Position numbers and translations under genes: made by a program. The notes below the pieces were generated by a model. The model did not search any database. It had not been told where the DNA came from and worked only from the letters and a program-made list of their open reading frames with translations. A DNA stretch of 64,000 bases from Pseudomonadota bacterium. GTDB taxonomy: Bacteria; Pseudomonadota; Gammaproteobacteria; Burkholderiales; Rhodocyclaceae. The number at the start of each line of letters is the position of its first letter. Position 1 is the first letter of the stretch. Positions 1-64,000 of this stretch are shown here, one piece after another. Where the stretch lies: NCBI GenBank assembly GCA_022705135.1, contig JAKJFA010000001.1, positions 13,300-77,299 of the forward strand, written 5' to 3'.

Positions 1-1245
1 GACCGCATACTGCCGTATCTGCCGAACCAAGCCATCGTTGAGCATGTGCTCGGCGGCAAGCAGGAGAATGCCATCGCGGGCAACAAGGTCTCGGGCCAGC
101 ACCATCCCCGGCTTGAGGTCGAGTGCCGAAACGTGCACTTCCTTGGGGGCCGCTTCCTCGGCTGCAACCCCGATGAAGGCATTGACGACGTTTGGATCAT
201 AACGCTGCCCGCTCCCTTTGACGATGATCTCTTTTGCTTCGTCAGGCGAATAACGCCGCAAGGAAAACAACCCCAGTTGAAGCGCGTCAAAGTCGTTGGC
301 GACGGCCAATACCCTGGCGCCCAGCGGGATGTCCTCCCCGGCCAGTCCGTCAGGAAAGCCGGTGCCATCATACCTTTCGTGGTGTGCACGCAACATGCTT
401 GCCGCCACGCGTAAATCTTCAAGCGCCATCAGAATCTGTTCGCCCTTTTCCGGGTGTTTGCGGTATAGCGCCAGCTCCTTTTCGCGCAGTTGATTGGCCG
501 GTTTAACAAGCAGATCATCGGGGAATCCTATTTTTCCGATATCGTGGAGCAGCGCGGCAAGAAAAACGTCTTGCGAGACTTCCACCCCCATTTTTAAATT
601 GGACGCAATCTTGCGGGCAAGATCGGCCACGCGCCGCGAGTGCCCTGCCAAAGAAATTTCTCTAAGTTCAATCAGGTTGGAAAAAACCCGGATCGAGGTA
701 AAAAAGGTTTTTTTCAGTTTTTCGTGCGCCTGCTGCAATTCCAGGGTACGCTCCATCACCTTGGTTTCAAGGCTGGCATTAAGCTGCCGCAATTCCTCGT
801 TCTGTTCGGCCGTCAGCCGTTCCAGCCGCTCCTTCTCCCGCCTGAGCGCTTGTACTTGCAGGGCATCGCGTACGGTCAGCAGCAGATCGCCGTCATCCCA
901 AGGTTTTGGGACATACCGGAATATCTCACCCCGATTGATGGCATCGATCGTTGATGCCATGTCCGACTGCCCGGTCATCAGGATGCGCATGCGTTCGGGC
1001 CAACGCTGCCGCACCTCATGCAGGAATTCCGCGCCGTTCATTCCGGGCATGCGCATATCGGAAATCACGAGGTCCACCGCTTCCGCTTCGAGTATTTGCA
1101 GCGCCTCGGCACCGCCACCGGCCACCAGCACCTGGAATCCGGCCTGCCGGAAGAGGCGGCGTAGCGCGGCCAAAATGTTGGGCTCGTCGTCGACGCAGAG
1201 GATTTTCCAATCTTGCGCATCGGTGATGGGCAGCGTAGCGCTCAT
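1..1245 (-). CDS. Response regulator with HD-GYP-type phosphodiesterase output domain (RpfG-like); 3' end runs off the window
   Basis: Absent from the ORF track because no stop lies in the window. My minus-strand translation from ATG 1245 reads MSATLPITDAQDWKILCVDDEPNILAALRRLFRQAGFQVLVAGGG...DLVISDMRMPGMNG (REC), then LLHDIGKIGFP and HHERYDGTGFPDGL (HD and GYP-type motifs). GGAGA lies 7 nt upstream. The frame stays open to position 1. Confidence 0.85.
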   Translation of the reverse strand, partial: MSATLPITDAQDWKILCVDDEPNILAALRRLFRQAGFQVLVAGGGAEALQILEAEAVDLVISDMRMPGMNGAEFLHEVRQRWPERMRILMTGQSDMASTIDAINRGEIFRYVPKPWDDGDLLLTVRDALQVQALRREKERLERLTAEQNEELRQLNASLETKVMERTLELQQAHEKLKKTFFTSIRVFSNLIELREISLAGHSRRVADLARKIASNLKMGVEVSQDVFLAALLHDIGKIGFPDDLLVKPANQLREKELALYRKHPEKGEQILMALEDLRVAASMLRAHHERYDGTGFPDGLAGEDIPLGARVLAVANDFDALQLGLFSLRRYSPDEAKEIIVKGSGQRYDPNVVNAFIGVAAEEAAPKEVHVSALDLKPGMVLARDLVARDGILLLAAEHMLNDGLVRQIRQYAV

Positions 1246-1314
1246 CAATCAATCTCCGTGCCTGAGAACACCCGCTGCTCGAAAGCGCAGGTAAAAACGT
1301 AAGGCATGACAACT

Positions 1315-3144
1315 TCAGGGCCGATGATCCACCTCTTTTGTGTCCTTGGGTTGCGCCACCGGAAGCGTAATGCGGAAGATCGTACCTACTCCTGGCGTGC
1401 TGTCGAAGGAAATATTGCCTCCATGTTTCTGAATGATGCCGTATGACATGGAGAGTCCAAGACCGGTTCCTTTTCCCACGGGCTTGGTGGTAAAGAAGGG
1501 ATCGAATGCCTTTGATTTCACCTCTTCGCTCATGCCCTGACCATTATCCTCAAATTCCAGCCAAACTTGCTCCGCATCATTGGCTCCGGTACGAATAGCG
1601 ATGAGACCACGCTTATCACCAATAGCCTGCGCTGCATTCACCAAAAGATTCAGGAACACCTGATTCAATTGCATCGGGATACACTCGATCTTCGGCAGGT
1701 CTCCATACTCTCTGATGACATCTGCCTTGTATTTGATTTCGTTGGTAGCAATGTTGATTGCCGAATCGATGCATTGGTGCACATCGGCCATCTGCCACTC
1801 CTGGGCACTATCGGCCCGCGAAAAATCTTTCAGATCCTGGACAATCTTGCTGACGCGCGCGACCCCCTCGCGCGATTCACTGATTAATAAGGGAATGTCT
1901 TCGCGCAAGTAATTGATATCAATTTGCGCACACAGGTCTGCCAATTCGCCTGACTCACCCGCAGCGAGTACTGCCGCTGCATGGGATTCGTACGCAGCCA
2001 GCAAGCGGAAGAGTGAACCCAAATACTTGTCCAGCGTACCAAGATTCGATTGAACATAGCCAATCGGGTTGTTGATTTCGTGGGCAACTCCTGCGGCCAG
2101 TTGCCCGATGGAGGCGAGTTTTTCCGCCTGCATCAACTGATTCTGGGCTTGTGAAATTTTGGCGTTGAGCAGAAGTAATTCCACGTTACGGCGACGCAAT
2201 TCGAGTTCAGCCGCTTCGCGCCGGTTGATATCCTCTTGCAGACGGGCATTCGCCTCGGCCAGTTCCGCAGTGCGTTCGTCGACCAGTTTCTGAAGTTGCG
2301 TCTGATGCTCACGTAGGCTTTCCAATGCAATACGCTTGTCGGTCACATCCTGGATCTTTTCGACAGCGCCAAAAATATTACCTTCAGAATCGCGCAGCAC
2401 AGCAGCGGTAAAAAACAGCCAGCGCTGCTCATCGCGGGCAATGAGCGTAACCAAGCGCTCGCCCTCAAAAGCCTCGGGGTCAACCTCCGAGACCCTGATG
2501 GTTGCATCCGGGTAGTGCGCCGCCATCTCTTGCAGACTTGGCTGCCGCAACAGCATATCGGCCATCGTGTCGCGCGGCCCGGGGTAAAAGGCCTTCCATT
2601 GCGCATCCGTCCCAACCATCTCTTCAGGTGGAGAACGCGTCAATATAGCCATGGCCCGGTTCCAGTGCGTCACTCGGTGCTGAGCATCGACAACAAAAGT
2701 AGCCACCGGATCACGGTCGATAATTTCCGCCAACAACTGCCGCAGATTACGCTGCGCGATTTCGGCACGCTTGCGATCGGTCAGATCGACAAAGGAGCAA
2801 AAGATGGTCGGATATTCGCCGAGCATGATTTTCGATGCGGTGAGTTCGACCCAGCATTCCCGGCCATCACGCGTATTAAGCCGGAATTCATAGACCGGGA
2901 CAGGTTTTTCGTCCTGCATCCTGGCGTCACCGCGCCTGCGCAGGATGTCATGCCACTCCCCGTAGCCTATTTCGTAGTAGGGTGCAGAAAGCATTTCCTG
3001 TGGTGTGGCGAACCCGACCATTTTTTGGAATGCGGCATTGCCATAAATAATATTTCCGGCACGGTGCAGCATGATTGGGGTACTCACCGCGTCGAGCACT
3101 TTAAAGTAGTCAATGTCACTACTGACGTTACTGTCGACCTTCAT
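1315..3144 (-). CDS. Cytoplasmic PAS-domain sensor histidine kinase (PAS-PAS-HisKA-HATPase_c)
   Basis: 609-aa ORF. H-box LAAGVAHEINNPIGYV; ATPase boxes NLLVNAAQA, DNGQGM, GTGLGLS. AGGAGA SD lies 9 nt before ATG 3144. Confidence 0.9.
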   Translation of the reverse strand: MKVDSNVSSDIDYFKVLDAVSTPIMLHRAGNIIYGNAAFQKMVGFATPQEMLSAPYYEIGYGEWHDILRRRGDARMQDEKPVPVYEFRLNTRDGRECWVELTASKIMLGEYPTIFCSFVDLTDRKRAEIAQRNLRQLLAEIIDRDPVATFVVDAQHRVTHWNRAMAILTRSPPEEMVGTDAQWKAFYPGPRDTMADMLLRQPSLQEMAAHYPDATIRVSEVDPEAFEGERLVTLIARDEQRWLFFTAAVLRDSEGNIFGAVEKIQDVTDKRIALESLREHQTQLQKLVDERTAELAEANARLQEDINRREAAELELRRRNVELLLLNAKISQAQNQLMQAEKLASIGQLAAGVAHEINNPIGYVQSNLGTLDKYLGSLFRLLAAYESHAAAVLAAGESGELADLCAQIDINYLREDIPLLISESREGVARVSKIVQDLKDFSRADSAQEWQMADVHQCIDSAINIATNEIKYKADVIREYGDLPKIECIPMQLNQVFLNLLVNAAQAIGDKRGLIAIRTGANDAEQVWLEFEDNGQGMSEEVKSKAFDPFFTTKPVGKGTGLGLSMSYGIIQKHGGNISFDSTPGVGTIFRITLPVAQPKDTKEVDHRP

Positions 3145-3182
3145 TCAGAGATTTCTCCTGACAGAACCACCGGTGGTCGGCA

Positions 3183-4148
3183 TTAGGGAGCGGTGCGCAA
3201 CAACTCCGCAAGCACTCGGTTTTCAATCATCATTTTGCGCCGGACAAGCGCCTGTGCCAGACCGGACTTAAGCTGAGCGGTTTCTTTCAGCGGATCATGG
3301 AACACCCCGAAGATGTGCGCGTCGACAGCCGCAACCAACACCTCCATGCTGACATTGCCCATCAAAAAACGGGCGCAATCAGGCTCGATTTCACTGAATT
3401 TGTATAGCAATTCGACGCCATCCATTTTTGGCAAAGCGTAGGCGGTGAGAATGGCCGAAAAGGTCAGGTCGTTGGCAGTATTAAGGGCTTGTTCCGGTGT
3501 GGCCGCTGTAACAATGTTGATCTTGTCCTCATTTAGCGAATAGGGCACCTGTTCAAGTATTTCGCGATGGATCGCATGGTAGAGCTTATCCATCTTGCTG
3601 AAACTGGAAATCCGCTGTGCCAAATCCTCACGGACTGCGGCGTTGCCCTCCACGATCAAAATATGGTCGATTTTTCCAGACGACGGCAGCACCTCAATAT
3701 TGCGCTCGCGCACTCCCGCCGCCAACTGCTTGGCCTCGAGAACAACGCTGTTGTAGGCCAGCGCCTGCTCAATCGAACTCTTAAGAAAGTAATCGTGCCA
3801 GGGCTTGGGGATGAAGCGGAAAATGTGGGTCTGATTGACCATTTCGGTCAACGCATCCAGATCGGTCCAACCACTCAGGACGATGGTGGCGCAATCGGGC
3901 TGCACCTTGGCGAACTCCTTGAGGAAGGCCATACCATCCATACCAGGCATGCGGTAATCAGAAAGCACCAGATCAAACGCCTGCTCACTGGCACGCCGCA
4001 ATGCCAACTCGGGTTCGGTAAAACACTCCACTTCAAGATGGTAGCGGCCCGTTGGCGGCGTGAGCAGTTCCCTTCTGACAACGCTGACAATGTTCGGCTC
4101 GTCGTCCAAAACGAGGATGCGGCGTGTTGTTTTGGTCTTGCTATTCAT
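3183..4148 (-). CDS. Response regulator with REC domain followed by a REC-like pseudo-receiver domain
   Basis: Start moved to ATG 4148 (MNSKTKTTRRILVLDDEPN), which has AGGAGA upstream. First domain has DLVLSDYRMPGMDG. Second domain has the aligned segment SAILTAYALPKMDG, where the phospho-acceptor Asp is replaced by Ala and the acidic pair is replaced (LIVEGNAA). Confidence 0.8.
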   Translation of the reverse strand: MNSKTKTTRRILVLDDEPNIVSVVRRELLTPPTGRYHLEVECFTEPELALRRASEQAFDLVLSDYRMPGMDGMAFLKEFAKVQPDCATIVLSGWTDLDALTEMVNQTHIFRFIPKPWHDYFLKSSIEQALAYNSVVLEAKQLAAGVRERNIEVLPSSGKIDHILIVEGNAAVREDLAQRISSFSKMDKLYHAIHREILEQVPYSLNEDKINIVTAATPEQALNTANDLTFSAILTAYALPKMDGVELLYKFSEIEPDCARFLMGNVSMEVLVAAVDAHIFGVFHDPLKETAQLKSGLAQALVRRKMMIENRVLAELLRTAP

Positions 4149-4202
4149 GAATTCTCCTGTCCGACAATGTTCAAAGGGTAGACGGCACGCTCGGCCATCC
4201 AC

Positions 4203-7200
4203 TCAGGCTGTATTGCTTCTGGGTTTGATCACAGCATCGTAGTAGCGGAAGGCATCCCGGATTTGCTCGCGTAACTGCTCATCCGTCCAGGGTTTGGTCA
4301 GAAACTTGTAGAGCGCCCCTTCATTGATCGACTGGGTCACGCTTTCCAGGTCAGTGTAGCCGGAAAGCACGATACGCACAGTATTCGGATGCAGTTCCTT
4401 GACCCGCCGCAGGAATTCGGTACCGTTCATCTCCGGCATGCGCTGGTCGGACAGGATGACCTGAACAGAGTTTTGCGCCAGAACTTCCAGCCCACTACTT
4501 GCACTATCCGCGGTCAGGATGCGGTAGCCTTCCTGGTGGAGCATGCGCCGCAGCGCGGACAGGATATTGGCCTCGTCGTCGACAATGAGCAGGGTGCGGC
4601 GCCCGGCGTCATCCTGATCCCGGGCAGCGGCAATCGACTTTTCCTGCCGCAGCAGATCGGCGAACTGGTCCGCCGGGAGGGCTCTGCTGAAATTAAAGCC
4701 CTGCATATTGTCACACTGGTTCATCCGCAAATACCCCAGTTGCATGTCATTCTCAACCCCTTCGGCCACCACTTGCAGGTTCAGCCGATGCGCCAGACTG
4801 ATGATCGAGGTGGCAATAGTGGCTGAAGTCGGTTCAGTGGCAATGTCGCGCACGAACGATTGGTCGATTTTGAGCGCGTCGATCGGAAAGCGGCTGAGGT
4901 AGGCCAGACTGGAATAGCCTGACCCGAAATCATCGAGCGAGATCCCGACTCCGATGCGTTTGATCTCGCGGAGTTGGACGATGGACTCTTCCGGCCGCGC
5001 CATAAGCATGCTTTCAGTGAGTTCAAGCATCAGGTATTGCGGCAGAACTTCGTGGCGTGCGAGTGCGCGTGCCACTTCATCCGGCAAATTGCCGGATTGA
5101 AACTGGCGCGCCGAGACATTAACGCTGACCCGCAACGCCCTGAGCCCCTCATCACGCCAAACGCGCAATTGCCGGCAGGCGGCATCGATGACCCAGTTAC
5201 CGATGTCGATGATCAGATCCGATTTTTCCGCAAGCGGGATAAACTGCTGCGGCGGAACCAATCCTTGCTCATTGCGATCCCAGCGCAGCAAGGCCTCGGC
5301 GCCGTTGATTTTTCCGGTCTGCAAATCCACCTGGGGTTGGTAGTGCAGTACCAGCTCGTTACGATCCAACGCCCGGCGTAACAAGGCTTCCATTTCCAGA
5401 TCAGCAAGCGCCGCTGTGTTCATATCCTGCGTGTAGAAGCGAAAACGGTTACCGCCCGAACTTTTGGCCTGGAACACCGCAACGTCGGCATTACGCAGCA
5501 GATCGTCAGCGACGCCCCCATCGGACGGGCAAAGCGCGATGCCAATGCTGGCGCTCAGAAAAATCTCCTGGGACGTGTTCAGAGCAAACGGCTGGGACAA
5601 GGCTTCCAGGATGCGCTTCGCCAACACGGCAGCTTCCTGCGGCTCGGCAAGCAGTTCCTGCAAGATCACAAACTGGTCACCGCCAAAACGCGCAAAGGTT
5701 TCTTCACCGCGCAGGAGTGGCCGCAACCTGGAAACCACCTTCGAAAGCAATTCGTCCCCAACCGTAAATCCCAGGCTATCGTTGACCTGCTTGAAGTGGT
5801 CCAGATTAAACGCCAGTATTGCCAGTTGTTTCTGATACCTATCACAGTGCGCAATCGCCTGGGAAAGCCTGTCCGTCAGCAGGTTACGGTTGGGCAATCT
5901 CGTCAGGTCATCATAATTGGACTGACGCTCCAGTTGCGCCAAATAATGCTTACGTTCCCGGATGTCACGGACAACGCAGGAGACATACCATTCCCCCCCA
6001 TGCTGCAGCGGGGCAAATGACAATTCGACTGGGATTTCCCTGCCAAACTTGTTCAATGCAGAAAGTTCCAATAGTTTTTCGACGACCAAATTCTCTCCAT
6101 CGCTAGCGAGGCGTTTCACCACCCCCATCAACTCCTCGCGAGCAGATGAAGGAGAGATAAATGCAAACAGCGGCTGTCCGAGCGCTTCTTCCCGGCAGTA
6201 ACCGAACAGCTTCTCGGCGGCGCGGTTCCAGACAAGCACACCGCCATTCTCGGCTTCGATGAGAACAAAGGCATCCCGCATGCTCTCTATGGCGCCACGG
6301 AAGCGTTGCTCGCTGGCAATGAGTTCCTGTTCCATCAATTTGCGTTCGGTGATATCGAGGCAGTGCCCAATGTAGCCGATGAACTCGCCCTGACTGTCGT
6401 AACGGGGACACCCGTCGTCCTGAATCCAGCGATATTCTCCGTCGTGGCGGCGCAAGCGGTATTCGATGCTGAATTGTTCACGCTGATCGAAAGCCGCCAC
6501 ATAGGTGTCCAGACAGCGTTGATAATCGTCCGGGTGCACCCCTTCAGCCCAGCCGTTGCCGAGTTCCTGTTCCAGGCTGCGCCCAGTAAACTCCAGCCAA
6601 ATCCGGTTAAAGTAGTTGCACAACTTGTCGGTACCAGAGGCCCAGACCAGCGCCTGTCCGGTATCCGCCAGGGTGCGGTAGCGCTGCTCGCTTTCCTGTA
6701 TCCGCAATTCGGCCTCTTTGCGCTCGCTAATATCGGCGCAGACCCAAACGCTTCCCTCCAGTGGACGTTCCGGATCGACTGCGCGCCCAACCAACGCCGC
6801 CCAAAACTGGCTGCCATCCTTGCGCCTGAGCAACAGATCTTCCTTGAACACCCCATGCTCTTCCAGCGCCGCGTAGGCGCGTGCCCCAAATGCCAGGAAA
6901 TCTTCCTGGGAATCGAAAATCTTCTCAGTCGATTCGCCGGCCAGCTCATCGCGATCACAGCCGAAAAGTTCCACGAGTCGGCGGTTATAGGAAACGATGC
7001 GCCTTTGTTTCAAATGCACGATACCGACCTGGACATGATCCAGCACTGCCTGCTGCTCAATTTGCAGTTGGCGTATGCGCTCTTCTTGCAACTTGCGCTC
7101 GGTGATGTCCAACGTAACTCCGGCCAGCAACGGCGGCGCGGCTTGGCGCGGTATCGAAAATTTGTGTGTTTCGAAGTAACGCTTGCTGCCGTCGGACTGA

Positions 7201-7829
7201 GTCACCGCTTCTTCAACCCGGAGATACCCTTGGGCGAGCGCCTGCCGATCATCGCGCTCCATGTCCAAGCCCAGTTGCCCTGGAAACAGGTCTCTGGTGT
7301 GTTTGTCTTTCCAGTCGCTGGTCCCTATCATGGCTTCCAGCATCGGATTGACATAGAGCACCCGGCCATCGCTGTCTTTGATGTAGGTCAGCGCAGGAAT
7401 CACCTCCATGAAGCGCGCGAATTGACTCTCGGCGTCACGTTTCTGGCCACGCGCTTCTTTTTCCGCCAGAGCGCGCCGCACAGTTGCCGGCAAGCGTGCC
7501 AATCCCTCCTTGAGAACGTAGTCGGTCGCGCCTTGCCTCAACACCTCAACCGCCCAATCCTCACCCATGGCGCCAGTGACAAAAATATAGGGCAAGTCCG
7601 GCGAACGTTCGCGCACGATCGATAATGCTTGCAAGCCATCAAATCCCGGCAGTTTGTAGTCGGCCAGGATCAGATCCGGGCGAAATTCTTCCAGCGCCGC
7701 CATGAAGGCCTGCCTGGTTTCAACGCGCAGCGACGAAAAGACCATGCCCGCTTTGCGCAACAAACGCTCGCTGAGCTCGGCGTCCGTCGGGCTATCCTCC
7801 AGCAGCAGAATGCGCAACGGGTCGCTCAT
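4203..7829 (-). CDS. REC - multiple PAS - GGDEF(GGDQF) - EAL - REC signalling protein (c-di-GMP turnover)
   Basis: 1208-aa ORF. N-terminal REC ([13 protein letters not shown]...[13 protein letters not shown]). Several PAS units each ending in [14 protein letters not shown] in the GGDEF position. EAL motifs [32 protein letters not shown]-terminal REC ([11 protein letters not shown]...[12 protein letters not shown]). ATGA overlap with the upstream gene. Confidence 0.9.
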
Positions 7830-8293
7830 TTGACAGATACGTCAGTGTGCTGTGAGGTGGGCACTGAATTGATCAGCAACCAGTAGAGTCCGAGTTTCCC
7901 CACCGTGTTGGAAAATTCATCAAAGGCCACCGGCTTTTGCACATAGCTGTTGGCGCCAAACTGGTAGCTTTCGACGACATCCCATTCTTCCTTGGAAGAG
8001 GTCATCACCACCACCGGCACGAGACGGGTCCGTTCATCTGCGCGCATCTGCTGCAGCACTTCCAACCCGCTCACCTTGGGCATGCTCAGGTCAAGCAACA
8101 CCAGGCGCGGGTTGCCGCAAGGCCGGTTGGCATAATCACCCCGGCAGAACAGATAATCGAGCACTGCCGCGCCGTCCTTGACCCACTCAATACGGTTGAA
8201 AAGCCGGCTTTTGCGCAAAGCACGCATCGTCAATTCGGCATCGGCAGAGTTATCCTCAGCCAGTAAAATATCGACGGCATTTTCGCTGCCCAT
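7826..8293 (-). CDS. Single-domain CheY-like response regulator
   Basis: 155 aa. [13 protein letters not shown]...[13 protein letters not shown]...VVVMTSS...KP. GGGGAG SD before ATG 8293. Confidence 0.9.
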
Positions 8294-8425
8294 AGCTCCC
8301 CTTTTTTATTAGCGCTGCAGATTTTGGGCAACACCAAAAACCGCGCGCGCCCTCTTTTTGATTACCCCCGGGAAACGCCATGCTATGCAGGGCGTCTCAA
8401 ACGGTCAACTGGCAATTCTAACGAG

Positions 8426-10786
8426 TCACCCATTGGTCTGCGTTTCGACGCCTGCCGCCGGTAGCGAAAAACCAAACATCGCGCCCGCGCCGGGCTGGCT
8501 TTCCGCCCAGACCCTCCCACCGTGTTTTGCAACGAAGCGTTTGACAATGGCCAGACCAACCCCCGTGCCTTCAAATTCGTCTGTGCCATGCAGGCGTTGA
8601 AAGAGGTTGAAAAGCTTATGCGCATAAGCCATATCAAATCCGGCGCCGTTGTCGCGCACGTAGAACCTGGCTTCCCCATTCTGGCACTCACCAACCACCT
8701 TGACCTGCGGCGTGGCACAACCGGAACTAAATTTGATGGCGTTGTCGAGCAGGTTCATCCATATCTGGCGCACGGCAACGGGATCGCCGCAGACAGGAGG
8801 CAGTTCCGCCACCTGAAAGTCAACCTGCCCCCTATGGCGCGGCTCCAGCACACGCCATACTTCCTGAACCAGCGCGTTCATGTCGAGCCTCTCCGCGTGC
8901 AGTTCGCTGGCGCCGGCACGGGAAAACGCCAGGACATCCTCGATCAGTTGTCCCATTCTGCGTGCGTTGTCACACACCACCTGCAACAGGCGCTTGCCCT
9001 CGCTATCCAGGCACGCGCCATAATCCTCGATCAGGATGTCGGCAAAGCCGCTAATGGCGCGTAGCGGCGCACGCAGATCGTGGGAAATGGAATAACTGAA
9101 ACTCTGCAGGTCGGCATTGGCGGCAAGCAGCTGGGCAGTACGCAGGGCAACACGCTGTTCGAGTTCGGCGTTGAGTTGCCGGACTTCCGCTTCGGCCCGC
9201 TTACGATCGGTAATATCCTCAATGGTGGCCACGAAGAAATCCGCGGCCCCATCAGCCTTGCGCACGCACCTGACGTCAATGGTGGCATAAACAAGGGCAC
9301 CATCCTTGCGCAAGAAACGTTTTTCCATCTGATAGCCCTCTAACTCGCCGCTCAGAATAGATTCGAACGCTTCTGCCTCCATATAGCGGTCCTCGGGATG
9401 CGTCAATTCCGCCCAGTTCGTTTGAGACAATTCCTGGCGTGAATAACCCAGAATATCGCACAGCCGGTCATTGAACCTCGTCCAGTCTCGAGTGTCGGGC
9501 GAAGTAACCGCCATGCCGATGAAAGGCAGGTTGAAGAAGTGGTGCAAAACACGGTCGGCCTCCGCCTGTTTGGCTTGCAAAGCCAGACGCTGCGTCAGCA
9601 ACACTTGGCGCCAGAACAAGAATATCGCAAGTGCAATGACGGCCACCGCCACAAAGGTCACCAGACCTACCCAGAGAATCAGCGTATGCAACGACGCCAG
9701 CACTTCGCTGCGATCCACCTTGGCGATCACGTGCCAAGGCGTGCCTGCCACCGGCTGCGTCGCGGCAAGTACCGGAATGCCGCGGTAGTCCACACCGTCC
9801 TCAATGAGGGTAGCTTGGTCGGCAGTAAAGGCAGCAACTGCCGGAACATTGTCGCGGTGAAGGGGAATACGTAACTCAAGTGCTGTTCCCTTGCGATGGC
9901 GTAGATCGTTAAGAAAGAGCACCTCGTCGCCGTCACGGCGCACAATCAGGGTTTCCGCGCTAAGGCTGGCGGATGGCCAGGTCTGGATAAGCGGAAAGAG
10001 AAATTCGTCGGCCCTGGCATCCAGTACCAAGGCTGCCTTTCCTTCGGGCAATGGCGCAACATAAGTCAAGAGAATACTGCCGCCGGGATCGCGGTGCAGG
10101 TCGCTCCGGCGTACCTGTCCGCTGGCAAGGGCAGCCGCCAGCAGTGATCGCAGCTCCCGACATGGTATGACATGTTCCGTGCTGGCAGCCAAAACTTCAC
10201 CATCGGCATTGACCAGAAAAGCCTTATCAAACCCAACATCCTTTTTAAACAGGGAAAGGCTCGTGGTCACCTTGCGGCGGGTATCCGCATCACCGTCCAT
10301 TGCCAACCGGTTGGCATGGCTCACAAAGTCCTTCAGCTTGGCGGCCATCTCGGCATCGGCCTGACGCTCGGCAAGCCAGGACTCGATCTGACTGACCTTG
10401 AGGCTGGCGACGGAACGTAGATCATCCATCGCGCGCTGCCGCATGTGCGGCGCGTGCAAAAACACAATCATCGCAGCGACAAGCGGCACGATCAGCGCCA
10501 GCCCAAAAAACACGCCTACCGGGGTACGCCCGCCACCAACGGGAACCTCGCTTCCGGCAAAAGCGCGCTCCCGGCGCAGCAGCAAGTTGAGAAACAGTGC
10601 GGAGACCGCAACAAATACGACCCCCTTGGCCATGCCAAACTTGAATAGGAATTCCGGGCCCGTGGGCAGCAAGGCCAACAGCCCCTCGAAGCCGAGAATC
10701 CATAAAGCCCCGAACAACATGTACAAACCAGCGACACGCGCCGCTCTATGTCTTGCTGCAAAGACTTCATCCGAACTGGTGCGCAT
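8426..10786 (-). CDS. Membrane sensor histidine kinase (TM - extracytoplasmic sensor - TM - PAS - HisKA - HATPase_c)
   Basis: 786 aa. Hydrophobic segments near residues 20-70, 90-110 and ~370-395. H-box SYSISHDLRAPLRAISGF. NLLDNAIKF, DNGAGFD, GTGVGLAIV. Confidence 0.9.
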   Translation of the reverse strand: MRTSSDEVFAARHRAARVAGLYMLFGALWILGFEGLLALLPTGPEFLFKFGMAKGVVFVAVSALFLNLLLRRERAFAGSEVPVGGGRTPVGVFFGLALIVPLVAAMIVFLHAPHMRQRAMDDLRSVASLKVSQIESWLAERQADAEMAAKLKDFVSHANRLAMDGDADTRRKVTTSLSLFKKDVGFDKAFLVNADGEVLAASTEHVIPCRELRSLLAAALASGQVRRSDLHRDPGGSILLTYVAPLPEGKAALVLDARADEFLFPLIQTWPSASLSAETLIVRRDGDEVLFLNDLRHRKGTALELRIPLHRDNVPAVAAFTADQATLIEDGVDYRGIPVLAATQPVAGTPWHVIAKVDRSEVLASLHTLILWVGLVTFVAVAVIALAIFLFWRQVLLTQRLALQAKQAEADRVLHHFFNLPFIGMAVTSPDTRDWTRFNDRLCDILGYSRQELSQTNWAELTHPEDRYMEAEAFESILSGELEGYQMEKRFLRKDGALVYATIDVRCVRKADGAADFFVATIEDITDRKRAEAEVRQLNAELEQRVALRTAQLLAANADLQSFSYSISHDLRAPLRAISGFADILIEDYGACLDSEGKRLLQVVCDNARRMGQLIEDVLAFSRAGASELHAERLDMNALVQEVWRVLEPRHRGQVDFQVAELPPVCGDPVAVRQIWMNLLDNAIKFSSGCATPQVKVVGECQNGEARFYVRDNGAGFDMAYAHKLFNLFQRLHGTDEFEGTGVGLAIVKRFVAKHGGRVWAESQPGAGAMFGFSLPAAGVETQTNG

Positions 10787-11014
10787 GCGCTCAATCCCAA
10801 TGGGTTCGTATGGGCATTGTAGCCATTGATGGCATTTTTGGCGTGCGCATGCTTCCGGCAGAATCAGTACCGTGGCGCCTCAGCAACGGAGCACGTCCCT
10901 GTCACGCTATTCGGTAGTAAACTCCGCAGCGTTTCGTCTTCTGCCGTCTTGCCCCAGCCAGAGATACCGCTCTGTCTTGTCGGCGTTTTTGCCAATCCTT
11001 CTCCGGATCGATTC

Positions 11015-11908
11015 ATGTGGTTCAGAAACCTGCAACTCTTTCGCCTGCCCGTACCCTGGCAAATCACCCTTGAGCAACTGGAAAACCAGTTAGCGCGCGG
11101 CGCCTTTCAACGCTGCCCAAGCAACGAGCCGATGAGCCGCGGCTGGGTCTCGCCACGCGGCGACGGCGCCCTAGTCTATGCGCAGAACCGGCAATGGCTG
11201 CTCTGCTTGTGCATCGAGCAACGCCTTTTACCCTCGACCGTGATCGGCGAAGTGGTTTCTGAGCGTGCCGCTGAAATGGCGGCGCAAAGCGGCTTCCCGC
11301 CCGGCCGCAAGCAAATGCGCGAGTTGCGCGAGCGGGTTACCGAGGAATTGTTGCCCAAAGCCTTTACCCGAAAACGCAAAACCCAGGTCTGGATCGACCC
11401 GCAACAGGGCTGGCTGGGCATCGATGCCGCCAGCCCGGCCAAAGCGGAGGAAGTCCTGGAGCATCTGCGCTGGTCGCTCGATGAATTTCCGCTGGAATTG
11501 CTGCATACCGCGCATTCGCCGACGGCGGCGATGGCCGATTGGCTGGCTTCCGGCGAAGCGCCGGCCGGCTTCACCATCGACCGCGACTGCGAACTCAAAT
11601 CGGTGAGCGAAGAGAAGGCTGCGGTGCGTTATGTGCGGCACCCGCTGGAGGGCGACGAAATCCGCGCCCATCTGGCCGCCGGCAAAGCGCCGACGCGCCT
11701 GGCGCTGACCTGGAACGACCACATTTCCTTCGTCTTGACCGAGAAGCTCGAAATCAAGCGCATTGCCTTCCTCGATTTGCTGAAGGAAGAAGCGGAACGC
11801 GGGAACGCTGAAGACCAGTTTGACGCCGATTTTGCCCTGATGAGCGGCGAATTCGGCCGTTTCCTGCCGGAGCTGGTCGAAGCACTGGGCGGCGAAGAAG
11901 CAGAATAG
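11015..11908 (+). CDS. rdgC: Recombination-associated protein RdgC
   Basis: Start trimmed to ATG 11015, giving MWFRNLQLFRLP..., the typical RdgC N-terminus. Length ~297 aa. The longer track ORF (10826) adds a non-protein-like leader. Confidence 0.9.
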   Translation: MWFRNLQLFRLPVPWQITLEQLENQLARGAFQRCPSNEPMSRGWVSPRGDGALVYAQNRQWLLCLCIEQRLLPSTVIGEVVSERAAEMAAQSGFPPGRKQMRELRERVTEELLPKAFTRKRKTQVWIDPQQGWLGIDAASPAKAEEVLEHLRWSLDEFPLELLHTAHSPTAAMADWLASGEAPAGFTIDRDCELKSVSEEKAAVRYVRHPLEGDEIRAHLAAGKAPTRLALTWNDHISFVLTEKLEIKRIAFLDLLKEEAERGNAEDQFDADFALMSGEFGRFLPELVEALGGEEAE

Positions 11909-11911
11909 TGC

Positions 11912-12892
11912 TTAGTTTGAGCCTGCCAGCGCGCGGCGCAAACGGTCATTGACCGCAGACCAGGCGGGGGCGTCCGGCGTCAGCTCAACCAGGATGATCT
12001 CGGCGCCCGACTTGTCCAGCGCGCGCAGCGCGGCATACAAGTTATGCGCATAAGCGACCGGTTCGGCAGGGAGCAACTTGATGCGACCGGCAGGCCAGTG
12101 CGCGGCACGGGCGGCCAGTGCTGGGCTGTGCGCCAGCAGGGCCGTACCCACAGAAGGAGACAATGCGTCCAGTTCGCCGGGCCGGAGCAGGCGCATGGGC
12201 GTGTTGGGGGCATAGTGCGCCGGCAGCGAGCCGGAAACGCGCGGGGCGCCTTCGGCGGTTTCGATTTCAGGCGCAAACCCGAGCACTTCGGCGAGATGGG
12301 CTGGTGCGATGTGGCCAGGGCGCAAAATGACCGGCTCCTGGCGCGAGCAATCGACAATGGTCGATTCGATGCCGACCGCGCAGGCGCCGCCCTCCAGCAC
12401 CATCAACTGTTCGCCCAATTCGGCACGGACATGCGCGGCCGTGGTCGGACTGACGCGGCCAAAGCGGTTGGCTGAGGGTGCGGCGATGCCGCCTTGGGCA
12501 TTGCGCTGGGCAAAACGGCGCAGCAATTCGAGCGCCACCGGATGTCCGGGAACACGCAGGCCGACGGTCTGCTGGCCACCAGTGATGAGGTCGGGCACCC
12601 AGGGCTGTTTTTTCAGGATCAGCGTCAGCGGGCCAGGCCAGAAGCTTTCCATCAATTCCCACGCCGGGTCCGGGATGGACTGCGCCCAATGTTCCACCCA
12701 ATCATCAGCCGGCAAATGAACAATGAGCGGGTGGTCGGCGGGACGTCCCTTGGCGGCAAAAATTTTGGCGACAGCATCAGCATTGGAAGCATCAGCGCCA
12801 AGTCCATAAACCGTTTCGGTCGGGAAAGCAACGAGCTCGCCGGCTGTTAATAGCACTACGGCTTGGGCGAACTCGGTTTCGGAAGGAATCAC
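11912..12892 (-). CDS. tsaC: L-threonylcarbamoyladenylate synthase, long Sua5/YwlC type
   Basis: ELVAFPTETVYGLGADA...AKGRPADHPLIVH motifs plus a C-terminal Sua5 extension. The track ORF start (13048) would overlap purE by 150 nt. The in-frame GTG at 12892 (VIPSETEF...), 5 nt after the purE stop, is the more plausible start, but this is uncertain. Confidence 0.8.
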   Translation of the reverse strand: MIPSETEFAQAVVLLTAGELVAFPTETVYGLGADASNADAVAKIFAAKGRPADHPLIVHLPADDWVEHWAQSIPDPAWELMESFWPGPLTLILKKQPWVPDLITGGQQTVGLRVPGHPVALELLRRFAQRNAQGGIAAPSANRFGRVSPTTAAHVRAELGEQLMVLEGGACAVGIESTIVDCSRQEPVILRPGHIAPAHLAEVLGFAPEIETAEGAPRVSGSLPAHYAPNTPMRLLRPGELDALSPSVGTALLAHSPALAARAAHWPAGRIKLLPAEPVAYAHNLYAALRALDKSGAEIILVELTPDAPAWSAVNDRLRRALAGSN

Positions 12893-12896
12893 GTTG

Positions 12897-13400
12897 TCAG
12901 TCGAGTTCCGGTAGTTTGATCGCCAGCACCTTGGCGCTTTGCGCCTGCCGGAATTCTGCCAGTTTCTGGCGCAGTTCCGCGTCCTCGTTCGCCAGCATGG
13001 CGATGACAAAGAGGGCGGCGTTGGCGGCACCGGCCTCGCCGATGGCAAAAGTGGCCACCGGAATGCCCTTGGGCATCTGTACCATCGAATAGAGCGAGTC
13101 CTCGCCGCCGAGCGACTTGGTTTGCATCGGCACGCCCAGAACAGGCAGCAAGGTCTTGGCCGCCAGCACGCCAGCCAGATGTGCTGCGCCGCCGGCGCCG
13201 GCGATGATGGCTTTCAGGCCGCGTTCGCTGGCCATGGCCGCATAATCGAGCGCTTCATCCGGGGTGCGGTGGGCGGAGAGCACGCGGGCTTCCCAGGCGA
13301 TGCCAAACTCCTTGAACATGCGGGCGGCCTGCTGCATGACCGGCCAGTCAGAATCGGAACCCATCAGGATGCCGACTTGGGGCAGGGTGTGTTCACTCAT
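12897..13400 (-). CDS. purE: N5-carboxyaminoimidazole ribonucleotide mutase
   Basis: 167 aa. [37 protein letters not shown]. Confidence 0.95.
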
Positions 13401-13401
13401 T

Positions 13402-14274
13402 TCAGTTCCTTTCTTGCAAAATGCGTTCTGCCGATTCGATGGTGTTGGCCAGCAGCATGGTGATGGTCATCGGGCCGACCCCGCCAGGCACCGGGGTAAT
13501 CAGCGAGGCCACCTCCTTGACCGCAGCGAAGTCGACATCGCCACACAGCTTGCCGGCGTCCGGGCCCTCGGCAATCCGGTTGATGCCGACATCGATGACG
13601 ATGGCGCCGGGTTTGAGCATGTCGGCCTTGACGAAGCGCGGCTTGCCCAGCGCGGCGACGACGAGATCGGCGCGGCGTGTGTGGGAAGCCAGGTCGCGTG
13701 TTTTTGAATTGCAGACGGTGACGGTGGCGCCCGCCGCGATGAGCAGCAACGCCATCGGCTTGCCGACGATGTTGGAGCGGCCGATGACCACGGCTTCCTT
13801 GCCGGCCAGGTCGACGCCGTATTTCTCGAACATCTTCATCACCCCGTAGGGTGTGCAGGGAATGAAGCGCGGGTGGCCCTGCACCAGCGCGCCGACATTC
13901 TCGGCATGGAAACCGTCGACATCCTTCGCTGGCGAAATGGCTTCGAGGATGGCATCTTCATTGATATGCTTGGGCAAGGGCAGTTGCACCAGAATGCCGT
14001 GGATGGCGGCATCCTGGTTCAGCTCATTGATCTTGGCCAGCACTTCGGACTGGCTGGCATCGGCCGGGTAGACAATTTTTTCCGAATGCATGCCGGCCGC
14101 TTCACAGGCGCTGACCTTGTTACGCACATAGACCTGTGAAGCAGGATCCTCGCCAACCAGGACAACCGCCAGGCCGGGACGCTGGCCGCGCGCAGCCAAT
14201 GTGGCAACCCGCTCCTTGAAACTGGCGCGCAATTCGTCGGCCAGGGCTTTTCCATCGAGAACTTGGGCAGTCAT
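13402..14274 (-). CDS. folD: Bifunctional methylenetetrahydrofolate dehydrogenase / methenyl-THF cyclohydrolase
   Basis: 290 aa. ILDGKALA..., [46 protein letters not shown]. Confidence 0.95.
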
Positions 14275-14498
14275 GGGGTTTCCTTACAGGCTGCAAAACG
14301 GGAACAAGGGAAGCGTGGCCGGAAGGGACGCGGGCGAATTTTAACAGAAGCTCAGTACCCAAGAAGCTGAAAGAAAATTGTAGCGAGCGCAGCCAGGTTG
14401 GCCGCGCCCGGAACACAGCGACGAGACAGTACACGAAGTACGGCGAGGAGCGAGTACCGCGCAAGAGCAAGCTGGCAAGCGCAGTAAATTTTCGACAG

Positions 14499-14918
14499 CT
14501 TAAACAGGCTGCTGAAATACTCCACGGGGTTGCGGCGCAGGCTTTCCGGGATGGCTCGCGCAACGTGGCGCTTCGGTACGTGCGCAGTGAAGCGAGCCGT
14601 AGCAGCGCCATCCGCGTAAGCGCGAGCCCGTGTTCGCCTCCGCTGCCCGATCCCCCTGCGGGGGCCCCTCGGGTCGCGCTCCGGCGCTGCATGCACGAAA
14701 GGAAGCGAAGCCAATGGTCGATCCCCTTGGCGAGCTTCCTGACACAGCAGACCGCCCGGAAAGACGCGCCCCTCCGGGTTTGCGCGAAAAATGCCCATCT
14801 GCAGTGTTGCGCTCCTCGGCATCGTAGTCCCGGCTACGACCTTCGTCGCGCGTCGCGCATCTGTGCATTTTTCGTGTCAAACGCATTCTCCCGGCGAGTT
14901 TTTCAACAGCCTGTTAAC
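14499..14918. mobile_element. MITE-like non-autonomous element, copy A (420 bp, carries a ~136-bp internal extra block at 14555-14690)
   Basis: Imperfect terminal inverted repeats: CTTAAACAGGCTGCTGAAATACTCC... and ...GAGTTTTTCAACAGCCTGTTAAC. The interior is nearly identical to 59802-60085. The only ORFs are frame-independent junk shared by both copies. Confidence 0.7.
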
Positions 14919-15582
14919 CGACCAAAACAACATGCACCCGGCAAGGACCATGCGCCCCCAGGACAATGGTCTGCTCAATGTCGGCGGTGCGCGACGGCCC
15001 GGAAATGAAATTGACCGCAGGCGGCATGTCGGAAAATTGGGCGCGAAAGCGCGCAAATGCTTCTTCCATCGTGGGTACGATGCGCTCGAGCGGCACCACA
15101 GCGACATGCGTTTCCGGCAGCAGGCTCAGCGTGGGCGGCAAATCGGGAGCGGAATGCAGCATCAGCGTCCCGGTTTCGGCAATGGCGCAAAAACAATCCG
15201 TTAACCCCACCAGGTCGGCATCGGCGGCGCCGCGTACCGCCACCGACACCCCCGCGTTTTCCCATTCCAGCGACGCCAGTGGCGGACTGGTCACCGCCGA
15301 TAAACCGAGGCTATTCGCCGCCAGATAACGCGCCACCGCCCGCGGCACCTCGTTGAGACGCGCCACCCGGTCGGTCGTGCAAGACATCTCCTCGAGCTTG
15401 CGCAAGAGCCGCTCGACCAAATCCCCCGTCATGCGCGGCTGCGGCCCGCGTGCCACCGCGCGTATCGCTTCCTCGGCCTGGGCTTTGCGCACATCCGCAT
15501 CGGCGGCCGTAACGGGCGCCAACCTTTGTCTGACCCGCGCCATGATCTCGGCACGGGCAGCGTGATTGTCCTGTTTCGTCAT
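14914..15582 (-). CDS. lutC: Lactate utilisation protein C (LutC/YkgG, LUD domain)
   Basis: 222 aa, last gene of the lutA-lutB-lutC order. The call relies on the LUD-type sequence and on context with LutB and LutA. Confidence 0.8.
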   Translation of the reverse strand: MTKQDNHAARAEIMARVRQRLAPVTAADADVRKAQAEEAIRAVARGPQPRMTGDLVERLLRKLEEMSCTTDRVARLNEVPRAVARYLAANSLGLSAVTSPPLASLEWENAGVSVAVRGAADADLVGLTDCFCAIAETGTLMLHSAPDLPPTLSLLPETHVAVVPLERIVPTMEEAFARFRAQFSDMPPAVNFISGPSRTADIEQTIVLGAHGPCRVHVVLVG

Positions 15583-15592
15583 ATCGACTCCA

Positions 15593-17026
15593 TCAACCCC
15601 TGTTCTTCCTGTCTGCCCAGAGTTCCTGGAAACTCCTGCCCGGCGGCGCTTTCAAATCGCGCCCCCCCGTCCAGCCCGGCGCCATGCCCAGAACGCGGAT
15701 AAAGGCCTCACCGCCCGCCAGCCACTTGAGATAGCGCACCGCCCGCCGCACGCCCCAATGGTAGAAACGCGGATGGCACGCCGCCCAGGCCCAGACCTTG
15801 TAACCCAGACGCTCGAGCCACGGCCTCAGCCCTTCCTCGAAGGTGCGGCGGCGCAAGGCCCGCATCAGTTCAGGCAAGGGAATGCCAACGGGACACACCG
15901 CGCCGCACTGGTTACAGCCCGTCGTCGCCTGCGGCAAGTCTTGCGCGGTTTTAAGGCTGGTGTAGAGCGGCGTCAGCACGGAACCCATCGGGCCAGGATA
16001 AACCCAGCCGTAGGCATGGCCGCCAATCGCCGTATAGACCGGACAATGGTTCATGCAGGCGCCGCAGCGAATGCAGCGCAGCATGCTGGCGAACTCGCCG
16101 CCCAGCAAATCTGCACGGCCATTGTCGACCAACACAAAGACGATTTTTTCCGGCCCTTGCACCGGGCTATCCAGCGCCAAGCCCCCCCGGGCCGTCAGCA
16201 CGGAAACGTAGTTGGAAATGCTCTGTCCGGTCGCCGAGCGCGGCAGCAGGCGCATCAGGGTCGCCAGATCCTGCAGGTTCGGAATGATTTTCTCGATGCC
16301 GGCAATCACCACATGCAAGCGTGGCAGGGTTGTCACCATGCGGCCATTGCCCTCATTGGTCACCAACGCCGCCGAACCGGTTTCCGCCACCAGAAAATTG
16401 GCGCCGCTGACGCCCATATCGGCCGAGAGGAAATGCTGGCGCAAGACGCCGCGCGCCTCGCGCGCCAGCGCCGTGATATCGCTCTGGCGCGGCAAACCGT
16501 GGTGCGCGACAAACAGATCGGCCACTTCTTCCTTGGTCTTGTGCACCGCCGGCGCAATGATATGGGAAGGGGTTTCCCCGGCCAGTTGAATGATGTATTC
16601 GCCCAGATCGGTCTCGATCGACTCGATCCCGGCAGCGGCGAAGGCCGTATTCAAATCGGCCTCTTCCGAGAGCATCGACTTCGACTTGACGACTTTCCTG
16701 ACACCATGCTGCCGCGCCAGATCGACCAGCAGGCGGGCCACCTCGTCGCCATCGCGCGCCCACAACACTTTGGCGCCGGTCGCCTGCGCCCGCGCCTCGA
16801 ACAATTCCAGCCAGACATCCAGATTGTCGACAACCCGATCGCGGATTTCCTGGCACGCCACCCGCATCTCCTCAAAGCCCAGGCCATCCGCAGCCAAGCC
16901 CTCCAAACCCTTCTTGCGCTTGCCGACAAAGAGGGGGCGGACATACGCCAGCGTTTTCTGCATCTGCGGGTCGCAGGCCTTCTGCGCCGCCTGCTCCTGA
17001 AAAAACATGGCCTGCGAGCGCATCAC
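15593..17026 (-). CDS. lutB: Lactate utilisation iron-sulfur protein B (LutB/YkgF)
   Basis: 477 aa. Two ferredoxin-type cluster motifs (CIRCGACMNHCPVY, CNQCGAVCPVGIPL). The start is either GTG 17026 or ATG 17023; both overlap the lutA stop. Confidence 0.9.
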   Translation of the reverse strand: MMRSQAMFFQEQAAQKACDPQMQKTLAYVRPLFVGKRKKGLEGLAADGLGFEEMRVACQEIRDRVVDNLDVWLELFEARAQATGAKVLWARDGDEVARLLVDLARQHGVRKVVKSKSMLSEEADLNTAFAAAGIESIETDLGEYIIQLAGETPSHIIAPAVHKTKEEVADLFVAHHGLPRQSDITALAREARGVLRQHFLSADMGVSGANFLVAETGSAALVTNEGNGRMVTTLPRLHVVIAGIEKIIPNLQDLATLMRLLPRSATGQSISNYVSVLTARGGLALDSPVQGPEKIVFVLVDNGRADLLGGEFASMLRCIRCGACMNHCPVYTAIGGHAYGWVYPGPMGSVLTPLYTSLKTAQDLPQATTGCNQCGAVCPVGIPLPELMRALRRRTFEEGLRPWLERLGYKVWAWAACHPRFYHWGVRRAVRYLKWLAGGEAFIRVLGMAPGWTGGRDLKAPPGRSFQELWADRKNRG

Positions 17027-17748
17027 TGACCCTCCCCGGCAAGCACTTCAGCAATGTGCAGCACCCGCGTCGGATCACCACGCCGCCGCAGGCGCCCCTC
17101 GATATTGAGCAGGCAACCCAGATCACCACCGACGACCACCTCGGCGCCGCTTTCACGGATCGAGGCGCATTTCCGATCCACGATCACGGTTGAGATTTCG
17201 CCAAACTTGGCCGCAAAGGCACCGCCAAAGCCACAACATTCCTCGCTCTCTCCCATCTCCCTAAGCGTAACCCCTTTCATCTTGGCCAGCAGTTGGCGCG
17301 GCTGCTGTTTGATGCCCAGCTTGCGCAGCCCCTTGCAGGAATCGTGATAGGTGATACTGCCGTGAAAGTCTCCCGGCACCTCGTTTACCTTCAGCACATC
17401 GACCAGAAAGCTGGTCAACTCAAAAGTACGCTTCGACAAGTCGGCCGCTTTTTCAGCCCATTCCGGCTCGCCCGCCAGCAATTCCGGATAGGCGTTCTTG
17501 ATATGCTCGGCGCAGGAAGCGGAAGGCAGCACCACATACTCGAATCCGGCCAGATCGCTGATGTTTTTCTTTGCCAGCGCGCGCGCCGCATCGGCCTCGC
17601 CCGCACTCCACGCCGGCTGGCCGCAGCAGGTCTGATCCTCCGGCACCACCACATCGCATCCGGCTGCTTCCAGCAACCGCATTGTGGCAAACCCAATGGA
17701 AGGCCGCATGACATCGACCAGACAGGTCACAAACAGGGCAACGCGCAT
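17023..17748 (-). CDS. lutA: Lactate utilisation protein A (LutA/YkgE, CCG-domain Fe-S oxidoreductase)
   Basis: Start trimmed to ATG 17748 (MRVALFVTCLVD...CCGQP). A second CCG-type motif (ECCGFGG) is present. Confidence 0.9.
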   Translation of the reverse strand: MRVALFVTCLVDVMRPSIGFATMRLLEAAGCDVVVPEDQTCCGQPAWSAGEADAARALAKKNISDLAGFEYVVLPSASCAEHIKNAYPELLAGEPEWAEKAADLSKRTFELTSFLVDVLKVNEVPGDFHGSITYHDSCKGLRKLGIKQQPRQLLAKMKGVTLREMGESEECCGFGGAFAAKFGEISTVIVDRKCASIRESGAEVVVGGDLGCLLNIEGRLRRRGDPTRVLHIAEVLAGEGQ

Positions 17749-18174
17749 GACAACTTTCCCGAGACATGATGGGCGGCATCCTACCTCCCTTTCCCTCCAC
17801 GTGGAAGCGACCGCCACTGACCCCGCGAGCGTGGTCGTGCCAGCCAACGCTTGAATTCACAGGCGATGCGCGTTTCGGGGAGAAATATAATCCGTGTCCC
17901 CTATTATTTTTGGGAACCTACCATTTCTGCACGAACACGACGCGCCGGTTCTTGAGAATACTGGCGTTTCTGTACTGTTCCTTGATCTGCGCCGGTTGTG
18001 ACCAGTTGGCCGAATTGGTCTGGAGCGTGGGTAGCACGCTGCCCACAATTGCCGCCAATAGTGATTTGACATTTCTCCAGTATATCAACCCGGCAGATTT
18101 CTGGTGCCGCTTTCGTGCCAGCCCCATCCCCTTGCGGTAAAATTCGCCACTTTCGTCTTTGCTGGGGAAATCTC

Positions 18175-18783
18175 GTGCGGATCGTCTGTCTCGACCTCGA
18201 AGGGGTTCTGGTTCCGGAAATCTGGATCGAATTCGCCCAGCGTACCGGCATCCCCGAGCTGCGCCGCACCACCCGCGACGAGCCGGACTACGACAAGCTG
18301 ATGCGCTACCGCCTCGCCATCCTGCAAGAACACAAGCTCGGCCTGCCCGATATCCAGAAAGTCATCACAGCCATGGGGCCGCTGCCCGGCGCCCGCGAAT
18401 TCCTCGACCAGTTGCGTGAAGACTATCAGGTGCTCATTCTCTCCGATACCTATTATGAATTCGCCCACCCGCTGATGCGCCAGCTCGGCTGGCCGACGCT
18501 GTTCTGCCATTCGCTCGAGGTCGCAGCGGATGGCAAGGTCACCAACTACTGCCTGCGCCTGCCCAATCAGAAGCGTGAAACGGTCAAGCACCTGAAGGAA
18601 CTCAATTTCAAGGTGGTCGCCGCCGGCGATTCCTACAACGACACCGCGATGCTGGCCGAAGCGCACGCCGGCATCCTGTTCCACCCCCCGGAAAACGTCA
18701 TCCGCGAATTTCCGCAATTCCCGGTCACTCTGAATTACCCTGAAATGCGCGCCGAAATCGACCGCGCTTTTGCCAAACTCTAA
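18175..18783 (+). CDS. thrH: Phosphoserine phosphatase / homoserine phosphotransferase ThrH (HAD family)
   Basis: GTG 18175 preceded by GGGGAAA. The sequence (V)RIVCLDLEGVLVPEIWIEFA...ILSDTYYEFAHPLMRQLGWPTLFCH...AAGDSYNDTAMLAEAHAGILFHPPENVIREFPQFP closely follows the Pseudomonas ThrH sequence as I remember it. Confidence 0.85.
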   Translation: MRIVCLDLEGVLVPEIWIEFAQRTGIPELRRTTRDEPDYDKLMRYRLAILQEHKLGLPDIQKVITAMGPLPGAREFLDQLREDYQVLILSDTYYEFAHPLMRQLGWPTLFCHSLEVAADGKVTNYCLRLPNQKRETVKHLKELNFKVVAAGDSYNDTAMLAEAHAGILFHPPENVIREFPQFPVTLNYPEMRAEIDRAFAKL

Positions 18784-18831
18784 CGCCTTGGCTTTTACCC
18801 TTCACCCCTCCCCCTTCTCCCTTTACTCATA

Positions 18832-19695
18832 ATGCACAGCCAGCACTTTTATACCCTGACGGCCTCCTGCCCGGATCAGGTCGGCATCATCGCCAAGGTT
18901 TCCGGGTTTATCGCCCAGCACGGTGGCTGGATTCTGGAATCGAGCTACCACGCCGATGCCTTGACCGGCCGCTACTTCATGCGCATCGAGATCAAGGCCG
19001 ATTCATTGCCCTTCCTGCTCGCCGAATTCCGCGAGCGCTTTGGCAGCGCCGTTGCCGAGCCCTTGCAGATGACCTGGCGTATCACCGACAGCGCCGTCAA
19101 AAAACGGGTGGTCATCCTCGTCTCCAAGCAGGAACATTGCCTCTACGACCTGCTGGCGCGCTGGCAGGCCAAGGAAATGGATATCGAAATACCCTGCGTC
19201 ATTTCCAACCACGATACCTTTCGCGGTTTTGTCGAATGGCACGGCATCCCCTTCCACCATGTGCCGGTCAAAGCCGACCGCAAGGAGGCGGCATACGCCG
19301 AAATTCAGCGCATTTTCGACGAGGTGCGCGGCGACTGCATGGTGTTGGCCCGCTACATGCAGATTCTGCCGCCCGCCCTGTGTGAAGCGAACCCGGGCCG
19401 CATCATCAACATCCACCATTCCTTCCTACCCTCGTTTGCCGGCGCCAAGCCCTACCATCAGGCCTACGCACGCGGCGTCAAGCTGATCGGCGCCACCTGC
19501 CACTACGTCACTTCGGAACTCGATGCCGGCCCCATCATCGAGCAGGATGTCATCCGCATCGATCATTCCGACAACCCCGAGGACATGGTGCGCTACGGCA
19601 AGGACATCGAGAAAACCGTGCTGGCCCGTGGCCTGCGCTATCACCTGGAAGACCGCGTTCTGGTGCATGGCAACAAAACTGTGGTGTTTCGCTGA
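18832..19695 (+). CDS. purU: Formyltetrahydrofolate deformylase
   Basis: 287 aa. N-terminal ACT domain (LTASCPDQVGIIAKVSGFI). Formyl-transferase core INIHHSFLPSFAGAKPYHQA. Confidence 0.95.
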   Translation: MHSQHFYTLTASCPDQVGIIAKVSGFIAQHGGWILESSYHADALTGRYFMRIEIKADSLPFLLAEFRERFGSAVAEPLQMTWRITDSAVKKRVVILVSKQEHCLYDLLARWQAKEMDIEIPCVISNHDTFRGFVEWHGIPFHHVPVKADRKEAAYAEIQRIFDEVRGDCMVLARYMQILPPALCEANPGRIINIHHSFLPSFAGAKPYHQAYARGVKLIGATCHYVTSELDAGPIIEQDVIRIDHSDNPEDMVRYGKDIEKTVLARGLRYHLEDRVLVHGNKTVVFR

Positions 19696-19736
19696 GCCCT
19701 CTTTCTCCCGACGACAACGCATCGGAAAGGAAAAGC

Positions 19737-21155
19737 ATGAAATACGATTACGACCTGATCTGTGTCGGCCTCGGCCCAGCCGGCATGGCGGTTTCGATCA
19801 TGGCCGCCGAAATGGGGCTGTCCGTCTGCGCCATCGAGAAACACAAGGTGGGCGGCGAGTGCATGAATGTCGGCTGCATCCCGAGCAAGGCCTTGTTGCG
19901 GATGGCCCAAACCCGGCAGGCAGCGCGCCTGTTTGAAGCCATGGAACTCGAACCGGCACAGCTGCCCGGCGTCCGCGCCCCATTCGCGCGCATCCGCGCC
20001 CATCTGCAATACATCAACGACAAAAAGACGATGGGCATGTTCGCCAAGGTACAACTGATCCTCGGCGAAGGCGATGCCGTCTTTGTTGACCCGCATCAGG
20101 TCCGGGTCAATGAGCGGGTCTTTTCGGCCCGCCGCATCTTCATCTGCACCGGAACCCGCCCGGCGCTGCCGCCGATTCCCGGACTCGACACGGTGGAAGG
20201 CGTCCTCACCAACGAAAACATGTTCGCCCTCGACCAGGTGCCGGAAAGCCTCCTAATCATCGGCGGCGGCGCCATCGGAACCGAGATGGCGCAGGCTTTC
20301 TCGCGCCTGGGTTCACGGGTGGCGCTGGTGCATGCCGATCCGCACCTGATCCCGGCCGGCGACCCCGATGCCAGCGATTTGCTCCGTCAGATCTTTGAAG
20401 AGGAAGGCATCCAGGTTCTGAATGGACGCTGCATCAAGCAGATCACCCAAGCCGACGGCGAAATCCGGATCGAAACCCAGGAAGGCGACGAACTCCGTGG
20501 CGCGCGCCTGCTCGTGGCGGCTGGCCGGCAACCCGCCAGCGCCGCGCTGGAACTTGCCAACGCTGGCGTCAAGACAAACGCGCGTGGCTTTATCGAGGTC
20601 AACCGCCATCTGCAAACGAGCTGCCCGCACATCTACGCCGTCGGCGACTGCAACGGCCATGCCCTCTTCTCCCACGCCGCCATGCACCAGGGCATGATCG
20701 CCTTGATGAACAGCATGATGCCCTGGCCTTTCCGGAAGGACTTCCGCAAGTATCTTGTTCCCTGGACTGTTTTTTCCGACCCGCAAGTCTCGGCGGCCGG
20801 CAAGACCGAAGCAATGCTGAAGAAGGAAGGCATTCCCTTCGAAACCGTCCGCATCAACTATGGCGATTACGGCGCCGCCATCGCCGAAAACGTCCCCACC
20901 GGATTTCTCAAGGCCTTTGTCAGCGCCTCGGGGAAAATCCACGGCGTCGTCATTGTCGGCGAAGGTTCCGGCGAAATGATCAACGAGTGGGCGCTGGCCA
21001 TCCAGAAGGGGCTGCGCATGCACGACATCCTCTTCTTGCAGCATTCCTTCCCGACCATGGGATTCCTGACCAAGCGCACCAGCGAATCCTGGATGATGAA
21101 CCGGATGAAGTCGGAACGGCTCAAACGCCTGTGCCAATTCTTCTTCCGGCGGTAG
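19737..21155 (+). CDS. Class-I pyridine nucleotide-disulfide oxidoreductase (dihydrolipoyl dehydrogenase / mercuric reductase family)
   Basis: 472 aa. GLGPAGM FAD fold, redox-active disulfide GGECMNVGCIPSK, second GGGAIGTE fold. Confidence 0.85.
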   Translation: MKYDYDLICVGLGPAGMAVSIMAAEMGLSVCAIEKHKVGGECMNVGCIPSKALLRMAQTRQAARLFEAMELEPAQLPGVRAPFARIRAHLQYINDKKTMGMFAKVQLILGEGDAVFVDPHQVRVNERVFSARRIFICTGTRPALPPIPGLDTVEGVLTNENMFALDQVPESLLIIGGGAIGTEMAQAFSRLGSRVALVHADPHLIPAGDPDASDLLRQIFEEEGIQVLNGRCIKQITQADGEIRIETQEGDELRGARLLVAAGRQPASAALELANAGVKTNARGFIEVNRHLQTSCPHIYAVGDCNGHALFSHAAMHQGMIALMNSMMPWPFRKDFRKYLVPWTVFSDPQVSAAGKTEAMLKKEGIPFETVRINYGDYGAAIAENVPTGFLKAFVSASGKIHGVVIVGEGSGEMINEWALAIQKGLRMHDILFLQHSFPTMGFLTKRTSESWMMNRMKSERLKRLCQFFFRR

Positions 21156-21257
21156 TTACAGCGGCCAAAGCCAATGTCGAGCGCGTTCCGGGCCACAACA
21201 ATACCGGAACGCGCAACACCAGCAGTCCACGTCCTGGCTCATGGCAACAAGACGGTC

Positions 21258-21285
21258 GTTTTCCGATAATCGGAAAACCCTTTTT
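21258..21285 (+). terminator. Rho-independent terminator between convergent genes
   Basis: GTTTTCCGA-taa-TCGGAAAAC 9-bp stem followed by CCTTTTT. A second perfect 11-bp hairpin, GCGCGTTCCGG...CCGGAACGCGC, lies at 21181-21214. Confidence 0.55.
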
Positions 21286-24200
21286 CAGATGCTTTCGGCC
21301 GCTTTCCCGGCAGGTGCCACAAGGGGCAAAGACAGAATAAAAGCGGTGCCAACCCCGACCTCGCTTTCGACCTCAATGTTGCCACCCAGGGGGCCAGTGA
21401 CGGCGTTGTAAACGACACTCAGCCCCAGGCCGCTACCGCCCTGTCCGAGCTTGGTCGTAAAAAATGGGTCGAAAAGCTTGGGAATATGTTCTGGCGGTAT
21501 GCCCATGCCGTCGTCACGCACGGTGATTCTGACCCGATCCGCACCGCACCGTAATCCTTCCACGGTGATCTTGCCATACGGCCTGTCCTCGAAACCGTGA
21601 AGAATGGAATTGCTGATCAGATTGGTCAGAATCTGGCCCAGCGGGCCGGGGAAACTGTCCATGACAATACTTTCCGGGATATCGATTTCGACCGCATAGG
21701 GCGTTTTCTTCAATGTCGGGCCGAGTGTGACCATCAGTTCGTTGACCATGGCGTCGAGATTGAAGCACCGCCGTTCCGAACTGCTCTGGTCGACCGCAAC
21801 CTGCTTGAAGCTGCTGACCAGTTCGGCGACCCGTTGCAGATTGCGAATAACCAAATCACAGGCGTTGCTGGTATGACTGATATAATCTTCCAGCGTCGAG
21901 CGCTTGAGGCCAATCTGCAAGTCATGGGCTATTTCTTCAGTCTCATGCTGCAAGGTACTCTCAACCATCAAGCAATTGCCGATCGGCGTATTCAATTCGT
22001 GCGCCACACCGGCGACAAGCGAACCGAGCGCAGCCAGTTTTTCGCTGCGCAGCAGTTCATTTTGCGCCTTCTTCAGGTGATCCAGCGTCATCAAAAGCTC
22101 ATCGTTGGTATGCTGGATTTCTTCTTCCATGCGTTTCAGTGTCGAGATGTCCAGAAAAACGCTGACATAGCCACCCGACGGAAGCGGATTCAATCGCACA
22201 TCGAGGATGGTGCCACTCGGCATATGATGCTCGGCGAATATGGATTCCCGCGCCTGGAAAGGCTCGAGGGCTTTCCGGGTCAGTTCTTCCGGATCTCCCG
22301 GGCCATAATCGCCACGTGCCGCAAGAAGATAATACATATCCGCTATGGGCAGACCAGACTGGATGGTGCCTGGCGCAAGTTCCCAAAGCGACTCGGTGTT
22401 CGGAGTCCATAATTTGTAGCGGAGGTTTTCGTCCCAGATAATCATGCCGCCGGCCATGTTCTCGACACCGTCCTTCAGCAGCGTCGTCTTCTCGGCCAGT
22501 TCCGCTTCAAGGTGTTTCTTTTCAGTAATATCCTGGAAGACGCTGACGATGCCACCCGTAGGAATGGGGCCGCGTCGCACTTCGAGGATCATGCCACTGG
22601 GTAAAGACCGCTCCCGATAGATGGATTTTTTATCCAGCAAGGGTTGAAGCTCGCTTTGTACCAGCGTGTTGATGTCGCCCGGGCCAAAATCGCCGCGTTC
22701 GGCAAAAAAGTGCAGCACCTCCGAATAAGGTCTTCCGTTAAACAAAAAGCCCGGTGGAAGGTCAAACCATTCCTCTACCCGTTTCGTCCAGACCAGATAC
22801 CGCAACTCCTCGTCGAGCAGGACCATGCCACCCGGCATCGACTGGACCGCCGCATTGAGGAATTCCGTCACCTTTTTGAGTTCGGTCTCGCCACGCTTTC
22901 TTTCGGTAATATCCTGAAAAACGCTGACAATGGCGCCGGAAGGCAGGGGCCGACGCCAGACTTCCAGGATGGTGCCATTGGGTATCTTGCGCTCGCCATG
23001 CACCACCTGGCGCTCGCGTACCGGCCGGATTTGCTGTTCAACCAGCGTTTCAATGTCGCCTGGCCCGAAATCGCCACGCTCGGCAAAGTAGCGCAGCACC
23101 TCTTCATACGTCAGGCCGACCCGGATCATTTCCGGCGGCAAATCAAAAAAGGCGCCGACATTGTGTGAAAACAGGGTGTAGCGCAAATCCTGGTCAAAGA
23201 CGGCCATGCCGCCGGGCATGTGATCGATCGCAGCCTGCAACAGTTCCGATTTCTGGGACAGTTCAGCCTCGATGCGCTTTCTTTCAGTGATGTCCTGAAA
23301 AACGCTGACGACAGCACCGGAAGGCAGAGGGCGACGCCAGACCTCCAGGATGGTGCCATTGGGTATCTTGCGCTCGCTATGTACGATCGTGCGCTCGCGT
23401 ACCGGCCGGATTTGCTGTTCAACCAGCGTTTCAATGTCGCCCGGCCCGAAATCGCCACGCTCGGCAAAGTAGCGCAGCACCTCTTCATACGTCAGACCGA
23501 CCCGGATCATTTCCGGCGGCAAATCAAAAAAGGCGCCGACATTGTGTGAAAACAGGGTGTAATGCAAATCCTGGTCAAAGACGACCATGCCGCCGGGCAT
23601 GTGGTCGATGGCGGCCTGCAGCAGTTCCGATTTGTGCGACAGTTCGGCCTCGATGCGCTTTCTCTCGGTGATGTCTTCAACGAGCCAGATTGCGCCTTTT
23701 GACCAATCACCGGTATCGATCAGCGAACCGGACAATGCCACCCGAAGACAATGGCCATCCTTGTGCCGGAACTGATGTTCGCCGCGATAACGGACACCGG
23801 TGCGAATCATTCCGGCATAGGCATTGCCAACCTTCTGATGCTCAGCGTCCTCGGCATACAACTTTCGGGTGTCCTGTCCTTCCAATTCGCTACGTTCATA
23901 CCCCAGCATTTCTGCCAGCGCCGGGTTGACGTGCTTCAGGATGCGACCGCCTGCCCCTCCGGGTACGACGGTGCAAATTCCGGTCGAAACATTCGACAGA
24001 ATCAGCCCCAGTTCGACCGCTTGGGCTTCAAGTTCTCTATCGCGCTGTTTCCTGCCGGTAATGTCCGTATGAATGCAGACGTAGCGGCCCGCTTCCGATC
24101 GCGATGTCCTGGTCTCGTAATATCGGCCATCGGCAAGACAGCACTCCATTAGCCGGGGTGAATCCATCCGGGAAATTGATGCAAGCGTATCGCCTACGAA

Positions 24201-24443
24201 TTGATCGACGTCGGCCACTGGGCCATACCCCCCCCGTTCGGCCAAAAAGCGCAGCGCCAGACCGAATGCGGCGCCCTTTTGCAGCAGCTCGGCAGGTAAA
24301 TTGAAGATTTCTCGATAACGCTGGTTGCAAGCCACCAGCAACAAGCGCTCATCGTAGATGGATACGCCGAAACCGCCTTGCTGCATAACCTCCTGCATCA
24401 GGACAAAACTGAGGTCGCCATCAGAGGAATCTTCAGTCCGCAT
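21285..24443 (-). CDS. Multi-PAS sensor histidine kinase (soluble; six PAS-like modules + HisKA + HATPase_c)
   Basis: 1052 aa. Four consecutive 127-aa modules (residues 261-768), each ending VFQDITE/VFLDIS. H-box SLVAGVAHELNTPIGN. NLISNSILHG, DDGMGIP, GSGLGLS. Confidence 0.9.
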   Translation of the reverse strand: MRTEDSSDGDLSFVLMQEVMQQGGFGVSIYDERLLLVACNQRYREIFNLPAELLQKGAAFGLALRFLAERGGYGPVADVDQFVGDTLASISRMDSPRLMECCLADGRYYETRTSRSEAGRYVCIHTDITGRKQRDRELEAQAVELGLILSNVSTGICTVVPGGAGGRILKHVNPALAEMLGYERSELEGQDTRKLYAEDAEHQKVGNAYAGMIRTGVRYRGEHQFRHKDGHCLRVALSGSLIDTGDWSKGAIWLVEDITERKRIEAELSHKSELLQAAIDHMPGGMVVFDQDLHYTLFSHNVGAFFDLPPEMIRVGLTYEEVLRYFAERGDFGPGDIETLVEQQIRPVRERTIVHSERKIPNGTILEVWRRPLPSGAVVSVFQDITERKRIEAELSQKSELLQAAIDHMPGGMAVFDQDLRYTLFSHNVGAFFDLPPEMIRVGLTYEEVLRYFAERGDFGPGDIETLVEQQIRPVRERQVVHGERKIPNGTILEVWRRPLPSGAIVSVFQDITERKRGETELKKVTEFLNAAVQSMPGGMVLLDEELRYLVWTKRVEEWFDLPPGFLFNGRPYSEVLHFFAERGDFGPGDINTLVQSELQPLLDKKSIYRERSLPSGMILEVRRGPIPTGGIVSVFQDITEKKHLEAELAEKTTLLKDGVENMAGGMIIWDENLRYKLWTPNTESLWELAPGTIQSGLPIADMYYLLAARGDYGPGDPEELTRKALEPFQARESIFAEHHMPSGTILDVRLNPLPSGGYVSVFLDISTLKRMEEEIQHTNDELLMTLDHLKKAQNELLRSEKLAALGSLVAGVAHELNTPIGNCLMVESTLQHETEEIAHDLQIGLKRSTLEDYISHTSNACDLVIRNLQRVAELVSSFKQVAVDQSSSERRCFNLDAMVNELMVTLGPTLKKTPYAVEIDIPESIVMDSFPGPLGQILTNLISNSILHGFEDRPYGKITVEGLRCGADRVRITVRDDGMGIPPEHIPKLFDPFFTTKLGQGGSGLGLSVVYNAVTGPLGGNIEVESEVGVGTAFILSLPLVAPAGKAAESI
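22902..23663. repeat. Tandem duplication, 2 x 381 bp, inside the kinase gene
   Basis: Protein residues 261-387 versus 388-514 differ at 7 of 127 positions. Runs of more than 150 nt are almost identical (e.g. ACCGGCCGGATTTGCTGTTCAACCAGCGTTTCAATGTCGCC...). Off-frame ORFs 22868-23107, 23126-23488 and 23507-23710 repeat the same peptide. Confidence 0.9.
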
Positions 24444-24456
24444 TTTCCTATCTCAA

Positions 24457-25815
24457 TCACAGCTTTCCGATATGGATCACCAACTCCTTGCCCTCCGGCA
24501 GATCGCTGTAACCGATGGTGCGCTTTTCAGCGTCCCATTTTGCTTTATCGCCGGTATGGGGATGGATCAACTTGGCATTCTCGATGGCTTTGCCAATGGC
24601 CTCCGGCTGGCTGGTCCCCGATTTGAGCAGGTCGAGCTGGAAGGCCACCAGAGCACGCATCGCCAGTAGATTGTCGCGCCGCAGGAAGTAGCGGCCAAAA
24701 TCAGGCATGGCGATTCTGTTCAGGATATGGCCCACCGGGTTGCGCACGGCAAAGGGAATTTGTTCGTTGTTGTCCCCAAGAAGTTTCCGGTACTCCGCCA
24801 GTTGCCGGCGGTATTCGTCGCCGCTTTTATCATCGGCATCCATCAGGACCTTTTGCCATTGATAAATCTGGTTGATGGTCGCTTTCGGCAGATAGAAGGG
24901 CCGGAGCAGCAATTCCGGAAATTGACCGGAATAGAAGTCAATGGGAACCACCTTCAAATGAAGCAGCGATCGGGAAATCACGCGCACTTCAGAACGCATC
25001 GCCGGTTTCAGGCTGGCGGCATCAGCCGGAAACGGCGCCAACAGCATGGCAATCTTTTCGGCCCTGGCCTTGGCGGGCTGTGGATGGTGCGCCAGATATT
25101 GGCTGAGCAACTGATAGCGCGTCAGCAGATTGTTTTGCGCCACCAGCGTTTCGATCAGGGTATGGGCGCCTTGTATCTGCCGCGTATGGAAAGCGATTTC
25201 ACGTCCCAGGTCGGCCAATGCCTCATCTTGCTCGCCCTTTTCCGCCTTCAACGCAAAACGGGTGGCCGCCAGGGGCGTCCACAACGTAAAGTGGTTGTTG
25301 ATCATCGCTGAATGAAGAGAAGCCTGCGGACGCCAGGCCTCCTGATAGGCCGCGAAACGAAGCGCCTCATCGCCCCGCGCCAGCGTCACCCGCCCTTGTT
25401 GCATGGCTTCCTCGGCCGCTTTCGGATCAGCCGCCACGGCCTGCAGGCAGGTCTCGATCTTGTGACAGGGAATTTTGTCGCGTTTCAGGGTTTCCTGCCG
25501 CTTGCTTTTGTATAGGGAAAGTTCGACGGCCTTCTGGGTCTCAAGGGCTTTTTTATCGGTAGCCAGAACCTCCTGGAAGAGGCGTTCGCCCCAGGCCTGC
25601 GGCGCTTCATTTTCCGGCCCGGCCATGCCGATCCAGGCGAAGTAGCCGTTCTCGCCTTTGGCGATCTGTGCCGGTTTCTCGTCGAGGATGGCCTGGATTT
25701 CGGGATTGAGGTCATCGTCAATGAAATTGACGATGACCAGAATCAACAAGACAACAAAAACCAAGGCAAAAAGCCACCCCATGATGGACAGAAGGACGGA
25801 GCGCAGCTTCATCAT
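24457..25815 (-). CDS. Hypothetical membrane-anchored protein (single N-terminal TM helix, no family recognised)
   Basis: 452-aa ORF. GGGAGA SD. N-terminus MMKLRSVLLSIMGWLFALVFVVLLILVIV. Ends 13 nt before the kinase gene start. Confidence 0.6.
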   Translation of the reverse strand: MMKLRSVLLSIMGWLFALVFVVLLILVIVNFIDDDLNPEIQAILDEKPAQIAKGENGYFAWIGMAGPENEAPQAWGERLFQEVLATDKKALETQKAVELSLYKSKRQETLKRDKIPCHKIETCLQAVAADPKAAEEAMQQGRVTLARGDEALRFAAYQEAWRPQASLHSAMINNHFTLWTPLAATRFALKAEKGEQDEALADLGREIAFHTRQIQGAHTLIETLVAQNNLLTRYQLLSQYLAHHPQPAKARAEKIAMLLAPFPADAASLKPAMRSEVRVISRSLLHLKVVPIDFYSGQFPELLLRPFYLPKATINQIYQWQKVLMDADDKSGDEYRRQLAEYRKLLGDNNEQIPFAVRNPVGHILNRIAMPDFGRYFLRRDNLLAMRALVAFQLDLLKSGTSQPEAIGKAIENAKLIHPHTGDKAKWDAEKRTIGYSDLPEGKELVIHIGKL

Positions 25816-25929
25816 CGGTTTCTCCCAGAGTCGTTTCCCAGGCAGAGCACGGCTTCAGCTCCGCCTTGCGGGTGATTGTCCAAACGGATGCTGCCACCGT
25901 GCAACGCGGCCACTTCCCGCACGAGCAGC

Positions 25930-26511
25930 CTATTTCAGCGCCGCTGCCATCCTGGCCACCTCTTCCAGCATTTTGGCACGGTTTTCCGGCGTCGTCGTCG
26001 GCACCTCGCCAAAGTAACGATGGCCCAGAACCTCCATGGCGCAGAACCTGAAAATACCATCGTCGATGGTCTGTCCCATGCTCTGGAACATGCCGTTCCC
26101 GGCATAGTATGGCTCGGGCGCGCCCTGCGTGCTGATCACCATGACTTTCTTGCCCTGGAGCAGGCCTCGCGGCCCATTGGCGTCGTAGACATAGGCAAAG
26201 CCGTGCGAAAACACCCGGTCGATATAGCCCTTGGTCACCGCCGGCATCGAGGCCCACCACACCGGATAAATGAAGGTCATAATGTCGGCCCAGCGGACCT
26301 GCTCCTGCTCGGCTTTGACATCATCGGTCACCCCACCCTGATGCAGCGCTTCAAAATCGGCCGCCTTGAGCATGGGGTCAAATTTCAGCGCGTACAAATC
26401 GCGGACAACGACCTCATCGCCCTTGGCCTGCAGCGCCTTGGTCAGGGTATCGAGAATACCGTGATTGAAACTGAGCGGATTGGGATGGGAATAAACAATC
26501 AATTGCTTCAT
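25930..26511 (-). CDS. NAD(P)H dehydrogenase (quinone), flavodoxin-like fold (NQO1/KefF/YwrO-like)
   Basis: Start trimmed to ATG 26511 (MKQLIVYSHPNPLSFN...), with AAGGA upstream. WWASMPAVTKGYIDRV is typical of the family. Confidence 0.8.
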   Translation of the reverse strand: MKQLIVYSHPNPLSFNHGILDTLTKALQAKGDEVVVRDLYALKFDPMLKAADFEALHQGGVTDDVKAEQEQVRWADIMTFIYPVWWASMPAVTKGYIDRVFSHGFAYVYDANGPRGLLQGKKVMVISTQGAPEPYYAGNGMFQSMGQTIDDGIFRFCAMEVLGHRYFGEVPTTTPENRAKMLEEVARMAAALK

Positions 26512-26593
26512 GGCGTCATCCTTAAAAAAAGTGCGTCCAGTGCGAGTATCGCTCATTTTGTTGTAGGCAGACCAGCCCGATCCGGAACGGCGA

Positions 26594-26619
26594 CAAAAAA
26601 GGGCGCCCGCAGGCGCCCG
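26594..26619 (-). terminator. Rho-independent terminator after amtB
   Basis: The minus strand reads GGGCGCC-tgcg-GGCGCCC followed by TTTTTTG, 25 nt after the amtB stop. Confidence 0.7.
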
Positions 26620-26643
26620 AGAAAGGAAGAGACTGAGGTAAAA

Positions 26644-28143
26644 CTAGTGGTGGTAGGCCGATTCGCCGTGCGCGGTCAGGTCGAGACCTTCGCGCTCCTC
26701 TTCTTCCGGCACGCGCAGACCAATCACCAGATCGACCAGTTTGTAAGCGATGAAGGAAACCACGCCAGACCAGACGATGGCCGTGCCCACACCCCAGAAT
26801 TGGCTGACCAGTTGCGTACCCATGTCGAAGTCGCCGACCTTGTTGGCCACATAGTCATAGACGCCGGTGCCGCCAAGTTCGGGAGAAACAAAGATGCCGG
26901 TCAAAATGGCGCCAAGGATGCCGCCGACGCCATGCACGCCAAACACATCGAGCGAATCATCGACGCGCAGCAGCTTCTTCAGTCCGGTGACTCCCCACAG
27001 ACAGACCACGCCGGCCAGCAGGCCAATGACGATGGCACCGACGACACCGACAAAACCGGCGGCTGGCGTCACTGCGACCAGACCAGCCACCGCGCCGGAC
27101 GCTGCACCCAGCATGGAAGGCTTGCCCTTCAACACCCACTCCGCTGCCATCCAGGACAGCGTTGCACAAGCGGCGGCCACCCAGGTATTGACCATCGCCA
27201 GAGCGGCGCCCCCACTGGCTTCCAGCGCTGAACCGGCGTTGAACCCAAACCAGCCGAACCACAGGAGCGATGCGCCAATCATGGTAAAGGTCAGGCTGTG
27301 CGGTGCCATCGAGACATTGCCCAGGCCCGTGCGCTTGCCAACCAGGTAGGCACCGATCAAACCGGCAATGGCGGCGTTGATATGCACCACGGTACCGCCG
27401 GCGAAATCGAGCGCGCCCTTCTGGAACAGGAAACCCGCTGTCTTGCCCGCCGCTTCTGCCGCTGCTGCGCTGGTGTAGGCATCCGGACCCGCCCAATACC
27501 AGACCATGTGCGCCATCGGGATGTAGGAGAAAATGAACCAGATCACCGTAAAGAGCAGCACCGCCGAGAACTTGATGCGTTCGGCAAAGGAGCCAACGAT
27601 CAGGCCGCAGGTAATGGCGGCAAAAGCGCCCTGGAAGATGACAAAGATCAGCTCGGAAATGACCACGCCCTTGGAGAAAGTGGCCCCCACGGATTCAGGT
27701 GTGATGCCCTTCAGGAAGATTTTGTCGAAAGTCCCGAAAAAGCTGCCGCCCTCAGTAAAGGCTAGAGAGTAGCCAAAGACCACCCAGAGCACCGTGACCA
27801 GGGAAAAGATCACGAAGACCTGCATGAGCACCGAGAGCATGTTCTTGGTGCGCACCAGGCCACCATAGAACAAAGCCAGCCCAGGTATCGACATGAGGAT
27901 GACAAAAGCCGCACACACCATGATCCAGGCGTTGTCCCCCTTGTTCGGCACTGCTGCCGGAGCTGCCGCAGCAGCTGGAGCTGGCGTTGCCGCCTCGGCC
28001 GCCGGCGCAGCAGCAGCCGTCGAAGCAGGCGCCGTGACAGCCGATGTCGCCACCGGCGCGGCGGAACTGGCTTCTTCCGCCCAGGCCGGCATCGTACAGA
28101 TCAAAGAGCCCAGCAGGGCCAATACGGTAAATAAGCGTTTCAT
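26644..28143 (-). CDS. amtB: Ammonium transporter
   Basis: Start trimmed to ATG 28143 (MKRLFTVLALLGSLICTMPAWA signal peptide). Multiple TM segments. DFAGGTVVHINAA and LDVFGVHGVGGILG signature regions. Sits directly downstream of glnK. Confidence 0.95.
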   Translation of the reverse strand: MKRLFTVLALLGSLICTMPAWAEEASSAAPVATSAVTAPASTAAAAPAAEAATPAPAAAAAPAAVPNKGDNAWIMVCAAFVILMSIPGLALFYGGLVRTKNMLSVLMQVFVIFSLVTVLWVVFGYSLAFTEGGSFFGTFDKIFLKGITPESVGATFSKGVVISELIFVIFQGAFAAITCGLIVGSFAERIKFSAVLLFTVIWFIFSYIPMAHMVWYWAGPDAYTSAAAAEAAGKTAGFLFQKGALDFAGGTVVHINAAIAGLIGAYLVGKRTGLGNVSMAPHSLTFTMIGASLLWFGWFGFNAGSALEASGGAALAMVNTWVAAACATLSWMAAEWVLKGKPSMLGAASGAVAGLVAVTPAAGFVGVVGAIVIGLLAGVVCLWGVTGLKKLLRVDDSLDVFGVHGVGGILGAILTGIFVSPELGGTGVYDYVANKVGDFDMGTQLVSQFWGVGTAIVWSGVVSFIAYKLVDLVIGLRVPEEEEREGLDLTAHGESAYHH

Positions 28144-28159
28144 AATGTTCACCCCTTTT

Positions 28160-28522
<363 letters not shown>

Positions 28523-28548
28523 TCAAAATATGCGCTTCGCGCCGGTGT

Positions 28549-29361
28549 TCAAAAGGTCTTACTGAAGGTCAGGGTAATACGATCATCGCTGACATTTTTC
28601 CGGTCGGGGGCGGTTCCCCAGCAATACGGCTGCGCCAGCGCACAGTTGCCCTTGGCATTGGTTCCGGTATAGGCCAGCGCCAGCGTGCCAAATCCAAGGT
28701 CCTTGCTCACTCCCAGCTTCCAATCGGTGTAGGAGGCATTCCTGTCAATCCCAGCAGCATCGGCAAAATGAGCTCTCCTGATTTTCTGATGTCCGACATG
28801 GCCGGTCACGCCCCAGCCATCGCCCAAATCGAAGTTGAGTGTCAGGTCGATGTAGCCGGACCCCTTGCTGCGCTCGTTCGGCGCCGACTCCCAGGCGAAC
28901 AGGTTTTTGGACACCGCGTGGCTGTATTTAAGCATCAGGAATTTCCAGCTCAGGCCGGCATAGATTTCTGTTGAATTCGGCGTCGGCAGGCCGGCCACCT
29001 GGTTTCCGGGATAGTGGTAGTGGACGGCACCGAGATCCAGGGTCGTATCCGCGCCCAGCGCCCACTTGTAGCCGCCGTACACATCAAGCTCCATGCTGCT
29101 GTTGTTCATTAGTCCGGTTTCCCTGACCCAACTGACATTGGATGCCCAAACGCCCAGGTAAACACCGCTGGTATGGGCGTAGTCGAGTCCACCCTGCAGA
29201 GCGGGCTGGTGTTGCGTCTGGCTGATTCCCCGGAAGACATAATCTGAGGCCAGCGTGATATTGCCGCTGAAGCTGTGCGGACTCACCGGTGCAGCAGTCT
29301 GGGCCAGTGCCGGTGCGGCAAAGGCAGTTGTCAGCGCAAGCGTGGCAAAGGTTTTTTTCAT
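28549..29361 (-). CDS. Putative outer-membrane porin, TorF / TIGR02001-like family
   Basis: Start ATG 29361 with GGAGAA SD. Signal peptide MKKTFATLALTTAFAAPALA. SGNITLASDYVFRGISQT motif. Beta-strand-rich with C-terminal F. First gene of the porin-glnK-amtB unit. Confidence 0.75.
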   Translation of the reverse strand: MKKTFATLALTTAFAAPALAQTAAPVSPHSFSGNITLASDYVFRGISQTQHQPALQGGLDYAHTSGVYLGVWASNVSWVRETGLMNNSSMELDVYGGYKWALGADTTLDLGAVHYHYPGNQVAGLPTPNSTEIYAGLSWKFLMLKYSHAVSKNLFAWESAPNERSKGSGYIDLTLNFDLGDGWGVTGHVGHQKIRRAHFADAAGIDRNASYTDWKLGVSKDLGFGTLALAYTGTNAKGNCALAQPYCWGTAPDRKNVSDDRITLTFSKTF

Positions 29362-29399
29362 TTCATTTCTCCAAAAAAGCAATCGGGCGTAAAGTGCAA

Positions 29400-29415
29400 A
29401 GCATCAGTCGTGCCA
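29400..29415 (-). promoter_or_regulatory. Sigma-54 (-24/-12) promoter for porin-glnK-amtB
   Basis: The minus strand reads TGGCACGACTGATGCT, with GG and GC at the canonical spacing (consensus TGGCAC-N5-TTGCW). It lies ~40 nt upstream of ATG 29361. Confidence 0.55.
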
Positions 29416-29477
29416 GATTGTTTTATCTTTTTAAATCAACAAGCTAATAAACAATGACTCAGATAGGATGCATTCGG

Positions 29478-29494
29478 CGCACCGCCGTAGTGCA
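29478..29494. promoter_or_regulatory. Possible NtrC enhancer site
   Basis: CGCACCGCCGTAGTGCA resembles TGCACC-N5-GGTGCA, ~65-95 nt upstream of the -24 element. A further GCACC-rich stretch follows at 29505-29520. Confidence 0.35.
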
Positions 29495-29579
29495 ACGCAA
29501 CATGGTGGCGCACCAGCACCGCTCAGGACAAACTGCATAAATGCCTGTGCTAACATCGCCCCCAAAAGGAGACCACGAA

Positions 29580-29822
29580 ATGATCGATCCCAAGATGCTC
29601 GACGAATTCACTGCCAAAATCAGCGCCTTCATCGCCGCCAGTCCGGCCAAGGACCTGGAAAAGAACATCCGGGCCATGCTGGGCGTCCTCTTCGCCAATC
29701 TTAACCTGGTCACCCAGGAGCAATTCGATGTCCAGACGGAAGTCCTGGTGCGCACCCAGGAACGATTGAAGGCGCTGGAAGCCCGCGTCGAGGCGCTGGA
29801 ACGCGCGGGAAAAGAAGCCTAA
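29580..29822 (+). CDS. ubiK: Ubiquinone biosynthesis accessory factor UbiK (YqiC/BMFP family)
   Basis: ATG 29580 after AAAGGAGA. MIDPKMLDEF...QEQFDVQTEVLVRTQERLKALEARVEALE parallels E. coli YqiC. Confidence 0.8.
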   Translation: MIDPKMLDEFTAKISAFIAASPAKDLEKNIRAMLGVLFANLNLVTQEQFDVQTEVLVRTQERLKALEARVEALERAGKEA

Positions 29823-29870
29823 CGGGCAAGGCTTTGACAAAATTACGGATCGTGAAAGCCGTGCCCGTTT
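29822..29870 (+). terminator. Probable terminator hairpin after ubiK
   Basis: ACGGGCAAGGCTTT ... AAAGCCGTGCCCGT (13-bp stem with one mismatch, 19-nt loop) followed by TTTCCC. Confidence 0.4.
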
Positions 29871-29950
29871 CCCTCTCCCCCGCCCCCTCTCCCGCAGGCG
29901 GGCGAGGGGAGGTTTATGAGCCGCCTCAGCGGCTTTCAAGCTAAGCGCCG

Positions 29951-31447
29951 ATGGCTCTGGCCATCGTCCACAGCCGGGCGCTGGACGGCACCCAGGCGCC
30001 TCCCGTGACGGTGGAAGTCCATCTTGCCGGCGGTCTGCCCTCCGTCACTCTGGTTGGGCTGCCGGACACCGAGGTCAAGGAGGCGCGCGACCGGGTGCGG
30101 GCGGCGCTCGTTAATTCCGGCTTTGAGTTTCCGCAAAAGCGCATCACGGTCAATCTGGCGCCCGCCGACCTACCCAAGGAATCCGGCCGTTTCGACCTGC
30201 CCATCGCCCTCGGCATCCTGGCCGCCAGCGGGCAGATTCCGGCCAAGACACTGGCAGAATTCGAATTCGCCGGCGAACTCTCCCTTTCCGGCGAATTGCG
30301 CGCCATTCGCGGTGCCCTGGCCATGGCGCTCTCCAGCGCCGACGCCGGACGCGCCTTCGTCCTGCCCCGCATGAGCGCCCGCGAAGCTGCGCTGGCGGGA
30401 AATGTCGGCATCTACGGCGCAGACTCGCTACTCGAAGTTTGCGCCCATCTTTGCGGCCGGACGCAACTCACCGAGGAAAAGCCGGAGGCAGCGCAGATGC
30501 AGCCTTTTGGCCCCGATCTTTGCGATGTGCGGGGTCAGGCGCAGGCCAAGCGCGCCCTCGAAATCGCCGCCGCCGGCGAGCATTCGCTCCTAATGATGGG
30601 ACCGCCGGGAACCGGAAAATCAATGCTGGCGATGCGCCTGCCGGGGATCATGCCGCAACTTGAACTGACGGCGGCGCGGCAGTCGGCGGCAGTCTTGTCG
30701 CTGGCCGGTCAGTTCACGCCGGAAAAATTCGGCCAGCGTCCTTTCCGCGCCCCACACCACACCGCCTCCGCCGTCGCGCTGGTGGGTGGTGGCAACCCAC
30801 CACGTCCGGGCGAAATTTCGTTGGCGCATCATGGCGTTCTTTTTTTGGATGAACTACCGGAATTTGACCGCAAGGTGCTCGAAGCCCTGCGCGAACCGCT
30901 GGAATCCGGCAGCATCCACATCGCCCGCGCCGCCCGCCACGCCATTTTCCCCGCCCGCTTCCAACTCGTTGCCGCCATGAACCCCTGCCCCTGCGGCTTT
31001 CACGGCGATGCTTCCGGACGCTGCCGCTGCACGCCCGATCAGGTGGCGCGCTATCGTAGCCGGCTATCGGGACCCTTCATCGACCGCATTGATCTGCTTG
31101 TTGAGGTTCCCTTGGTCGCACCCGAAACTTTGCAACAGGCCGCCGATGGCGAAACGTCCGAAGTCGTGCGTCAGCGCGTGACAGCAGCCCAGACAAAGCA
31201 GAGAGCGCGACAAGGCAAAAGCAACGCCGCCCTCACCGCCCGCGAAATCCACCAATACTGCCAGCCGGACGCTGCCGGTTCGGCACTATTGAACCAGATT
31301 GCCACCCGCTTGGGGTTTTCAGCGCGCGCCTTACACCGCGTGCTGCGCGTTGCCCGCAGCATCGCCGATCTCGCCGACAGCGCCGGTATCCAGTCGACGC
31401 ATATTGCCGAAGCCGCGCAATACCGGCGGTTGGCCAGACCGACCTAA
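29951..31447 (+). CDS. comM: YifB/ComM family Mg-chelatase-like ATPase
   Basis: 498 aa. N-terminal Lon-protease-like region (LVGLPDTEVKEARDRV). Walker A GPPGTGKS, Walker B LFLDELPEF. C-terminal Mg-chelatase tail. Confidence 0.9.
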   Translation: MALAIVHSRALDGTQAPPVTVEVHLAGGLPSVTLVGLPDTEVKEARDRVRAALVNSGFEFPQKRITVNLAPADLPKESGRFDLPIALGILAASGQIPAKTLAEFEFAGELSLSGELRAIRGALAMALSSADAGRAFVLPRMSAREAALAGNVGIYGADSLLEVCAHLCGRTQLTEEKPEAAQMQPFGPDLCDVRGQAQAKRALEIAAAGEHSLLMMGPPGTGKSMLAMRLPGIMPQLELTAARQSAAVLSLAGQFTPEKFGQRPFRAPHHTASAVALVGGGNPPRPGEISLAHHGVLFLDELPEFDRKVLEALREPLESGSIHIARAARHAIFPARFQLVAAMNPCPCGFHGDASGRCRCTPDQVARYRSRLSGPFIDRIDLLVEVPLVAPETLQQAADGETSEVVRQRVTAAQTKQRARQGKSNAALTAREIHQYCQPDAAGSALLNQIATRLGFSARALHRVLRVARSIADLADSAGIQSTHIAEAAQYRRLARPT

Positions 31448-31543
31448 GAGGAATACCTTGATGAAAATCGAACCTGGCCCCTTATTTCCTTGAAAGCGTA
31501 GTCTATCCTTTATTATTGATGCTCAACTTTATTATTGGGCCTT

Positions 31544-32056
31544 ATGAAACGACCGTCGACCGCCTCTGATCACCTTGAATGGGAGTCGCTTGTTGGGCGC
31601 GCCCTTCTTAGGTTCGGAGACATCGAGTACGTCTCCGTTCGGTGCTTGGATGTGATACCGGGCGAGAGAGTTTTCGCTTCCACGGCGGGCCTGGATTTCT
31701 CACGCAGAGTTGACGTCCTTCTCGAGATCCTAGACAACCGGAAGGAGTTGGCCCCACCGCTATCTCGGCTACGGTACGGGTTCAAGCGCGCCAAGGAACT
31801 TGCCAAAACGAGAAACCTAATAGCCCACAACCCCTTAATGTTGAACCTATACGTCAATCCTGAGACGCAGGAGTCGAAAGCAATTTATCGGATTGACTCC
31901 GCTCGCTCGGGGAAGCATTCGATAACGCTAGATGAGTTAAAGGAATTCTCTGCCGAAGTAGATGATCTCGCCGCCACGATCTGGTTGGAGTTTGGGAATG
32001 TTGCTGGAGATGATGGCCAAATATGGAAAGAGTTCACTTACATCTCGGAGCCGTGA
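31544..32056 (+). CDS. Hypothetical protein with HEPN-like Rx4H motif
   Basis: 170-aa ORF in a visibly AT-richer islet. All-helical-looking sequence with KELAKTRNLIAHNP (R-N-x3-H). No convincing SD, so the start (ATG 31544 versus TTG 31535) is uncertain. Confidence 0.5.
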   Translation: MKRPSTASDHLEWESLVGRALLRFGDIEYVSVRCLDVIPGERVFASTAGLDFSRRVDVLLEILDNRKELAPPLSRLRYGFKRAKELAKTRNLIAHNPLMLNLYVNPETQESKAIYRIDSARSGKHSITLDELKEFSAEVDDLAATIWLEFGNVAGDDGQIWKEFTYISEP

Positions 32057-32180
32057 TGCCCAACCCGCCGCGCCAGAGGGACGCTCCGCCGGAAATAATA
32101 GGGGACACCCACGGTTTTCGTTGGTCGATTGTGCTGAAAACCGGCTCAAATCATAAAAACACGCAGTAAGGAAAACCTAC

Positions 32181-32810
32181 ATGAAAGAAAGCCTTGCCAT
32201 TCTGCCCTGCCTGCTGCTTGCCCTCGCCCTGCCTCTGGAGGTGTTTGCCATGCCCCCCAAAACCAAAGCGCCCGAAACCTGCAATCAGAAGCTGCTGATC
32301 ACGCGCGCCGATTGCCCCTGGGTCGGCATGACCGAAACCTACGAACGTGAACAGGCCAACAAATTGGTCAAGGCAAGCCCCATTGAAAAGCACCACACCC
32401 CCTTCCCTGCCCTTGCCAGCTTCGACCAGAAAAACATTCTGCTGGCCAAAAACGACCAAAGCAAAACGGTGCAAATCAACCAGAACTATTTCAGCGACCT
32501 GCGCCGGGGTGACGCGACGCGGCTGGCCAAGAATGCCGAGCACGCCATTGGCACTTTCCGCGATCTCGCCTTCAAACGCCTGTCGCCGGCCAAACTGGTC
32601 GAATTCCTGCTGCTGGCGCAAATCGTCGAAACCTACTGGCATCTGGAAGCCGATCTCTGCCTGACCGGCGAAGAAGACAAGGACGACAGCTACCGCGCCG
32701 ATTTTCGCGGCATGCACCGCTATTGCACCAACCGCTGCGAGGAGGAAGCCTTCGCCTTCTCGATCCGCATCGACAAGAAGACCGGCGCCATGACGCTGAT
32801 CGGCCGGTAG
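32181..32810 (+). CDS. Hypothetical secreted protein
   Basis: AAGGAAA SD. Signal peptide MKESLAILPCLLLALALPLEVFA. Five Cys in the mature part. The opposite-strand ORF 32151-32822 looks like an antisense artefact. Confidence 0.55.
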   Translation: MKESLAILPCLLLALALPLEVFAMPPKTKAPETCNQKLLITRADCPWVGMTETYEREQANKLVKASPIEKHHTPFPALASFDQKNILLAKNDQSKTVQINQNYFSDLRRGDATRLAKNAEHAIGTFRDLAFKRLSPAKLVEFLLLAQIVETYWHLEADLCLTGEEDKDDSYRADFRGMHRYCTNRCEEEAFAFSIRIDKKTGAMTLIGR

Positions 32811-32895
32811 CCTCTCCGGCACTGCAATTCCGCCCCCTGGAGAACACGGGGCCTGACAGCCCTCGCAATGACGGGCGCTTACTGCGACGGAAGTA

Positions 32896-33987
32896 TTAGA
32901 CGTTGAACAGGAAATTCAAAACGTCGCCGTCCTTGACGACGTAGTCCTTGCCTTCGGAACGCATCTTGCCGGCTTCCTTGGCGCCAACTTCACCCTTGCA
33001 GGCAATGAAGTCGTCGTAGGCAATGGTCTGAGCCCGGATAAAACCGCGCTCGAAATCGGTGTGGATGACGCCAGCAGCCTGCGGCGCCGTATCGCCTTGA
33101 TGGATGGTCCAGGCCCGTACTTCCTTGACCCCGGCGGTGAAATAGGTCTGCAGACCGAGCAGTTTGTAGCCGGCGTGGATCAGCCGATCCAGGCCGGGTT
33201 CGCTCAATCCGAGATCGGCCAGGAACATCTGCTTTTCCTCGTCGTCCAGATCGCCGATTTCAGCTTCAATGGCGGCGCAGACAGCGACGATTTCGGCCTT
33301 GCTGGTTACAGCATGCGCCTTGACGGCATCGAGATGAGGATTGTTCTCGAAACCGTCCTCCGCCACATTGGCAGCATACAGAACGGGCTTGGCCGTAATC
33401 AGGCAGAAGGGCTTCAGGTTGGCCCATTCTTCCTTCGAAAGATCGAGGGCGCGTACCGGCTTAGCCTCGTTAAGTTGAGCAAAGCATTTTTCCAGCACGG
33501 CAACCAGGAGCTTGGCTTCCTTGTCGCCGGCGCTGGCGGGCTTGCGGTACCGGTTGAGCGCCTTTTCCACCGTCGCCATGTCGGCCAGCGCCAACTCGGT
33601 GTCGATGATTTCAATGTCGGAGATCGGGTCGATGCGGCCGCCGACATGCACGATATTGTCGTTGGCAAAGCAGCGCACGACATGGACGATGGCATCCGTT
33701 TCGCGGATGTTGGCCAGAAACTGGTTGCCCAGCCCTTCTCCTTTGGAAGCGCCCGCCACCAGCCCAGCAATATCGACGAATTCGACCGTGGCCGGTACAA
33801 CGCGCTGCGGCTTGACGATTTCGGCCAGCGCTTTCAGGCGCGGGTCCGGTACTTCAACGATGCCGACATTGGGCTCGATGGTACAGAAGGGATAGTTGTC
33901 GGCAGAAATGCCGGCCTTGGTCAGGGCATTGAAGAGGGTCGATTTGCCGACATTGGGCAGGCCAACGATGCCGCATTTGAGACTCAT
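32896..33987 (-). CDS. ychF: Ribosome-binding ATPase YchF
   Basis: Start trimmed to ATG 33987 ([23 protein letters not shown]). 363 aa. ATGA overlap with the pth stop. Confidence 0.95.
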
Positions 33988-34571
33988 GGGTTTTCCTGAA
34001 TTTTGGGGTGTAACTGTTGCTGGGCGGCGGCGTAATCGCCGACGGCTAACTGCGGCCAGACGGCAAGGCAGCGGTCGAGCGCACGTTCGATTTCCGGCAA
34101 TTCTTCCTTCCGGGGCGGATGCAGGACGAAATCGGCAACGGGCTGTACCAATCCAAGTTCGCGCGGGTGGCCAATCCCCAGGCGCAAGCGCCAAAACTCC
34201 GGCGTGCCTAACCTGGACTGAATATCCCTCAGCCCGTTGTGGCCACCATTACCACCACCCTGCTTGATGCGGATGCTGCCCGGAACAAGATCGAGATCAT
34301 CGTGCACGATCAGGATTTCATCCGGCAAAATCTTGTAAAACTGCGCCAGCGCCAAAACCGACTGGCCGGAGCGATTCATGTAGGTCGTCGGCTCAAGCAG
34401 CCAAAGTTCTCCGGCACGGCCGGCGCGCCCGAAAAACTTGCCCTGCGGCAGCAGGCTGACGTTGAGCTTCTGTGCCAACTGGTCGACAAACCAGAAGCCG
34501 AGATTATGGCGCGTCGCCTCATATTCCGGGCCGGGATTGCCAAGGCCGACGACAAGACGTGGAGAGGTCAT
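33984..34571 (-). CDS. pth: Peptidyl-tRNA hydrolase
   Basis: 195 aa. [34 protein letters not shown]. Confidence 0.95.
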
Positions 34572-34578
34572 AGGTCAG

Positions 34579-34610
34579 AAAAAAGCCGCCCCAAAGGGTG
34601 GCGGCTTTTT
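34579..34610 (-). terminator. Rho-independent terminator after rplY
   Basis: GCCGCC-accctttgg-GGCGGC flanked by A6/T6 runs, 17 nt after the rplY stop. Confidence 0.65.
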
Positions 34611-34626
34611 CAAGAGACCAAGGCAA

Positions 34627-35265
34627 TCAGGCAGCAGCAGCGGGCGCGGCAGTGTCCTCACCGCCTTCCTCAGTGGTTTGTTCTTCTTCCTCCGACCCGC
34701 CACCCCTGCCAACGACGGTGACCACGATCGGATCGTCGCTGCCGTGCGCGACCACCTTGACACCCTTGGGCAAGGTCAGTCCGGAGACGTGAATGTTCTG
34801 GCCGATATTCAGCGTCGACAAATCGACCTCGATGAAGCTGGGCAGATCGGCCGGCAGACAAGCAATGTCAATTTCGGTCATGATGTGGTTGGCCATACCA
34901 CCGGAAACCTTGACCCCCGGGGCGATGTCGGCGTTGATGAAGTGCAGCGGCACCTTGATGTGCAGCTCATGGGTCGCATCGACGCGCTGAAAATCGATAT
35001 GCAGAACCAACGGCTTGTACGGGTGGAACTGCACATCGCGCAGCAGCACCTGTTGTTTTTTGCCGTCGACCGCCAGATCAAGAACGGAAGAGCGAAAGGC
35101 TTCTTTTCTGAGGTTGAGCAGCAACTGATTGTGGTCAAGTTCGATAGACTGCGGTGCCTCGCTGCCTCCATAAACGATGCCAGGAACTTTGCTGGCACGG
35201 CGGAGACGGCGGCTCGCACCCCTTCCCTGCTGAACGCGCTGTTGCGCAGTGATTTCAAATTGCAT
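34627..35265 (-). CDS. rplY: 50S ribosomal protein L25 / general stress protein Ctc
   Basis: Start trimmed to ATG 35265 with AGGAG SD. MQFEITAQQRVQQGRGASRRLRRASKVPGIVYG... with an acidic C-terminal tail. 212 aa. Confidence 0.95.
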   Translation of the reverse strand: MQFEITAQQRVQQGRGASRRLRRASKVPGIVYGGSEAPQSIELDHNQLLLNLRKEAFRSSVLDLAVDGKKQQVLLRDVQFHPYKPLVLHIDFQRVDATHELHIKVPLHFINADIAPGVKVSGGMANHIMTEIDIACLPADLPSFIEVDLSTLNIGQNIHVSGLTLPKGVKVVAHGSDDPIVVTVVGRGGGSEEEEQTTEEGGEDTAAPAAAA

Positions 35266-35315
35266 GGTGACTCCTAAAGTTTCCGGCCCGCGACCAGACC
35301 GGAGGTTGAAAAAAA

Positions 35316-36266
35316 TCAGTCGATAAAAAGCGAGGAAACCGAGTCTTCGCTGCTGATGCGGCGGATGATCTCGGCCAGAATCTTGGCCACAGAAAGTTGC
35401 CGGATGCGCGGTGAAGATTCGGCATCGCTGCGCAGGGGAATGGTATCGGTCACCACCAGGGCATCGAGATCGGAAGAATTGAGCCGCTCGACGGCGGCTC
35501 CGGAAAGCACCGGATGCGTGCAGTAGGCATAGACCTGCCGGGCGCCATGCTGCTTGAGCGCAGTGGCCGCCTTGCACAAGGTGCCCGCTGTGTCGACCAT
35601 GTCGTCCATGATGATGCAGGTGCGGCCCGAAACCTCGCCGATGATGTTCATCACTTCGGTGTCGTTGGCCTTGGGACGGCGCTTGTCGATGATGGCCAGA
35701 TCGCACTCCAGACGCTTGGCCAGCGACCGCGCACGCAGGACGCCGCCATGATCGGGCGAAACCACGATGATGTTTTCGTAATGCTGCTTGCGGATATCGT
35801 CCAGCAGAATCGGCATGGCGTAGACGTTATCGACCGGAATGTCGAAAAAGCCCTGGATCTGCTCGGCGTGCAAATCCATGGTCAGGACGCGGTCGACGCC
35901 AGCGGCCACCAGCATGTTGGCCACCAGTTTGGCGGCAATCGGCACGCGCAAGGAACGCGAGCGCCGATCCTGGCGGGCATAGCCAAAATAGGGGATGGCT
36001 GCCGTGATGCGCCCGGCCGAGGCCCGTTTCAGGGCATCGACCATAATCAGCAATTCCATCAGGTTATCGTTGGTCGGCGTGCAGGTCGATTGCAGGACGA
36101 ACACGTCGTTGCCGCGCACATGCTCCTGCACCTCGACGCTCACTTCACCATCGGAAAAGCGGCCGACATCGGCACGCCCGATTTCGATTCCCAATTCCTT
36201 CGCCACATCGGCAGCCAAACGCGGATTGGCATTGCCGGTAAAAATCATCAAGTTATCGTAGGCCAT
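35316..36266 (-). CDS. prs: Ribose-phosphate pyrophosphokinase
   Basis: 316 aa. [31 protein letters not shown]. Confidence 0.95.
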
Positions 36267-36348
36267 TCGGGCTTCCCTCCGCCTCTTCCCTGTAGGAGAA
36301 CGGTCAAAGCAAAGCGGGCAGGCTGTTCAAACCTGCCCGAAAAATCTT

Positions 36349-36425
36349 TGGCTGGGGAAGAAGGATTCGAACCTTCGAATGCCGGAATCAAAATCCGGTG
36401 CCTTAACCTACTTGGCGACTCCCCA
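36349..36425 (-). tRNA. tRNA-Gln (anticodon UUG), CCA encoded
   Basis: The minus strand reads TGGGGAGTCGCCAAGTAGGTTAAGGCACCGGATTTTGATTCCGGCATTCGAAGGTTCGAATCCTTCTTCCCCAGCCA. A cloverleaf can be drawn: 7-bp acceptor stem, anticodon loop TTTTGAT, T-loop GGTTCGAATCC. Confidence 0.95.
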
Positions 36426-36540
36426 GTAGTTCCTCACAACGATCGGCTCGTTCGAGAGGGCCGAATGTTACCGAAAATAGGCATCAAAATCCATACCCCG
36501 CAGCGCTTTTTTCACCTCACTGCGCTTTCGAGATAAGAAA

Positions 36541-37395
36541 TTACATGCACAGCGGATGAGCAGACAGTCCTTCGGCGATCCAGGCTGTAAGCCCTTCAGG
36601 AAGCTGCGCCAGAACAGCCTCGGCCGCGTCCGGCGTGGGAAACTCGGCAAAAACGCAGGCGCCGGAACCCGTCATGCGGGCCGGAGCCAATTGCCGCAGA
36701 CAGGCCAGTGCTTCCGCCACCGGAGGGAAACGGCTGCAGGCCACCGCTTCCAGATCATTGCGGCCAAAACCGGAGCGCCAATCCGTTGCAGCGATGGCCG
36801 GCGTATCGCGCCTCAATTCGGGCGCGCCGAAGATCAGGGCAGTGGAAACCTGCACGGCCGGTTCGAACACCAGATACCAGGCCGGCGGCACCTCGACCGG
36901 CGTCAACTTCTCGCCCACGCCCTCGGCAAAGGCATTTTCGCCATTGATGAAAACAGGAACATCGGCACCGAGGCCCAGGCCGATTTCCTGCAGGCGCGAC
37001 CGCGAAAAACCGATGCCCCAGAGCTGGTTAAGCGCCACCAGCACGGTGGCGGCGTCCGAACTGCCCCCCCCCAGCCCGCCTCCCATGGGCAAGCGCTTTT
37101 CCAGAACGATGTCGACGCCCTGGCGGCAGGCGCTGGCCGACTGCAGCAGGCGGGCCGCCCGCACGGTCAAGTCCTGTTCCGGCGGCACGCCCGGAATCGG
37201 CGTCAACAGGCAGATTTCACCGTCATCGCGCGGCGCAAAGCGCAGCAAATCGGAGCGGTCGATGAAGCGAAAAACGCTTTGCAGCAGGTGATAGCCGTCG
37301 GGACGACGCCCGACGACGTGCAGAAACAGGTTGAGCTTGGCCGGCGCCGGCCAGACGCTGTCCCAGCCGCGCCGCGTCAGGGATTGATCTGCCAT
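36541..37395 (-). CDS. ispE: 4-diphosphocytidyl-2-C-methyl-D-erythritol kinase
   Basis: 284 aa. WPAPAKLNLFLHV, KRLPMGGGLGGGSSDAA (GHMP kinase motif). Confidence 0.95.
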   Translation of the reverse strand: MADQSLTRRGWDSVWPAPAKLNLFLHVVGRRPDGYHLLQSVFRFIDRSDLLRFAPRDDGEICLLTPIPGVPPEQDLTVRAARLLQSASACRQGVDIVLEKRLPMGGGLGGGSSDAATVLVALNQLWGIGFSRSRLQEIGLGLGADVPVFINGENAFAEGVGEKLTPVEVPPAWYLVFEPAVQVSTALIFGAPELRRDTPAIAATDWRSGFGRNDLEAVACSRFPPVAEALACLRQLAPARMTGSGACVFAEFPTPDAAEAVLAQLPEGLTAWIAEGLSAHPLCM

Positions 37396-37988
37396 TCTTC
37401 GATCCTCAACCGTAATTCGAATTCTCCCTCGCGCCGCACGGTCAGGCGCGACGGCAAGGCGCCCACAGCCTCATCCTCATAAGCGTAGCCGATCTCCCAG
37501 CCCGCATCAGTCAACTGGCTCGGGCGTCCCTGCGCATCGCGCAACAGGCTGCCGGCGCCACTAAAATGGCCCAGGAGCCATCGGGGTAATTGATCGACCG
37601 GCAACGGGTATGCCCAAAAACTTTTCAGTAATGTCGCCGCGTCCCGGGCCTGCCGTTCCTCGCCCGAGGCCAGACGCAGCCTTGCGCCGGAGGCCGTGCT
37701 GGACAATTCCGCCAGTCCCTGCCCGAGCGGGCCGGAAAACACGATGTGGTCGGATTCGCCGTCATGGCGCCAGATCAAACGCCCGCTCGCGCCCTGCCCC
37801 GGCTCCGTTTTTGACGGGTCAGGTTCAAGACGCAGGCTGAAACGGGCCTCGATCTGAAAGCTGCGGAGTTCTTCCCGCGCAAGCCCCTCGGGTGCGCGCA
37901 AAGGAGCGGCACAAGCCGTCAGCAACAAAATCAGGAGCAAAAGCAGGGCGCGCGCACTCATGGCTTCCCGCGAATTCAATCGCAACAT
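37377..37988 (-). CDS. lolB: Outer-membrane lipoprotein LolB
   Basis: Lipobox LLLTAC. ATG 37988 overlaps the upstream TGA (ATGA). An alternative start is ATG 37961. The conserved position between the TPR gene and ispE supports the call. Confidence 0.8.
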   Translation of the reverse strand: MLRLNSREAMSARALLLLLILLLTACAAPLRAPEGLAREELRSFQIEARFSLRLEPDPSKTEPGQGASGRLIWRHDGESDHIVFSGPLGQGLAELSSTASGARLRLASGEERQARDAATLLKSFWAYPLPVDQLPRWLLGHFSGAGSLLRDAQGRPSQLTDAGWEIGYAYEDEAVGALPSRLTVRREGEFELRLRIEEWQINP

Positions 37989-39679
37989 CAGGGCTGAAAT
38001 TTCTTGATCGTAGCCGAAAGCGCCTCATTGTCCGGGTATTGTTCGGCGGCGCTGCGCCAGATGGCCCGCGCCTCGTCCTGCCGCCCAAGCACCCACAGCA
38101 CCTCGCCGATGTGGGCGGCAATTTCGGGGTCGGACCGGAGCTTGTAGGCGGCCTGGAGGAGTTGCAGTCCCTCCTCGATCTTGCCCTGGCGAAAGAGAAC
38201 CCAGCCCAGACTGTCCATGATAAAGGGATTCTGCGGACTGAGATCGGAGGCCTTTTTGATGAGGTCGTAGGCTTCGTCCAGGCGGACATTCCGATCCGCC
38301 AGGGAATATCCCAAGGCATTCAGGGCGTGAGCGTCATCCGGTTTCAGGGCTATGAGGCGCCGCAGGCGGGCTTCAAACACTTCGATCCGGCCGAGGCGCT
38401 CGGCGGTCAATGCACTTTCGTACAACAGTTCGGGATCGTCCGGCGATTCGTTCAACAACCGGTCCAGCACCTCGAACGCTTCGCCGGAGCGCTTGCCCTC
38501 GCGCAGCACACTCGCCTCCGCCAAACCCAGACGCAAGCGCTCTTCCTTGGTCTGGGCCTTGCTTTGTCGCAGCATTGATAGCGCTTCATCGAAACGCCCC
38601 TGGCGGGTCAGAATCAAGGCGGCGCGGCCCTTGGCCCTCAGGTACTGATCGCCGGCGATCACCTGTTGATAATGCACCAACGCCGCCCCCATATTTTTTT
38701 CTTCTTCTTCGATTTCGCCCAGATAGTAATGCACCGTGCTCTTGTCCGGGAACGTACCGGAAAGCAGGCGCTCCAGTATCGCCCGGGCGCTTGTCCGGTC
38801 ATCCTGCTGCAAGGCCAGCATGGCCGCCGGGAAAAGCGCCTCCGGACTATCGGGGTAATCTTCCAGAATGCGGCTGAACTGCGCGCGCGCCTGTTCGTAG
38901 GCTTTTTCGCCCAGCAGAAGACGGGCCAGCATCAGCCGCGCATCGGCTGCTTTGGGGTTGTCATCGACAAAACGGCGCAGGAAGGCGAGCGCCTCGGCCG
39001 GAGCAGTCTTGGCCAGCGCTCTGGCATGGACGAGGGCAGCCGGTTCCCAGTCGGGCCGCAGTTCGAGGGCCTTCAACGCCTCGTCCTGCGCCTGCTGCTG
39101 TTCGTCCGCCGCCAGAGCGGCAACCGCCATGGCATAGTGCGCCTCGGCCATTCCGGCATAAGGCGAAGCCACTTTGCGGACCAGCCGGCTGACCGCTGCC
39201 CGGTCCGGCTGCCGCGCCAGCATGCGGTTAAGATAAAGAAGGTGCTCGGCCAATCTCTCTTTATCCAGTTCCAGCATCAGCGCGATTTGCTGCGTCAACT
39301 CGTCCAGCCGGTTGAGCTGCACCAGGGCTGCCGTGATCGCCTGCTGGGCGCGGAAGGACTGCGGATCGTTCTGGCTCCACAACCGCGCCATTTCAAGCGC
39401 CAGCTCGAACAGGCGGCTGTCGGTGGCGATCTCGAAAGCACGCTGCAGGACGCGGGGGTCCTTGCTGCGCCGGGCAAGATCGACATAGGCGCTGAGCGCG
39501 ACATCCGGCTTGCCCCGATCCAGGGCGATTTCCCCAAGCAAGACCTCAAACACAGCACGGGGCAACAGATCCTCTCCACCCTGTTGTGGAACGACGGACG
39601 CCTTGGCCGGGCGCGCGTGGGCCACCGGCAATAAAAAGGCAGAACAGGCGAGGAGAACGATGAGCAGCTTGCGGAACAT
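37988..39679 (-). CDS. Tetratricopeptide-repeat protein with signal peptide
   Basis: 563 aa. MFRKLLIVLLACSAFLLPVAHA, then many TPR-like A/L/Y-rich 34-aa units. Confidence 0.85.
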   Translation of the reverse strand: MFRKLLIVLLACSAFLLPVAHARPAKASVVPQQGGEDLLPRAVFEVLLGEIALDRGKPDVALSAYVDLARRSKDPRVLQRAFEIATDSRLFELALEMARLWSQNDPQSFRAQQAITAALVQLNRLDELTQQIALMLELDKERLAEHLLYLNRMLARQPDRAAVSRLVRKVASPYAGMAEAHYAMAVAALAADEQQQAQDEALKALELRPDWEPAALVHARALAKTAPAEALAFLRRFVDDNPKAADARLMLARLLLGEKAYEQARAQFSRILEDYPDSPEALFPAAMLALQQDDRTSARAILERLLSGTFPDKSTVHYYLGEIEEEEKNMGAALVHYQQVIAGDQYLRAKGRAALILTRQGRFDEALSMLRQSKAQTKEERLRLGLAEASVLREGKRSGEAFEVLDRLLNESPDDPELLYESALTAERLGRIEVFEARLRRLIALKPDDAHALNALGYSLADRNVRLDEAYDLIKKASDLSPQNPFIMDSLGWVLFRQGKIEEGLQLLQAAYKLRSDPEIAAHIGEVLWVLGRQDEARAIWRSAAEQYPDNEALSATIKKFQP

Positions 39680-39806
39680 GGCAGGATCGTGTGAACTGTA
39701 GGTTGGTCACAAAACGCCGCAGAAGGTTCCGCGGCAGGGTATCGCGATGGTATTCCATTTCGGCCGCCTTCGCGACAACAAGACGATCGTTCAGCAGGGA
39801 TACCCC

Positions 39807-40634
39807 ATGCCGGAATTGCCCGAAGTCGAAGTTTGCCGCCTCAGTCTGCTGCCCGCCCTGGCCGGCCAGCGCGTGACCGGCGTCCGGACAAGCACCAAGG
39901 ACTTGCGCCAGCCCTTGCCCGCGGAACTGCACCATACTCTTGCCGGCCGGCGCATCGTCGACATCATCCGGCGCGGCAAATACCTGCTCTTCGACTGCCG
40001 ACGCGGTCGTCAGCGCGGCTGGCTCATCATCCATCTCGGCATGTCGGGCAACCTGCATTTCGTCCCCGCTGGACAGGCTCCAGGACGCCACGATCACTTC
40101 GATTTGCTGACCAATCGGCCAATCCTGCGTTTCACTGATCCGCGCCGCTTCGGCCTCATCCTTTGGCACGACGGCGCCGATCCGGAAGGGCACCCGCTCC
40201 TGGCTGGTCTCGGTATCGAACCCCTGTCCGAGGAATTTTCCGGTAAGTGGCTGTACAGAGCCTTCCGGCAGCGCAGCGCGCCGGTCAAAAACGTCTTGAT
40301 GGATGCCCGAACCATTGCCGGCATCGGCAATATCTACGCTTCGGAAAGCCTCTTTCGCGCCGGTATTTCCCCCTTGCGTGCTGCCAACCGCGTCAGCCTG
40401 GCGGCCTGCCTGCGGCTCGCAAAAACGATCCGCGAAACGCTGCAGGAAGCCATCTCCGCCGGCGGCAGCAGCATCCGCGACTACCGGCACAGTGACGGCG
40501 GCAGCGGCTGTTTCCAACTCGAATATGCGGTTTATGGTCGAGAGCACCAGCCCTGCCCGCGCTGCGGCGGCACGGTGCGCAAAATCCGCCAAGCCGGAAG
40601 AAGCAGCTATTACTGCCCAGGCTGCCAGAAGTGA
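39807..40634 (+). CDS. mutM: Formamidopyrimidine-DNA glycosylase
   Basis: Start trimmed to ATG 39807 (MPELPEVEV...). C-terminal zinc finger CPRCGGTVRKIRQAGRSSYYCPGCQ. Confidence 0.95.
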   Translation: MPELPEVEVCRLSLLPALAGQRVTGVRTSTKDLRQPLPAELHHTLAGRRIVDIIRRGKYLLFDCRRGRQRGWLIIHLGMSGNLHFVPAGQAPGRHDHFDLLTNRPILRFTDPRRFGLILWHDGADPEGHPLLAGLGIEPLSEEFSGKWLYRAFRQRSAPVKNVLMDARTIAGIGNIYASESLFRAGISPLRAANRVSLAACLRLAKTIRETLQEAISAGGSSIRDYRHSDGGSGCFQLEYAVYGREHQPCPRCGGTVRKIRQAGRSSYYCPGCQK

Positions 40635-40681
40635 GAAATCACCATACAAATTGTGGCAAACCGCCAGACACATTATCGTCC

Positions 40682-40711
40682 TTGACATATCATTATTGGT
40701 ATATACATAAT
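40682..40711 (+). promoter_or_regulatory. Candidate sigma-70 promoter of the toxin-antitoxin pair
   Basis: TTGACA-N18-CATAAT, containing the palindrome GTATATAC. It would give a nearly leaderless transcript, so it is only tentative. Confidence 0.35.
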
Positions 40712-40716
40712 GAGGC

Positions 40717-41001
40717 ATGTGGCAAATTCAGGAACACCGTCGCGTCGACAAACAGCTTTCAGACTCGGTTCCTATAGAGGTCTTGAAGCGATACGAGAAA
40801 TGGAAAGACATCGCCAGGCTTTCGGGGCCGAACGGACTACGGGTCATCAAAGGGTTTCACGATGAAGCGTTGTCTGGCGAATGGAAAGGCCATCGGTCTT
40901 CAAGGCTTGGACTCCAATGGCGTGTAATTTACCGAGTTGTAGCAAGAGTCTTATTGATCCAAGTGGTTAACGTTACTCCCCATGATTACAGGAGACCCTA
41001 G
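40717..41001 (+). CDS. RelE/ParE-superfamily (HigB-like) type II toxin
   Basis: 94 aa. ...GFHDEALSGEWKGHRSSRLGLQWRVIYRV...VVNVTPHDY pattern. Toxin-first order, with the antitoxin starting 1 nt after its stop codon. Confidence 0.75.
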   Translation: MWQIQEHRRVDKQLSDSVPIEVLKRYEKWKDIARLSGPNGLRVIKGFHDEALSGEWKGHRSSRLGLQWRVIYRVVARVLLIQVVNVTPHDYRRP

Positions 41002-41002
41002 A

Positions 41003-41257
41003 ATGAAAGAATTCCATCCTGCGAAAAAACGGGTTGAAGTCTCTGTGGGAGAGTCTGTTCGCATCCTGCGCGAACTTCAGGAGTTGAGCCAAACCCAGCT
41101 TTCCGAATTGACTGGCATCCCCCAAGCTACTATTTCGGCTATCGAGAATGGTCGCGTGAATTTGGGCGTTGAGCGCGCCAAGGTTCTCGCTCGTGCCCTC
41201 CAATGCCATCCGGCCGTCCTTGTATTCCCGGGTTGGGAGGTTCCTCTAGCGGCCTAA
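41003..41257 (+). CDS. XRE-family helix-turn-helix antitoxin
   Basis: ATG 41003 with GGAGA 7 nt upstream. LRELQELSQTQLSELTGIPQATISAIENGRVNLGVERAKVLARAL is an HTH_3 motif. Confidence 0.75.
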   Translation: MKEFHPAKKRVEVSVGESVRILRELQELSQTQLSELTGIPQATISAIENGRVNLGVERAKVLARALQCHPAVLVFPGWEVPLAA

Positions 41258-41556
41258 GATGTTTCTGCGAAGTTGCGACGATACTTGATGAAGCCACATT
41301 TTTCCGATCCGCCGAAACCAGCGCGCTCGAAGAAGCGATGCGCTTGCACACGATTGGCTGAACTGAGCAGCATGATCTTGGAGCAATCCTTGACAAGGCA
41401 GAACGCCTCGATGTGACGAAGCATCATCGTGCCTATTCCTTGACTGCGGGCCGTCGAAGAGACAATAACATTTTCTACGACTGCAAATGGTTGAGATTTG
41501 AACATGACGTCAGCGCACAAAGATACCAGTGCTGTGCCGCACAGCCCGGCGCACAA
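41254..41556 (-). pseudogene. 5'-truncated GNAT-family N-acetyltransferase
   Basis: Only the C-terminal ~100 aa are present (VENVIVSSTARSQGIGTMMLRHIE..., FFERAGF). The N-terminal ~45-70 aa expected for GNAT are missing. The reading frame abuts the potD stop (41558). Confidence 0.6.
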
Positions 41557-41557
41557 A

Positions 41558-42613
41558 TCACCTGACCTTGATTTCCGTCCAGATGCGCGACATCAGCCGG
41601 CGTTGCGCCGGCTCCAGGTCGCGCAGCATAGAGAGGCGCTGGCGGTCGGCGGCATTGGGAAAGATGGCCGTTTCGCCGGCGACTTCCGGGCGGATGTGCG
41701 GCAAGGCCGCCTGATTCGGGTTGCCGGCGCCAATCAGATTGGAGACATCGGCGGCATTTTCGCCGGACAGCATGAAATCGATGAAGCGATGCGCCAGATC
41801 GGGCCGCCGCGACGCCTTGTGGATGACGAAATTATCGACCGCCAGCACGGCGCCCTCTTTCGGAATCCTGAATTCAACAGAAAAAGGCCGATGTGCCGCC
41901 TTGGCATCCTCGCGCGCCCGGAACATGTCGTTGGAGTAGCCATGCGCCACCCAGATATTGCCGATGGCCAGATCCTTGATATAGGTGCTGTTGGAAAAGG
42001 CCGCCCAATAGGGCTTGGCGCGCAGGATCAGATCGCGCGCCGCCTGCCAGTGCAGCGGATCGGTATCCTGCGCCGGATGGCCCAGATAAAGCAGCGCCGC
42101 CGCCATCAATTCGCGCTGGCTGTTCAGTACCGTCACTTTGCCCTTCAATTTCTTCAGATAGGCCGGCTCGAAAATCAGCGCCCAGGTATCGGTCGGCAGG
42201 CCCAGTTCTTTCAGGCGTGTGGCGTTATAGCCGAGTAGGGTCACCGTGTAAGCATACGGCACCGAATAGCGGTTGCCCGAGTCGTACCAGGCATCGCGAT
42301 ACGCCGGATGGAGATTGCCGAAATGCGGTAATTGCTTCGGGTCGATGGGGCGCAATTCCTTCTTGCGGATCAGCGTTTCCACTGCATTGCCGGTCGGCAC
42401 CAGCAGATCGTAGCCGGTCGCGCCCGCTTCCAGCTTAGCCAGCATCTCCTCGTTGTCCGAATAGTAATCCTGCTTGAGCTTGCAACGGCACCAGGCCTCG
42501 AAACGGGCTGCGGTCTGCTCGGAAATGTAATTGTTCCAGTTGTACAGGTAGAGGACATCCTCGGCGCACGCCAGCGAGCACAACATCAGCAACAGAAGCG
42601 CCAGCCCTTTCAC
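41558..42613 (-). CDS. potD: Spermidine/putrescine ABC transporter periplasmic binding protein (PotD/PotF family)
   Basis: GTG 42613 overlaps the potC stop (GTGA). (V)KGLALLLLMLCSLACA signal peptide. LYLYNWNNYI, YDLLVPTG motifs. The 601-aa track ORF is a read-through artefact. Confidence 0.85.
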   Translation of the reverse strand: MKGLALLLLMLCSLACAEDVLYLYNWNNYISEQTAARFEAWCRCKLKQDYYSDNEEMLAKLEAGATGYDLLVPTGNAVETLIRKKELRPIDPKQLPHFGNLHPAYRDAWYDSGNRYSVPYAYTVTLLGYNATRLKELGLPTDTWALIFEPAYLKKLKGKVTVLNSQRELMAAALLYLGHPAQDTDPLHWQAARDLILRAKPYWAAFSNSTYIKDLAIGNIWVAHGYSNDMFRAREDAKAAHRPFSVEFRIPKEGAVLAVDNFVIHKASRRPDLAHRFIDFMLSGENAADVSNLIGAGNPNQAALPHIRPEVAGETAIFPNAADRQRLSMLRDLEPAQRRLMSRIWTEIKVR

Positions 42614-43386
42614 GACTTGCTCCGCCAGAGTTCGGGCGCAAAACGCGAGGCCAGCCCGATCAGCGTCAGGGTCAAGCCCATCAGCAAGGTCGAAATGGCA
42701 TTGATTTCCGGTGTCACCGCCACCTTGATCATCGAGTAGATCTGCAAGGGTAAGGTGGACATGCCCACCCCGGCAACGAAGAAGGTGATGACAAAATCGT
42801 CGATCGACAGCGTAAACGCCATCAAATAGCCGGCCACGATACCGGGCAGAATCAGCGGCAGCGTGATCCGCGTGAACGTGCGCCACGGACTGGCCCCCAA
42901 GTCGCGCGCTGCTTCGAAAATGCTTTCGTCCATTCCGGCCAGACGGGCGCGCACGATGATGGCGACAAAACCGATCGAGAAGGTGATATGCGCCACCAGA
43001 ATCGAGAACAGGCCCAGCGTCAGATCGAGCACCTGCCGGAAAAAAAGGAGCAGCGAAACACCCAACAAGATTTCCGGCATCGCCACCGGCGTCAGCACCA
43101 GAAAGGGCAACAGGCGCAGCCGCCAGCGATGCATCGCTATTCCGGCCATGGTGCCCAGCACGGTGGCGATCGAGCTGGAAACCAGCGCAATCAGCAACGA
43201 ATTGCCGGCCGCCTGCAACAACACCTCGTCGGCCAGCAGGCGGCTGTACCAGTGCGTCGTAAAACCGACCCAGGCCGCGTTCAATTCCGAATCGTTGAAG
43301 GAGAACAGCACCACGACTGCCAGCGGAAGGTATAGGAAGGCGTAGGTGGCCAGCGCCGCGCACCAGAGCAAGAAACCGCGTTTCAT
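42610..43386 (-). CDS. potC: Spermidine/putrescine ABC transporter permease
   Basis: 258 aa, six hydrophobic segments. EAA-loop-like IFEAARDLGASPWRTFTRITLP. Confidence 0.9.
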   Translation of the reverse strand: MKRGFLLWCAALATYAFLYLPLAVVVLFSFNDSELNAAWVGFTTHWYSRLLADEVLLQAAGNSLLIALVSSSIATVLGTMAGIAMHRWRLRLLPFLVLTPVAMPEILLGVSLLLFFRQVLDLTLGLFSILVAHITFSIGFVAIIVRARLAGMDESIFEAARDLGASPWRTFTRITLPLILPGIVAGYLMAFTLSIDDFVITFFVAGVGMSTLPLQIYSMIKVAVTPEINAISTLLMGLTLTLIGLASRFAPELWRSKS

Positions 43387-44255
43387 GTTCCGGCCCCCAG
43401 TTTGCCGGTGCGCCGACGGGTCAACACCGCAGAGAGCGCCGCCACCCCCAACACTGCCGCCGTCAGCCCGAGCGACAGACTGGCGCCGAGCGGCCAGTCG
43501 CGGTTATCGAGGAATTGCTCCTTGATCAGGTTGCCGATCAGGATGTCGCCGGTGCCGCCGAGCAGCTCCGGCACGGCGAACATGCCGAGCACGGGAATGA
43601 ACACCAGCGCCGCGCCGGAGAAGACGCCCGGCAGCGAGAGCGGAAAGGTGATGCGCCAGAAGCGCGTCCAGGCGCCGGCGCCCAGGTCCTGCGCTGCTTC
43701 GAGCAGCGCCGGGTCGTGCTTCTCCAGATTGGTATAGAGCGGCAGGACCATGAAAGGCAGATGCACATAGACCATGCCGAGGATCACCGCCACCGGGCTG
43801 TAGAGCAGGTTCATCGGCCCCAGAATCATAATCCAGGCGTAGATGCGGATGAGGAAATTGCTGGCAAAGGGCAAAATGACCAGGAGTACCAGAAAGTCGC
43901 GCTGGCGCTTCGGGCTGCGGGCAATCAGCAAGGCGACGGGAAAAGCCAGCAACAAACAAAACAGGGTGGTCAGCCCCGCCACTAGAAAGGATTTGGCCAG
44001 GATCCACAGATAGATGATGTCTTCGGCCAGAAAACGGTAGGCCTCCAGCGTCAAACCGCGCTCGGCCAACGGCGCCAGCCCACCAAATTCGCCCGGTTCG
44101 CGGAAGCTGGCGGCGACCATGATGAGCGACGGCAGCAGGAAAAAGATGACCAGAAAGAGCGAAGGCGGCAGGGTCACCAGCCAACGCGTCAGCCGATCGC
44201 CTTTCAGGAAGCACTGAAGAAAGCCCTTAGGCCAGAAGGAAAACGCCCGCATCAT
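43383..44255 (-). CDS. potB: Spermidine/putrescine ABC transporter permease
   Basis: LEAAQDLGAGAWTRFWRITFP EAA loop. The start is ATG 44255 or 44252 (GGAGG just upstream) and overlaps the potA 3' end. The longer track start is unlikely. Confidence 0.85.
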   Translation of the reverse strand: MMRAFSFWPKGFLQCFLKGDRLTRWLVTLPPSLFLVIFFLLPSLIMVAASFREPGEFGGLAPLAERGLTLEAYRFLAEDIIYLWILAKSFLVAGLTTLFCLLLAFPVALLIARSPKRQRDFLVLLVILPFASNFLIRIYAWIMILGPMNLLYSPVAVILGMVYVHLPFMVLPLYTNLEKHDPALLEAAQDLGAGAWTRFWRITFPLSLPGVFSGAALVFIPVLGMFAVPELLGGTGDILIGNLIKEQFLDNRDWPLGASLSLGLTAAVLGVAALSAVLTRRRTGKLGAGT

Positions 44256-45312
44256 GCCTCCATTCCACCTGTACCCGTTCGCCGATGTCGTGAAAGCGCG
44301 CCCGCCCCGGCGCTGCATTGGCCACCAGTGCCTCCAGTACCGTCCCGTTATCGAGGAGGATTTTGTAGACCGTCTCATCGCCGAGAAAGAGATATTCGCT
44401 GACTGTTCCCAGAAAACGGTTCTTCAAACTGGCCTGAACCGTCGCCGGCCCGACGCGCAGATATTCCGGGCGCAGCGCCAGAACACCATGCGTCCCGGCC
44501 GCAATTTCCGGATGTGCGGGCGCGGCGATTTCGCCCAATCCCTCCACGTTCAGGCGCAAACCGTGAGGGCTCGATTCGGCCACAAGGCAATTCAGCACAT
44601 TGATGTTGCCGATAAAATCGGCCACAAAGCGATTTTTCGGCGATGAATACAGCACTTCCGGCACATCAAGTTGTTCCACCCTGCCCGCATTCATCACGGC
44701 AATGCGATGCGACAAGGCCAGGGCTTCCTGCTGGGCGTGCGTAACAAACACAAAGGTCACCCCGACCTCACGCTGCAAGGCAACCAGTTCGCCCTGCATG
44801 CGCTCGCGCAACTTGGCATCAAGCGCACCCAAAGGCTCGTCAAGCAAGAGCACACGCGGCTTGTTGACCAACCCCCGCGCCAAGGCGACCCGCTGTTTCT
44901 GCCCGCCGGAAAGCTCATGCGGAAAAGCGCTTCCCTTGTCTTCCAGATGCACCAGTTCAAGCGTTTCCCTGACTCGCTGAAGGATTTCATCCGCCGGCCG
45001 GCCGATCATTTCGAGGGGAAAGGCGATATTGCCGGCCACCGTCAGGTGCGGAAACAAGGCATAACTCTGGAAGACCGTATGCACCGGCCGCTTTTCCGGC
45101 GCAATGCCGGACAGCGGCTTGCCGTCAAGAAACAATTCGCCTTCATCCGGCGCATCAAACCCGGCAATCATGCGCAGGATGGTGGTCTTGCCGCAACCGG
45201 AAGGTCCGAGCAGCGTGAAAAACTCGCCCGCTTCGATAGCAAGCGAAACCTCCTTGACCGCCTCCAGACGACCGAAGCGTTTGGTGATATTGCGCAATTC
45301 GAGCAGCGCCAT
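44227..45312 (-). CDS. potA: Spermidine/putrescine ABC transporter ATP-binding protein
   Basis: ATG 45312 (MALLELRNITKRFG). Walker A GPSGCGKTT, signature LSGGQKQRVALAR, Walker B LLLDEPLGALD. Confidence 0.95.
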   Translation of the reverse strand: MALLELRNITKRFGRLEAVKEVSLAIEAGEFFTLLGPSGCGKTTILRMIAGFDAPDEGELFLDGKPLSGIAPEKRPVHTVFQSYALFPHLTVAGNIAFPLEMIGRPADEILQRVRETLELVHLEDKGSAFPHELSGGQKQRVALARGLVNKPRVLLLDEPLGALDAKLRERMQGELVALQREVGVTFVFVTHAQQEALALSHRIAVMNAGRVEQLDVPEVLYSSPKNRFVADFIGNINVLNCLVAESSPHGLRLNVEGLGEIAAPAHPEIAAGTHGVLALRPEYLRVGPATVQASLKNRFLGTVSEYLFLGDETVYKILLDNGTVLEALVANAAPGRARFHDIGERVQVEWRHDAGVFLLA

Positions 45313-45496
45313 CCCTACCCCCAACGATGTTGGAAACGCACTTTCTAAGTATTTGCGCGGACATCGCCAGGGTCAAGCCGCTTTTTACCAGACTCCGATC
45401 TGGTCCGGCTTCACGAAAGCCAAACACTTGTGCCAAACTGTCAGTCTGACCAACCCCCATGCCGCTCGGATGGCGGCCCCAACCGGAGTTTTGCCG

Positions 45497-47977
45497 ATGA
45501 ACAGCCAGAAAATTGCCGAAAATTTTTACTGGGTCGGCGCGCTCGATCCCGATTTGCGGGTCTTCGACGTCATCATGCGCACCGAATTCGGGACCAGCTA
45601 CAACAGCTTCCTGCTGACGACGCCCAAGTACAAGGTGCTGTTCGAGACGGTCAAGATCAAGTTCTTCGATGGTTTCCTGCAGCGCCTCTCCGAGCATTGC
45701 GAACCGGTCGACATCGACTACATCGTCATCAATCATACCGAACCCGACCACAGCGGCTCGCTCGAAAAATTGCTGCAACTGGCGCCGAAGGCCAAAGTCG
45801 TCGCTTCGCCGGTCGCGCTCTCCTTCCTCTCCGACATCTGTAACCGCGAACTACCGGTACATCCGGCGCTCGACAATGGCGTGCTTGAACTCGACACCTG
45901 CCGGCTCAGATTCCTGTCGGTTCCCCTGCTGCACTGGCCGGACTCCATGTACACCTGGATCGAGGGACCGGACATCCTGGTCACCTGCGATTCCTTCGGC
46001 TGTCATTATGCCGACGAGCGCATCTGCAACGATCTGATCGAAGGCGATTTCCTTTCGGCCTATCGCTACTATTTCGAAATGATCATGGGGCCCTTCAAGC
46101 CCAATGTGCGCTATGCGCTCGAACGCATCAAAGACCTGCCCATCCGCATCATCGCCCCCGGCCATGGCCCGGTCTTGCGCAGCAATCTGGACTATTACCT
46201 CGACCTCTACCGCAAATGGAGCGACGACGACCGCCCGGCGCGCGGCCCGCTGCCCCGCGTCGTCATTCCCTATGTCTCCTGCTACGGCTACACCGAGCAG
46301 ATTGCCCATGAAATCAGCGCCGGAATCCGCGCCGAAATCGACGCCGACATCGCATTGCATGACATGGTGACGGCCGATGCCGACCAGGTCGCTGCCGAAC
46401 TCGCTGCTGCCGACGGCTTTCTATTTGGCTCGCCCACCATCAACGGCGATGCCTTGCCACCGGTGCAGGACCTCGTCATGCAACTGAACGGCGTGCTGCA
46501 GGGCGGCAAGGTCGCCGGCGCCTTCGGCGACTATGGCTGGAGCGGCGAAGGACCGCAGATGTTGATGGAGCGCTTGAAACTGCTGCGCATGAAGACCATC
46601 GAGCCGGCGCTCCGCATCAAGTTCAGGCCGAATGAAGAAAAGAAACTTGCGGCGCAAAACTATGGCCGCCGCTTCGGCCGCAAACTCAAGGAGGAATGGC
46701 AAAAAATCGGGACGACCGCCAGCGGCAGGACTTTCTGGAAATGTGTCGTCTGTGGCGAAATCTTCGAGGGCGCCCTGCCCCCGGATGTCTGCCCGGTGTG
46801 TGGCGCCGGGTCGGAAGCGTTTGTCGAATTCACTCCGGAAGTAGTCAACTTCCAGAGTGAAACACCCCTCAAACTGGTCATTATCGGCTCCGGCGCGGCT
46901 GCCGTGTTTGCGGCAGAAGCAGCGAGAAAGCGCAACCCCAAGGCGGAAATCGAAATCCACTCGCAGGAGAACGTTCTTCCTTACTACCGGCCACTCCTGA
47001 CCAAATCGCTGACCCGCGCCATCCCGGACAATGAGTTCTACCTCCACCCGGCGCATTTCTACGAGGAGCAGAATATCCGGTTCTGCCTCGATTCGCCCGT
47101 CAGCGCCATTGACCGGCAAGCCAAGACCATCACCGCCGGAGGAAACACCGTTTCCTACGACAAGCTCATCATCGCCACCGGCGCCGAATGCTTCATCCCG
47201 CCCATCAAAGGTGCCGACCTGCCGGAAGTGGTCGCCATCCGCAGTGCCGGAGACACGGCCAGGCTCAAGGCGATGATCGCCGAGGCCAAGAAGCGCATCG
47301 TCGTCATCGGTGGCGGCCTGCTCGGACTGGAGGCGGCCAGCGCCCTGCTCGATGCCGGACATGAAATAACGGTCATCGAGGCGGCGCCCTCGATCCTGCC
47401 GCGGCAACTCGACGCCGAAGGCAGCCCGGTCTTGCAAAACATCATCGCCAAAGCGCGCATGCGGCTGATCCTCGATGAATTCGTCGATGAAATCGAAGGC
47501 GACGAGCATGTCGTCCAGATCAAAACCAAGCGCGGCCAGGCCATTCCCTGCGACATCGTCATCATCTCGGCCGGTATCCGCACCAACACGGCGCTGGCCA
47601 AAGCTGCCGGTCTCAGGGTCGACCGTGGCATCCTCGTCAGTGACGGAATGCAGACTTCCGATCCCGACATTTTCGCCGCCGGCGATTGCGCTTCATTTGG
47701 CGGCAGGACGGAAGGACTGTGGGAACCCGCCATCGAACAGGGAAAAACGGCGGGCGCCAACGCGGTCGGCGACGCGATCCGCTACCACCCCAAGGAACTG
47801 GCGGCAACCCTGCACGCCTTCGGCAGCAAACTCTTCTCGCTCGGCGATCTCGGGCACGACCCCTCCGCCACCTACCGCCAAATCGGCAGCCGGGACGAGC
47901 TCCAGAGCACCTATAGCAAGTTCTATTTCCGCGACGGCAAGCTGGCCGGGGGGTTCTGCTCGGCGACACGCGCTTGA
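45497..47977 (+). CDS. Flavodiiron protein fused to rubredoxin and an NAD(P)H:rubredoxin-oxidoreductase-like module (self-contained O2/NO reductase); C-terminus apparently frameshifted
   Basis: ATG 45497 with GGAG 8 nt upstream. Diiron motif NHTEPDHSG. Flavodoxin-like VVIPYVSCYGYTEQIA. Rubredoxin WKCVVCGEIF...CPVCGAG. Two Rossmann motifs IIGSGAAAVFAA and VIGGGLLGLEAA. See the finding on the G6 run at 47948-47953; a frame-corrected end would be 48060. Confidence 0.85.
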   Translation: MNSQKIAENFYWVGALDPDLRVFDVIMRTEFGTSYNSFLLTTPKYKVLFETVKIKFFDGFLQRLSEHCEPVDIDYIVINHTEPDHSGSLEKLLQLAPKAKVVASPVALSFLSDICNRELPVHPALDNGVLELDTCRLRFLSVPLLHWPDSMYTWIEGPDILVTCDSFGCHYADERICNDLIEGDFLSAYRYYFEMIMGPFKPNVRYALERIKDLPIRIIAPGHGPVLRSNLDYYLDLYRKWSDDDRPARGPLPRVVIPYVSCYGYTEQIAHEISAGIRAEIDADIALHDMVTADADQVAAELAAADGFLFGSPTINGDALPPVQDLVMQLNGVLQGGKVAGAFGDYGWSGEGPQMLMERLKLLRMKTIEPALRIKFRPNEEKKLAAQNYGRRFGRKLKEEWQKIGTTASGRTFWKCVVCGEIFEGALPPDVCPVCGAGSEAFVEFTPEVVNFQSETPLKLVIIGSGAAAVFAAEAARKRNPKAEIEIHSQENVLPYYRPLLTKSLTRAIPDNEFYLHPAHFYEEQNIRFCLDSPVSAIDRQAKTITAGGNTVSYDKLIIATGAECFIPPIKGADLPEVVAIRSAGDTARLKAMIAEAKKRIVVIGGGLLGLEAASALLDAGHEITVIEAAPSILPRQLDAEGSPVLQNIIAKARMRLILDEFVDEIEGDEHVVQIKTKRGQAIPCDIVIISAGIRTNTALAKAAGLRVDRGILVSDGMQTSDPDIFAAGDCASFGGRTEGLWEPAIEQGKTAGANAVGDAIRYHPKELAATLHAFGSKLFSLGDLGHDPSATYRQIGSRDELQSTYSKFYFRDGKLAGGFCSATRA

Positions 47978-48071
47978 CCAACGCCCTGCTGATCGGTGTC
48001 AGCAAGGCGCTGACGCCTGAGGAGGCCATGGAGCACAAGCTGCTCCCCTGGCCGGAATAAGGCGACGCGGC

Positions 48072-50459
48072 TTACGCCCCTTCCCTTCCGGCCGGATCGG
48101 CGGGGGCGATCCAGCGCGCCAGGCTGCGCAGCAATTCGTCCGGATCCATCGGCTTGGCAACGAAGTCATTCATGCCCAGCTCGGCGCAGCGCTGCCGGTC
48201 TTCCGCCATGACAGCCGCCGTCATGGCGATGACGGGCACCTCCCGCCCTCCGGGCAAGGCGCGAATCTGTCGGGTCGCCTCGAGGCCGTCCATTTCCGGC
48301 ATATGCAAATCCATCAGAATGGCATCAAAATGCTGGTGGCGCACTCGATCAATGGCCTCGCCGCCATGGCTGGCGAGCACCACGTCGGCGCCACGCCGGC
48401 ACAGGAATTCCTTGGCGACCTGCTGATTGAAGGCGTTGTCCTCAACCACCAGGATGGAAGCGCCGTCGAAGCGCAGCTTGGCCCAATCCGGCCCCGCAGG
48501 CGGGACGCCCACCTCCCCGCCGGCTTCGGCCAATCCCAGGACAACGGTAAAAGAAAAACTCGCGCCCTGCCCCGGCGCCGAACTGACGGCGATCTCTCCC
48601 CCCATGAGCCGCACCAGCTTCTGCGAAATCGCCAGCCCCTGGCCGGTACCACCAAAACGGCGGGTAATGCTGCTGTCGGCCTGAGAAAAGACCTGGAAAA
48701 GATGCTCGGCCTCTTCCTTGCGCAATCCGATGCCCGTGTCGCGCACGGTCAAGCGCAAGGTTATGGCGTCAGCGCCCCGTTCGGCCAATTCGGCCTGCAC
48801 CGCCACCGCACCCTGGTCGGTGAATTTGATGCCGTTGCTAATGAGATTGGCCAGAATCTGGGACAGACGCAACTCGTCGCCAATGAGCTGTTGTGGCACA
48901 TCCGGCGCCCGATGGAAACTCAGGGTCAATCCCTTCCTGCTCGCCTCGGCATCGAACAGGTGGCCCAGGCTCCTGAACAGATGGTCCAGGTGCAGAGGAC
49001 GACGCTCCAGCTCGAGGCGGCCCGCCTCCACCTTCGAATAGTCGAGAATATCGTTCAGGATGCCGAGCAGCGCCTTGGCCGAAGCGTGCGCCCTTTCCAG
49101 CATTTCGCGCTGCGCCGGTTGCAGTTCGCCCTCCAGCACCAGTTGGGTCAGGCCAAGCACGGCATTCATCGGTGTGCGGATCTCATGGCTCATATTGGCA
49201 AGAAATTCGCTCTTGGCGCGGCTTGCCGCCTCAGCCGCAAACTGAGCCTTGCGCAGCTCGACCAGGGTATTTTCCAGTCTGGAAAGGGCATTGCTGATAC
49301 TCAACAAATCGTTTCCCGGCAGGACCGGTGCCATGTCGTCTGAGCCACGTAACGCATCAATGCGCGCCAGGATTTGTTGCAACGGTTTACTGAATCGTCG
49401 AGCAAGCACATATAAGGACAGAACCGTCAGAAACACCGCCGCAAAGCAAGTGGCCAGCGCCCCAGCCATGAGCCTGCGCGCCTGGACAAGCTGGCGCTGG
49501 GCATACTCCTCTGCGGCACGATCCACACTGGCCGTCATCGCAATCAGCGAGTCGAGTGCCGGCACCGCCATTCCAGTGTACTGTTCCACGGTAAATGAGG
49601 GCAAAACCACCGTACCCCACGATTGCAAAATTTCTTCCTGCAGCGGACGCAAACCGATGAAGAGGCTTCGCCGCACTGTCTCCAGCGAAGCGGCAAAGGC
49701 AGGGTCAGACAGAATGGCCGAATCGGCCTCGATCCGTTCCCACAACTGCTGCGATCGTCCACGCAGGATCAGCACCTCGCGGACAACTTTGGAATCGGGA
49801 ACGCGTTTCGCCGACAAAGCGCTGGCAAGCAGCACCGATTCCGAACCCACCGTGTTGCGCAGTTGCAAAGCGGCAATACGCAGATCAGCCAGCTTGGTGA
49901 AGGTGAAATCCGCCTCAATGACCGGCGAAATACGCACGAGCAAGTTTTCCAGACGAAAAACGAGATTGTTGGCGGCAGCCATCCAGCGAACCGGCAAGTC
50001 AGGATTCCGCTCAGAAAGTGGACGAACGAAATCGCGTTCAACCTCTTCGCGCAACGCCTTGATATTTTTCCAGGCATCGGCAACTTCATAACCGGCGCTG
50101 GCAAAAACCGCAGGCAAGGCCGCCAGAGTCGCTTCCAGCGCCTGATCACCACCCTGCCGGCGTTCGTCGATGAAACGCCGATTGGCGCTGGAGATGACCG
50201 ACTGCCCACGCAGAATAACGTTGGTTCGGCCTCGTTCGAAGGCAAGATCCTTGACGGCGGCCAAGCAGGAGGAGGCAACGCGGTTGCGTTCAGCAATTTG
50301 CGCGGCCTTTGTGAATTGATCAATGCTGGCCAACGCGCCGAATAACGCCATTGCCAAAGCAACAGCCGCCAATAAACAAAACAGCAGCGTCAGCAGGGTA
50401 CGCAAGGGAATTCTGGAAAGCGGGCGTATCAGGAACATCTCAGAATTCCCCAAATTCAT
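48072..50459 (-). CDS. Hybrid sensor histidine kinase / response regulator
   Basis: 795 aa. N-terminal TM, ~300-aa sensor region, second TM. H-box FLANMSHEIRTPMNAV. NLISNGIKFT, DTGIGL, GTGQGLAIS. C-terminal REC ILVVEDNAFN...ILMDLHMPEMDG. Confidence 0.9.
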   Translation of the reverse strand: MNLGNSEMFLIRPLSRIPLRTLLTLLFCLLAAVALAMALFGALASIDQFTKAAQIAERNRVASSCLAAVKDLAFERGRTNVILRGQSVISSANRRFIDERRQGGDQALEATLAALPAVFASAGYEVADAWKNIKALREEVERDFVRPLSERNPDLPVRWMAAANNLVFRLENLLVRISPVIEADFTFTKLADLRIAALQLRNTVGSESVLLASALSAKRVPDSKVVREVLILRGRSQQLWERIEADSAILSDPAFAASLETVRRSLFIGLRPLQEEILQSWGTVVLPSFTVEQYTGMAVPALDSLIAMTASVDRAAEEYAQRQLVQARRLMAGALATCFAAVFLTVLSLYVLARRFSKPLQQILARIDALRGSDDMAPVLPGNDLLSISNALSRLENTLVELRKAQFAAEAASRAKSEFLANMSHEIRTPMNAVLGLTQLVLEGELQPAQREMLERAHASAKALLGILNDILDYSKVEAGRLELERRPLHLDHLFRSLGHLFDAEASRKGLTLSFHRAPDVPQQLIGDELRLSQILANLISNGIKFTDQGAVAVQAELAERGADAITLRLTVRDTGIGLRKEEAEHLFQVFSQADSSITRRFGGTGQGLAISQKLVRLMGGEIAVSSAPGQGASFSFTVVLGLAEAGGEVGVPPAGPDWAKLRFDGASILVVEDNAFNQQVAKEFLCRRGADVVLASHGGEAIDRVRHQHFDAILMDLHMPEMDGLEATRQIRALPGGREVPVIAMTAAVMAEDRQRCAELGMNDFVAKPMDPDELLRSLARWIAPADPAGREGA

Positions 50460-50587
50460 TCGAAATTGTTGTCAGCATCAGCAAGACACCCTCCAGTTAA
50501 TCTGGTGACAACAGCGTTCAGCCACGACAAGACTGCATCCTAACCCCACTGAATGAGCACTGGAAGCGGTGCGGATCAGGTCAGCCG

Positions 50588-51535
50588 CTACATCGGCACG
50601 GGCGTCTGCCCCAAGATTTCTTCGATGATATCCGTTTCCGTCCGGCCATGCAGACGCGCCTCAGTGGCCAGCATGACGCGGTGCGCCAAAGTAGGCACCG
50701 CCAGGCGCTTGATATCATCCGGCAGCACATAGTCGCGCCCCTGCATGGCGGCCAAAGCCTGGGCCGCATGACTCAGGCCCAGGGAGGCCCGCGGGCTGGC
50801 GCCCAGGGTCAGACCGGCATGCTGGCGGGTGGCGCGCACGACGCGCAACAGGTAGTCGCGCACGCTCGCCTCCATATGGACGGTACGGCACAAGCCCTGC
50901 AGCCGCTCCAGATCGGACAGGGCCAGCACGGGTTTGAGGTTCGGCAAGGGACTGCCATACTGGAATCGCAGCAAAATCTGATCCTCTTCCTCGTGGCTGG
51001 GGTGGCCAAGACCGGTACGCAACAGGAAACGATCCAGTTGCGCTTCAGGCAGCGGAAACGTGCCTTCAGACTCGATCGGATTCTGGGTTGCCAGGACCAG
51101 AAAGGGCCGGGGCAAGGGCCGGGTTTCCAGATCGACCGTCACCTGACGTTCCTCCATGCATTCGAGCAGGCAGGACTGGGTGCGGGGCATGGCCCGGTTG
51201 ATTTCATCAACGATGACGACATTGGCCACAATCGGGCCGGGGCGGAACTCAAACACCTGGGTCTGGGGATGGAAAAACTGCACCCCGGTCACGTCGGAAG
51301 GAAGCAGATCCGGCGTGCACTGGACGCGGTGGAAACTGCCGCCGAGCGATGCCGCCACCGCCTTGGCCAGCATGGTTTTGCCGACGCCGGGCACGTCTTC
51401 GAGCAAAACGTGGCCCTCGCACAGCAGGGCGACGAAAACCAGTTCGATGGTGTCGCGCTTGCCGACCAGAACCTGGTCAATGTTGCGGAAGAAAGTTTCG
51501 GCGGCTTGCTGCACCGCAGTGACATCGGTATTCAT
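50588..51535 (-). CDS. MoxR-family AAA+ ATPase
   Basis: ATG 51535 overlaps the upstream stop (ATGA). LLEDVPGVGKTMLAKAVA, TPDLLPSDVTG, VIVDEINRAMPRTQSCLLE. Confidence 0.9.
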   Translation of the reverse strand: MNTDVTAVQQAAETFFRNIDQVLVGKRDTIELVFVALLCEGHVLLEDVPGVGKTMLAKAVAASLGGSFHRVQCTPDLLPSDVTGVQFFHPQTQVFEFRPGPIVANVVIVDEINRAMPRTQSCLLECMEERQVTVDLETRPLPRPFLVLATQNPIESEGTFPLPEAQLDRFLLRTGLGHPSHEEEDQILLRFQYGSPLPNLKPVLALSDLERLQGLCRTVHMEASVRDYLLRVVRATRQHAGLTLGASPRASLGLSHAAQALAAMQGRDYVLPDDIKRLAVPTLAHRVMLATEARLHGRTETDIIEEILGQTPVPM

Positions 51536-52890
51536 GGAAGGGCTCCCTGGGTCGCGGAAAGGGCACGGTGCGGCAGACGCCGCAATCGTCGCCAACTGGT
51601 TTCAATTTGGAGGACGTCGGCCTCGGCCAGAGTCTGCCGGCCATAGCAGACACGGCCAAAGGCTTCGGTCAAAGTGATGAAATCGGCACGGGCATCCGGC
51701 CGCCGTGTCGCCAGAAATTGGCCGAATTCACGCGGCGTTTGCCAAGCGGCGCGCGGCATTCCGCGGCGTCGCGCCCAGCGCAGCAAGTCACGGTAACGGC
51801 GCAACGCCAGGCGGCTCTGCGCAGGCAATACGGCTTCAGATCGCCGGGCCGCCCAAGCCTGGCGCCAGCGTCTCAGGCAGCGCTGCAGCCATTCCCGCCA
51901 GGACTGCCAAAGCATGCGGAGATCGTCCCAGATATTCGCATTTCCGGGCCGCATACCGGGATCGCCCGTCCGCACCGCCAGCCTGTGCACCAGCATTTGT
52001 AATAGGGCCCGCAAAGCCAGCAAGGCAACGCCGATGAATACAATGTTGAGCACCAGCCGCAGGGCATTGCGCAGGCGTTCGGGCAAAGTCCATTGCAACA
52101 TCTGCTGCCGTTCCTGGCGAACCTGGCTTTCAACCGAAGGGGGCGACTTGGAAGCGGACGAGAACCGCACCGACTGCGGCGCTCCGACCCAATCCGCCAA
52201 AGTGTGGCCCAAATCGGCGGCCCGCGCCTGCAACCAGTCAACACCGCGGTGCAAAGGCTCAGGCCGCAGCGCGGTGGCACCGAAGTAGCCGCCGCCTGCC
52301 AGCAACAGACAAAGCAGCAGCCAGGACAGACCGCGCCGGTCTCCACCGGTATTGGTCACAGCCAACAGCGCCAAAGCGAGGAGCAGGAAAACGGGCGCGG
52401 CGTTCAACAGCGGCGTCAGCGGCAGGCGCAAGGGCAGCGCGATGAGCAAAAAGGCATGGCCAAGCAGGCCGAGCCGGAACTCCGTCAGAGCCTCGGCCTG
52501 GTTCCAGTCACGACGGGCAAGGCGCGCCCCCAGCCACCAAGCGGCAGCACCGCACACTAACCAGAGTATGCTGCCGTTGAGTCCGGCGTGCAGCCGGTAG
52601 AGATCGGCAAACAAAGCCACCCACCAGGCTTTGCTCAGCACGGGCGCTACGACCGGTGCGCCCCACACCGCCAGAACCAGGGAAGCCAGCACGGCGCCGG
52701 CGATGAGGATCAGACGGCCCCGCCAGCCACGCCAAGGCAGGAGGTGGCGAAGGGTAAAACCGGCCAACGCCGGCGGCAGCAGCATCCAGACCTCTGGCGC
52801 CGGGATCTGGGCACTCCCGGCCAGCGCCAAAAGCGCCCAGCTCCAGCAGGCACTCATCGCGGCGGCCAGAAACAGTGGCAGAGCCTTCAT
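51532..52890 (-). CDS. Polytopic membrane protein with C-terminal DUF4129-like domain
   Basis: ATG 52890 in ATGA overlap with the DUF58 gene. Many hydrophobic segments. C-terminal ...QTPREFGQFLATRRPDARADFITLTEAFGRVCYG resembles DUF4129. Confidence 0.7.
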   Translation of the reverse strand: MKALPLFLAAAMSACWSWALLALAGSAQIPAPEVWMLLPPALAGFTLRHLLPWRGWRGRLILIAGAVLASLVLAVWGAPVVAPVLSKAWWVALFADLYRLHAGLNGSILWLVCGAAAWWLGARLARRDWNQAEALTEFRLGLLGHAFLLIALPLRLPLTPLLNAAPVFLLLALALLAVTNTGGDRRGLSWLLLCLLLAGGGYFGATALRPEPLHRGVDWLQARAADLGHTLADWVGAPQSVRFSSASKSPPSVESQVRQERQQMLQWTLPERLRNALRLVLNIVFIGVALLALRALLQMLVHRLAVRTGDPGMRPGNANIWDDLRMLWQSWREWLQRCLRRWRQAWAARRSEAVLPAQSRLALRRYRDLLRWARRRGMPRAAWQTPREFGQFLATRRPDARADFITLTEAFGRVCYGRQTLAEADVLQIETSWRRLRRLPHRALSATQGALP

Positions 52891-54134
52891 GCCACCTTCT
52901 CCCAACCCGCCCAACGCAAATCGGCGGGTGTGCGAATGGGGCAAACCGGTAAGGCAAGGGCGGGCCAGGCCGGATCCGGTGTGCCGATCTGCAACAATAT
53001 GAGGTGATGGCGCCGATGCGCCAGTACCGCCAGCCGTTCCAGCAACGCGGTATCCAGGTGGTGCAGCAAGACCATCAGCGTGGCGCGGCCGGAGAGATGC
53101 CGCTCTGCCGGCTCCAGCATCGCCGCCAGCGGCAGGGCGGGGCGACGCGTGGCGGCGGCCAGCGCTTCCAGGATCAGCAACAGTTGGTGACGCCGGGCGG
53201 CGGGTGCAAGCAACACCGGATCGTCGTTGCGGCCATCCGTCCCTGTCAGGTACAGGCCGACGGGGATATCCGCCGCCAGTGCCTGTCTGGCCAGGGAGCC
53301 GGCCGTACTCAAGGCCAGTTCGAACGCTTTCGGCGCACCGGCGAAGCTTTCCGCCGCCACAAACAAAGCTAACTCAGCACTCACTGTCGGCTCGAACACC
53401 TTGACTTGCATGTGCCGCTGGCGGGCCGTGGCCTTCCAATGCACATGACGCAGGCTGTCCCCGGCGACAAAAGGACGAATGCCAAAAGGCCGACAGGGAT
53501 CCACCGCCAAGCTCCAGTGCGAGCGGCTATCCCCGACCGGCTGGCGCCGCAGGGCAGGCAGCAGATTGACCGGATACAGTCTGGGATAGACCAGTAACTC
53601 GGCGGGCGGCGTGCAGGGTTGGCGGCGGCGGTAGAAGCCGAAGAGATCGCTGGCCGACAGCGCCACCGGCGGCAGGCGGTAAAACCCCCGCCGCTCGGCC
53701 CGGAAGCCACAGTGCCAGACCAGTTCGGCGCCACCAGCCAGCAGGGCACAGTCGCCTGACTCCTCGGGTCCGGCCGTCAGCCCCGGCGGCAATTGCCAGT
53801 ATCCGCGCAGATCGACCACCGGCAGCGGCTTGCGGTTGTGCAGCGTGATGGAAAAAGTGGCCGATTCGTCACAAAAGAGGCGAAGGGCAGGGGTGTCCGC
53901 CTGGACGCGCAAACGCCAGAAGGAACACCGAGCCCAGGCAAACGACAGCAGGGCGACGACCAGCAATACTGCCGGCAACGCCGCCAGGCCGGGTTGATCG
54001 AACCAGATCGCGGCCAACCCGCCGGTCGCCAGCAACAGCAGGCCGGCAGGGTGGAAAAGGAAGCCGCCGGCCTCGGTCGCCGCCGGATATTTGAGGGCGG
54101 ACGCGGCCCGGCTTCGGGCTTGTACTACGGGCAT
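52887..54134 (-). CDS. DUF58 domain protein (MoxR-associated)
   Basis: 415 aa. IRPFVAGDSLRHVHWKATARQRHMQVKVFEP is the DUF58 hallmark. First gene of the DUF58-DUF4129-MoxR unit. Confidence 0.8.
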   Translation of the reverse strand: MPVVQARSRAASALKYPAATEAGGFLFHPAGLLLLATGGLAAIWFDQPGLAALPAVLLVVALLSFAWARCSFWRLRVQADTPALRLFCDESATFSITLHNRKPLPVVDLRGYWQLPPGLTAGPEESGDCALLAGGAELVWHCGFRAERRGFYRLPPVALSASDLFGFYRRRQPCTPPAELLVYPRLYPVNLLPALRRQPVGDSRSHWSLAVDPCRPFGIRPFVAGDSLRHVHWKATARQRHMQVKVFEPTVSAELALFVAAESFAGAPKAFELALSTAGSLARQALAADIPVGLYLTGTDGRNDDPVLLAPAARRHQLLLILEALAAATRRPALPLAAMLEPAERHLSGRATLMVLLHHLDTALLERLAVLAHRRHHLILLQIGTPDPAWPALALPVCPIRTPADLRWAGWEKVA

Positions 54135-54179
54135 AGCCCCGAGTTTCGCCGACTCCGGCGCCCCGGGTCAAGCCCGTGG

Positions 54180-54722
54180 TCAGAAAGCGTAGAGGAGACG
54201 AAGCGCGACGAAATCGACGCCGCTGTTCGGCTTTTTGATGCCGCCGTTCGAGTAGTGCTGGATCTTCAGGCCAAGATCGACCCGGTCCCAACGGTAACCT
54301 ACACCGATATGATCGCCAAACTGGAAGCGCGTCGACAGCCTGTCGCCGTTGTTGTTGTAGAGTTCGGAGAGGACATGCGCGCCGATGCCGAATTCGCCGT
54401 AGGGGCCACGCTGATCGTGGCGTTCCCAGCGGAACACCGGCGTGATGCCGATCGCCGCCAGAGACTGGCTGGCGTGCAGACCGCGATGGCGCGTCCCGTG
54501 CCAGAAGGAAGCGGAGAAATCCCAGTAGCCGCCGATCTGCGTCTCGCTGAAACGCCAAAGCGGCGCTTTCCAGTTGGATTGCAGGCCCAGGCGCACCATG
54601 CTGACCTTGCTGCCGGCGCCATACTCAATCGAAGCGCTATCGAACAGCGAACCGGCAGCACTTGCGGAACCCGCAAGCAGCACAGCAACGGCACCCAACA
54701 AAAATGACAAAACACGACGCAT
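54180..54722 (-). CDS. Outer-membrane lipid A deacylase PagL-like / acyloxyacyl hydrolase
   Basis: Start trimmed to ATG 54722 with AAGGAG 7 nt upstream. Signal peptide MRRVLSFLLGAVAVLLAGSASA. HYSNGG (His/Ser pair) and C-terminal LLYAF beta-barrel signature. Confidence 0.7.
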   Translation of the reverse strand: MRRVLSFLLGAVAVLLAGSASAAGSLFDSASIEYGAGSKVSMVRLGLQSNWKAPLWRFSETQIGGYWDFSASFWHGTRHRGLHASQSLAAIGITPVFRWERHDQRGPYGEFGIGAHVLSELYNNNGDRLSTRFQFGDHIGVGYRWDRVDLGLKIQHYSNGGIKKPNSGVDFVALRLLYAF

Positions 54723-54941
54723 GCGATGGCTCCTTATATCTGTTCTCCGCACAGCTGCGCCAGTGTACTTCTTCTTTTCCGGATTTGCAGCCAGCACGCT
54801 GCAACGCGAGGGGCACGCCAGCCAATTTGATACAAAAAACCCACAGTCCGTCCGGCCCGTCAGCGGCCCCGCATTGTGACGGAGATGTGACACTCCAGGG
54901 CCAAATGTGGTAGCTTTGCGGCCTTCGTTTTCCCGAGATCG

Positions 54942-56519
54942 ATGATGAAACTGCTGGACATTGAGGACATTGAAAAGGCGACCAAGCGTGGCCGCCGCGA
55001 AAGTTTCCGGCTCGGCGTTGCCCTCATCTTCATCGTCGGCGTCATGCTCTATGCTGGCGTCGCAGTTGCCACAAGCGGCACCGGCGCCGTCCTGCTCGTG
55101 GCTGCCGCCATGATCGGCGGCTACATGGCGATGAACATCGGCGCCAACGACGTCGCCAACAATGTCGGTCCGGCTGTGGGCGCCAAGGCCATCACCATGA
55201 CCGGCGCCCTCATCATCGCGGCGATTTGTGAAGTGGCCGGCGCCCTCATTGCCGGCGGCGATGTCGTTTCCACCATCCAGGGCGGCATCATCAAGCCGGA
55301 TGCGATCGCCGACGCACAAACCTTTATCTGGATCATGCTGGCCGCCCTGCTCGCCGGCGCCCTCTGGCTCAATATCGCCACCGCCTTCGGCGCGCCGGTT
55401 TCGACCACGCATTCGATCGTCGGCGCCGTGCTGGGCTCCGGACTCGCCGCTGGCGGCCTGTCCGCCGCCAACTGGGGCGTTCTGGGCAACATCGCCCTGA
55501 GCTGGGTCATTTCGCCCCTGATGGGCGGGTTAATCGCCGCAGCCTTCCTCTACTTCATCAAACACACCATCACCTACCGCGAAGACATGTCGGCCGCAGC
55601 GCGGCGCGTGGTCCCCTGGCTGGTCGGTCTGATGGCCTTCGCCTTCGGCACCTATCTCGTGCTCAAGGGACTGTGCCGGGTCTGGAGCATCGGTTTCCCC
55701 CTGGCGTGCGCCATCGGCGCCGCCTGTGGCCTGCTTGCCTATTGCCTGGTGCGCTGGCGCATCAATCAGGACAGCCTGCCCGTCGGCAACGACAAGAGCA
55801 GCATCAACGCCTTATTCACCGTGCCACTCATCGGCGCGGCCGCCCTTCTGAGCTTTGCCCACGGCGCTAACGATGTCGCCAATGCCGTCGGCCCGTTGGC
55901 GGCCATCACCGCTACCGTCAAGGGCGCGGTTCTGGACGGAAACGCCCCGATCCCGATCTGGGTGATGCTGGTCGGAGGACTCGGAATCGCCCTGGGGCTG
56001 GGGCTCTATGGGCCGAAACTCATCCGGACGGTGGGCAACGAAATTACCGAGCTCGACCAGATGCGCGCCTTCTGCATCGCCATGGCGGCTGCCGTTACCG
56101 TCATTCTCGCTTCACAGCTCGGCCTGCCGGTCAGTTCGACCCACATCGCCGTGGGCGGAGTCTTTGGCGTCGGCTTTCTGCGCGAATTCCTCAAAACCAA
56201 TTACTCCCGCATGCTCGAAGACATCCGCCTGCACCATGCCGGCACCGACAAGGAAGAGGTCGACGATTTCCTCAGGGACTTCGAGCAAGCTCCAGCCACC
56301 ACCAAACGCCTGATGCTCAAGCAGCTCAAAAACAAGCGGCTTCCCCACCCCGACCTGTCCAAGCAAGAGCGCAGCGACCTGAAGCGAGCCTACAAGCACG
56401 AACTGGTCAAGCGTTCGGCGCTCAACCGCATCATCACCGCCTGGGTGGTGACCGTTCCCATTTCCGGAGGCATCGCGGCCTTATGCTTCTTTGTCGTCCG
56501 CGGCATGATGCTGCCCTGA
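54942..56519 (+). CDS. pit: Inorganic phosphate transporter, PiT (PHO4) family
   Basis: 525 aa. Duplicated GANDVANNVGP / GANDVANAVGP motifs. Many TM segments. Confidence 0.9.
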   Translation: MMKLLDIEDIEKATKRGRRESFRLGVALIFIVGVMLYAGVAVATSGTGAVLLVAAAMIGGYMAMNIGANDVANNVGPAVGAKAITMTGALIIAAICEVAGALIAGGDVVSTIQGGIIKPDAIADAQTFIWIMLAALLAGALWLNIATAFGAPVSTTHSIVGAVLGSGLAAGGLSAANWGVLGNIALSWVISPLMGGLIAAAFLYFIKHTITYREDMSAAARRVVPWLVGLMAFAFGTYLVLKGLCRVWSIGFPLACAIGAACGLLAYCLVRWRINQDSLPVGNDKSSINALFTVPLIGAAALLSFAHGANDVANAVGPLAAITATVKGAVLDGNAPIPIWVMLVGGLGIALGLGLYGPKLIRTVGNEITELDQMRAFCIAMAAAVTVILASQLGLPVSSTHIAVGGVFGVGFLREFLKTNYSRMLEDIRLHHAGTDKEEVDDFLRDFEQAPATTKRLMLKQLKNKRLPHPDLSKQERSDLKRAYKHELVKRSALNRIITAWVVTVPISGGIAALCFFVVRGMMLP

Positions 56520-56543
56520 ACCCCTCTTTCAGGAGCATGGGGT

Positions 56544-57482
56544 TCAGTACAGGCTTTCCTTGCCGATCCCGCCCCGCTTGATGATGCGGCGCAGGCGCTC
56601 CAGCCCTTCGAGCTGGATTTGGCGGACGCGCTCGCGCGTCAGGCCCAGATCGCCGGCAATCGCGTCCAGCGTTTCGGCCTCCACACCGTGCAAGCCGTAG
56701 CGTCGCCGGATCACTTCCCGCTGACGCTCACTCAACTGCGCCATCCACTCGTCGACCAGCCTGCCCAACTCAACCGTCTGCAAGAGCGCGGCCGGGTCGG
56801 CGCCATTGTCGTCGGCAATGACATCAACGGTCGAATGGTTGGGATCAATCTCGAGCGGCGCATCGAGTGAGGCGATGTGCTCGTTGAGGACGAGGATGCG
56901 GCGTATATCGGCCGCGGGCCGGTCAATCAGCGCGGCGATGCGTTCAACCGTGGTATCGCGTTCGTCGGCCGCCTCCAGGTGGCGAATGGCGCGCAACACC
57001 ACATTGATTTCCTTGACCACATGCACCGGCAAACGAATGGTGCGCGACTGGTTCATAATCGCCCGCTCGATGCTCTGCCGGATCCACCAGGTGGCATAGG
57101 TGGAAAAGCGGAACCCGCGTTCGGGGTCGAATTTTTCCAAGGCGTGAATCAGGCCGAGATTGCCCTCTTCGATCAGGTCCAGCAGGGGAACGCCGCGGTT
57201 GAGGTAGTGCTTGGCGATATTGACCACCAGCCGCAGGTTGTGCTCGATCATTTTCTGGCGGGCGGAAAAGTCGCCGGCCCGCAGCCGGCGCGCCGTTTCC
57301 ACTTCCTCCTCGGGCTTGAGCAGCGGCTTGGCGCCGATTTCGTTGAGATAGACCTGAGTGACGTCCTCGAAAAATTCGATCTCCGAAATCAGTCCCTCGG
57401 CCTCCGTCACCGACTCGATTTCGGACTCTTCGACCTCTTCCGGTTCGAAGCACTCGTCTTCGCGGGTTTCCTCGCCGCTCAT
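56544..57482 (-). CDS. rpoS: RNA polymerase sigma factor RpoS
   Basis: 312 aa. Region 2 ([32 protein letters not shown]) and region 4 ([16 protein letters not shown]). Lies immediately downstream of nlpD, as in the canonical surE-pcm-nlpD-rpoS arrangement. Confidence 0.9.
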
Positions 57483-57484
57483 CG

Positions 57485-58357
57485 TCAGCGCTGCGGCAAA
57501 TAAATGGCCGGGTCGATCGGTTTGCCCTGGTGGCGAATCTCAAAGTGCAATTTGACGCCGGTATCGCTGTCGCTCTTGCCCATTTCCGCCACTTTCTGGC
57601 CCTTGCTCACCATTTGTTTTTCGGCCACCAGGATTTTGCGATTGTGGGCATAGACCGAGATGAAGCCGCTGGCGTGACCAATAATCAGCAGGTTGCCATA
57701 CCCTTTCTGCAGACCGACAAAAAAGACCTTGCCCTCGGCTGCTGCCGTTATTGCATCCCCTTCCCTGCCGGCGAAATCGATGCCCTTGTTGCTGTTCTCG
57801 CCGAAGGACGAAAGGATATTGCCGGTCGATGGCCAGGCCCAGGCGATCGCCAGCCCGGCCTCAGTCGCGCCGGCCGGCCGGGCCGCAGCGGGCACGGACG
57901 CCGGAGCGGCCGTTTCAGCAGGCTTTTGCAGGTTTTCCCAGGCAGCGTCGGAATAGGGTTCCTTGTTGACCTTCGGTTCGCGCTTCACGACATCACCGAC
58001 TGGCGGCGGCGCTGTGCCCAGGGGGCGGCTCTCGACTGGGGCAGCGCCCTGGACCGGTTGCGTCACCGCCACCGCCGAATCCGGACTCCCCGGCGGCGTC
58101 AGGCGAAGAACCTGGCCCTCCTTCAAAGTGGCGGGATCAGTGATGTTGTTCCAGGCCATCAAATCCCGTTGGGCAATGCCGCGCTCCAGGGAGATGCGGT
58201 AGAGATTCTCGCCCCGCTTCACCGTATAGGTGGCGCCAACGGCGGCCGAGGACTTGGTGGAAACTGCCGTCGTCCGGTCGACGACGGGCGCAGGCGCCTG
58301 CGTGGCGCAAGCCGCCACCAACAGGGACAAAACAAGAATGGGAAGAGTGACTTTCAT
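57485..58357 (-). CDS. nlpD: Murein hydrolase activator NlpD (LysM + M23 peptidase lipoprotein)
   Basis: Lipobox LLVAAC. Lys[16 protein letters not shown]23 domain [12 protein letters not shown]...GKLHFEIR. Confidence 0.9.
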
Positions 58358-59010
58358 TCGATTCCTGACAGAAGTGGAACAAAACGCACGGCATCAAGCC
58401 TCGACTCAACAAAACCTTGCGGTGTCTGTTCGATCAACAAAAGGTACTGTTCAACAGCGCCAACCGGCAAAATCATCCGGCCCGCCGGCGCCAGTTGCTG
58501 CAACAACCCCTGAGGAACGCGGGGAGCCGCGGCGGCGACGATAATACTGTCATAAGGCGCCGCTTCCGGCAAGCCAAAATTGCCATCGGCGAGCTTGAGA
58601 CGGACATTGAATTGCTGCAACTGGCGCAGATTGACCTTGGCTTTTTCCAGCAGGGGCTTGAGGCGCTCGACCGCATACACCTCCTTGGTCAACTGCGCCA
58701 ACACGGCCGCCTGATAGCCACAGCCGGCGCCGATTTCAAGGGTTTTGCCCAAGCCCTTGCGCCCTGCCAGCAGCGCCTCGATCATGCGCGCCACGACGTA
58801 AGGCTGCGAAATGGTCTGCCCCATGCCCAACGGCAGCGCCGTATCGTCGTAGGCACGCGAAGCCAGGGCTTCCTCGACGAAGACATGGCGCGGCACCGCC
58901 GCCATCGCCGCCAGCACCGCTTCATCGCGGATGCCTTGCTCGCGCAGGCGCTCGATCATGCGGACGCGCGTGCGCTGCGAGGTCATGCCGATGCCGGACA
59001 AAGCGCCCAT
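58354..59010 (-). CDS. pcm: Protein-L-isoaspartate O-methyltransferase
   Basis: TISQPYVVARM, LEIGAGCGYQAAVLA. The start is taken at ATG 59010 (3 nt after the surE stop). GTG 59025 and a later ATG are alternatives. Confidence 0.9.
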   Translation of the reverse strand: MGALSGIGMTSQRTRVRMIERLREQGIRDEAVLAAMAAVPRHVFVEEALASRAYDDTALPLGMGQTISQPYVVARMIEALLAGRKGLGKTLEIGAGCGYQAAVLAQLTKEVYAVERLKPLLEKAKVNLRQLQQFNVRLKLADGNFGLPEAAPYDSIIVAAAAPRVPQGLLQQLAPAGRMILPVGAVEQYLLLIEQTPQGFVESRLDAVRFVPLLSGIE

Positions 59011-59012
59011 GC

Positions 59013-59753
59013 TCACGCCATCCACTCCGTCAATACCGGAATCTGCGCATAGTGCGTCAGGTCGATTTGCAAGGGCGTGATCGAAACCATGTCGCGCTCA
59101 AGGGCGTGGAAATCGGTTCCGCGGCCGGAATCCTGCGCCGCGCCAGCCGCGCCCACCCAATACACCGTCTCGTTGCGTGGCGTCACCATCTTCACCACCG
59201 ATTCCGCTTTATGGCGCTTGCCGAGCCGGGTCACCTCCATGCCCGCCAGGCGGTCATGCGGAATATCCGGAACATTGACATTGAGCAGCACCGGCTGGCG
59301 AATGGGCTGCCGGAGGAAGCGCTCAACCAGGCTGCGCGCCACCCGGCCCGCTGTCTCGTAATGCAGCGCCTCGAAACTGCCGAGCGAAACCGCCAGCGAC
59401 GGAATACCGAGCAGAAAGCCTTCCATGGCGGCGGCCACCGTTCCGGAATAAATGGTGTCATCCCCCATGTTGGGCCCCTGATTGATGCCGGAGACAATCA
59501 TGTCGGGCAGGTCGTCGAAGAGGCCGGTCACGGCCAGATGCACGCAATCCGTTGGCGTGCCATTGACGAAGAAAAAGTCATTGGCCGCCTTGCGCACTGT
59601 CAGCGGCCGATCCAGAGTCAGGGAGTTGCTGGCGCCGCTCTGGTTGCGCTCGGGCGCCACCACGACGATTTCCGCCAGTTCCGCCAGCGCGTCCGCCAGA
59701 ACCTGCAGGCCGGGGGCCAGATAACCATCGTCGTTGCTTACCAGAATACGCAT
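59013..59753 (-). CDS. surE: 5'/3'-nucleotidase SurE
   Basis: Start trimmed to ATG 59753 ([11 protein letters not shown]...). [24 protein letters not shown]. Confidence 0.95.
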
Positions 59754-59801
59754 AAACTGCCTGCCTTGGGCCAAAATCAGCGCCGTATTTTAGCAGACTG
59801 G

Positions 59802-60085
59802 CTTAACAGGCTGTTGAAGAACTCCACGGGGTTGCGGCGCAGGCTTTCCGGGATGGGATGCACGAAAGGATGCGAAGCTAATGGTCGATCCCCTTGGCGA
59901 GCTTCCTGACAAAGCAGACCGCACGGAAAGACGCGCCCCTCCGGGTTTGCGCGAAAAATGCCCATCTGCATTGTTGCGCTCCTCGGCATCGTAGTCCCGG
60001 CTACGACCTTCGTCGCGCGTCGCGCATCTGAGCATTTTTCGTGTCAAACGCATTCTCCCGGCGAGTTTTTCAATAGCCTGTTAAC
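59802..60085. mobile_element. MITE-like non-autonomous element, copy B (284 bp)
   Basis: TIRs CTTAACAGGCTGTTGAAGAACTCC... and ...GAGTTTTTCAATAGCCTGTTAAC. The interior matches copy A at 14499-14918 minus the 136-bp block. It abuts an extra half-TIR, giving the 16-bp palindrome AGCCTGTTAACAGGCT at 60075-60090. Confidence 0.7.
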
Positions 60086-60211
60086 AGGCTGTTAAAGAAG
60101 CGCATTCCGGCCAAAGCCGGAATCCAGAAGAGAACACACTGGACCCCGGCTTGGCCATCTCTTGAAACGCCACTTTGCAATTGCCAAGGTGACGAAACCA
60201 TCCGCGTTTCG

Positions 60212-60796
60212 CTAAACGCTCAATCCATCGAGCGGGCTGATGACGCCGCGTCCGCCCCGGTTGAGCACATGCGTATAGATCATTGTGGTGGATACATCGG
60301 AATGGCCGAGCAATTCCTGCACGGTTCGGATGTCGTATCCCCCTTCCAGCAGATGCGTGGCGAAAGAATGGCGCAAGGTATGCGGCGTGGCCGGCTTGAC
60401 CAGACCGGCGTCGCGCACGGCCTGGCGAATCGCCCGCTGCACCGCCTGATCTTGCAGATGATGGCGCCGTACAGCGCCGCTGCGCGGGTCCTAGGACAGA
60501 TGTATGGAAGGAAAGACGTATTGCCAAGCCCATTCCCGTTCGGCGTTAGGATACTTGCGCGCCAGCGCGTAAGGCAGATACACCGCGCCGTTCCCGGCGG
60601 CCAGATCGGAATCATGCAGCGCCTTGACTTTGAGCAGATGATCTTTCAATGGTGTGCGCAAAGCAGCCGGCAGCATCGTGACGCGATCCTTGAAGCCCTT
60701 GCCATCGCGCACCAGAATCTGGTGCCCCGCGAAATCGACATCTTTGACCCGCAGCCGCAAGGCTTCCATGATGCGCAAGCCGGAACCATAGAGCAG
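60212..60796 (-). pseudogene. intI: Integron integrase intI, 5'-truncated (starts near the first catalytic Arg) and interrupted by an in-frame TAG at 60491-60493
   Basis: Translation reads [22 protein letters not shown]...[11 protein letters not shown]...[50 protein letters not shown]...[54 protein letters not shown]. It is collinear with IntI1 as I remember it, including the IntI-specific ALxRKYPxA...W...F insertion. ORFs 60491-60928 and 60212-60442 are in the same frame (48 nt apart). Confidence 0.85.
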
Positions 60797-60928
60797 ATTG
60801 GCGATCAGTTCCAGTAACTGGGTGCGGGCGACTTTCGGCTTCACCAACACCGCCTTGCCACGCTCATCTACCCCGTGAATTGCAAATACGTTCTTGGCGA
60901 GATCGATTCCAACAGTGATAATGCTCAT
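60797..60928 (-). mobile_element. Remnant of an IS110-family (DEDD) transposase gene: first ~44 codons only, fused in frame to the intI remnant
   Basis: [44 protein letters not shown] matches the highly conserved IS110-family N-terminus (VGIDLAKxxFxxHGVDxxGK). The rest of the transposase is absent. The junction position is +/- a few codons. Confidence 0.7.
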
Positions 60929-61041
60929 GGACTTCCCCTTTCGATGGTTTCAAATGGACGACTTCGACATCACCATTTTGGCACTCAACTGCCGTTCGCG
61001 GCTTCCGCCGCAGCCTCGGGACGGGGAAGTCCCTTTCATTC

Positions 61042-61048
61042 GTTATGC
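61042..61048 (+). other. Integron core site GTTATGC marking the 5' boundary of cassette 1 (crossover between G61042 and T61043)
   Basis: TTATGC is the exact complement of GCATAA in the R'' box of the same cassette's attC (62668-62674), as expected for a cassette excised and integrated at G/TT. Confidence 0.7.
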
Positions 61049-61071
61049 CCCATTCCGGGAGTCTCACTGCC

Positions 61072-62673
61072 ATGACTGAAAGGCGCACGTTAACCCTTCC
61101 GCGCATCAACGGTGCAACCGAATCCATAGAGACAACACAAAGCCTGTTATTCATCGGTGCGAATGGTTCCGGTAAGACACGCCTCGGCACATGGATTGAA
61201 ATCACTTCGCCTCAGCGCGAATTAGTTCATCGAATTTCCGCCCAAAAGTCGTTGTCGATGCCAGATTCGACGACACCAGTTTCAGTCGAGATTGCTGAGA
61301 AGAGCCTCTTATTTGGAAACCCGGACTGGAACTATCAACACAAACTCCATAAGTGGGGCAAGAAGCCAGCCACGATGCTTCTTAGCGATTACGAGAAGCT
61401 GATGGTCTTTTTGTTTTCAGATGAAACTGAAGAGAATGCGAAATTCAAGATTGCAGTTAAGGCCTGCACAACACGCATTGAGCCGCCAGTAACAAAAATA
61501 GACCTGGTCAAAGAGATATGGGAGAAGATACTTCCGCACCGCGAACTTGTAATCGGTGGCTTACGAGTTCAAACAAGAGTCAAGGGGCAATCCGAGAAGA
61601 TTTACAAATCATCGGAAATGAGCGACGGCGAGCGGGTTATTTTCTATTTAATTGGGCAATGTCTGGCAGCTCCAAAGAATGGAATCATCGTTATCGATGA
61701 ACCGGAGTTGCATCTTCACAAGTCAGTACAGGCACCTCTTTGGGCGGAAATTGAGAGGCTTAGAAGTGATTGCCTCTTTGTATATCTGACACACGATGTA
61801 GATTTCGCTGCCTCACAGGAAGGCGCAGCACGAATTTGGCTGAAATCTTTTGATGGCACATCGTGGGATTGGGAACCCATTAGTGCCGACGAAAATCTTC
61901 CGGACGATCTGTTGCTCGAAGTCCTGGGGAGCAGAAAACCAGTTGTATTCGTTGAAGGAGATAACGGAAGCTACGATGTCTCTTTGTATCGCGAGATGCT
62001 TCCTGGTTTTCTCGTTGTGGCAAGAGGCAGTTGCTCGCAAGTAATCGTCTCGGTCAAAGCACTGAAGGCCAATGCGCAGCTACATCACCTTAGTGTGTAT
62101 GGCATTGTGGATCGAGATCGAAGGGTACCTGAAGAAATTGCTGCCTTAGAAGCGGACTCGATCTTCGTCCTCACAGTTGCAGAAGTCGAAAATCTTTTCT
62201 GTACGGAGGAGGTAATAAAAATTGCCAGCAAAAGGCTTGCGCGCGATCCGACTGCTGACTTCCATAGAGTTTCTGATGAGATATTCAAGCGGCTTCAACA
62301 AGAGCTAGACATACAGGTTTCTCTGCGCGTCGCAAGTGAAATCAAGTTCCAGCTGAGCAAGTTTGACCAAAACATCAAAGGGGAGAGCGCGCTATCCGGC
62401 GCGCTAAATGCGCTTGCGCAAAGCATCGATGTGAAACAACTTTATACGACATGCATGAACACATTCTCGGAGATCATCGCCAATCGTGACTACGAAAAGT
62501 TACTGAGCACGTACAACCGCAAGTCATTGGCTAATCAGGCTAGCGGAGCGCTCGGATTGAAGAGCGGCGAACTGCCTGAATTGATTCTCAGACTAGCGAG
62601 AGGCGACTCCCGAGACGAGATTCGAGCAGCGTTGAAGAAGTACTTTGGAGGCTTTGGTGCTCATGTGGCATAA
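61072..62673 (+). CDS. Cassette 1 protein: ABC-type (AAA_21/AAA_15-like) ATPase fused to a C-terminal DUF4435/Toprim-like domain
   Basis: ATG 61072 (GGGAG 10 nt upstream); an alternative ATG 61045 lies inside the core site. Walker A FIGANGSGKT, Q-loop SAQKS, signature-like MSDGER, Walker B IIVIDEPELHLH, H-loop YLTHD. Then VVFVEGDNGSYDVSLY, GIVDRDRR and AEVENLF, typical of DUF4435. AT-richer than the flanks. Confidence 0.8.
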   Translation: MTERRTLTLPRINGATESIETTQSLLFIGANGSGKTRLGTWIEITSPQRELVHRISAQKSLSMPDSTTPVSVEIAEKSLLFGNPDWNYQHKLHKWGKKPATMLLSDYEKLMVFLFSDETEENAKFKIAVKACTTRIEPPVTKIDLVKEIWEKILPHRELVIGGLRVQTRVKGQSEKIYKSSEMSDGERVIFYLIGQCLAAPKNGIIVIDEPELHLHKSVQAPLWAEIERLRSDCLFVYLTHDVDFAASQEGAARIWLKSFDGTSWDWEPISADENLPDDLLLEVLGSRKPVVFVEGDNGSYDVSLYREMLPGFLVVARGSCSQVIVSVKALKANAQLHHLSVYGIVDRDRRVPEEIAALEADSIFVLTVAEVENLFCTEEVIKIASKRLARDPTADFHRVSDEIFKRLQQELDIQVSLRVASEIKFQLSKFDQNIKGESALSGALNALAQSIDVKQLYTTCMNTFSEIIANRDYEKLLSTYNRKSLANQASGALGLKSGELPELILRLARGDSRDEIRAALKKYFGGFGAHVA

Positions 62674-62736
62674 CCCTGCGGTCCACCGGACGCTGCGCGA
62701 TAAAGCCGCGCAGCGCCGGTGACCTCCACGTTGGCC
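62668..62736 (+). other. attC recombination site of cassette 1 (69 bp)
   Basis: R'' GCATAAC ... imperfect palindrome CACCGGACGCTGCGCG-ataaagc-CGCGCAGCGCCGGTG ... R' GTTGGCC. Overlaps the stop codon of the cassette ORF. Confidence 0.8.
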
Positions 62737-62764
62737 GTCATGAGGAAGCTCGTAAGGAGTCATC

Positions 62765-63847
62765 TTGGATAAACGCTATCAAGTATTCGTAAGTTCCTCC
62801 TATGAAGACCTTCGGGAGGAAAGGCAAGAAGTTATGCATGCTCTTCTCGAACTGGATTGCATCCCTTCTGGCATGGAGTTGTTTCCGGCTGCTGATGAAG
62901 ATCAGTGGACGTTGATCAAAAAGGTCATTTCCGAGTGCGACTACTACCTGATTATTTCCGGCGGACGGTACGGATCGATTGGGCCATCTGGACTGAGTTA
63001 CACGGAAATGGAATACAGGCACGCCCTAGATATTGGGAAGCCGATAATCGGGTTCCTTCATAAGGATCCAATGCAACTTCCGGCCGGGCGTTGCGAGCAA
63101 ACCGAAGATGGAAAGAAGAAACTTCTTGCACTGAGAGAGTTGGTACAAAAGAAAATGTGCAAGTTCTGGACAACGCCTGCCGAATTAGGATCTGTTGCTA
63201 GTCGCAGCCTAGTTCGATTAATCAAGACAACGCCGGCGGTGGGATGGATAAGAACCAATCAAGCGATGGACTCTGTAGCTGCCGGCGAGATTCTGAAGTT
63301 GAAAAAGACTATCGATGACCTGCAAACGAAGCTCCAAGAAGCGCGGCTTTCCGGGCCCAGTGGGAGCGAAAGTTTGTCTCAGGACGAAGACGAATTTGCC
63401 ATTCATTTCAAGTTTGAGACGAGAGATGCATCGAGGGAAGAATGGACTTGGGACTACGAGGTCGATTTAACATGGAATGAAATCTTTTACGACCTCGGCC
63501 CCGTGATGCTTAACGAAGCTTCTGATATTGATGTGCGTACTGCACTCAATCAAACCGTTCGAGAGCGTTCAAGAAAGTTGCGTGGTGCAGACAAGAATCT
63601 GAAAGGACATACGGCGTTGTCAAGAACGTTCACGGTTTCGGAACATGATTTTCAAACTGTCAAAATTCAGCTGATTGCCTTGGGCTTGATTGCAAAAAGC
63701 CAAAAGGCACGTAGCGTCAAAGATTCGCGGACCTTTTGGGCACTCACTCCTTATGGCGATCAGGTGCTGACCACACTGAGAGCAATTAGACGCGGTCCCG
63801 GACTTGAAGCGCCCGGCCCACAAGAGGACGCTGCGGAGGGTGAATGA
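62765..63847 (+). CDS. Cassette 2 protein: N-terminal DUF4062 domain, coiled coil, C-terminal possible winged-helix region
   Basis: TTG 62765 with perfect AAGGAG 5 nt upstream. YQVFVSSSYEDLREERQEVMHALLELDCIPSGMELFPA...CDYYLIISGGRYGS is the DUF4062 signature. ILKLKKTIDDLQTKLQEARL is the coiled coil. The C-terminal ...FWALTPYGDQVL is wHTH-like. Confidence 0.8.
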   Translation: MDKRYQVFVSSSYEDLREERQEVMHALLELDCIPSGMELFPAADEDQWTLIKKVISECDYYLIISGGRYGSIGPSGLSYTEMEYRHALDIGKPIIGFLHKDPMQLPAGRCEQTEDGKKKLLALRELVQKKMCKFWTTPAELGSVASRSLVRLIKTTPAVGWIRTNQAMDSVAAGEILKLKKTIDDLQTKLQEARLSGPSGSESLSQDEDEFAIHFKFETRDASREEWTWDYEVDLTWNEIFYDLGPVMLNEASDIDVRTALNQTVRERSRKLRGADKNLKGHTALSRTFTVSEHDFQTVKIQLIALGLIAKSQKARSVKDSRTFWALTPYGDQVLTTLRAIRRGPGLEAPGPQEDAAEGE

Positions 63848-63848
63848 C

Positions 63849-63915
63849 GGCCAACCACTCATTCCACCGGACCTGCGCGAAAAGCCGCGCAGGCCGGTGA
63901 ATTCAAACGTTGGCG
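63849..63915 (+). other. attC recombination site of cassette 2 (67 bp); cassette 3 begins at 63910 and runs off the window
   Basis: R'' GGCCAAC ... CACCGGACCTGCGCG-aaaagc-CGCGCAGGCCGGTG ... R' GTTGGCG. The R'' is the exact complement of the GTTGGCC at the cassette 1/2 junction. Confidence 0.85.
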
Positions 63916-64000
63916 TCTTCACGCAGCCATGGAATATTTCGCGGCAGTAGTCCCTAAATCAGAATCTGAACTTGTGTCTGTGTTCCCCTTTAGCCCTTTC

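Follow-up and report, generated by a model that had tools for sequence, protein, structure and literature searches.

An integron integrase pseudogene joined in frame to the left-end remnant of an IS1111-family element

Insertion sequences of the IS1111-attC group (ISPst6, ISKpn4, ISPa21, and also ISPa25) combine an IS1111-type DEDD transposase with a subterminal inverted repeat, and are found at one end of attC sites, antisense to cassette transcription (PMC3001079, PMC11187229). The clade formed by ISPst6, ISKpn4 and ISPa21 is delimited by its members being 74% or more identical to one another. The target of these elements is presumably read by a seekRNA encoded downstream of the transposase gene (tnp).

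Clusters of attC sites without a working integrase are known as CALINs. Degenerate chromosomal integrons of this kind, for instance those with intI pseudogenes in Xanthomonas, commonly owe their inactive integrase to stops and large deletions, while their attC cassettes persist (PMC12444791). Integron cassettes devoted to phage defence have likewise been described already (bioRxiv 10.1101/2024.07.02.601719; PMC12614218). A third point of comparison is provided by the sedentary integrons of Rhodocyclales, which encode an IntI of 325 aa next to secretin-like and DinG-like helicase genes.

The locus described here lies in a stretch of 64,000 nucleotides (the window) and combines features of all three systems. 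With the IS1111-attC group it shares the DEDD start, the left subterminal inverted repeat, the placement at an end of attC and the antisense orientation, but it keeps only the left end and 44 codons of the element, which stems from another branch. As in CALINs, intI has suffered a deletion and a stop while attC cassettes persist; in contrast to these, the deletion ends inside an insertion sequence that had targeted the array, which creates a chimeric in-frame ORF, and the array comprises just two cassettes. The IntI part is 84–85% identical to that of the Rhodocyclales integrons, and the attC type CACCGG..CTGCGCG..CGCGCAG..CCGGTG is also present in the arrays of these relatives; the window remnant, however, is located between clpB and surE, with a helicase on the other side. 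We consider it probable that the locus is a small sedentary chromosomal integron (betaproteobacterial, ADurb.Bin341-like) that was wrecked by insertion of an IS, a microhomology deletion and a nonsense change. Features and coordinates are collected in Table 1.

Table 1. Features of the integron remnant, in coordinates of the window.
Feature	Position	Strand	Description
Chimeric pseudogene	60212..60928	-	IS1111-type tnp codons 1–44 joined in frame to the 3' ~60% of intI
intI remnant	60212..60796	-	~ IntI residues 134–325 of a 325-aa protein; TIGR02249; 84–85% identity to intact Rhodocyclales IntI
Nonsense TAG	60491..60493	-	In frame; occupies the E/V/A position of LS(E)DPRSG in relatives
Junction patch	60794..60808	-	CTGATCGCCAATCTG (L-I-A-N-L), 15 nt, claimed by both tnp and IntI tblastn alignments; presumed microhomology crossover
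tnp stump	60797..60928	-	First 44 codons of an IS1111-group (IS110-family, DEDD) transposase; NF033542, tblastn
IS left end, non-coding, complete	60929..61041	-	113 nt, begins GAATGAAAGGGACTTCCCC
R' core site	61042..61048	+	GTTATGC (GTTRRRY type), opens cassette 1
Gene cassette 1	61043..62730	+	Fused PARIS AriAB-like ATPase/TOPRIM gene and attC1
Cassette 1 ORF	61072-62673	+	533 aa
attC1	62668-62736	+	Bottom strand folds, z=-4.9
Gene cassette 2	62731..63909	+	DUF4062 protein gene and attC2
Cassette 2 ORF	62765-63847	+	360 aa; Pfam DUF4062, E=5e-28
attC2	63849-63915	+	Bottom strand folds, z=-5.8

The integrase remnant and its cassettes

Translation of the minus strand from 60928 to 60212 yields a single frame of 239 codons with one internal TAG, which splits the recombinase part as the sequence-only reading had stated, and with a terminal TAG at 60212-60214; gene calling splits this frame into ORFs of 145 aa and 76 aa. 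In tblastn searches of the window, residues 130–323 of the closest intact IntI (P0127, 325 aa) map to 60808-60227 with 84% identity, and residues 1–45 of an IS transposase map to 60928-60794. The TIGR02249 profile ("integron integrase") matches residues 39–236 of the ORF over profile positions 118–315 of 315 with 330.8 bits (cutoff 265). XerC and XerD reach 124.8 and 120.2 bits, both far under their own cutoffs, and these models match the IntI part as two separate stretches that flank the IntI-specific extra segment (KYP...W.W..VFP), which is present and aligns with intact IntI proteins. The recombinase part of the ORF is a true integron integrase, of IntI type and not of Xer type, in agreement with the first reading, and the names XerC and XerD given by the source are wrong.

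The nearest intact relatives are IntI proteins of 325 aa from Rhodocyclales/Zoogloeaceae metagenome bins (84–85% identical, among the best 120 of 8000 homologues). Alignment to these places the breakpoint at IntI residue ~130–134, so that ~130 codons are absent, and not ~140 as first estimated; the loss of the N-terminus, of the promoter region and of attI, claimed alongside that count, stands. The catalytic R, HxxR and Y motifs of the remnant are still legible and there are no frameshifts. The nonsense codon follows directly after the IntI-specific stretch (KYP...WAWQYVFPS in the alignment with relatives) and precedes HxxR and Y; with residues 1 to ~130 gone as well, no complete uninterrupted IntI is left, and the intI remnant is a pseudogene. 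A tblastn search of the window with intact IntI detected no second intI. The closest intact intI genes share the conserved secretin-like and DinG-like helicase neighbourhood mentioned above, and a search for an intact orthologous integron at the clpB–surE locus led to these different neighbourhoods only.

Behind the remnant, two gene cassettes are read in the opposite direction. The first is recognized by the PADLOC model for AriAB (PDLC02982, E=1.5e-201, residues 11–535) and contains the Pfam domains AAA_21 and DUF4435 (TOPRIM). Judged by these matches its product is a fused AriAB (PARIS) protein, with a predicted anti-phage role; the start codon is probably the one at 61072, as called on contig MWBA01000044.1. 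The bottom strands of both attC sites fold into the expected imperfect hairpins. The start of each cassette complements its own R'': TTATGC corresponds to GCATAA within GCATAAC in cassette 1, where the entire core GTTATGC is the exact reverse complement of R'' (GCATAAC, 62668-62674), and TTGGCC corresponds to GGCCAAC (63849-63855) in cassette 2. On an unrelated Logan contig, nucleotide homology of 92.5% to cassette 1 is limited to 61041-62732, that is, from the junction of IS and core site to the GTT of attC1, and these limits independently confirm both the cassette boundary and the IS terminus. The array consists of two cassettes only, since clpB follows directly after attC2 in convergent orientation (L001 / MWBA01000044.1). 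With a GC content of 47–52%, versus 59–65% for the neighbouring core genes surE, pcm and nlpD, the cassettes are foreign by composition.

No attI region is left at the locus, and the IS left end directly adjoins the first cassette. Two bona fide attC cassettes thus occur together with neither a working intI nor an attI, which does not amount to a functional integron platform. For annotation, we propose to describe the locus as an intI pseudogene with the left-end remnant of an IS1111-family element, and to label the two genes downstream as cassettes of an integron, with the AriAB gene as a defence gene of PARIS type. Palindromes of the type TTAACAGGCTGTT downstream of intI, at 59803-60099, were considered as attC sites and rejected; they form the terminal inverted repeats of a MITE-like repeat, which occurs a second time at 14498-14918.

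Lineage and target site of the insertion sequence

The first 44 codons of the chimeric frame had been taken for an IS110-family N-terminus, and profile comparison bears this out: residues 1–44 match positions 1–44 of the NCBIfam model NF033542 (IS110-family transposase) with E=5e-6. Owing to the shortness of the fragment (44 aa), Pfam PF01548 gives only a weak match (E=0.055). These 44 aa are 72–90% identical to many IS110-family N-termini, among them ISDar1 (72%), the full-length relatives discussed below (77%), and IS1492, ISPsy16 and Cupriavidus copies (~79–84%); the alignment with ISKpn4 spans 12 residues only. The non-coding left end is 70–77% identical at the nucleotide level to the left ends of IS1492, ISPsy16, and Cupriavidus and Polaromonas (plasmid) copies, and carries the left subterminal inverted repeat GGGACTTCCCC at 61023-61033. 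Its terminus follows from 113 distinct flanks of related elements and from position 61041, where cassette homology ends.

Full-length relatives are ~1.49–1.53 kb long and encode a Tnp of 341 aa, followed by a non-coding region of ~350–390 nt downstream of tnp and the right repeat GGGGAAGCCCTTGTA; in the window, the right end and this downstream region are deleted. Reference transposase sequences and an identity matrix were taken from the supplement of Siddiquee et al. 2024 (PMC11187229). Three full-length relatives with the same left end as the window (L025, L027, L070) are 77–79% identical to the Tnp of ISDar1, compared with ~33% for ISKpn4 and 37–39% for ISPa25, and on account of these values the stump is placed, by sequence, on the ISDar1 branch and outside the ISPst6/ISKpn4/ISPa21 clade. 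In terms of the IS1111-attC group sensu Tetu & Holmes, it has the position and the orientation, but lies outside the clade. The earlier statement that an IS110/IS1111-type element of the kind that targets integron sites is involved thus remains valid for a lineage found at core sites, though not for the named clade. Among the papers searched, none mentions ISDar1 in its text, be it as an attC-targeting element or otherwise. Enterobacterial plasmid genes of the IS110 family (65–67% identical to the relatives) were considered as ISKpn4 in class 1 integrons; this was rejected, as they are not in integrons.

The window holds no full-length copy of the same IS elsewhere. An exact 33-mer had zero matches in metagenome contigs, and looser patterns applied to genome and metagenome contigs returned relatives only, at most ~84–85% identical, so the parental tnp was not recovered. 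Rfam searches, at gathering thresholds over the whole window and at E<=10 over 59500-64000, gave no bridge-RNA/seekRNA-like family near the locus, which is to be expected because the guide region sits in the deleted right end.

The window IS ends at 61041 (plus strand), and its flank on the tnp strand reads GCATAAC/GAATGAAAGGG (the slash marks the IS boundary), as in relatives; tnp runs antisense to the cassettes and on the same strand as intI. A scan of GTDB genomes for the left-end pattern yielded 119 loci with 113 distinct left flanks, and a recount with a slightly altered pattern and the additional loci L135–L152, which include those of a metagenome scan, gave 108 distinct flanks. In 65 of these 108, the flank ends in AAC and is followed by GAATGAAAGGG. 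The exact motif RYYYAAC (the integron core site GTTRRRY read on the other strand) precedes the element in 43 of the 65, and at least three of the four RYYY positions agree in 63. In 42 of the 65 flanks there is a CAT no more than 40 nt away, corresponding to an opposite-strand ORF start codon as expected at the start of a cassette. Relatives of the window IS are thus found at RYYYAAC^GT, antisense to cassettes, in dozens of betaproteobacterial integron sites.

One metagenome-assembled array contains both empty sites (GCCTAAC-GTTAAATTGAGGGG...) and occupied sites (GCCTAAC-[IS]-GTTAAATTGAGGGG...), and comparison of its attC sites places the insertion as GCCTAAC^GTTAAATT..., hence at the step from AAC to GT on the bottom strand, with the element reading against the cassettes. 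This point is one base from the integron crossover point. The DNA beyond the right end (GGGGAAGCCCTTGTA) of relatives is the remainder of the attC, in some cases of the window's attC type. Downstream of tnp, the non-coding region of the attC-targeting lineage contains CCCGA-CTAACGA(or TCAACGAATGA)-GG, and a Paraburkholderia sister lineage with the flank YTAG/AGAATGA has CCCGG-CTAGAGAATGA-GG at the same position. IS1492, ISPsy16 and this sister lineage have other flanks (..TTAG/C, YTAG/A) and, unlike the window element, are not located at integron sites. A guide segment that co-varies with the flank fits the seekRNA mechanism (PMC11187229), and this co-variation favours an insertion in the window that was directed to its site by the element over an accidental one.

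The junction and competing readings of its origin

At the position of the junction, the sequence CTGATCGCCAGC(C/T)TGCTCTA is found in three of the four closest intI genes, and many tnp relatives read CTGATCGC(G/C/A)CA(G/A)CTGCCGCC at codons 41–46, a few of them with Asn at codon 44. Codons 41–45 of tnp and codons 130–134 of intI would both encode L-I-A-x-L and share CTGATCGCC..CTGC. Both parents therefore probably carried, in matching frame, an identical stretch of 8–10 nt plus the 4 nt CTGC; how long the perfect microhomology was is estimated from relatives, because the true parents were not found and the closest intI is just ~85% identical. Since tnp and intI are on the same strand, this stretch would have formed a direct repeat, and its matching frame in the two genes would mean that the in-frame fusion is no coincidence. 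The AAT codon at the junction is unlike the intI relatives (AGC) and most tnp relatives (CAG), whereas a few tnp relatives have AAC. Under the microhomology model, parental tnp codons 41–46 would read CTGATCGCCAATCTGCC..., with ~14 of 16 nt in common. Recombination or replication slippage across the repeat would delete everything between its copies.

A different agent of the deletion appears unlikely. Site-specific recombination would make tnp codons 41–45 a recurrent enzymatic hot spot, whether IntI acted at a secondary site or the transposase, led by its guide RNA, at a pseudo-site. Several unrelated truncated copies indeed break at the same codons with different partners: in one (L135) the break is followed by the element's own right-end non-coding region, and in another (L136) by unrelated DNA, in which a group II intron RT gene lies ~380 nt further downstream. 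The tnp stretch CAGTTGCC of relatives moreover contains GTT. The window junction, however, has neither a GTT or AAC core nor an IS terminus, and its intI side is ordinary coding sequence, colinear with relatives. The hot spot itself may be an ascertainment bias of the 44-aa query, and some of the cases are plain frameshifts.

A misassembly, in which a contig ending in the IS was joined to a contig starting inside intI, would be a still weaker candidate. IS copies commonly break assemblies, many public N-terminal IS fragments of 43–77 aa resemble contig-end artefacts, and the source is a metagenome bin. On the other hand, the shared patch of just ~15 nt is below the k-mers assumed for short-read assemblers (~21 nt or more), the junction keeps the frame within a motif common to both genes, and the IS left end falls exactly on the independently verified cassette boundary. 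The identical 145-aa product is, furthermore, recorded on two contigs. The second, MWBA01000044.1 (GCA_002068855.1, Betaproteobacteria bacterium ADurb.Bin341), is 99.99% identical to the window across 10.3 kb (1 mismatch), then diverges, and ends elsewhere; it has the same junction, and the internal TAG is also present in its gene calls. The two contigs may come from the same or related read sets and need not be independent.

A functional fusion gene, encoding a regulatory or dominant-negative peptide or a selected new domain combination, is hardly credible: the ribosome-binding site and start codon of the IS are retained and the IntI part is free of frameshifts with conserved motifs, but the TAG ends the product at 145 aa, ahead of the HxxR and Y residues, just 44 of ~341 Tnp residues are left, the 90%-identity cluster of the product has a single member (on the two contigs), and no other fusion is found among the best 120 of 8000 IntI homologues. 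Activity of the chimeric ORF is very unlikely for the additional reasons that it retains just 44 residues of the DEDD domain and lacks the N-terminal DNA-binding domain of IntI.

Proposed history and consequences

Insertion followed by microhomology deletion thus remains the preferred reading, and it supports the two-step history first put forward, namely an attC-targeting IS inserted in intI orientation and a subsequent deletion from tnp codon ~45 into intI: the left end abuts GTTATGC, 65 distinct relatives occupy the same kind of site, and the two genes share the patch at the junction. In the first step, an ISDar1-like element of the IS1111 family would have landed in the recombination site (attC or attI) immediately preceding the AriAB cassette, at its R' core. 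It would have parted AAC from GT on the bottom strand, with tnp reading against the cassettes and in the direction of intI, and its target would probably have been selected, as in the IS1111 family, by an RNA guide encoded in the right-end non-coding region. It had been claimed that the IS lies beside the first cassette. This is true of the first remaining cassette, which need not be the original first one, as the right side is deleted and cassettes may have been lost with it; for the same reason, the site entered may have been either attI or attC.

In the second step, microhomology deletion would have fused the start of tnp to the 3' part of intI. It would have removed ~1.25 kb of the IS (the remaining tnp and the guide-RNA region), the rest of the attC/attI site, any cassettes in between, the intI promoter/upstream region and the first ~130 intI codons (~390 nt), which would amount to a minimum of ~2 kb, or more if cassettes lay between. 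The nonsense codon in the IntI part is directly visible and may have arisen before or after the deletion; the change would most simply be GAG to TAG.

The locus is left without integrase, attI and a functional IS, with neither transposase nor guide RNA. Pc is usually located in the intI promoter/upstream region, and has probably been lost too. Capture of new cassettes at attI and excision in cis are lost. Describing its cassettes as frozen was an overstatement, since attC1 and attC2 are intact and fold well, and cassette 2 (DUF4062) could still be cut out by a trans-acting integrase. Upstream of the AriAB cassette, only the 7-bp core of its partner site survives.

In essence, this is ordinary integron decay of a known kind with an unusually clean history, and current understanding is not challenged by it. 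What is added here is the exact position of the IS terminus on a cassette boundary, the microhomology that accounts for the in-frame fusion, and the assignment to the ISDar1 branch. The locus may serve as a worked example of how an attC-targeting IS and a microhomology deletion remove integrase, attI and promoter in one event, and it adds to the evidence that several IS1111 lineages converge on one and the same small group of bases in the integron recombination site.

As a more speculative proposal, which we regard as possible though rather doubtful, an ISDar1-like lineage gained R' core targeting (RYYYAAC^GT) through its guide RNA independently of the named clade and has widely colonised the sedentary integrons of Rhodocyclales, Nitrosomonadales and related groups, with tnp codons 41–45 perhaps acting as a recurrent breakpoint. 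If this were true, breaks at these codons would give rise to left-end stumps or MITE-like derivatives and could carry off intI and attI as well, and the lineage would be a regular agent of integron death. As a separate observation, a promoter scan detected two plus-strand sigma-70-like sites in the stump, at 60744-60772 and 60894-60922, which could read towards AriAB but are too weak to carry a conclusion.

Insertion sequences at attC sites

Loci L007-L125 and L137-L152 carry relatives of the element that left the transposase remnant fused to the integrase pseudogene (intI). The ISDar1-like IS1111 lineage to which the remnant belongs is found in numerous betaproteobacterial arrays, where it occupies the RYYYAAC^GT position of attC sites, and a single contig may hold up to five copies. 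The left end is almost the same in a sister lineage from Paraburkholderia, yet the insertion site of that lineage is YTAG^A. The non-coding guide segment, presumably part of a target-choosing RNA (seekRNA), reads CTAACGA in the attC-site lineage versus CTAGAGAATGA in the Paraburkholderia lineage, a difference that accords with the differing insertion sites of the two.

Several independent truncated copies of this element type leave the transposase consensus at codons ~41-45, as does the copy in the window, and are joined to different partners. One of them is a 400-bp MITE-like derivative in which an internal deletion joins the element to its own right-end non-coding region, while in another the DNA after the break is unrelated and carries, ~380 nt downstream, the reverse transcriptase gene of a group II intron. 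The common break could be a hot spot or could reflect ascertainment bias.

Coordinates of the features discussed (in the window unless a locus is named)
Feature	Position	Remarks
MITE-like element, second copy	14498-14918	93-97% identical to the copy at 59801-60085
MITE-like element	59801-60085	285 bp; between the intI stop and surE
Solo inverted-repeat copy	60081-60099	partial repeat; after the MITE-like element
Fused PARIS AriAB gene	61072-62673	PADLOC E=1.5e-201
DUF4062 protein gene	62765-63847	second remaining cassette
Relatives of the window element (examples)	L027 3777-5300	also L044, L051
Truncated copies	L135 2888-3290; L136 2890-3160	also proteins P0001, P0003, P0004, P0010, P0016, P0024, P0046
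Different IS110-family transposase	L006 2908-4026	in a cassette array

The remaining cassettes

Both remaining cassette genes look like defence genes. The AriAB cassette is found again on ~10 other metagenome contigs, with a protein identity of at least 90%. Mechanical translation yields an AriAB reading frame of 542 aa, the ATG of which sits within the core site GTTATGC (extra stretch 61045-61071); both the PADLOC alignment and the gene call on the other contig point instead to a 533-aa protein that begins at 61072. The PADLOC search gave no match for the DUF4062 protein.

Surroundings of the integrase pseudogene

The MITE-like element beside intI is bounded by terminal inverted repeats of 28 nt (TTAACAGGCTGTTGAAGAACTCCACGGG), and its second copy carries a 136-bp internal insert.

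In relatives with an intact intI (L006, L128, L129, L131), the gene adjoins toxin-antitoxin pairs, a secretin-like gene, a DinG-like helicase gene, a gene for a ~430-aa protein, and mobB-moeA. In the present genome, by comparison, surE comes after intI, and the helicase gene and the gene for the 426-aa protein are located past clpB on the side of the cassettes (contig L001, past the end of the window), so that the gene order around intI must have been rearranged. The array of the Zoogloeaceae relative L006 contains a different IS110-family transposase (372 aa, MGKKSSTLYVGLDVHKD...), likewise antisense to the cassettes.

Follow-up and report, generated by a model that had tools for sequence, protein, structure and literature searches.

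Chromosomal integrons that carry anti-phage cassettes have been described (Darracq et al. 2025 Science, preprint 10.1101/2024.07.02.601686; Getz et al. 2025; Kieffer et al. 2025; via PMC12444791), as has the IS1111-attC group of insertion sequences, with ISPst6, ISPa21, ISKpn4, and ISPa25 (Tetu and Holmes 2008; Post and Hall 2009; Siddiquee et al. 2024, PMC11187229). Among defense systems, PARIS pairs the ABC ATPase AriA with the DUF4435/Toprim nuclease AriB (Rousset 2022; Burman 2024, PMC11464382), and Swarozyc and Evangelion are single-gene DUF4062 NADase defenses (bioRxiv 10.64898/2026.05.01.722283 and 10.64898/2026.06.25.731849). In the section of PMC12444791 consulted, the commonest integron-borne systems named do not include PARIS or Swarozyc, and a search of the two bioRxiv texts for integrons, cassettes, and attC returned 0 mentions. 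Defense cassettes in chromosomal integrons and damage to integrons by IS1111-attC elements are both already published, and the locus described here is a clear but expected case of a known kind of element.

The locus lies in a 64,000-nt stretch of DNA, which we call the window, from Betaproteobacteria bacterium ADurb.Bin341. We hold with high confidence that it is a chromosomal integron inactivated by an IS, with two intact defense-type cassettes frozen in place. As in sedentary chromosomal integrons, an intI remnant is accompanied by a divergent array of promoterless single-ORF cassettes that end in attC sites, and the compact single-gene defense matches resemble the published "streamlined systems" pattern. 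Unlike those integrons, the platform here is dead, with attI and Pc gone and intI a pseudogene; its host, an uncultured betaproteobacterium, is represented by a digester MAG; and there are two cassettes only, unlike the hundreds in some Vibrio arrays. An earlier sequence-only reading had proposed an integron array with two complete cassettes bounded at G|TT, and this core is supported and strengthened by the comparative evidence below.

attC Sites and Cassette Boundaries

Cassette 1 (61043–62730, plus strand, 1688 nt) holds one ORF behind a 29-nt leader, with an attC that overlaps the stop codon. Cassette 2 (62731–63909, plus strand, 1179 nt) is bounded by its similarity to contigs L016 and L017. 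The core positions confirm the sizes first given, 1688 and 1179 bp with one ORF each. attC1 (62668–62736, plus strand, 69 nt) has R'' GCATAAC at 62668–62674 and R' GTTGGCC at 62730–62736; attC2 (63849–63915, plus strand, 67 nt), the last site of the array, has R'' GGCCAAC at 63849–63855 and R' GTTGGCG at 63909–63915. The two sites are 79% identical by column and have in common the palindrome CCACCGGAC(G)CTGCGCG / CGCGCAG(C)GCCGGTG. For each cassette, the R' on its left is complementary at 7/7 positions to the R'' of the same cassette. The attC architecture proposed for both sites (cores, palindrome, and lengths) and the pairing of cores across boundaries expected from a G/TT crossover were thereby borne out by the sequence check at the coordinates above.

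In the folding check that the sequence-only reading had proposed, the bottom strands form hairpins with extrahelical bases, with folding energies of −26.8 kcal/mol for attC1 (z = −5.3) and −24.1 kcal/mol for attC2 (z = −5.5). In both folds two bases, T and G, stay unpaired on the R''-side arm; they are the complements of A62690 (T) and C62683/62684 (G) in attC1 and of A63871 (T) and C63864/63865 (G) in attC2. Counted along the bottom strand from the outer R'' end, the 7-nt R'' is followed in each site by a 5-nt spacer; G is unpaired at position 16 and T at position 23, and a 6-bp stem separates the two. The canonical attC has G16, T23/24, 6-bp spacing, and a 5–6-nt spacer (Nivina 2016, PMC5027507; the numbering origin is our own reading). 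For attC1, the bottom strand is the predicted folded, recombinogenic strand.

In place of the IntegronFinder attC model we used two surrogate covariance models seeded from the window's sites, R1 from window-type sites and R2 from foreign attC-like sites beside intI only. attC1 scored 91.2 bits with R1 and 74.8 bits with R2 (E 3.5e-16), and attC2 scored 79.4 and 63.4 bits (E 2.8e-13), respectively. R2 found no match besides these two in the window or on L001, a contig of the same MAG. Over 80 intI loci, where only 36% of the scanned flanking DNA is upstream of intI, R1 returned 122 unique sites, 120 of which lie upstream of intI and on its strand. Both sites, 69 and 67 nt long, are true attC sites of an integron, and both cassettes are genuine.

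A search suggested earlier, for the same cassettes elsewhere, found each gene together with its attC in unrelated contigs, where the neighbors differ. In L008, L011, and L013, the match of the AriAB unit to the window starts at exactly 61041 and runs to 62680–62732, with different neighbors each time and other attCs on both sides; attC1 is kept 3' of the AriAB homologues, with compensatory changes in L011. Similarity to cassette 2 spans 62729–63913 in L016 and 62727–63911 in L017, where the flanking genes differ on both sides, other attCs flank the Swz units, and attC2 is kept behind the Swz homologues. Similarity begins and ends at the predicted G|TT boundaries, which suggests that both units are mobile.

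Predicted Defense Genes of the Two Cassettes

The ariAB-like gene of cassette 1 (61072–62673, plus strand) encodes a 533-aa fusion of an ABC-type ATPase and a DUF4435/Toprim domain, with Walker A (GANGSGKT), Walker B (IIVIDEPE), and Toprim (VVFVEGDNGS, IVDRD) motifs; most AriAB homologues are also 533 aa long. The PADLOC AriAB profile (PDLC02982) matches end to end (E 1.5e-201 over 525 residues), the AriB (8e-16) and AriA (3e-14) profiles match at lower significance, and Pfam gives DUF4435 (4.7e-18) and AAA_21 (2.8e-10). On the basis of these profiles, cassette 1 appears to encode a fused AriA–AriB (PARIS-type) ATPase–Toprim protein. Its domain content is that of PARIS in one polypeptide. Unlike PARIS, the protein is much shorter than AriA plus AriB (533 aa vs about 55 + 35 kDa for the separate proteins), and its sequence does not significantly match either of the solved E. 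coli chains (AriA, AriB). An AF2 model (pLDDT 83.7) matched GajA, PtuA, and one AriB chain in Foldseek; such matches are generic to ABC-ATPase/Toprim defense proteins and do not separate this protein from Gabija GajA, OLD, or PtuA-like proteins.

The gene of cassette 2 (62765–63847, plus strand) has a TTG start behind an AAGGAG ribosome-binding site and encodes 360 aa in a Swarozyc-type layout, an N-terminal DUF4062 TIR-like NADase domain followed by an auxiliary domain. Pfam DUF4062 matches with E 5.3e-28, and phmmer against the PDB finds KpSwz (10wc, 11cq, 11cv) with E 3.8e-52, residues 1–340 aligning with 2–321, auxiliary domain included. The catalytic Glu is kept: in the alignment, E81 falls on the Glu in ...FTEKAF... 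of KpSwz, a residue that would be numbered E97 on the assumption that the deposited chain, like the KpSwz 16-C construct, begins at residue 16. Cassette 2 thus appears to encode a full-length homologue of KpSwz (Swarozyc), a predicted DUF4062 NADase. Like Swarozyc and Evangelion, it would be a single-gene system spread by horizontal transfer; unlike the published examples, it sits in an integron cassette that carries its own attC. By homology, each cassette appears to be a one-gene anti-phage defense.

A Truncated Integrase Fused to an IS Remnant

The intI pseudogene (60212–60792, minus strand) keeps ~190 codons from the C-terminal end of an integron integrase, with the integron-specific segment and the HxxR/Y catalytic motifs, and has lost the first ~120–130 codons. 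Its two fragments match NCBIfam TIGR02249 (integron integrase) at profile positions 118–224 (E 3.1e-44) and 242–315 (E 2.4e-39) and match Pfam Phage_integrase as well; identity to the intI genes of 80 other genomes is 64–82%. The frame stays open throughout apart from a TAG codon (60491–60493, minus strand), seen in both the translation and the ORF list as …FPSIHLS*DPRSG…. From its sequence, intI is a doubly inactivated pseudogene, by truncation and in-frame TAG, fused to an IS remnant. The cassettes do diverge from this remnant, as had been noted for intI.

The IS1111-family remnant (60793–61040, minus strand) comprises a left non-coding end (60929–61040), with the subterminal repeat GGGACTTCCCC at 61023–61033 and the 7-nt extension AATGAAA, and the first ~45 codons of a DEDD transposase (60793–60928), which match NF033542 profile positions 1–56. 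The partner right-end repeat, ACGGGGAAGCCC, is found in intact relatives. The transposase piece is joined in frame to intI at a deletion junction placed to within about 6 nt. Subterminal repeat, 7-nt left extension, and DEDD transposase are those of the IS1111-attC group, as is insertion at one attC end antisense to the cassettes, described at the same position for ISPa21 and ISPst6 (PMC3001079). Unlike that group, only a 248-nt left-end footprint remains, fused to intI. The segment is 70–78% identical in nucleotides to IS1492, ISPsy16, and other IS110-family copies, the first two being its nearest named relatives by DNA among the elements compared. Plasmid copies of IS1492 and ISPsy16 are not in attC sites, unlike the remnant, and no similarity was detected to enterobacterial-plasmid copies. 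Tetu and Holmes reportedly noted degenerate "footprints" of IS1111-attC elements at array ends. The finished plasmid L099 provides an independent case of an IS footprint at a cassette start.

The remnant abuts C plus GTTATGC (61041–61048, plus strand), whose heptamer (61042–61048) is 7/7 complementary to the R'' at 62668–62674 and within which cassette 1 begins after G (G|TTATGC). Could this heptamer belong to the IS, or be its preferred flank, with a coincidental R'' match and the left boundary elsewhere? Other IS copies do carry like flanks at the same position, for example GCTTAGCG|, ACTTAACG|, and GCTTACCG|. At least 120 metagenome contigs contain the exact 20-mer of the IS left end; 80 of them were retrieved, and 78 flanks were scored: 77/78 start with C, 67 continue with GTT, and 46 show the full GTTRRRY. 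Among these 78 copies with identical left ends the flank varies (GTTAGGC, GTTAGAC, GTTGGGC, GTTATGC, others) and is therefore target DNA, not part of the IS. In addition, IS-free AriAB cassettes, behind different attCs, bear GTTATGC, GTTATAC, GTTGTAC, or GTCATGC at the same distance from ATG, and similarity to those of three unrelated contigs starts at exactly 61041. We rejected GTTATGC as IS sequence on these two grounds and give that origin almost no credence. attC matches in the 80 retrieved contigs are oriented to the IS as in the window in 91/91 instances. For the 19 copies with a located right end (mostly about 1.47–1.53 kb), joining the flanks in many cases rebuilds a canonical attC hairpin, split just before CGTTRRRY, and some of these hairpins bear the window's own palindrome. 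GTTATGC at 61042 is, by this comparison, the putative surviving R' of an attC into which the IS had inserted.

Because the truncated intI is fused to an IS left end that abuts the first cassette's C|GTTATGC, attI and Pc are lost. Their deletion had been proposed before, and it holds. The pseudogene–IS fusion, the heptamer at 61042 against the IS end, and the defense-family matches had all been missed in the sequence-only reading.

Homology suggests the following order of decay. An integron integrase would once have captured promoterless cassettes at attI, through bottom-strand attC and crossover at G|TT. An attC-targeting IS1111-type element may then have entered the attC preceding today's first cassette, in antisense orientation to the array and 1 nt into the R' core. 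A later deletion, running from transposase codon ~45 to about intI codon 120–130, would account for the absence of attI, Pc, the body of that attC, the remaining IS sequence, and the 5' portion of intI, and any cassettes nearer the integrase would have gone with it. intI presumably gained its in-frame TAG in addition.

Array End and Weighing of Alternatives

The integron lies between surE and clpB, a location shared by 0/80 related intI loci. L001 differs from the window by 1 mismatch over 53662–64000; past attC2 it runs into clpB, which lies on the opposite strand, followed by housekeeping genes. The chromosomal clpB (860 aa, minus strand, convergent) ends at about 63991–63993, as judged from the L001 gene table and sequence, and 63910–64000 is an 81-nt spacer followed by the clpB 3' end, not a cassette. 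A third cassette from 63910 and a longer array had been predicted, and a functional integron could be imagined on that basis, since the last R', GTTGGCG, looks like a boundary inside an array and the window ends 91 nt later. This reading has hardly any probability: R1 and R2 found no attC in the 7.3 kb of L001 beyond the window, intI is truncated and carries a stop codon, and attI is absent. TTGGCG at this point is no more than the outer half of the final R'. The array stops with attC2, beside clpB, which leaves no place for the predicted next attC starting with CGCCAAC.

The hairpins might instead be generic repetitive extragenic palindromes or terminators behind two horizontally acquired genes, with no link to an integron; they are GC-rich, directly follow stop codons, and match no Rfam family. 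However, the palindrome has no further copy in 64 kb, and with 3 mismatches 6 matches were found vs 5.4 expected, which is chance level; the scattered repeats named earlier as the sign of a generic REP are absent from the window, and the two copies both sit beside the intI remnant. No T-tract lies 3' of the hairpins and a terminator scan does not flag them, whereas the sites found with their models lie almost exclusively upstream of intI in the expected orientation (120/122), their cores are complementary across cassette boundaries, and gene and site move as units. We rejected this identity, as intI association and G|TT breakpoints contradict it, and consider it extremely improbable. An assembly chimera, in which the IS–intI fusion or the whole juxtaposition is false and the integron is in reality intact or the cassettes foreign, is very unlikely. 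The source is a MAG, IS-type repeats are typical misjoin places, and cassette GC departs from the surroundings. Nevertheless, the junction is in frame and within unique sequence on both sides, IS misassembly usually breaks contigs rather than leaving 248-nt footprints, low GC is normal for integron cassettes, L099 supplies its independent footprint, and the same sequence stands in an 18-kb contig and in the window, the latter apparently from a separate longer contig. We note that a MAG could in principle contain an artificial join at the IS–intI junction; the two deposited contigs agree exactly there, but they probably share the same reads.

Composition and Expression of the Disabled Integron

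The cassettes were said to be AT-richer than the chromosome, and they are, with GC of 0.49–0.50 vs 0.597 for the rest; the lowest 1.2-kb segment elsewhere has 0.517. A promoter scan for the cassettes performed at chance level and gave no credible candidate, and a hairpin plus T-rich stretch sits between the sole promoter candidate and cassette 1; the cassette genes may for these reasons be silent. Any expression would have to come via read-through from the IS/intI remnant or from unrecognized promoters. Both remaining cassettes are structurally intact and both attC sites are complete, and the cassettes could be excisable or capturable by an integrase acting in trans.

attC architecture of the two sites

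The two sites carry the cores expected of attC recombination sites, for which we required an RYYYAAC-like R'' and an R' of the form GTTRRRY. In attC1 (69 nt), R'' GCATAAC (62668-62674), one position off RYYYAAC, is paired with R' GTTGGCC (62730-62736); in attC2 (67 nt), R'' GGCCAAC (63849-63855) is paired with R' GTTGGCG (63909-63915). The left core heptamer of cassette 1 is GTTATGC (61042-61048). An alignment of the two sites gives 79% column identity and an imperfect palindrome common to both, and folding of the bottom strands as single-stranded DNA produces hairpins of -26.8 (z -5.3) and -24.1 kcal/mol (z -5.5), each with an unpaired T and an unpaired G on the R''-side arm. When bases are numbered on the bottom strand from the outer end of R'', an origin that is our reading of PMC5027507, each site shows a 7-nt R'', a 5-nt unpaired spacer, an unpaired G at 16 and an unpaired T at 23, with a 6-bp stem between them. 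Sites such as attCaadA7 have been described with G16, T23/24, a 6-bp spacing, a 5-6-nt spacer, and a length of 57-141 nt (Nivina et al. 2016, PMC5027507); the cores, imperfect hairpin, spacer, G16/T23, and length of both window sites agree with this description. The attC-type motif is confined to these two copies within the 64 kb, and looser matches occur at chance level (6 versus 5.4 expected), unlike a scattered REP. The architecture and coordinates proposed for both sites in the sequence-only reading hold for every feature that it listed, the extrahelical bases it anticipated appear on folding, and the cassettes are AT-richer than their surroundings, as it had claimed (GC 0.49-0.50 versus 0.597 in the remaining window). 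A scan of 56-64 kb against Rfam at E <= 1 gave no match because Rfam has no attC family.

We therefore used two surrogate covariance models in place of the attC model of IntegronFinder. R1 was seeded with six bottom-strand sites of the same type, namely, the two window sites and four found behind homologous genes elsewhere; divergent attCs were left out of the seed, as a mixed MAFFT alignment had misaligned them. In the six-site alignment, 88.6% of cells are paired, versus 28-46% with the partners slid, and three pairs show double-sided changes, as in the Nitrosomonas copy, where CTGCGCG/CGCGCAG has become CTGTGC/GCACAG. Applied to the window and a 7.3-kb extension, R1 recovers two sites only, with E values of 4e-23 and 1e-19. 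In 80 intI loci collected from GTDB genomes with the intI remnant as the query, it finds 122 unique sites, 120 of them upstream of intI and on its strand, although just 36% of the sequence around these genes is upstream, which makes R1 specific for sites close to intI. Such placement is the arrangement expected of integron arrays. R2, built solely from R1-found sites beside intI genes of other genomes, scores attC1 at 74.8 bits (E 3.5e-16) and attC2 at 63.4 bits (E 2.8e-13), with no further match in the window or in L001, a contig of the same MAG.

Cassettes as mobile units

Relatives of the 533-aa cassette 1 protein are numerous, with 67-90% identity, and come from very different taxa, among them Telluria, Nitrosomonas, Thiorhodovibrio, Vibrio, Salinicola, and Pseudoalteromonas. 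In three contigs carrying AriAB copies (L008, L011, and L013), nucleotide similarity to the window starts exactly at 61041 and ends at 62732, 62722, and 62680, respectively. Upstream of these copies lie differing attC-like sequences that end in C-GTCATGC, C-GTTATGC, or C-GTTATAC, and upstream of the copy in L009 is one that ends in C-GTTGTAC. Downstream, the same attC type follows the AriAB copies, partly degenerate in some, and the R'' GCATAAC overlaps the AriAB stop codon. For the Swz gene, two contigs (L016 and L017) match window positions 62729-63913 and 62727-63911; in each, the unit is preceded by a different attC ending in GTTGGCC and followed by a different cassette, and R2 detects four co-oriented attCs in L016 and three in L017. 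The breakpoints at 61041, 62722-62732, 62727-62729, and 63911-63913 thus come from five unrelated contigs with differing neighbors. Both cassettes are separate mobile units, delimited by G|TT, and recur in other arrays. The complementarity of core sites across cassette boundaries, first noticed from the sequence, is correct for both cassettes and agrees with these breakpoints, and the search for the same cassettes in other integrons that it proposed recovers the AriAB and Swz units. Within the 80 related intI loci, AriAB and Swz are absent save for one weak DUF4062 match.

Several of these contigs have features of their own. L011 (5865-7561; Nitrosomonas sp. MAG, JAGPDE010000045.1) holds a solitary AriAB cassette between the nrdB (ribonucleotide reductase) and fumarase genes, with GTTATGC at its 5' end and no intI within the 13.5 kb examined; the stem of its attC has undergone compensatory changes and its R' (ATAAGAT) is degenerate, and the unit looks like a cassette that was inserted at a secondary site and later fixed. 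L016 (1-3036), an ENA metagenome scaffold, contains a four-attC array in which the Swz homologue is followed by a 263-aa protein for which no Pfam family is recorded and then by a TIR_2-domain protein, which suggests a run of defense-type cassettes. In L015 (2982-4020), a Swz homologue with 77% identity is flanked by recQ-like and lipase/ABC genes, and no attC was detected there; its similarity to the window is limited to the coding region, so the same gene exists outside of cassette form too.

The distal end of the array was examined with L001 (contig MWBA01000044.1, GCA_002068855.1, Betaproteobacteria bacterium ADurb.Bin341), which matches the window at all but one base over 53662-64000 and continues for another 7.3 kb. 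Beyond attC2 are an 81-nt spacer, the stop codon of an opposite-strand clpB (860 aa), and then other housekeeping genes, and neither R1 nor R2 finds an attC beyond attC2 in this extension. The third cassette that the sequence-only reading had placed from 63910 onward does not exist; TTGGCG forms the outer half of R' in attC2 and, by the standard attI-insertion model, would derive from the original attI-side sequence. A search for an ancestral or intact version of the locus found none of surE, pcm, nlpD, rpoS, or clpB near intI in the 80 related loci.

Loss of the integron platform

What is left of intI (60212-60792, minus strand) codes for the last ~190 residues of an integron integrase. TIGR02249 matches it at profile positions 118-224 and 242-315 (151.6 and 135.6 bits), and the integron-specific additional segment and the catalytic motifs are kept. 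The first ~120-130 codons are replaced by the N-terminus of an IS transposase, and an in-frame TAG is present at 60491-60493. Between intI and cassette 1 there is an IS remnant and nothing else, in line with the earlier claim that attI and Pc had been deleted. Accordingly, intI is a pseudogene, and the combination of an intact intI, attI, and Pc is lacking; with intI truncated and interrupted by TAG and with attI and Pc gone, this is a decayed integron rather than a complete one. Truncated or absent intI genes are common among chromosomal integrons, for example, in Xanthomonas (PMC12444791). The deletion behind this fusion has also created an in-frame chimeric ORF of 145 aa (60491-60928, minus strand), consisting of ~45 residues of the transposase N-terminus and ~100 residues of the integrase, which the public record annotates as a Phage_integrase gene and which is probably meaningless; the one promoter-like match within it (60894-60922) is on the plus strand. 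Between surE and the 3' end of the intI remnant sits one copy (59796-60085) of a ~290-nt repeat, the other copy of which (14494-14918) holds an extra ~125-nt insert; the two are 95% identical over 239 nt. The repeat ends in inverted termini, TTAACAGGCTGTTGAA...TTCAA(T/C)AGCCTGTTAA, looks like a MITE-like element, and gave no Rfam match for the copy at 59.8 kb.

The IS remnant comprises the first ~45 codons of an IS110/IS1111-family DEDD transposase (60793-60928, minus strand; NF033542 match) and a 112-nt non-coding left end (60929-61040). Over its 248 nt, the remnant shares 70-78% identity with IS1492, ISPsy16, and related elements. IS1492/ISPsy16-type relatives carry the subterminal repeat pair GGGACTTCCCC...GGGGAAGCCC, and such a pair is typical of IS1111-type elements (PMC11187229). 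In the window, the left end is present as a 7-nt extension, AATGAAA, plus GGGACTTCCCC, and the right end is gone; the matching right repeat is present in intact relatives and in metagenomic copies, which are mostly about 1.47-1.53 kb long. With the 7-nt extension included, the IS ends at 61040; C (61041) and GTTATGC come next, and the transposase is antisense. The IS1111-attC elements ISPa21 and ISPst6 insert near one end of an attC, antisense to the array (PMC3001079, PMC11187229), and the window remnant, with its IS1111-type end and DEDD transposase (left end only) and its site-specific antisense insertion at an attC, has exactly that position and orientation.

Because other copies of the IS have similar flanks, we next consider whether the heptamer beside the IS terminus belongs to the element or to its target. 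When a metagenome collection was scanned for the exact left-end 20-mer, at least 120 contigs were found, of which 80 were retrieved and 78 flanks scored. C comes first in 77 of these flanks, GTT follows in 67, and the full GTTRRRY is present in 46; the consensus is C-GTTAGGC, with variants that include GTTAGAC, GTTGGGC, and GTTATGC. The flanks vary but keep the attC R' consensus, which argues that the heptamer is target DNA and not part of the IS. R2 finds 91 attCs in 45 of the 80 contigs, all 91 oriented to the IS as in the window. The right end could be located in 19 IS copies, and joining their two flanks rebuilds, in many of them, a canonical attC hairpin split just before CGTTRRRY; the rebuilt targets in two metagenome contigs, L136 and L150, have the same central palindrome as the window sites. 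The possibility that the GCATAAC heptamer is an IS end, or a mere target preference, is excluded by the variable GTTRRRY flanks and by the IS-free cassette copies. A second candidate for the R' of an IS-split attC, GTTAACC at 61088, was rejected because it falls within conserved coding sequence of AriAB and because similarity between the cassettes begins at 61041. At IS1492-type plasmid loci, R1 and R2 find no credible attC, the sole match (in L100) being weak and partial, so the nearest named IS relatives are not attC-associated. The footprint showed no detectable similarity to the copies on enterobacterial plasmids.

Footprints of attC-targeting IS1111 elements have reportedly been described by Tetu and Holmes. 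An independent case of the IS-at-R' arrangement is found in the finished plasmid pACDW039_1 of Acidovorax sp. DW039 (L099, 1919-2535): 30 nt of the left end seen in the window persist there as a footprint, abutting C-GTTAAGC at a distance of 2 nt from the ATG of a downstream GrpB-family gene, and R2 recognizes the attC of that gene. In the right-end flank of all reconstructed copies, a constant CTA precedes the CGTT of the target (TAG in the IS orientation), and IS1492-type relatives have TAGTAC at this flank. The right extension usually quoted for IS1111 elements is 3 nt; the extension may be longer here, or a short constant motif derived from the target may play a part.

The simplest history would have two steps, the order of which we infer. 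An IS would have inserted into the attC preceding cassette 1, and a deletion would then have run from inside the transposase gene to inside intI, taking the IS body, that attC, any integrase-nearer cassettes, attI, Pc, and the 5' part of intI. The breakpoint coincides exactly with the position that attC-seeking IS1111-type elements are known to target, which makes the locus a clean example of integron decay: it shows how attI, Pc, and intI can go in one step with the cassettes surviving, and the IS breakpoint illustrates platform loss at single-nucleotide resolution.

Cassette products and expression

The product of cassette 1, a 542-aa ORF when started at 61045, matches the PADLOC AriAB profile PDLC02982 with an E value of 1.5e-201 (residues 11-535 versus profile 24-565 of 570); the AriA profile also matches, as does PADLOC AriB (8e-16). 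Its ATPase module is recognized by Pfam AAA_21 and AAA_15 and has Walker A GANGSGKT and Walker B IIVIDEPE, and its DUF4435/Toprim module (Pfam DUF4435, E 4.7e-18) has Toprim-like acidic motifs. Work on PARIS has noted that AriA and AriB can occur as one fused protein (PMC11464382). A sequence search of the PDB up to E <= 10 gave no significant match, solved AriA and AriB chains included, and none at E < 0.1. The AF2 model is confident (pLDDT 83.7), and with it Foldseek ranks GajA and PtuA above the AriB chain 8v47_H (TMt 0.41); the model is about equally like GajA, PtuA, retron ATPases, SMC/Rad50 heads, and the AriB chain, a family-level resemblance only. As the specific matches are to profiles and the fold matches are generic, "PARIS-type" is a profile-based assignment, and a PARIS mechanism and anti-phage function would follow by homology.

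Cassette 2 encodes a 360-aa protein with an N-terminal DUF4062 domain (Pfam E 5.3e-28). Phmmer against solved structures aligns residues 1-340 with residues 2-321 of the 326-residue chain of KpSwz, the Swarozyc DUF4062 NADase (E 3.8e-52), and the alignment takes in an auxiliary C-terminal domain homologous to that of KpSwz. E81 aligns with the catalytic Glu of the KpSwz motif FTEKAF and would correspond to KpSwz E97 if the deposited chain starts at residue 16 (KpSwz 16-C construct). The product is a putative Swarozyc-type defense NADase. Two 2026 preprints describe proteins with DUF4062 and an auxiliary domain as single-gene, NAD+-depleting abortive-infection systems (10.64898/2026.05.01.722283, 10.64898/2026.06.25.731849); for the terms searched, neither mentions integrons.

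With leaders of 29 nt in cassette 1 and 34 nt in cassette 2, the sequence ahead of each ORF is too short to hold a promoter inside the cassette; Shine-Dalgarno-like sequences (GGGAG and AAGGAG) precede both ORFs. A promoter scan upstream of the cassettes gave matches at chance level; the sole upstream promoter-like candidate (60894-60922, plus strand) is followed by an IS hairpin and a T-rich stretch.

Defense systems, in particular streamlined single-gene ones, are enriched in integron cassettes according to one preprint (10.1101/2024.07.02.601686). Decayed integrons, defense cassettes, and attC-targeting IS1111 elements are all published kinds, and nothing in current understanding is overturned. 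Besides the breakpoint, what the locus adds, as the cassette copies in other contigs show, is that one gene of Swarozyc type and one compact fused gene of PARIS type move as integron cassettes whose attCs are conserved. The two cassettes that survive both match anti-phage systems made of one gene, which supports the view of integrons as reservoirs of compact defense systems, and the DUF4062 Swarozyc/Evangelion family has been described only in 2026 preprints. As conserved gene-plus-attC units, they offer defined minimal constructs with which to test a fused PARIS variant of 533 aa and a Swarozyc homologue from the environment. A broader joint reading seems to us evenly balanced between right and wrong: the attC-targeting IS1111 lineage behind the footprint would be abundant (at least 120 metagenome contigs), DNA-nearest to IS1492/ISPsy16, and able, by R'-adjacent insertion and triggered deletions, to kill an integron platform and leave a fixed, domesticated mini defense island, and Swarozyc-type DUF4062 NADases and compact fused PARIS genes would move among environmental Proteobacteria as genuine integron cassettes, each accompanied by a conserved attC of its own. 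Both points of this reading go beyond the literature cited here.

Elsewhere in the window, tandem 381-nt repeats at 21285-24443 (minus strand) correspond to PAS_7 domains repeated in a 1052-aa sensor histidine kinase, an ordinary case of domain repetition.

Follow-up and report, generated by a model that had tools for sequence, protein, structure and literature searches.

A probable single-gene PARIS-family ariAB on a mobile integron cassette beside a decayed integrase

The window analysed (the whole stretch of 64,000 nucleotides) carries, on the chromosome of a betaproteobacterial MAG, a gene that is probably a single-gene ("merged") ariAB of the PARIS family, located on a mobile integron cassette beside a decayed integrase. 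The PADLOC profile "AriAB" (PDLC02982) matched the 533-residue product over its entire length, with 668 bits and E 2.4e-201 (protein positions 4-526 against profile positions 26-565 of 570), and phrog_25246 was matched over its full length (E 7.6e-173). Judged from these profiles, the protein is a typical member of the catalogued fused AriAB form of PARIS and no new kind of defence. PADLOC, and presumably also DefenseFinder, would label the gene PARIS/AriAB.

The cassette, its integron and the expression of the gene

The elements recognised around the gene were the following:

60212-60928, minus strand: integron integrase remnant (NCBIfam TIGR02249, Pfam Phage_integrase)
60797-61041, minus strand: IS110-family fragment (NCBIfam NF033542 transpos_IS110, E 5.3e-6, residues 5-56 against profile positions 1-56)
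61042-61048, plus strand: R' core site GTTATGC, the 5' cassette boundary, with the crossover between G and TT; exact complement of R'' GCATAAC at 62668-62674
61057-61061, plus strand: Shine-Dalgarno sequence GGGAG, read from the sequence, 10 nt 5' of the ATG at 61072
61072-62673, plus strand: ariAB-type gene, an open reading frame encoding a 533-residue fused ABC ATPase and DUF4435/Toprim-like protein
62668-62736, plus strand: attC of the ariAB cassette, 69 nt, with R'' GCATAAC overlapping the stop codon TAA and R' GTTGGCC
62731-63909, plus strand: next cassette, encoding a DUF4062-domain protein (coding sequence 62765-63847), with its own attC at 63849-63915

Since R'' overlaps the stop codon and the attC ends in R' GTTGGCC, the ariAB cassette spans positions 61043-62730 (1,688 bp). 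For the bottom strand of its attC, a fold of -40.5 kcal/mol was predicted whose stem contains a single bulged base. Complementarity between the 5' end and R'' was present in both the ariAB and the DUF4062 cassettes; in the latter, GTTGGCCGTCAT at 62730 was 100% complementary to ATGACGGCCAAC at 63844-63855, the attC folded at -41.3 kcal/mol, and the Pfam DUF4062 model matched the product (E 5e-28). GC content fell from about 62% to about 47% over the cassettes. A search of positions 59600-64000 against Rfam gave no match.

Homology with other ariAB cassettes (loci L001 and L002) started at R', stopped at the attC and gave way to divergent sequence beyond the R' of the attC. The count of boundary pairs was restricted to the 12 closest loci (at least 57% identity, from different taxa), because a crude attC detector, applied to 84 loci, gave too much noise with distant homologues; in eight of these 12 the gene was flanked by the pair GTTATGC...GCATAAC. 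The unit made up of ariAB and its attC was found in unrelated contexts in Nitrosomonas, Kangiella, Marinobacter, Allopseudospirillum and Synechococcus, the cassette occurring in other surroundings at loci L001, L002, L007, L009, L011, L012 and L014. The gene and its attC travel between genomes as one unit, and from the boundaries kept in distantly related taxa it can be seen that a gene of PARIS type circulates in integron-cassette form. The earlier note on this DNA had proposed carriage on an integron cassette, and R'/R'' complementarity, canonical attC sites and the recurrence of the unit in unrelated contexts all bear this out. Its label "Cassette 1" is right in so far as ariAB comes first beside the remains of intI, but intI lacks its 5' third and attI is absent.

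Positions 242-315 of the IntI profile were recovered at 60212-60442 and positions 118-224 within 60491-60928, with a stop or frame break between them; the matches to TIGR02249 (E 2.4e-39 and 3.1e-44) were both under the full-length cut-off, and the N-terminal ~117 residues were absent from the remnant. The IS110 fragment consists of the first ~44 transposase codons, in frame with the IntI remnant, plus a 113-bp upstream region adjoining the cassette R'. Alignment with the IS110 element of the L007 array gave no close relationship. Because the integrase is cut off by the IS110 fragment and the frame break, neither attI nor the cassette promoter Pc survives; a functional IntI with attI was not present beside the cassette. 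With attI lost and IntI broken, the array thus amounts to a degraded integron, comparable to an attC cluster without integrase.

The open reading frame ending at 62673 would encode 542 residues from the ATG at 61045, or 533 residues from the ATG at 61072. The second start is favoured by the GGGAG site, which is conserved in the L001 cassette, and by the N-terminus MxxKRxLxLP shared by the homologues, mostly of 533 residues. An exact sequence look-up identified the GenBank record of the 533-residue protein as OQA33437.1, named "hypothetical protein". The frame was intact with all catalytic motifs present, and dN/dS against other cassette copies was 0.05-0.09; purifying selection acts strongly on the gene.

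Expression of ariAB at this site is uncertain because attI, Pc and a working IntI have been lost. It is possible, though we consider it doubtful, that the gene is intact but silent here, the cassette being stored idle, until moved or given a promoter, in an integron dead for lack of IntI, attI and Pc. The truncation and interruption of intI and its fusion to the IS110 fragment would fit such a state, and promoter-like sites near ariAB were no commoner than in shuffled sequence, the upstream sigma-70-like sites included; a terminator scan likewise stayed at chance level. Most cassettes of chromosomal arrays are moreover reported as unexpressed (PMC11023631). On the other hand, the frame is intact, with every catalytic residue and a good Shine-Dalgarno sequence, and a TTGGCG-17-GATAAT site at 60894-60922, within the IS fragment, is directed toward ariAB. 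In addition, the lone Nitrosomonas cassette copy lies between nrdB and fumC and is oriented like both, and read-through into that copy is plausible. Silence would be compatible with the merged-PARIS identity, because it concerns the expression state and not what the gene is.

The two halves of the protein and its family

Features of the protein and their positions in the gene were as follows:

61072-61890, plus strand: ABC/SMC-type ATPase half, about residues 1-273 (Pfam AAA_21, motifs, Foldseek)
61156-61179, plus strand: Walker A motif GANGSGKT, residues 29-36, with K35
plus strand, residues 56-60: Q-loop motif SAQKS, with Q58
61618-61635, plus strand: signature motif MSDGER, residues 183-188
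plus strand, residues 205-216: motif IIVIDEPELHLH, quoted in the earlier note and present
61684-61701, plus strand: Walker B motif IIVIDE, with D209 and E210
plus strand, residues 240-242: THD motif, with the H-loop H241 at 61792-61794
61933-62514, plus strand: DUF4435 domain, residues 288-481 (Pfam DUF4435; PADLOC AriB PDLC02983)
plus strand, residues 293-302: motif FVEGDNGSYD, with E295 at 61954-61956
plus strand, residues 347-351: motif DRDRR, with D347 and D349 at 62110-62118
plus strand, residues 371-376: motif EVENLF, with E371 and E373 at 62182-62190

In the N-terminal half, Pfam AAA_21 scored above its cut-off (E 2.6e-10, 41 bits against 27) whereas AAA_15 scored below its own, which by sequence suggests the AAA_21+DUF4435 class. 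Walker A, signature, Walker B and H-loop were invariant among 67 diverse family members (33-60% identity). The helical insertion of this half is short (about residues 60-155); Walker A and signature are separated by about 150 residues, compared with about 325 in AriA. The shortening relative to AriA lies in the helical/coiled-coil insertion of the ATPase, which is roughly 175 residues smaller. The AlphaFold2 model of the whole protein had a mean pLDDT of 83.8, and Foldseek matched it to GajA, PtuA and SMC heads at E-values of 1e-6 to 1e-4.

The C-terminal half was matched by Pfam DUF4435 (PF14491; E 4.5e-18, 66.3 bits against a cut-off of 27) and by PADLOC AriB PDLC02983 (E 7.7e-16). Here a helical bundle extending to residue 532 comes after a Toprim-like beta-alpha core (about residues 288-377). 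Among the same 67 family members E295, D347, D349 and E373 were invariant, and E371 and D302 were conserved in at least 90%. In the AlphaFold2 model of this half (pLDDT 91.9) the glutamate closes strand 1 and the DxD follows strand 3, positions of acidic residues that agree with a Toprim topology. When the isolated C-terminal model was compared with the PDB, Foldseek returned nothing below E 0.09. Against BFVD, the best matches were an RloB-like protein (E 0.019), a topoisomerase (E 0.031) and a primase, none of them significant; these viral matches are suggestive and compatible with a Toprim fold. Foldseek matched the whole model to chain 8v47_H of the AriA-AriB complex (E 1.2e-4, TM 0.35), a chain of 306 residues that is probably AriB.

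Sequence similarity to two-gene PARIS was marginal. A search of the PDB with the single 533-residue protein gave no significant match; the family profile reached AriA (8ux9_B, E 3.8e-5) over ~65 residues of the signature-Walker B segment, and it was this segment alone that extended to AriA, PtuA, OLD and GajA. AriB was absent from the PDB matches of the C-terminal-domain profile, even at E<=10.

Relatives of the protein formed 2,789 clusters (50% identity) at E<=1e-3 and 1,170 at E<=1e-30, and were spread over many phyla. Among the best 150 listed, nearly all measured 520-570 residues. Oenococcus phage phi9805 carries a relative, and plasmids, both conjugative and mobilizable, carry others; those on E. 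coli and Salmonella plasmids (25-27% identity) were likewise fused and did not correspond to two-gene PARIS. Fused ariAB genes have already been described (Rousset 2022, PMC9122126; Burman 2024, PMC11464382), the clades "merged 1 and 2" having arisen once, from clade 9 (Burman et al. 2024, PMC11464382). We found no published experiments on fused AriAB in the literature searched, where "PARIS merged" is a bioinformatic category. The family is huge and yet, in its fused form, apparently uncharacterised.

Most of what the earlier note had read from the letters stood up. The 533-residue frame on the plus strand was there, each quoted motif could be located at defined residues, and both domains lay on one reading frame that is the sole gene of its cassette, in line with a single-gene candidate. 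The proposed ABC ATPase plus DUF4435/Toprim-like architecture was confirmed by AAA_21 and DUF4435, both above their gathering scores, and the logic of PARIS, OLD and Gabija was recovered in the AriAB profile match and in GajA and PtuA as the best whole-model Foldseek matches. With regard to the fold of the C-terminal half, on which that reading had been made to depend, DUF4435 was present by sequence, motifs and topology, but the isolated domain had no significant Foldseek match to a Toprim protein or AriB. What did not survive was the suggestion of a distinct, streamlined family: the whole-length PDLC02982 match, the large family of like-sized relatives (~530 residues being the usual size) and the published fused ariAB genes (PMC9122126, PMC11464382) rule it out. 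The shortness invoked for it is real with respect to E. coli AriA plus AriB (464 and about 306 residues, a sum about 237 above the present protein), but the length is normal for fused AriAB.

Proposed mode of action and competing readings

If two-gene PARIS (E. coli B185) is taken as the model, the sensor of a phage-encoded trigger such as an anti-restriction protein would be the ATPase half. Binding and hydrolysis of ATP would then bring about a conformational change, and the Toprim nuclease, active as a dimer, would cleave host tRNA; translation would halt and the infection would be aborted. Activation would not proceed by release from an AriA hexamer, because a covalent link holds the nuclease in place and there is no long coiled-coil scaffold as in AriA. 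A speculative route, more likely than hexamer release, is that engagement of the ATPase heads pairs two Toprim/DUF4435 domains in cis. Since the AriA insertions and coiled coil are largely missing, trigger, oligomer and substrate may all differ from those of PARIS. We tentatively put forward, as a guess that may well fail, that this fused short-insertion AriAB, with its tethered nuclease and no AriA hexamer scaffold, works unlike canonical PARIS (cis dimerisation through the ATPase heads, other triggers or substrates), and that its clade is an old, far-travelled integron cassette that Beta- and Gammaproteobacteria share with a Synechococcus assembly. If true, this would provide a self-contained 1.7-kb model of single-chain ATPase-Toprim immunity.

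The structural matches could also be taken to indicate a single-chain nuclease of OLD/Gabija type, acting on phage or host DNA and not on tRNA, and responding to another cue, for instance nucleotide depletion or RecBCD inhibition. GajA chains were the best whole-model Foldseek matches (E 1.6e-6 to 4e-5, more than 500 aligned columns), class 1 OLD and GajA likewise carry ATPase and Toprim on one polypeptide, and the C-terminal profile does not recover AriB. However, the C-terminal half is DUF4435 and not Toprim_Old, with no match to PF20469 in Pfam; the PADLOC GajA match (E 7e-9) was confined to 59 residues surrounding the signature motif, compared with 668 bits for AriAB; and there is no GajB-like helicase, the neighbour of ariAB being the DUF4062 protein in its separate cassette. 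AriB has also been placed nearer to M5 RNase than to the OLD DNase (PMC10802264 preprint). We consider an OLD/Gabija-type activity improbable, and membership of Gabija or class 1 OLD as such is rejected on the missing PF20469, the 59-residue GajA match and the lack of an adjacent GajB.

A very unlikely reading is that the cassette mainly stabilises the array as an addiction module, in the manner of toxin-antitoxin cassettes in chromosomal integrons. [quoted passage not shown] 2025 preprint). Nevertheless, the family is common outside integrons too: it has members on plasmids, one in a phage, and others in phyla with few integrons, and a fused toxin and antitoxin cannot decay at unequal rates; because they share their decay, post-segregational killing would have no obvious basis. 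A housekeeping ABC-transporter ATPase, as the JGI and PHROG names ([quoted passage not shown], "ABC transporter") and weak NCBIfam transporter-ATPase matches (E 1e-2 to 1e-6) would have it, is refuted in practice by the AriAB match, by NCBIfam scores of 12-25 bits against cut-offs of 190-900, by a gene alone in its cassette with neither permease nor substrate-binding partner, and by the nuclease-type DUF4435 half with its invariant acidic residues.

For the merged PARIS-family gene that we favour, the value as a discovery is small, as it is an ordinary member of a known family. Its compact, cassette-borne form makes an easy construct for studying how a PARIS-type nuclease is controlled without release from its ATPase.

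Comparison with known systems

The two-gene PARIS of E. coli B185 (PDB 8UX9, 8V45-8V49) likewise joins an ABC ATPase to a DUF4435/Toprim effector. The acidic residues E295, D347-x-D349 and E371-x-E373 parallel E26, D88, E90 and E122 of AriB (PMC10802264), and a helical bundle follows the Toprim core in both. In contrast, AriA and AriB are separate proteins, whereas here they are fused, so that the release-and-dimerise activation of AriB is not literally applicable; the insertions and coiled coil with which AriA builds its hexamer, and which are thought to sense triggers, are largely absent here. Fused PARIS (PDLC02982, the DefenseFinder PARIS merge classes, "merged 1 and 2") agrees more closely: one chain of ~530-570 residues with an AAA_21/AAA_15-type ATPase followed by DUF4435, invariant motifs in common, and no family-level differences detected.

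In class 1 OLD proteins (P2 Old, Thermus scotoductus OLD 6P74) and GajA, too, one chain holds an ABC ATPase at its N-terminus and a nuclease of Toprim type at its C-terminus. Alignment by sequence with them is limited to the signature-Walker B segment, they carry Toprim_Old instead of a DUF4435 with helical bundle, and Gabija has a GajB partner that has no counterpart here. RloA/RloB and AbiL combine an ABC ATPase of the same superfamily with a Toprim-like partner, but they are two-gene systems of other Pfam families; the PADLOC AbiLi match to our single-gene protein was partial (E 5.9e-8), and the NCBIfam RloB score was far under its cut-off.

Kieffer et al. and Getz et al. reportedly described defence systems on integron cassettes in 2025. 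We found no report of integron-cassette carriage of PARIS in the PARIS and integron literature searched, and PARIS is not named in the text of the preprint by Darracq et al. or in one supplementary file searched. The ariAB cassette is long by cassette standards (1.69 kb), and its integron is inactivated. Like the integron-borne defence systems of that work (Darracq et al. 2025 preprint), it is an attC-bounded single-gene candidate beside other candidate defence cassettes, and it agrees with the reported bias toward one- or two-component systems, adding one more known system to the defences banked in integrons.

Identity and structure of the ariAB product

The open reading frame ends at 62673 on the forward strand and presented two candidate starts, 61045 and 61072. 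The latter, with a GGGAG ribosome-binding site 10 nt 5' of its ATG, gives 533 aa and agrees with the conserved N-terminus of homologues and the usual length of most. All motifs quoted in the earlier note were located in this protein:

aa 29-36: Walker A GANGSGKT, ATPase half
Q58: Q-loop, ATPase half
aa 183-188: signature MSDGER, ATPase half
aa 205-216: IIVIDEPELHLH
aa 240-242: THD
aa 293-302: FVEGDNGSYD, DUF4435 hallmark
aa 347-351: DRDRR, DUF4435 hallmark
aa 371-376: EVENLF, DUF4435 hallmark

The proposed division into an ATPase and a DUF4435 half was borne out by Pfam, where AAA_21 (E 2.6e-10) and DUF4435 (E 4.5e-18, residues 288-481) scored over their gathering thresholds and AAA_15 stayed under the cut-off. 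The best PADLOC-DB model was PDLC02982 'AriAB' (E 2.4e-201, 668 bits), aligned end to end (protein 4-526 vs profile 26-565 of 570); a second AriAB model (694 positions), AriA, AriB, GajA, PtuA and AbiLi gave partial, weaker matches. Rousset et al. 2022 (PMC9122126), who also described fused ariAB genes, defined PARIS as an ATPase (AAA_15 or AAA_21) with a DUF4435 protein, and its fusions form two clades, 'merged 1 and 2', with a single origin from two-gene clade 9 (Burman et al. 2024, PMC11464382). The product of 61072-62673 is an unannotated fused PARIS/AriAB on an integron cassette, of a kind already known. The earlier interpretation was partly supported: a single ATPase-DUF4435 protein on a cassette, with the logic of OLD, Gabija and PARIS, held, whereas a distinct, streamlined family was not supported, since proteins of about 530 aa are typical of a catalogued fused class and the fusion clades are published.

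In GenBank this product is OQA33437.1, from the MAG Betaproteobacteria bacterium ADurb.Bin341, annotated 'hypothetical protein'. No specific NCBIfam model matched (sub-threshold transporter and PtuA matches only), and phrog_25246, labelled 'ABC transporter' in PHROGs, matched full length (E 7.6e-173). Family members also carry the labels 'energy-coupling factor transporter ATP-binding protein EcfA2', 'ABC transporter' and 'ABC-type lipoprotein export system ATPase subunit', from JGI, PHROGs and one phage record; these are annotation errors inherited from the ATPase half.

The AlphaFold2 model of the whole protein (49-sequence alignment; mean pLDDT 83.8, pTM 0.68) was of low confidence only in a helical insertion at residues 62-101. 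In Foldseek it matched GajA (E 1.6e-6), retron and Septu PtuA and SMC heads in the PDB, with chain H of the AriA-AriB complex 8V47, a 306-residue chain that is probably AriB, at rank 27 (E 1.2e-4). Modelled alone, the C-terminal half (pLDDT 91.9) folded into a beta-alpha-beta-alpha-beta-alpha-beta core and then a helical bundle. E295 closes strand 1, D347-x-D349 comes directly behind strand 3 and E371-x-E373 follows strand 4, which in the predicted fold is the classic Toprim layout. This isolated model had no significant PDB match (best E 0.09) and gave suggestive matches only among viral models (RloB-like E 0.019, topoisomerase E 0.031, primase/helicase E 0.78); the C-terminal-domain profile did not retrieve AriB from the PDB even at E<=10. 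The Toprim/DUF4435 assignment therefore rests on Pfam and PADLOC profiles, motifs and topology, and direct structural resemblance to AriB is at best tentative. This agrees with the weak Toprim signal published for DUF4435 (HHpred E 0.02, spanning some 60 residues; PMC9122126).

Cassette boundaries and the decayed integron

The region consisted of the following features:

60212-60442 (-): IntI remnant piece, profile positions 242-315
60491-60928 (-): ORF including an IntI remnant piece, profile positions 118-224
61043-62730 (+): ariAB cassette, 1,688 bp, ariAB the sole gene
62731-63915: next cassette, 360-aa protein with N-terminal DUF4062 (E 5e-28), own canonical attC at 63849-63915

Both cassettes have perfectly complementary ends: GTTATGC (61042-61048) pairs with GCATAAC (62668-62674), a stretch overlapping the ariAB stop codon, and GTTGGCCGTCAT (at 62730) with ATGACGGCCAAC (63844-63855). 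Such pairs are the hallmark of cassettes recombined at G|TT. Folding energies are about -40 kcal/mol for the two attC sites (62668-62736 and 63849-63915), each with a bulged base, and homology to other copies begins at R' and stops at attC, with unrelated DNA beyond. Carriage on an integron cassette, as first proposed, was confirmed. From about 62% in the rpoS-nlpD-pcm-surE flank, GC content drops to about 47% in the cassettes. PARIS is absent from the integron-borne systems named in the preprint text and one searchable supplement of Darracq et al.

The DUF4062 protein aligned along its whole length with phrog_15411, a family of unknown function (E 9e-112), and had no PADLOC match; its cassette may likewise be phage-related or defensive.

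The integron beside ariAB is degraded. A stop or frame break at 60443-60490 splits the two IntI pieces, and the 60491-60928 ORF opens with ~44 residues from the N-terminus of an IS110-family transposase, in frame with the IntI remnant. The 113-bp upstream region of this element adjoins the cassette R', remnant and fragment together spanning 60212-61041 (-). This junction may reflect either a genuine deletion mediated by the IS or a chimera of MAG assembly. Missing beside the cassette are attI, Pc and the N-terminal ~117 residues of IntI. For ariAB to be expressed here, a different promoter would be required; a single sigma-70-like site (9/12) within the IS fragment points toward ariAB, such sites occurring at chance frequency.

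A ~19-28-nt repeat, TTAACAGGCTGTTGAAGAA, recurs in the stretch that separates surE from the 3' end of the intI remnant (59803-60099): as direct copies at 59803 and 60081, and in inverted form at 60057-60084, next to a palindrome (60066-60099). The copies produce short ORFs ending in ...FFNSLLTG and may be a small REP- or MITE-like element.

Distribution and conservation of the family

The GTTATGC...GCATAAC pair flanks the gene in eight of the 12 closest loci, namely the window and the following:

L001: array of small same-strand genes
L002, Nitrosomonas MAG GCA_018057725.1, 5814-7640: lone ariAB cassette, 85% identity, between nrdB (ribonucleotide reductase small subunit) and fumC (fumarase)
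L007, 10001-18113: ariAB cassette, 79% identity, in a run of small same-strand genes
L009, Allopseudospirillum
L011, Kangiella
L012, Marinobacter
L014, Synechococcus sp. RedBA-s assembly, 5960-7700: 63%-identical ariAB between GTTATGC and GCGTAAC

The pair was decayed at L005 and missing at a Sphaerochaetaceae locus and two Deinococcales loci. The Nitrosomonas cassette, with the same R'' and attC stem and a degenerate R' (CATAAGA instead of GTTRRRY), looks stranded outside any integron. The L007 run, which also holds an IS110-family transposase (opposite strand) and a TIR-domain protein gene, looks like an array with several defence-like cassettes. More attC-like sequence follows ariAB in L014, and the locus suggests that the same cassette lineage is present in a cyanobacterial, possibly contaminated, assembly. 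Between cassette copies dN/dS was 0.05-0.09 with synonymous sites near saturation, which, with a unit shared between contexts, indicated at the sequence level that cassette-borne ariAB is an old, functional and mobile gene.

Word-indexed searching across 5.8 billion proteins yielded 2,762 matches, the best 120 at 67-90% identity and almost all of 529-543 aa. Exhaustive search of 1.84 billion 50%-identity cluster representatives gave 2,789 matches at E<=1e-3 (1,170 at E<=1e-30), the best 150 being nearly all of 520-570 aa with full-length alignments. The genome scan found relatives in Proteobacteria, Bacteroidota, Clostridia, Cyanobacteria, Planctomycetota, Deinococcales, Acidobacteriota, Saccharibacteria and one chlamydial MAG; others were carried by conjugative or mobilizable plasmids of Burkholderia gladioli (64.5% identity), Campylobacter, Bacillus and Rhizobium, with small ones of E. 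coli and Salmonella, and by Oenococcus phage phi9805. The small E. coli and Salmonella plasmids (5.3-6.5 kb) carry a fused ATPase-DUF4435 relative, 25-27% identical (matches H50-H73) and annotated 'AAA family ATPase', which would suit experiments as an enterobacterial fused AriAB gene.

Among 67 aligned representatives (33-60% identity), G29, N31, G32, G34, K35, G186, E187, D209, E210, P211 and H214 of the ATPase half and E295, D347, D349 and E373 of the C-terminal half were invariant, and H241 was at least 90% conserved; both catalytic centres are thus kept across the family.

Proposed mechanism and comparison with known systems

It is established that the gene encodes two intact catalytic modules in a single chain, belongs to the family, evolves under purifying selection and is mobile. 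The steps of action are modelled on E. coli PARIS (PMC11464382, PMC10802264, PMC12409363): the ATPase half would sense a phage protein, ATP hydrolysis would then license the Toprim nuclease, and this, as a dimer, would cut tRNA in the anticodon stem, so that translation arrest would abort infection. In the chief alternative the fused protein would act as an OLD/Gabija-like DNase; storage of ariAB as a silent cassette is compatible with either reading. We found no experiments on any fused AriAB in the searchable literature; the class appears experimentally untouched, and this gene is a compact, naturally modular example.

AriA (464 aa in the PDB) and AriB (~306 aa) of E. coli are together much longer than the 533-aa protein. 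The difference falls between Walker A and the signature motif, ~150 aa here vs ~325 aa in AriA, where a coiled coil and the insertions IS1 and IS2 occupy this region. The small size thus holds relative to AriA plus AriB, but does not mark a new family. In contrast to two-gene PARIS, the nuclease of the fused protein is unreleasable and most of the AriA scaffold is gone; we propose, speculatively, that activation would occur in cis via engagement of the ATPase heads, as in the single-chain OLD and GajA enzymes.
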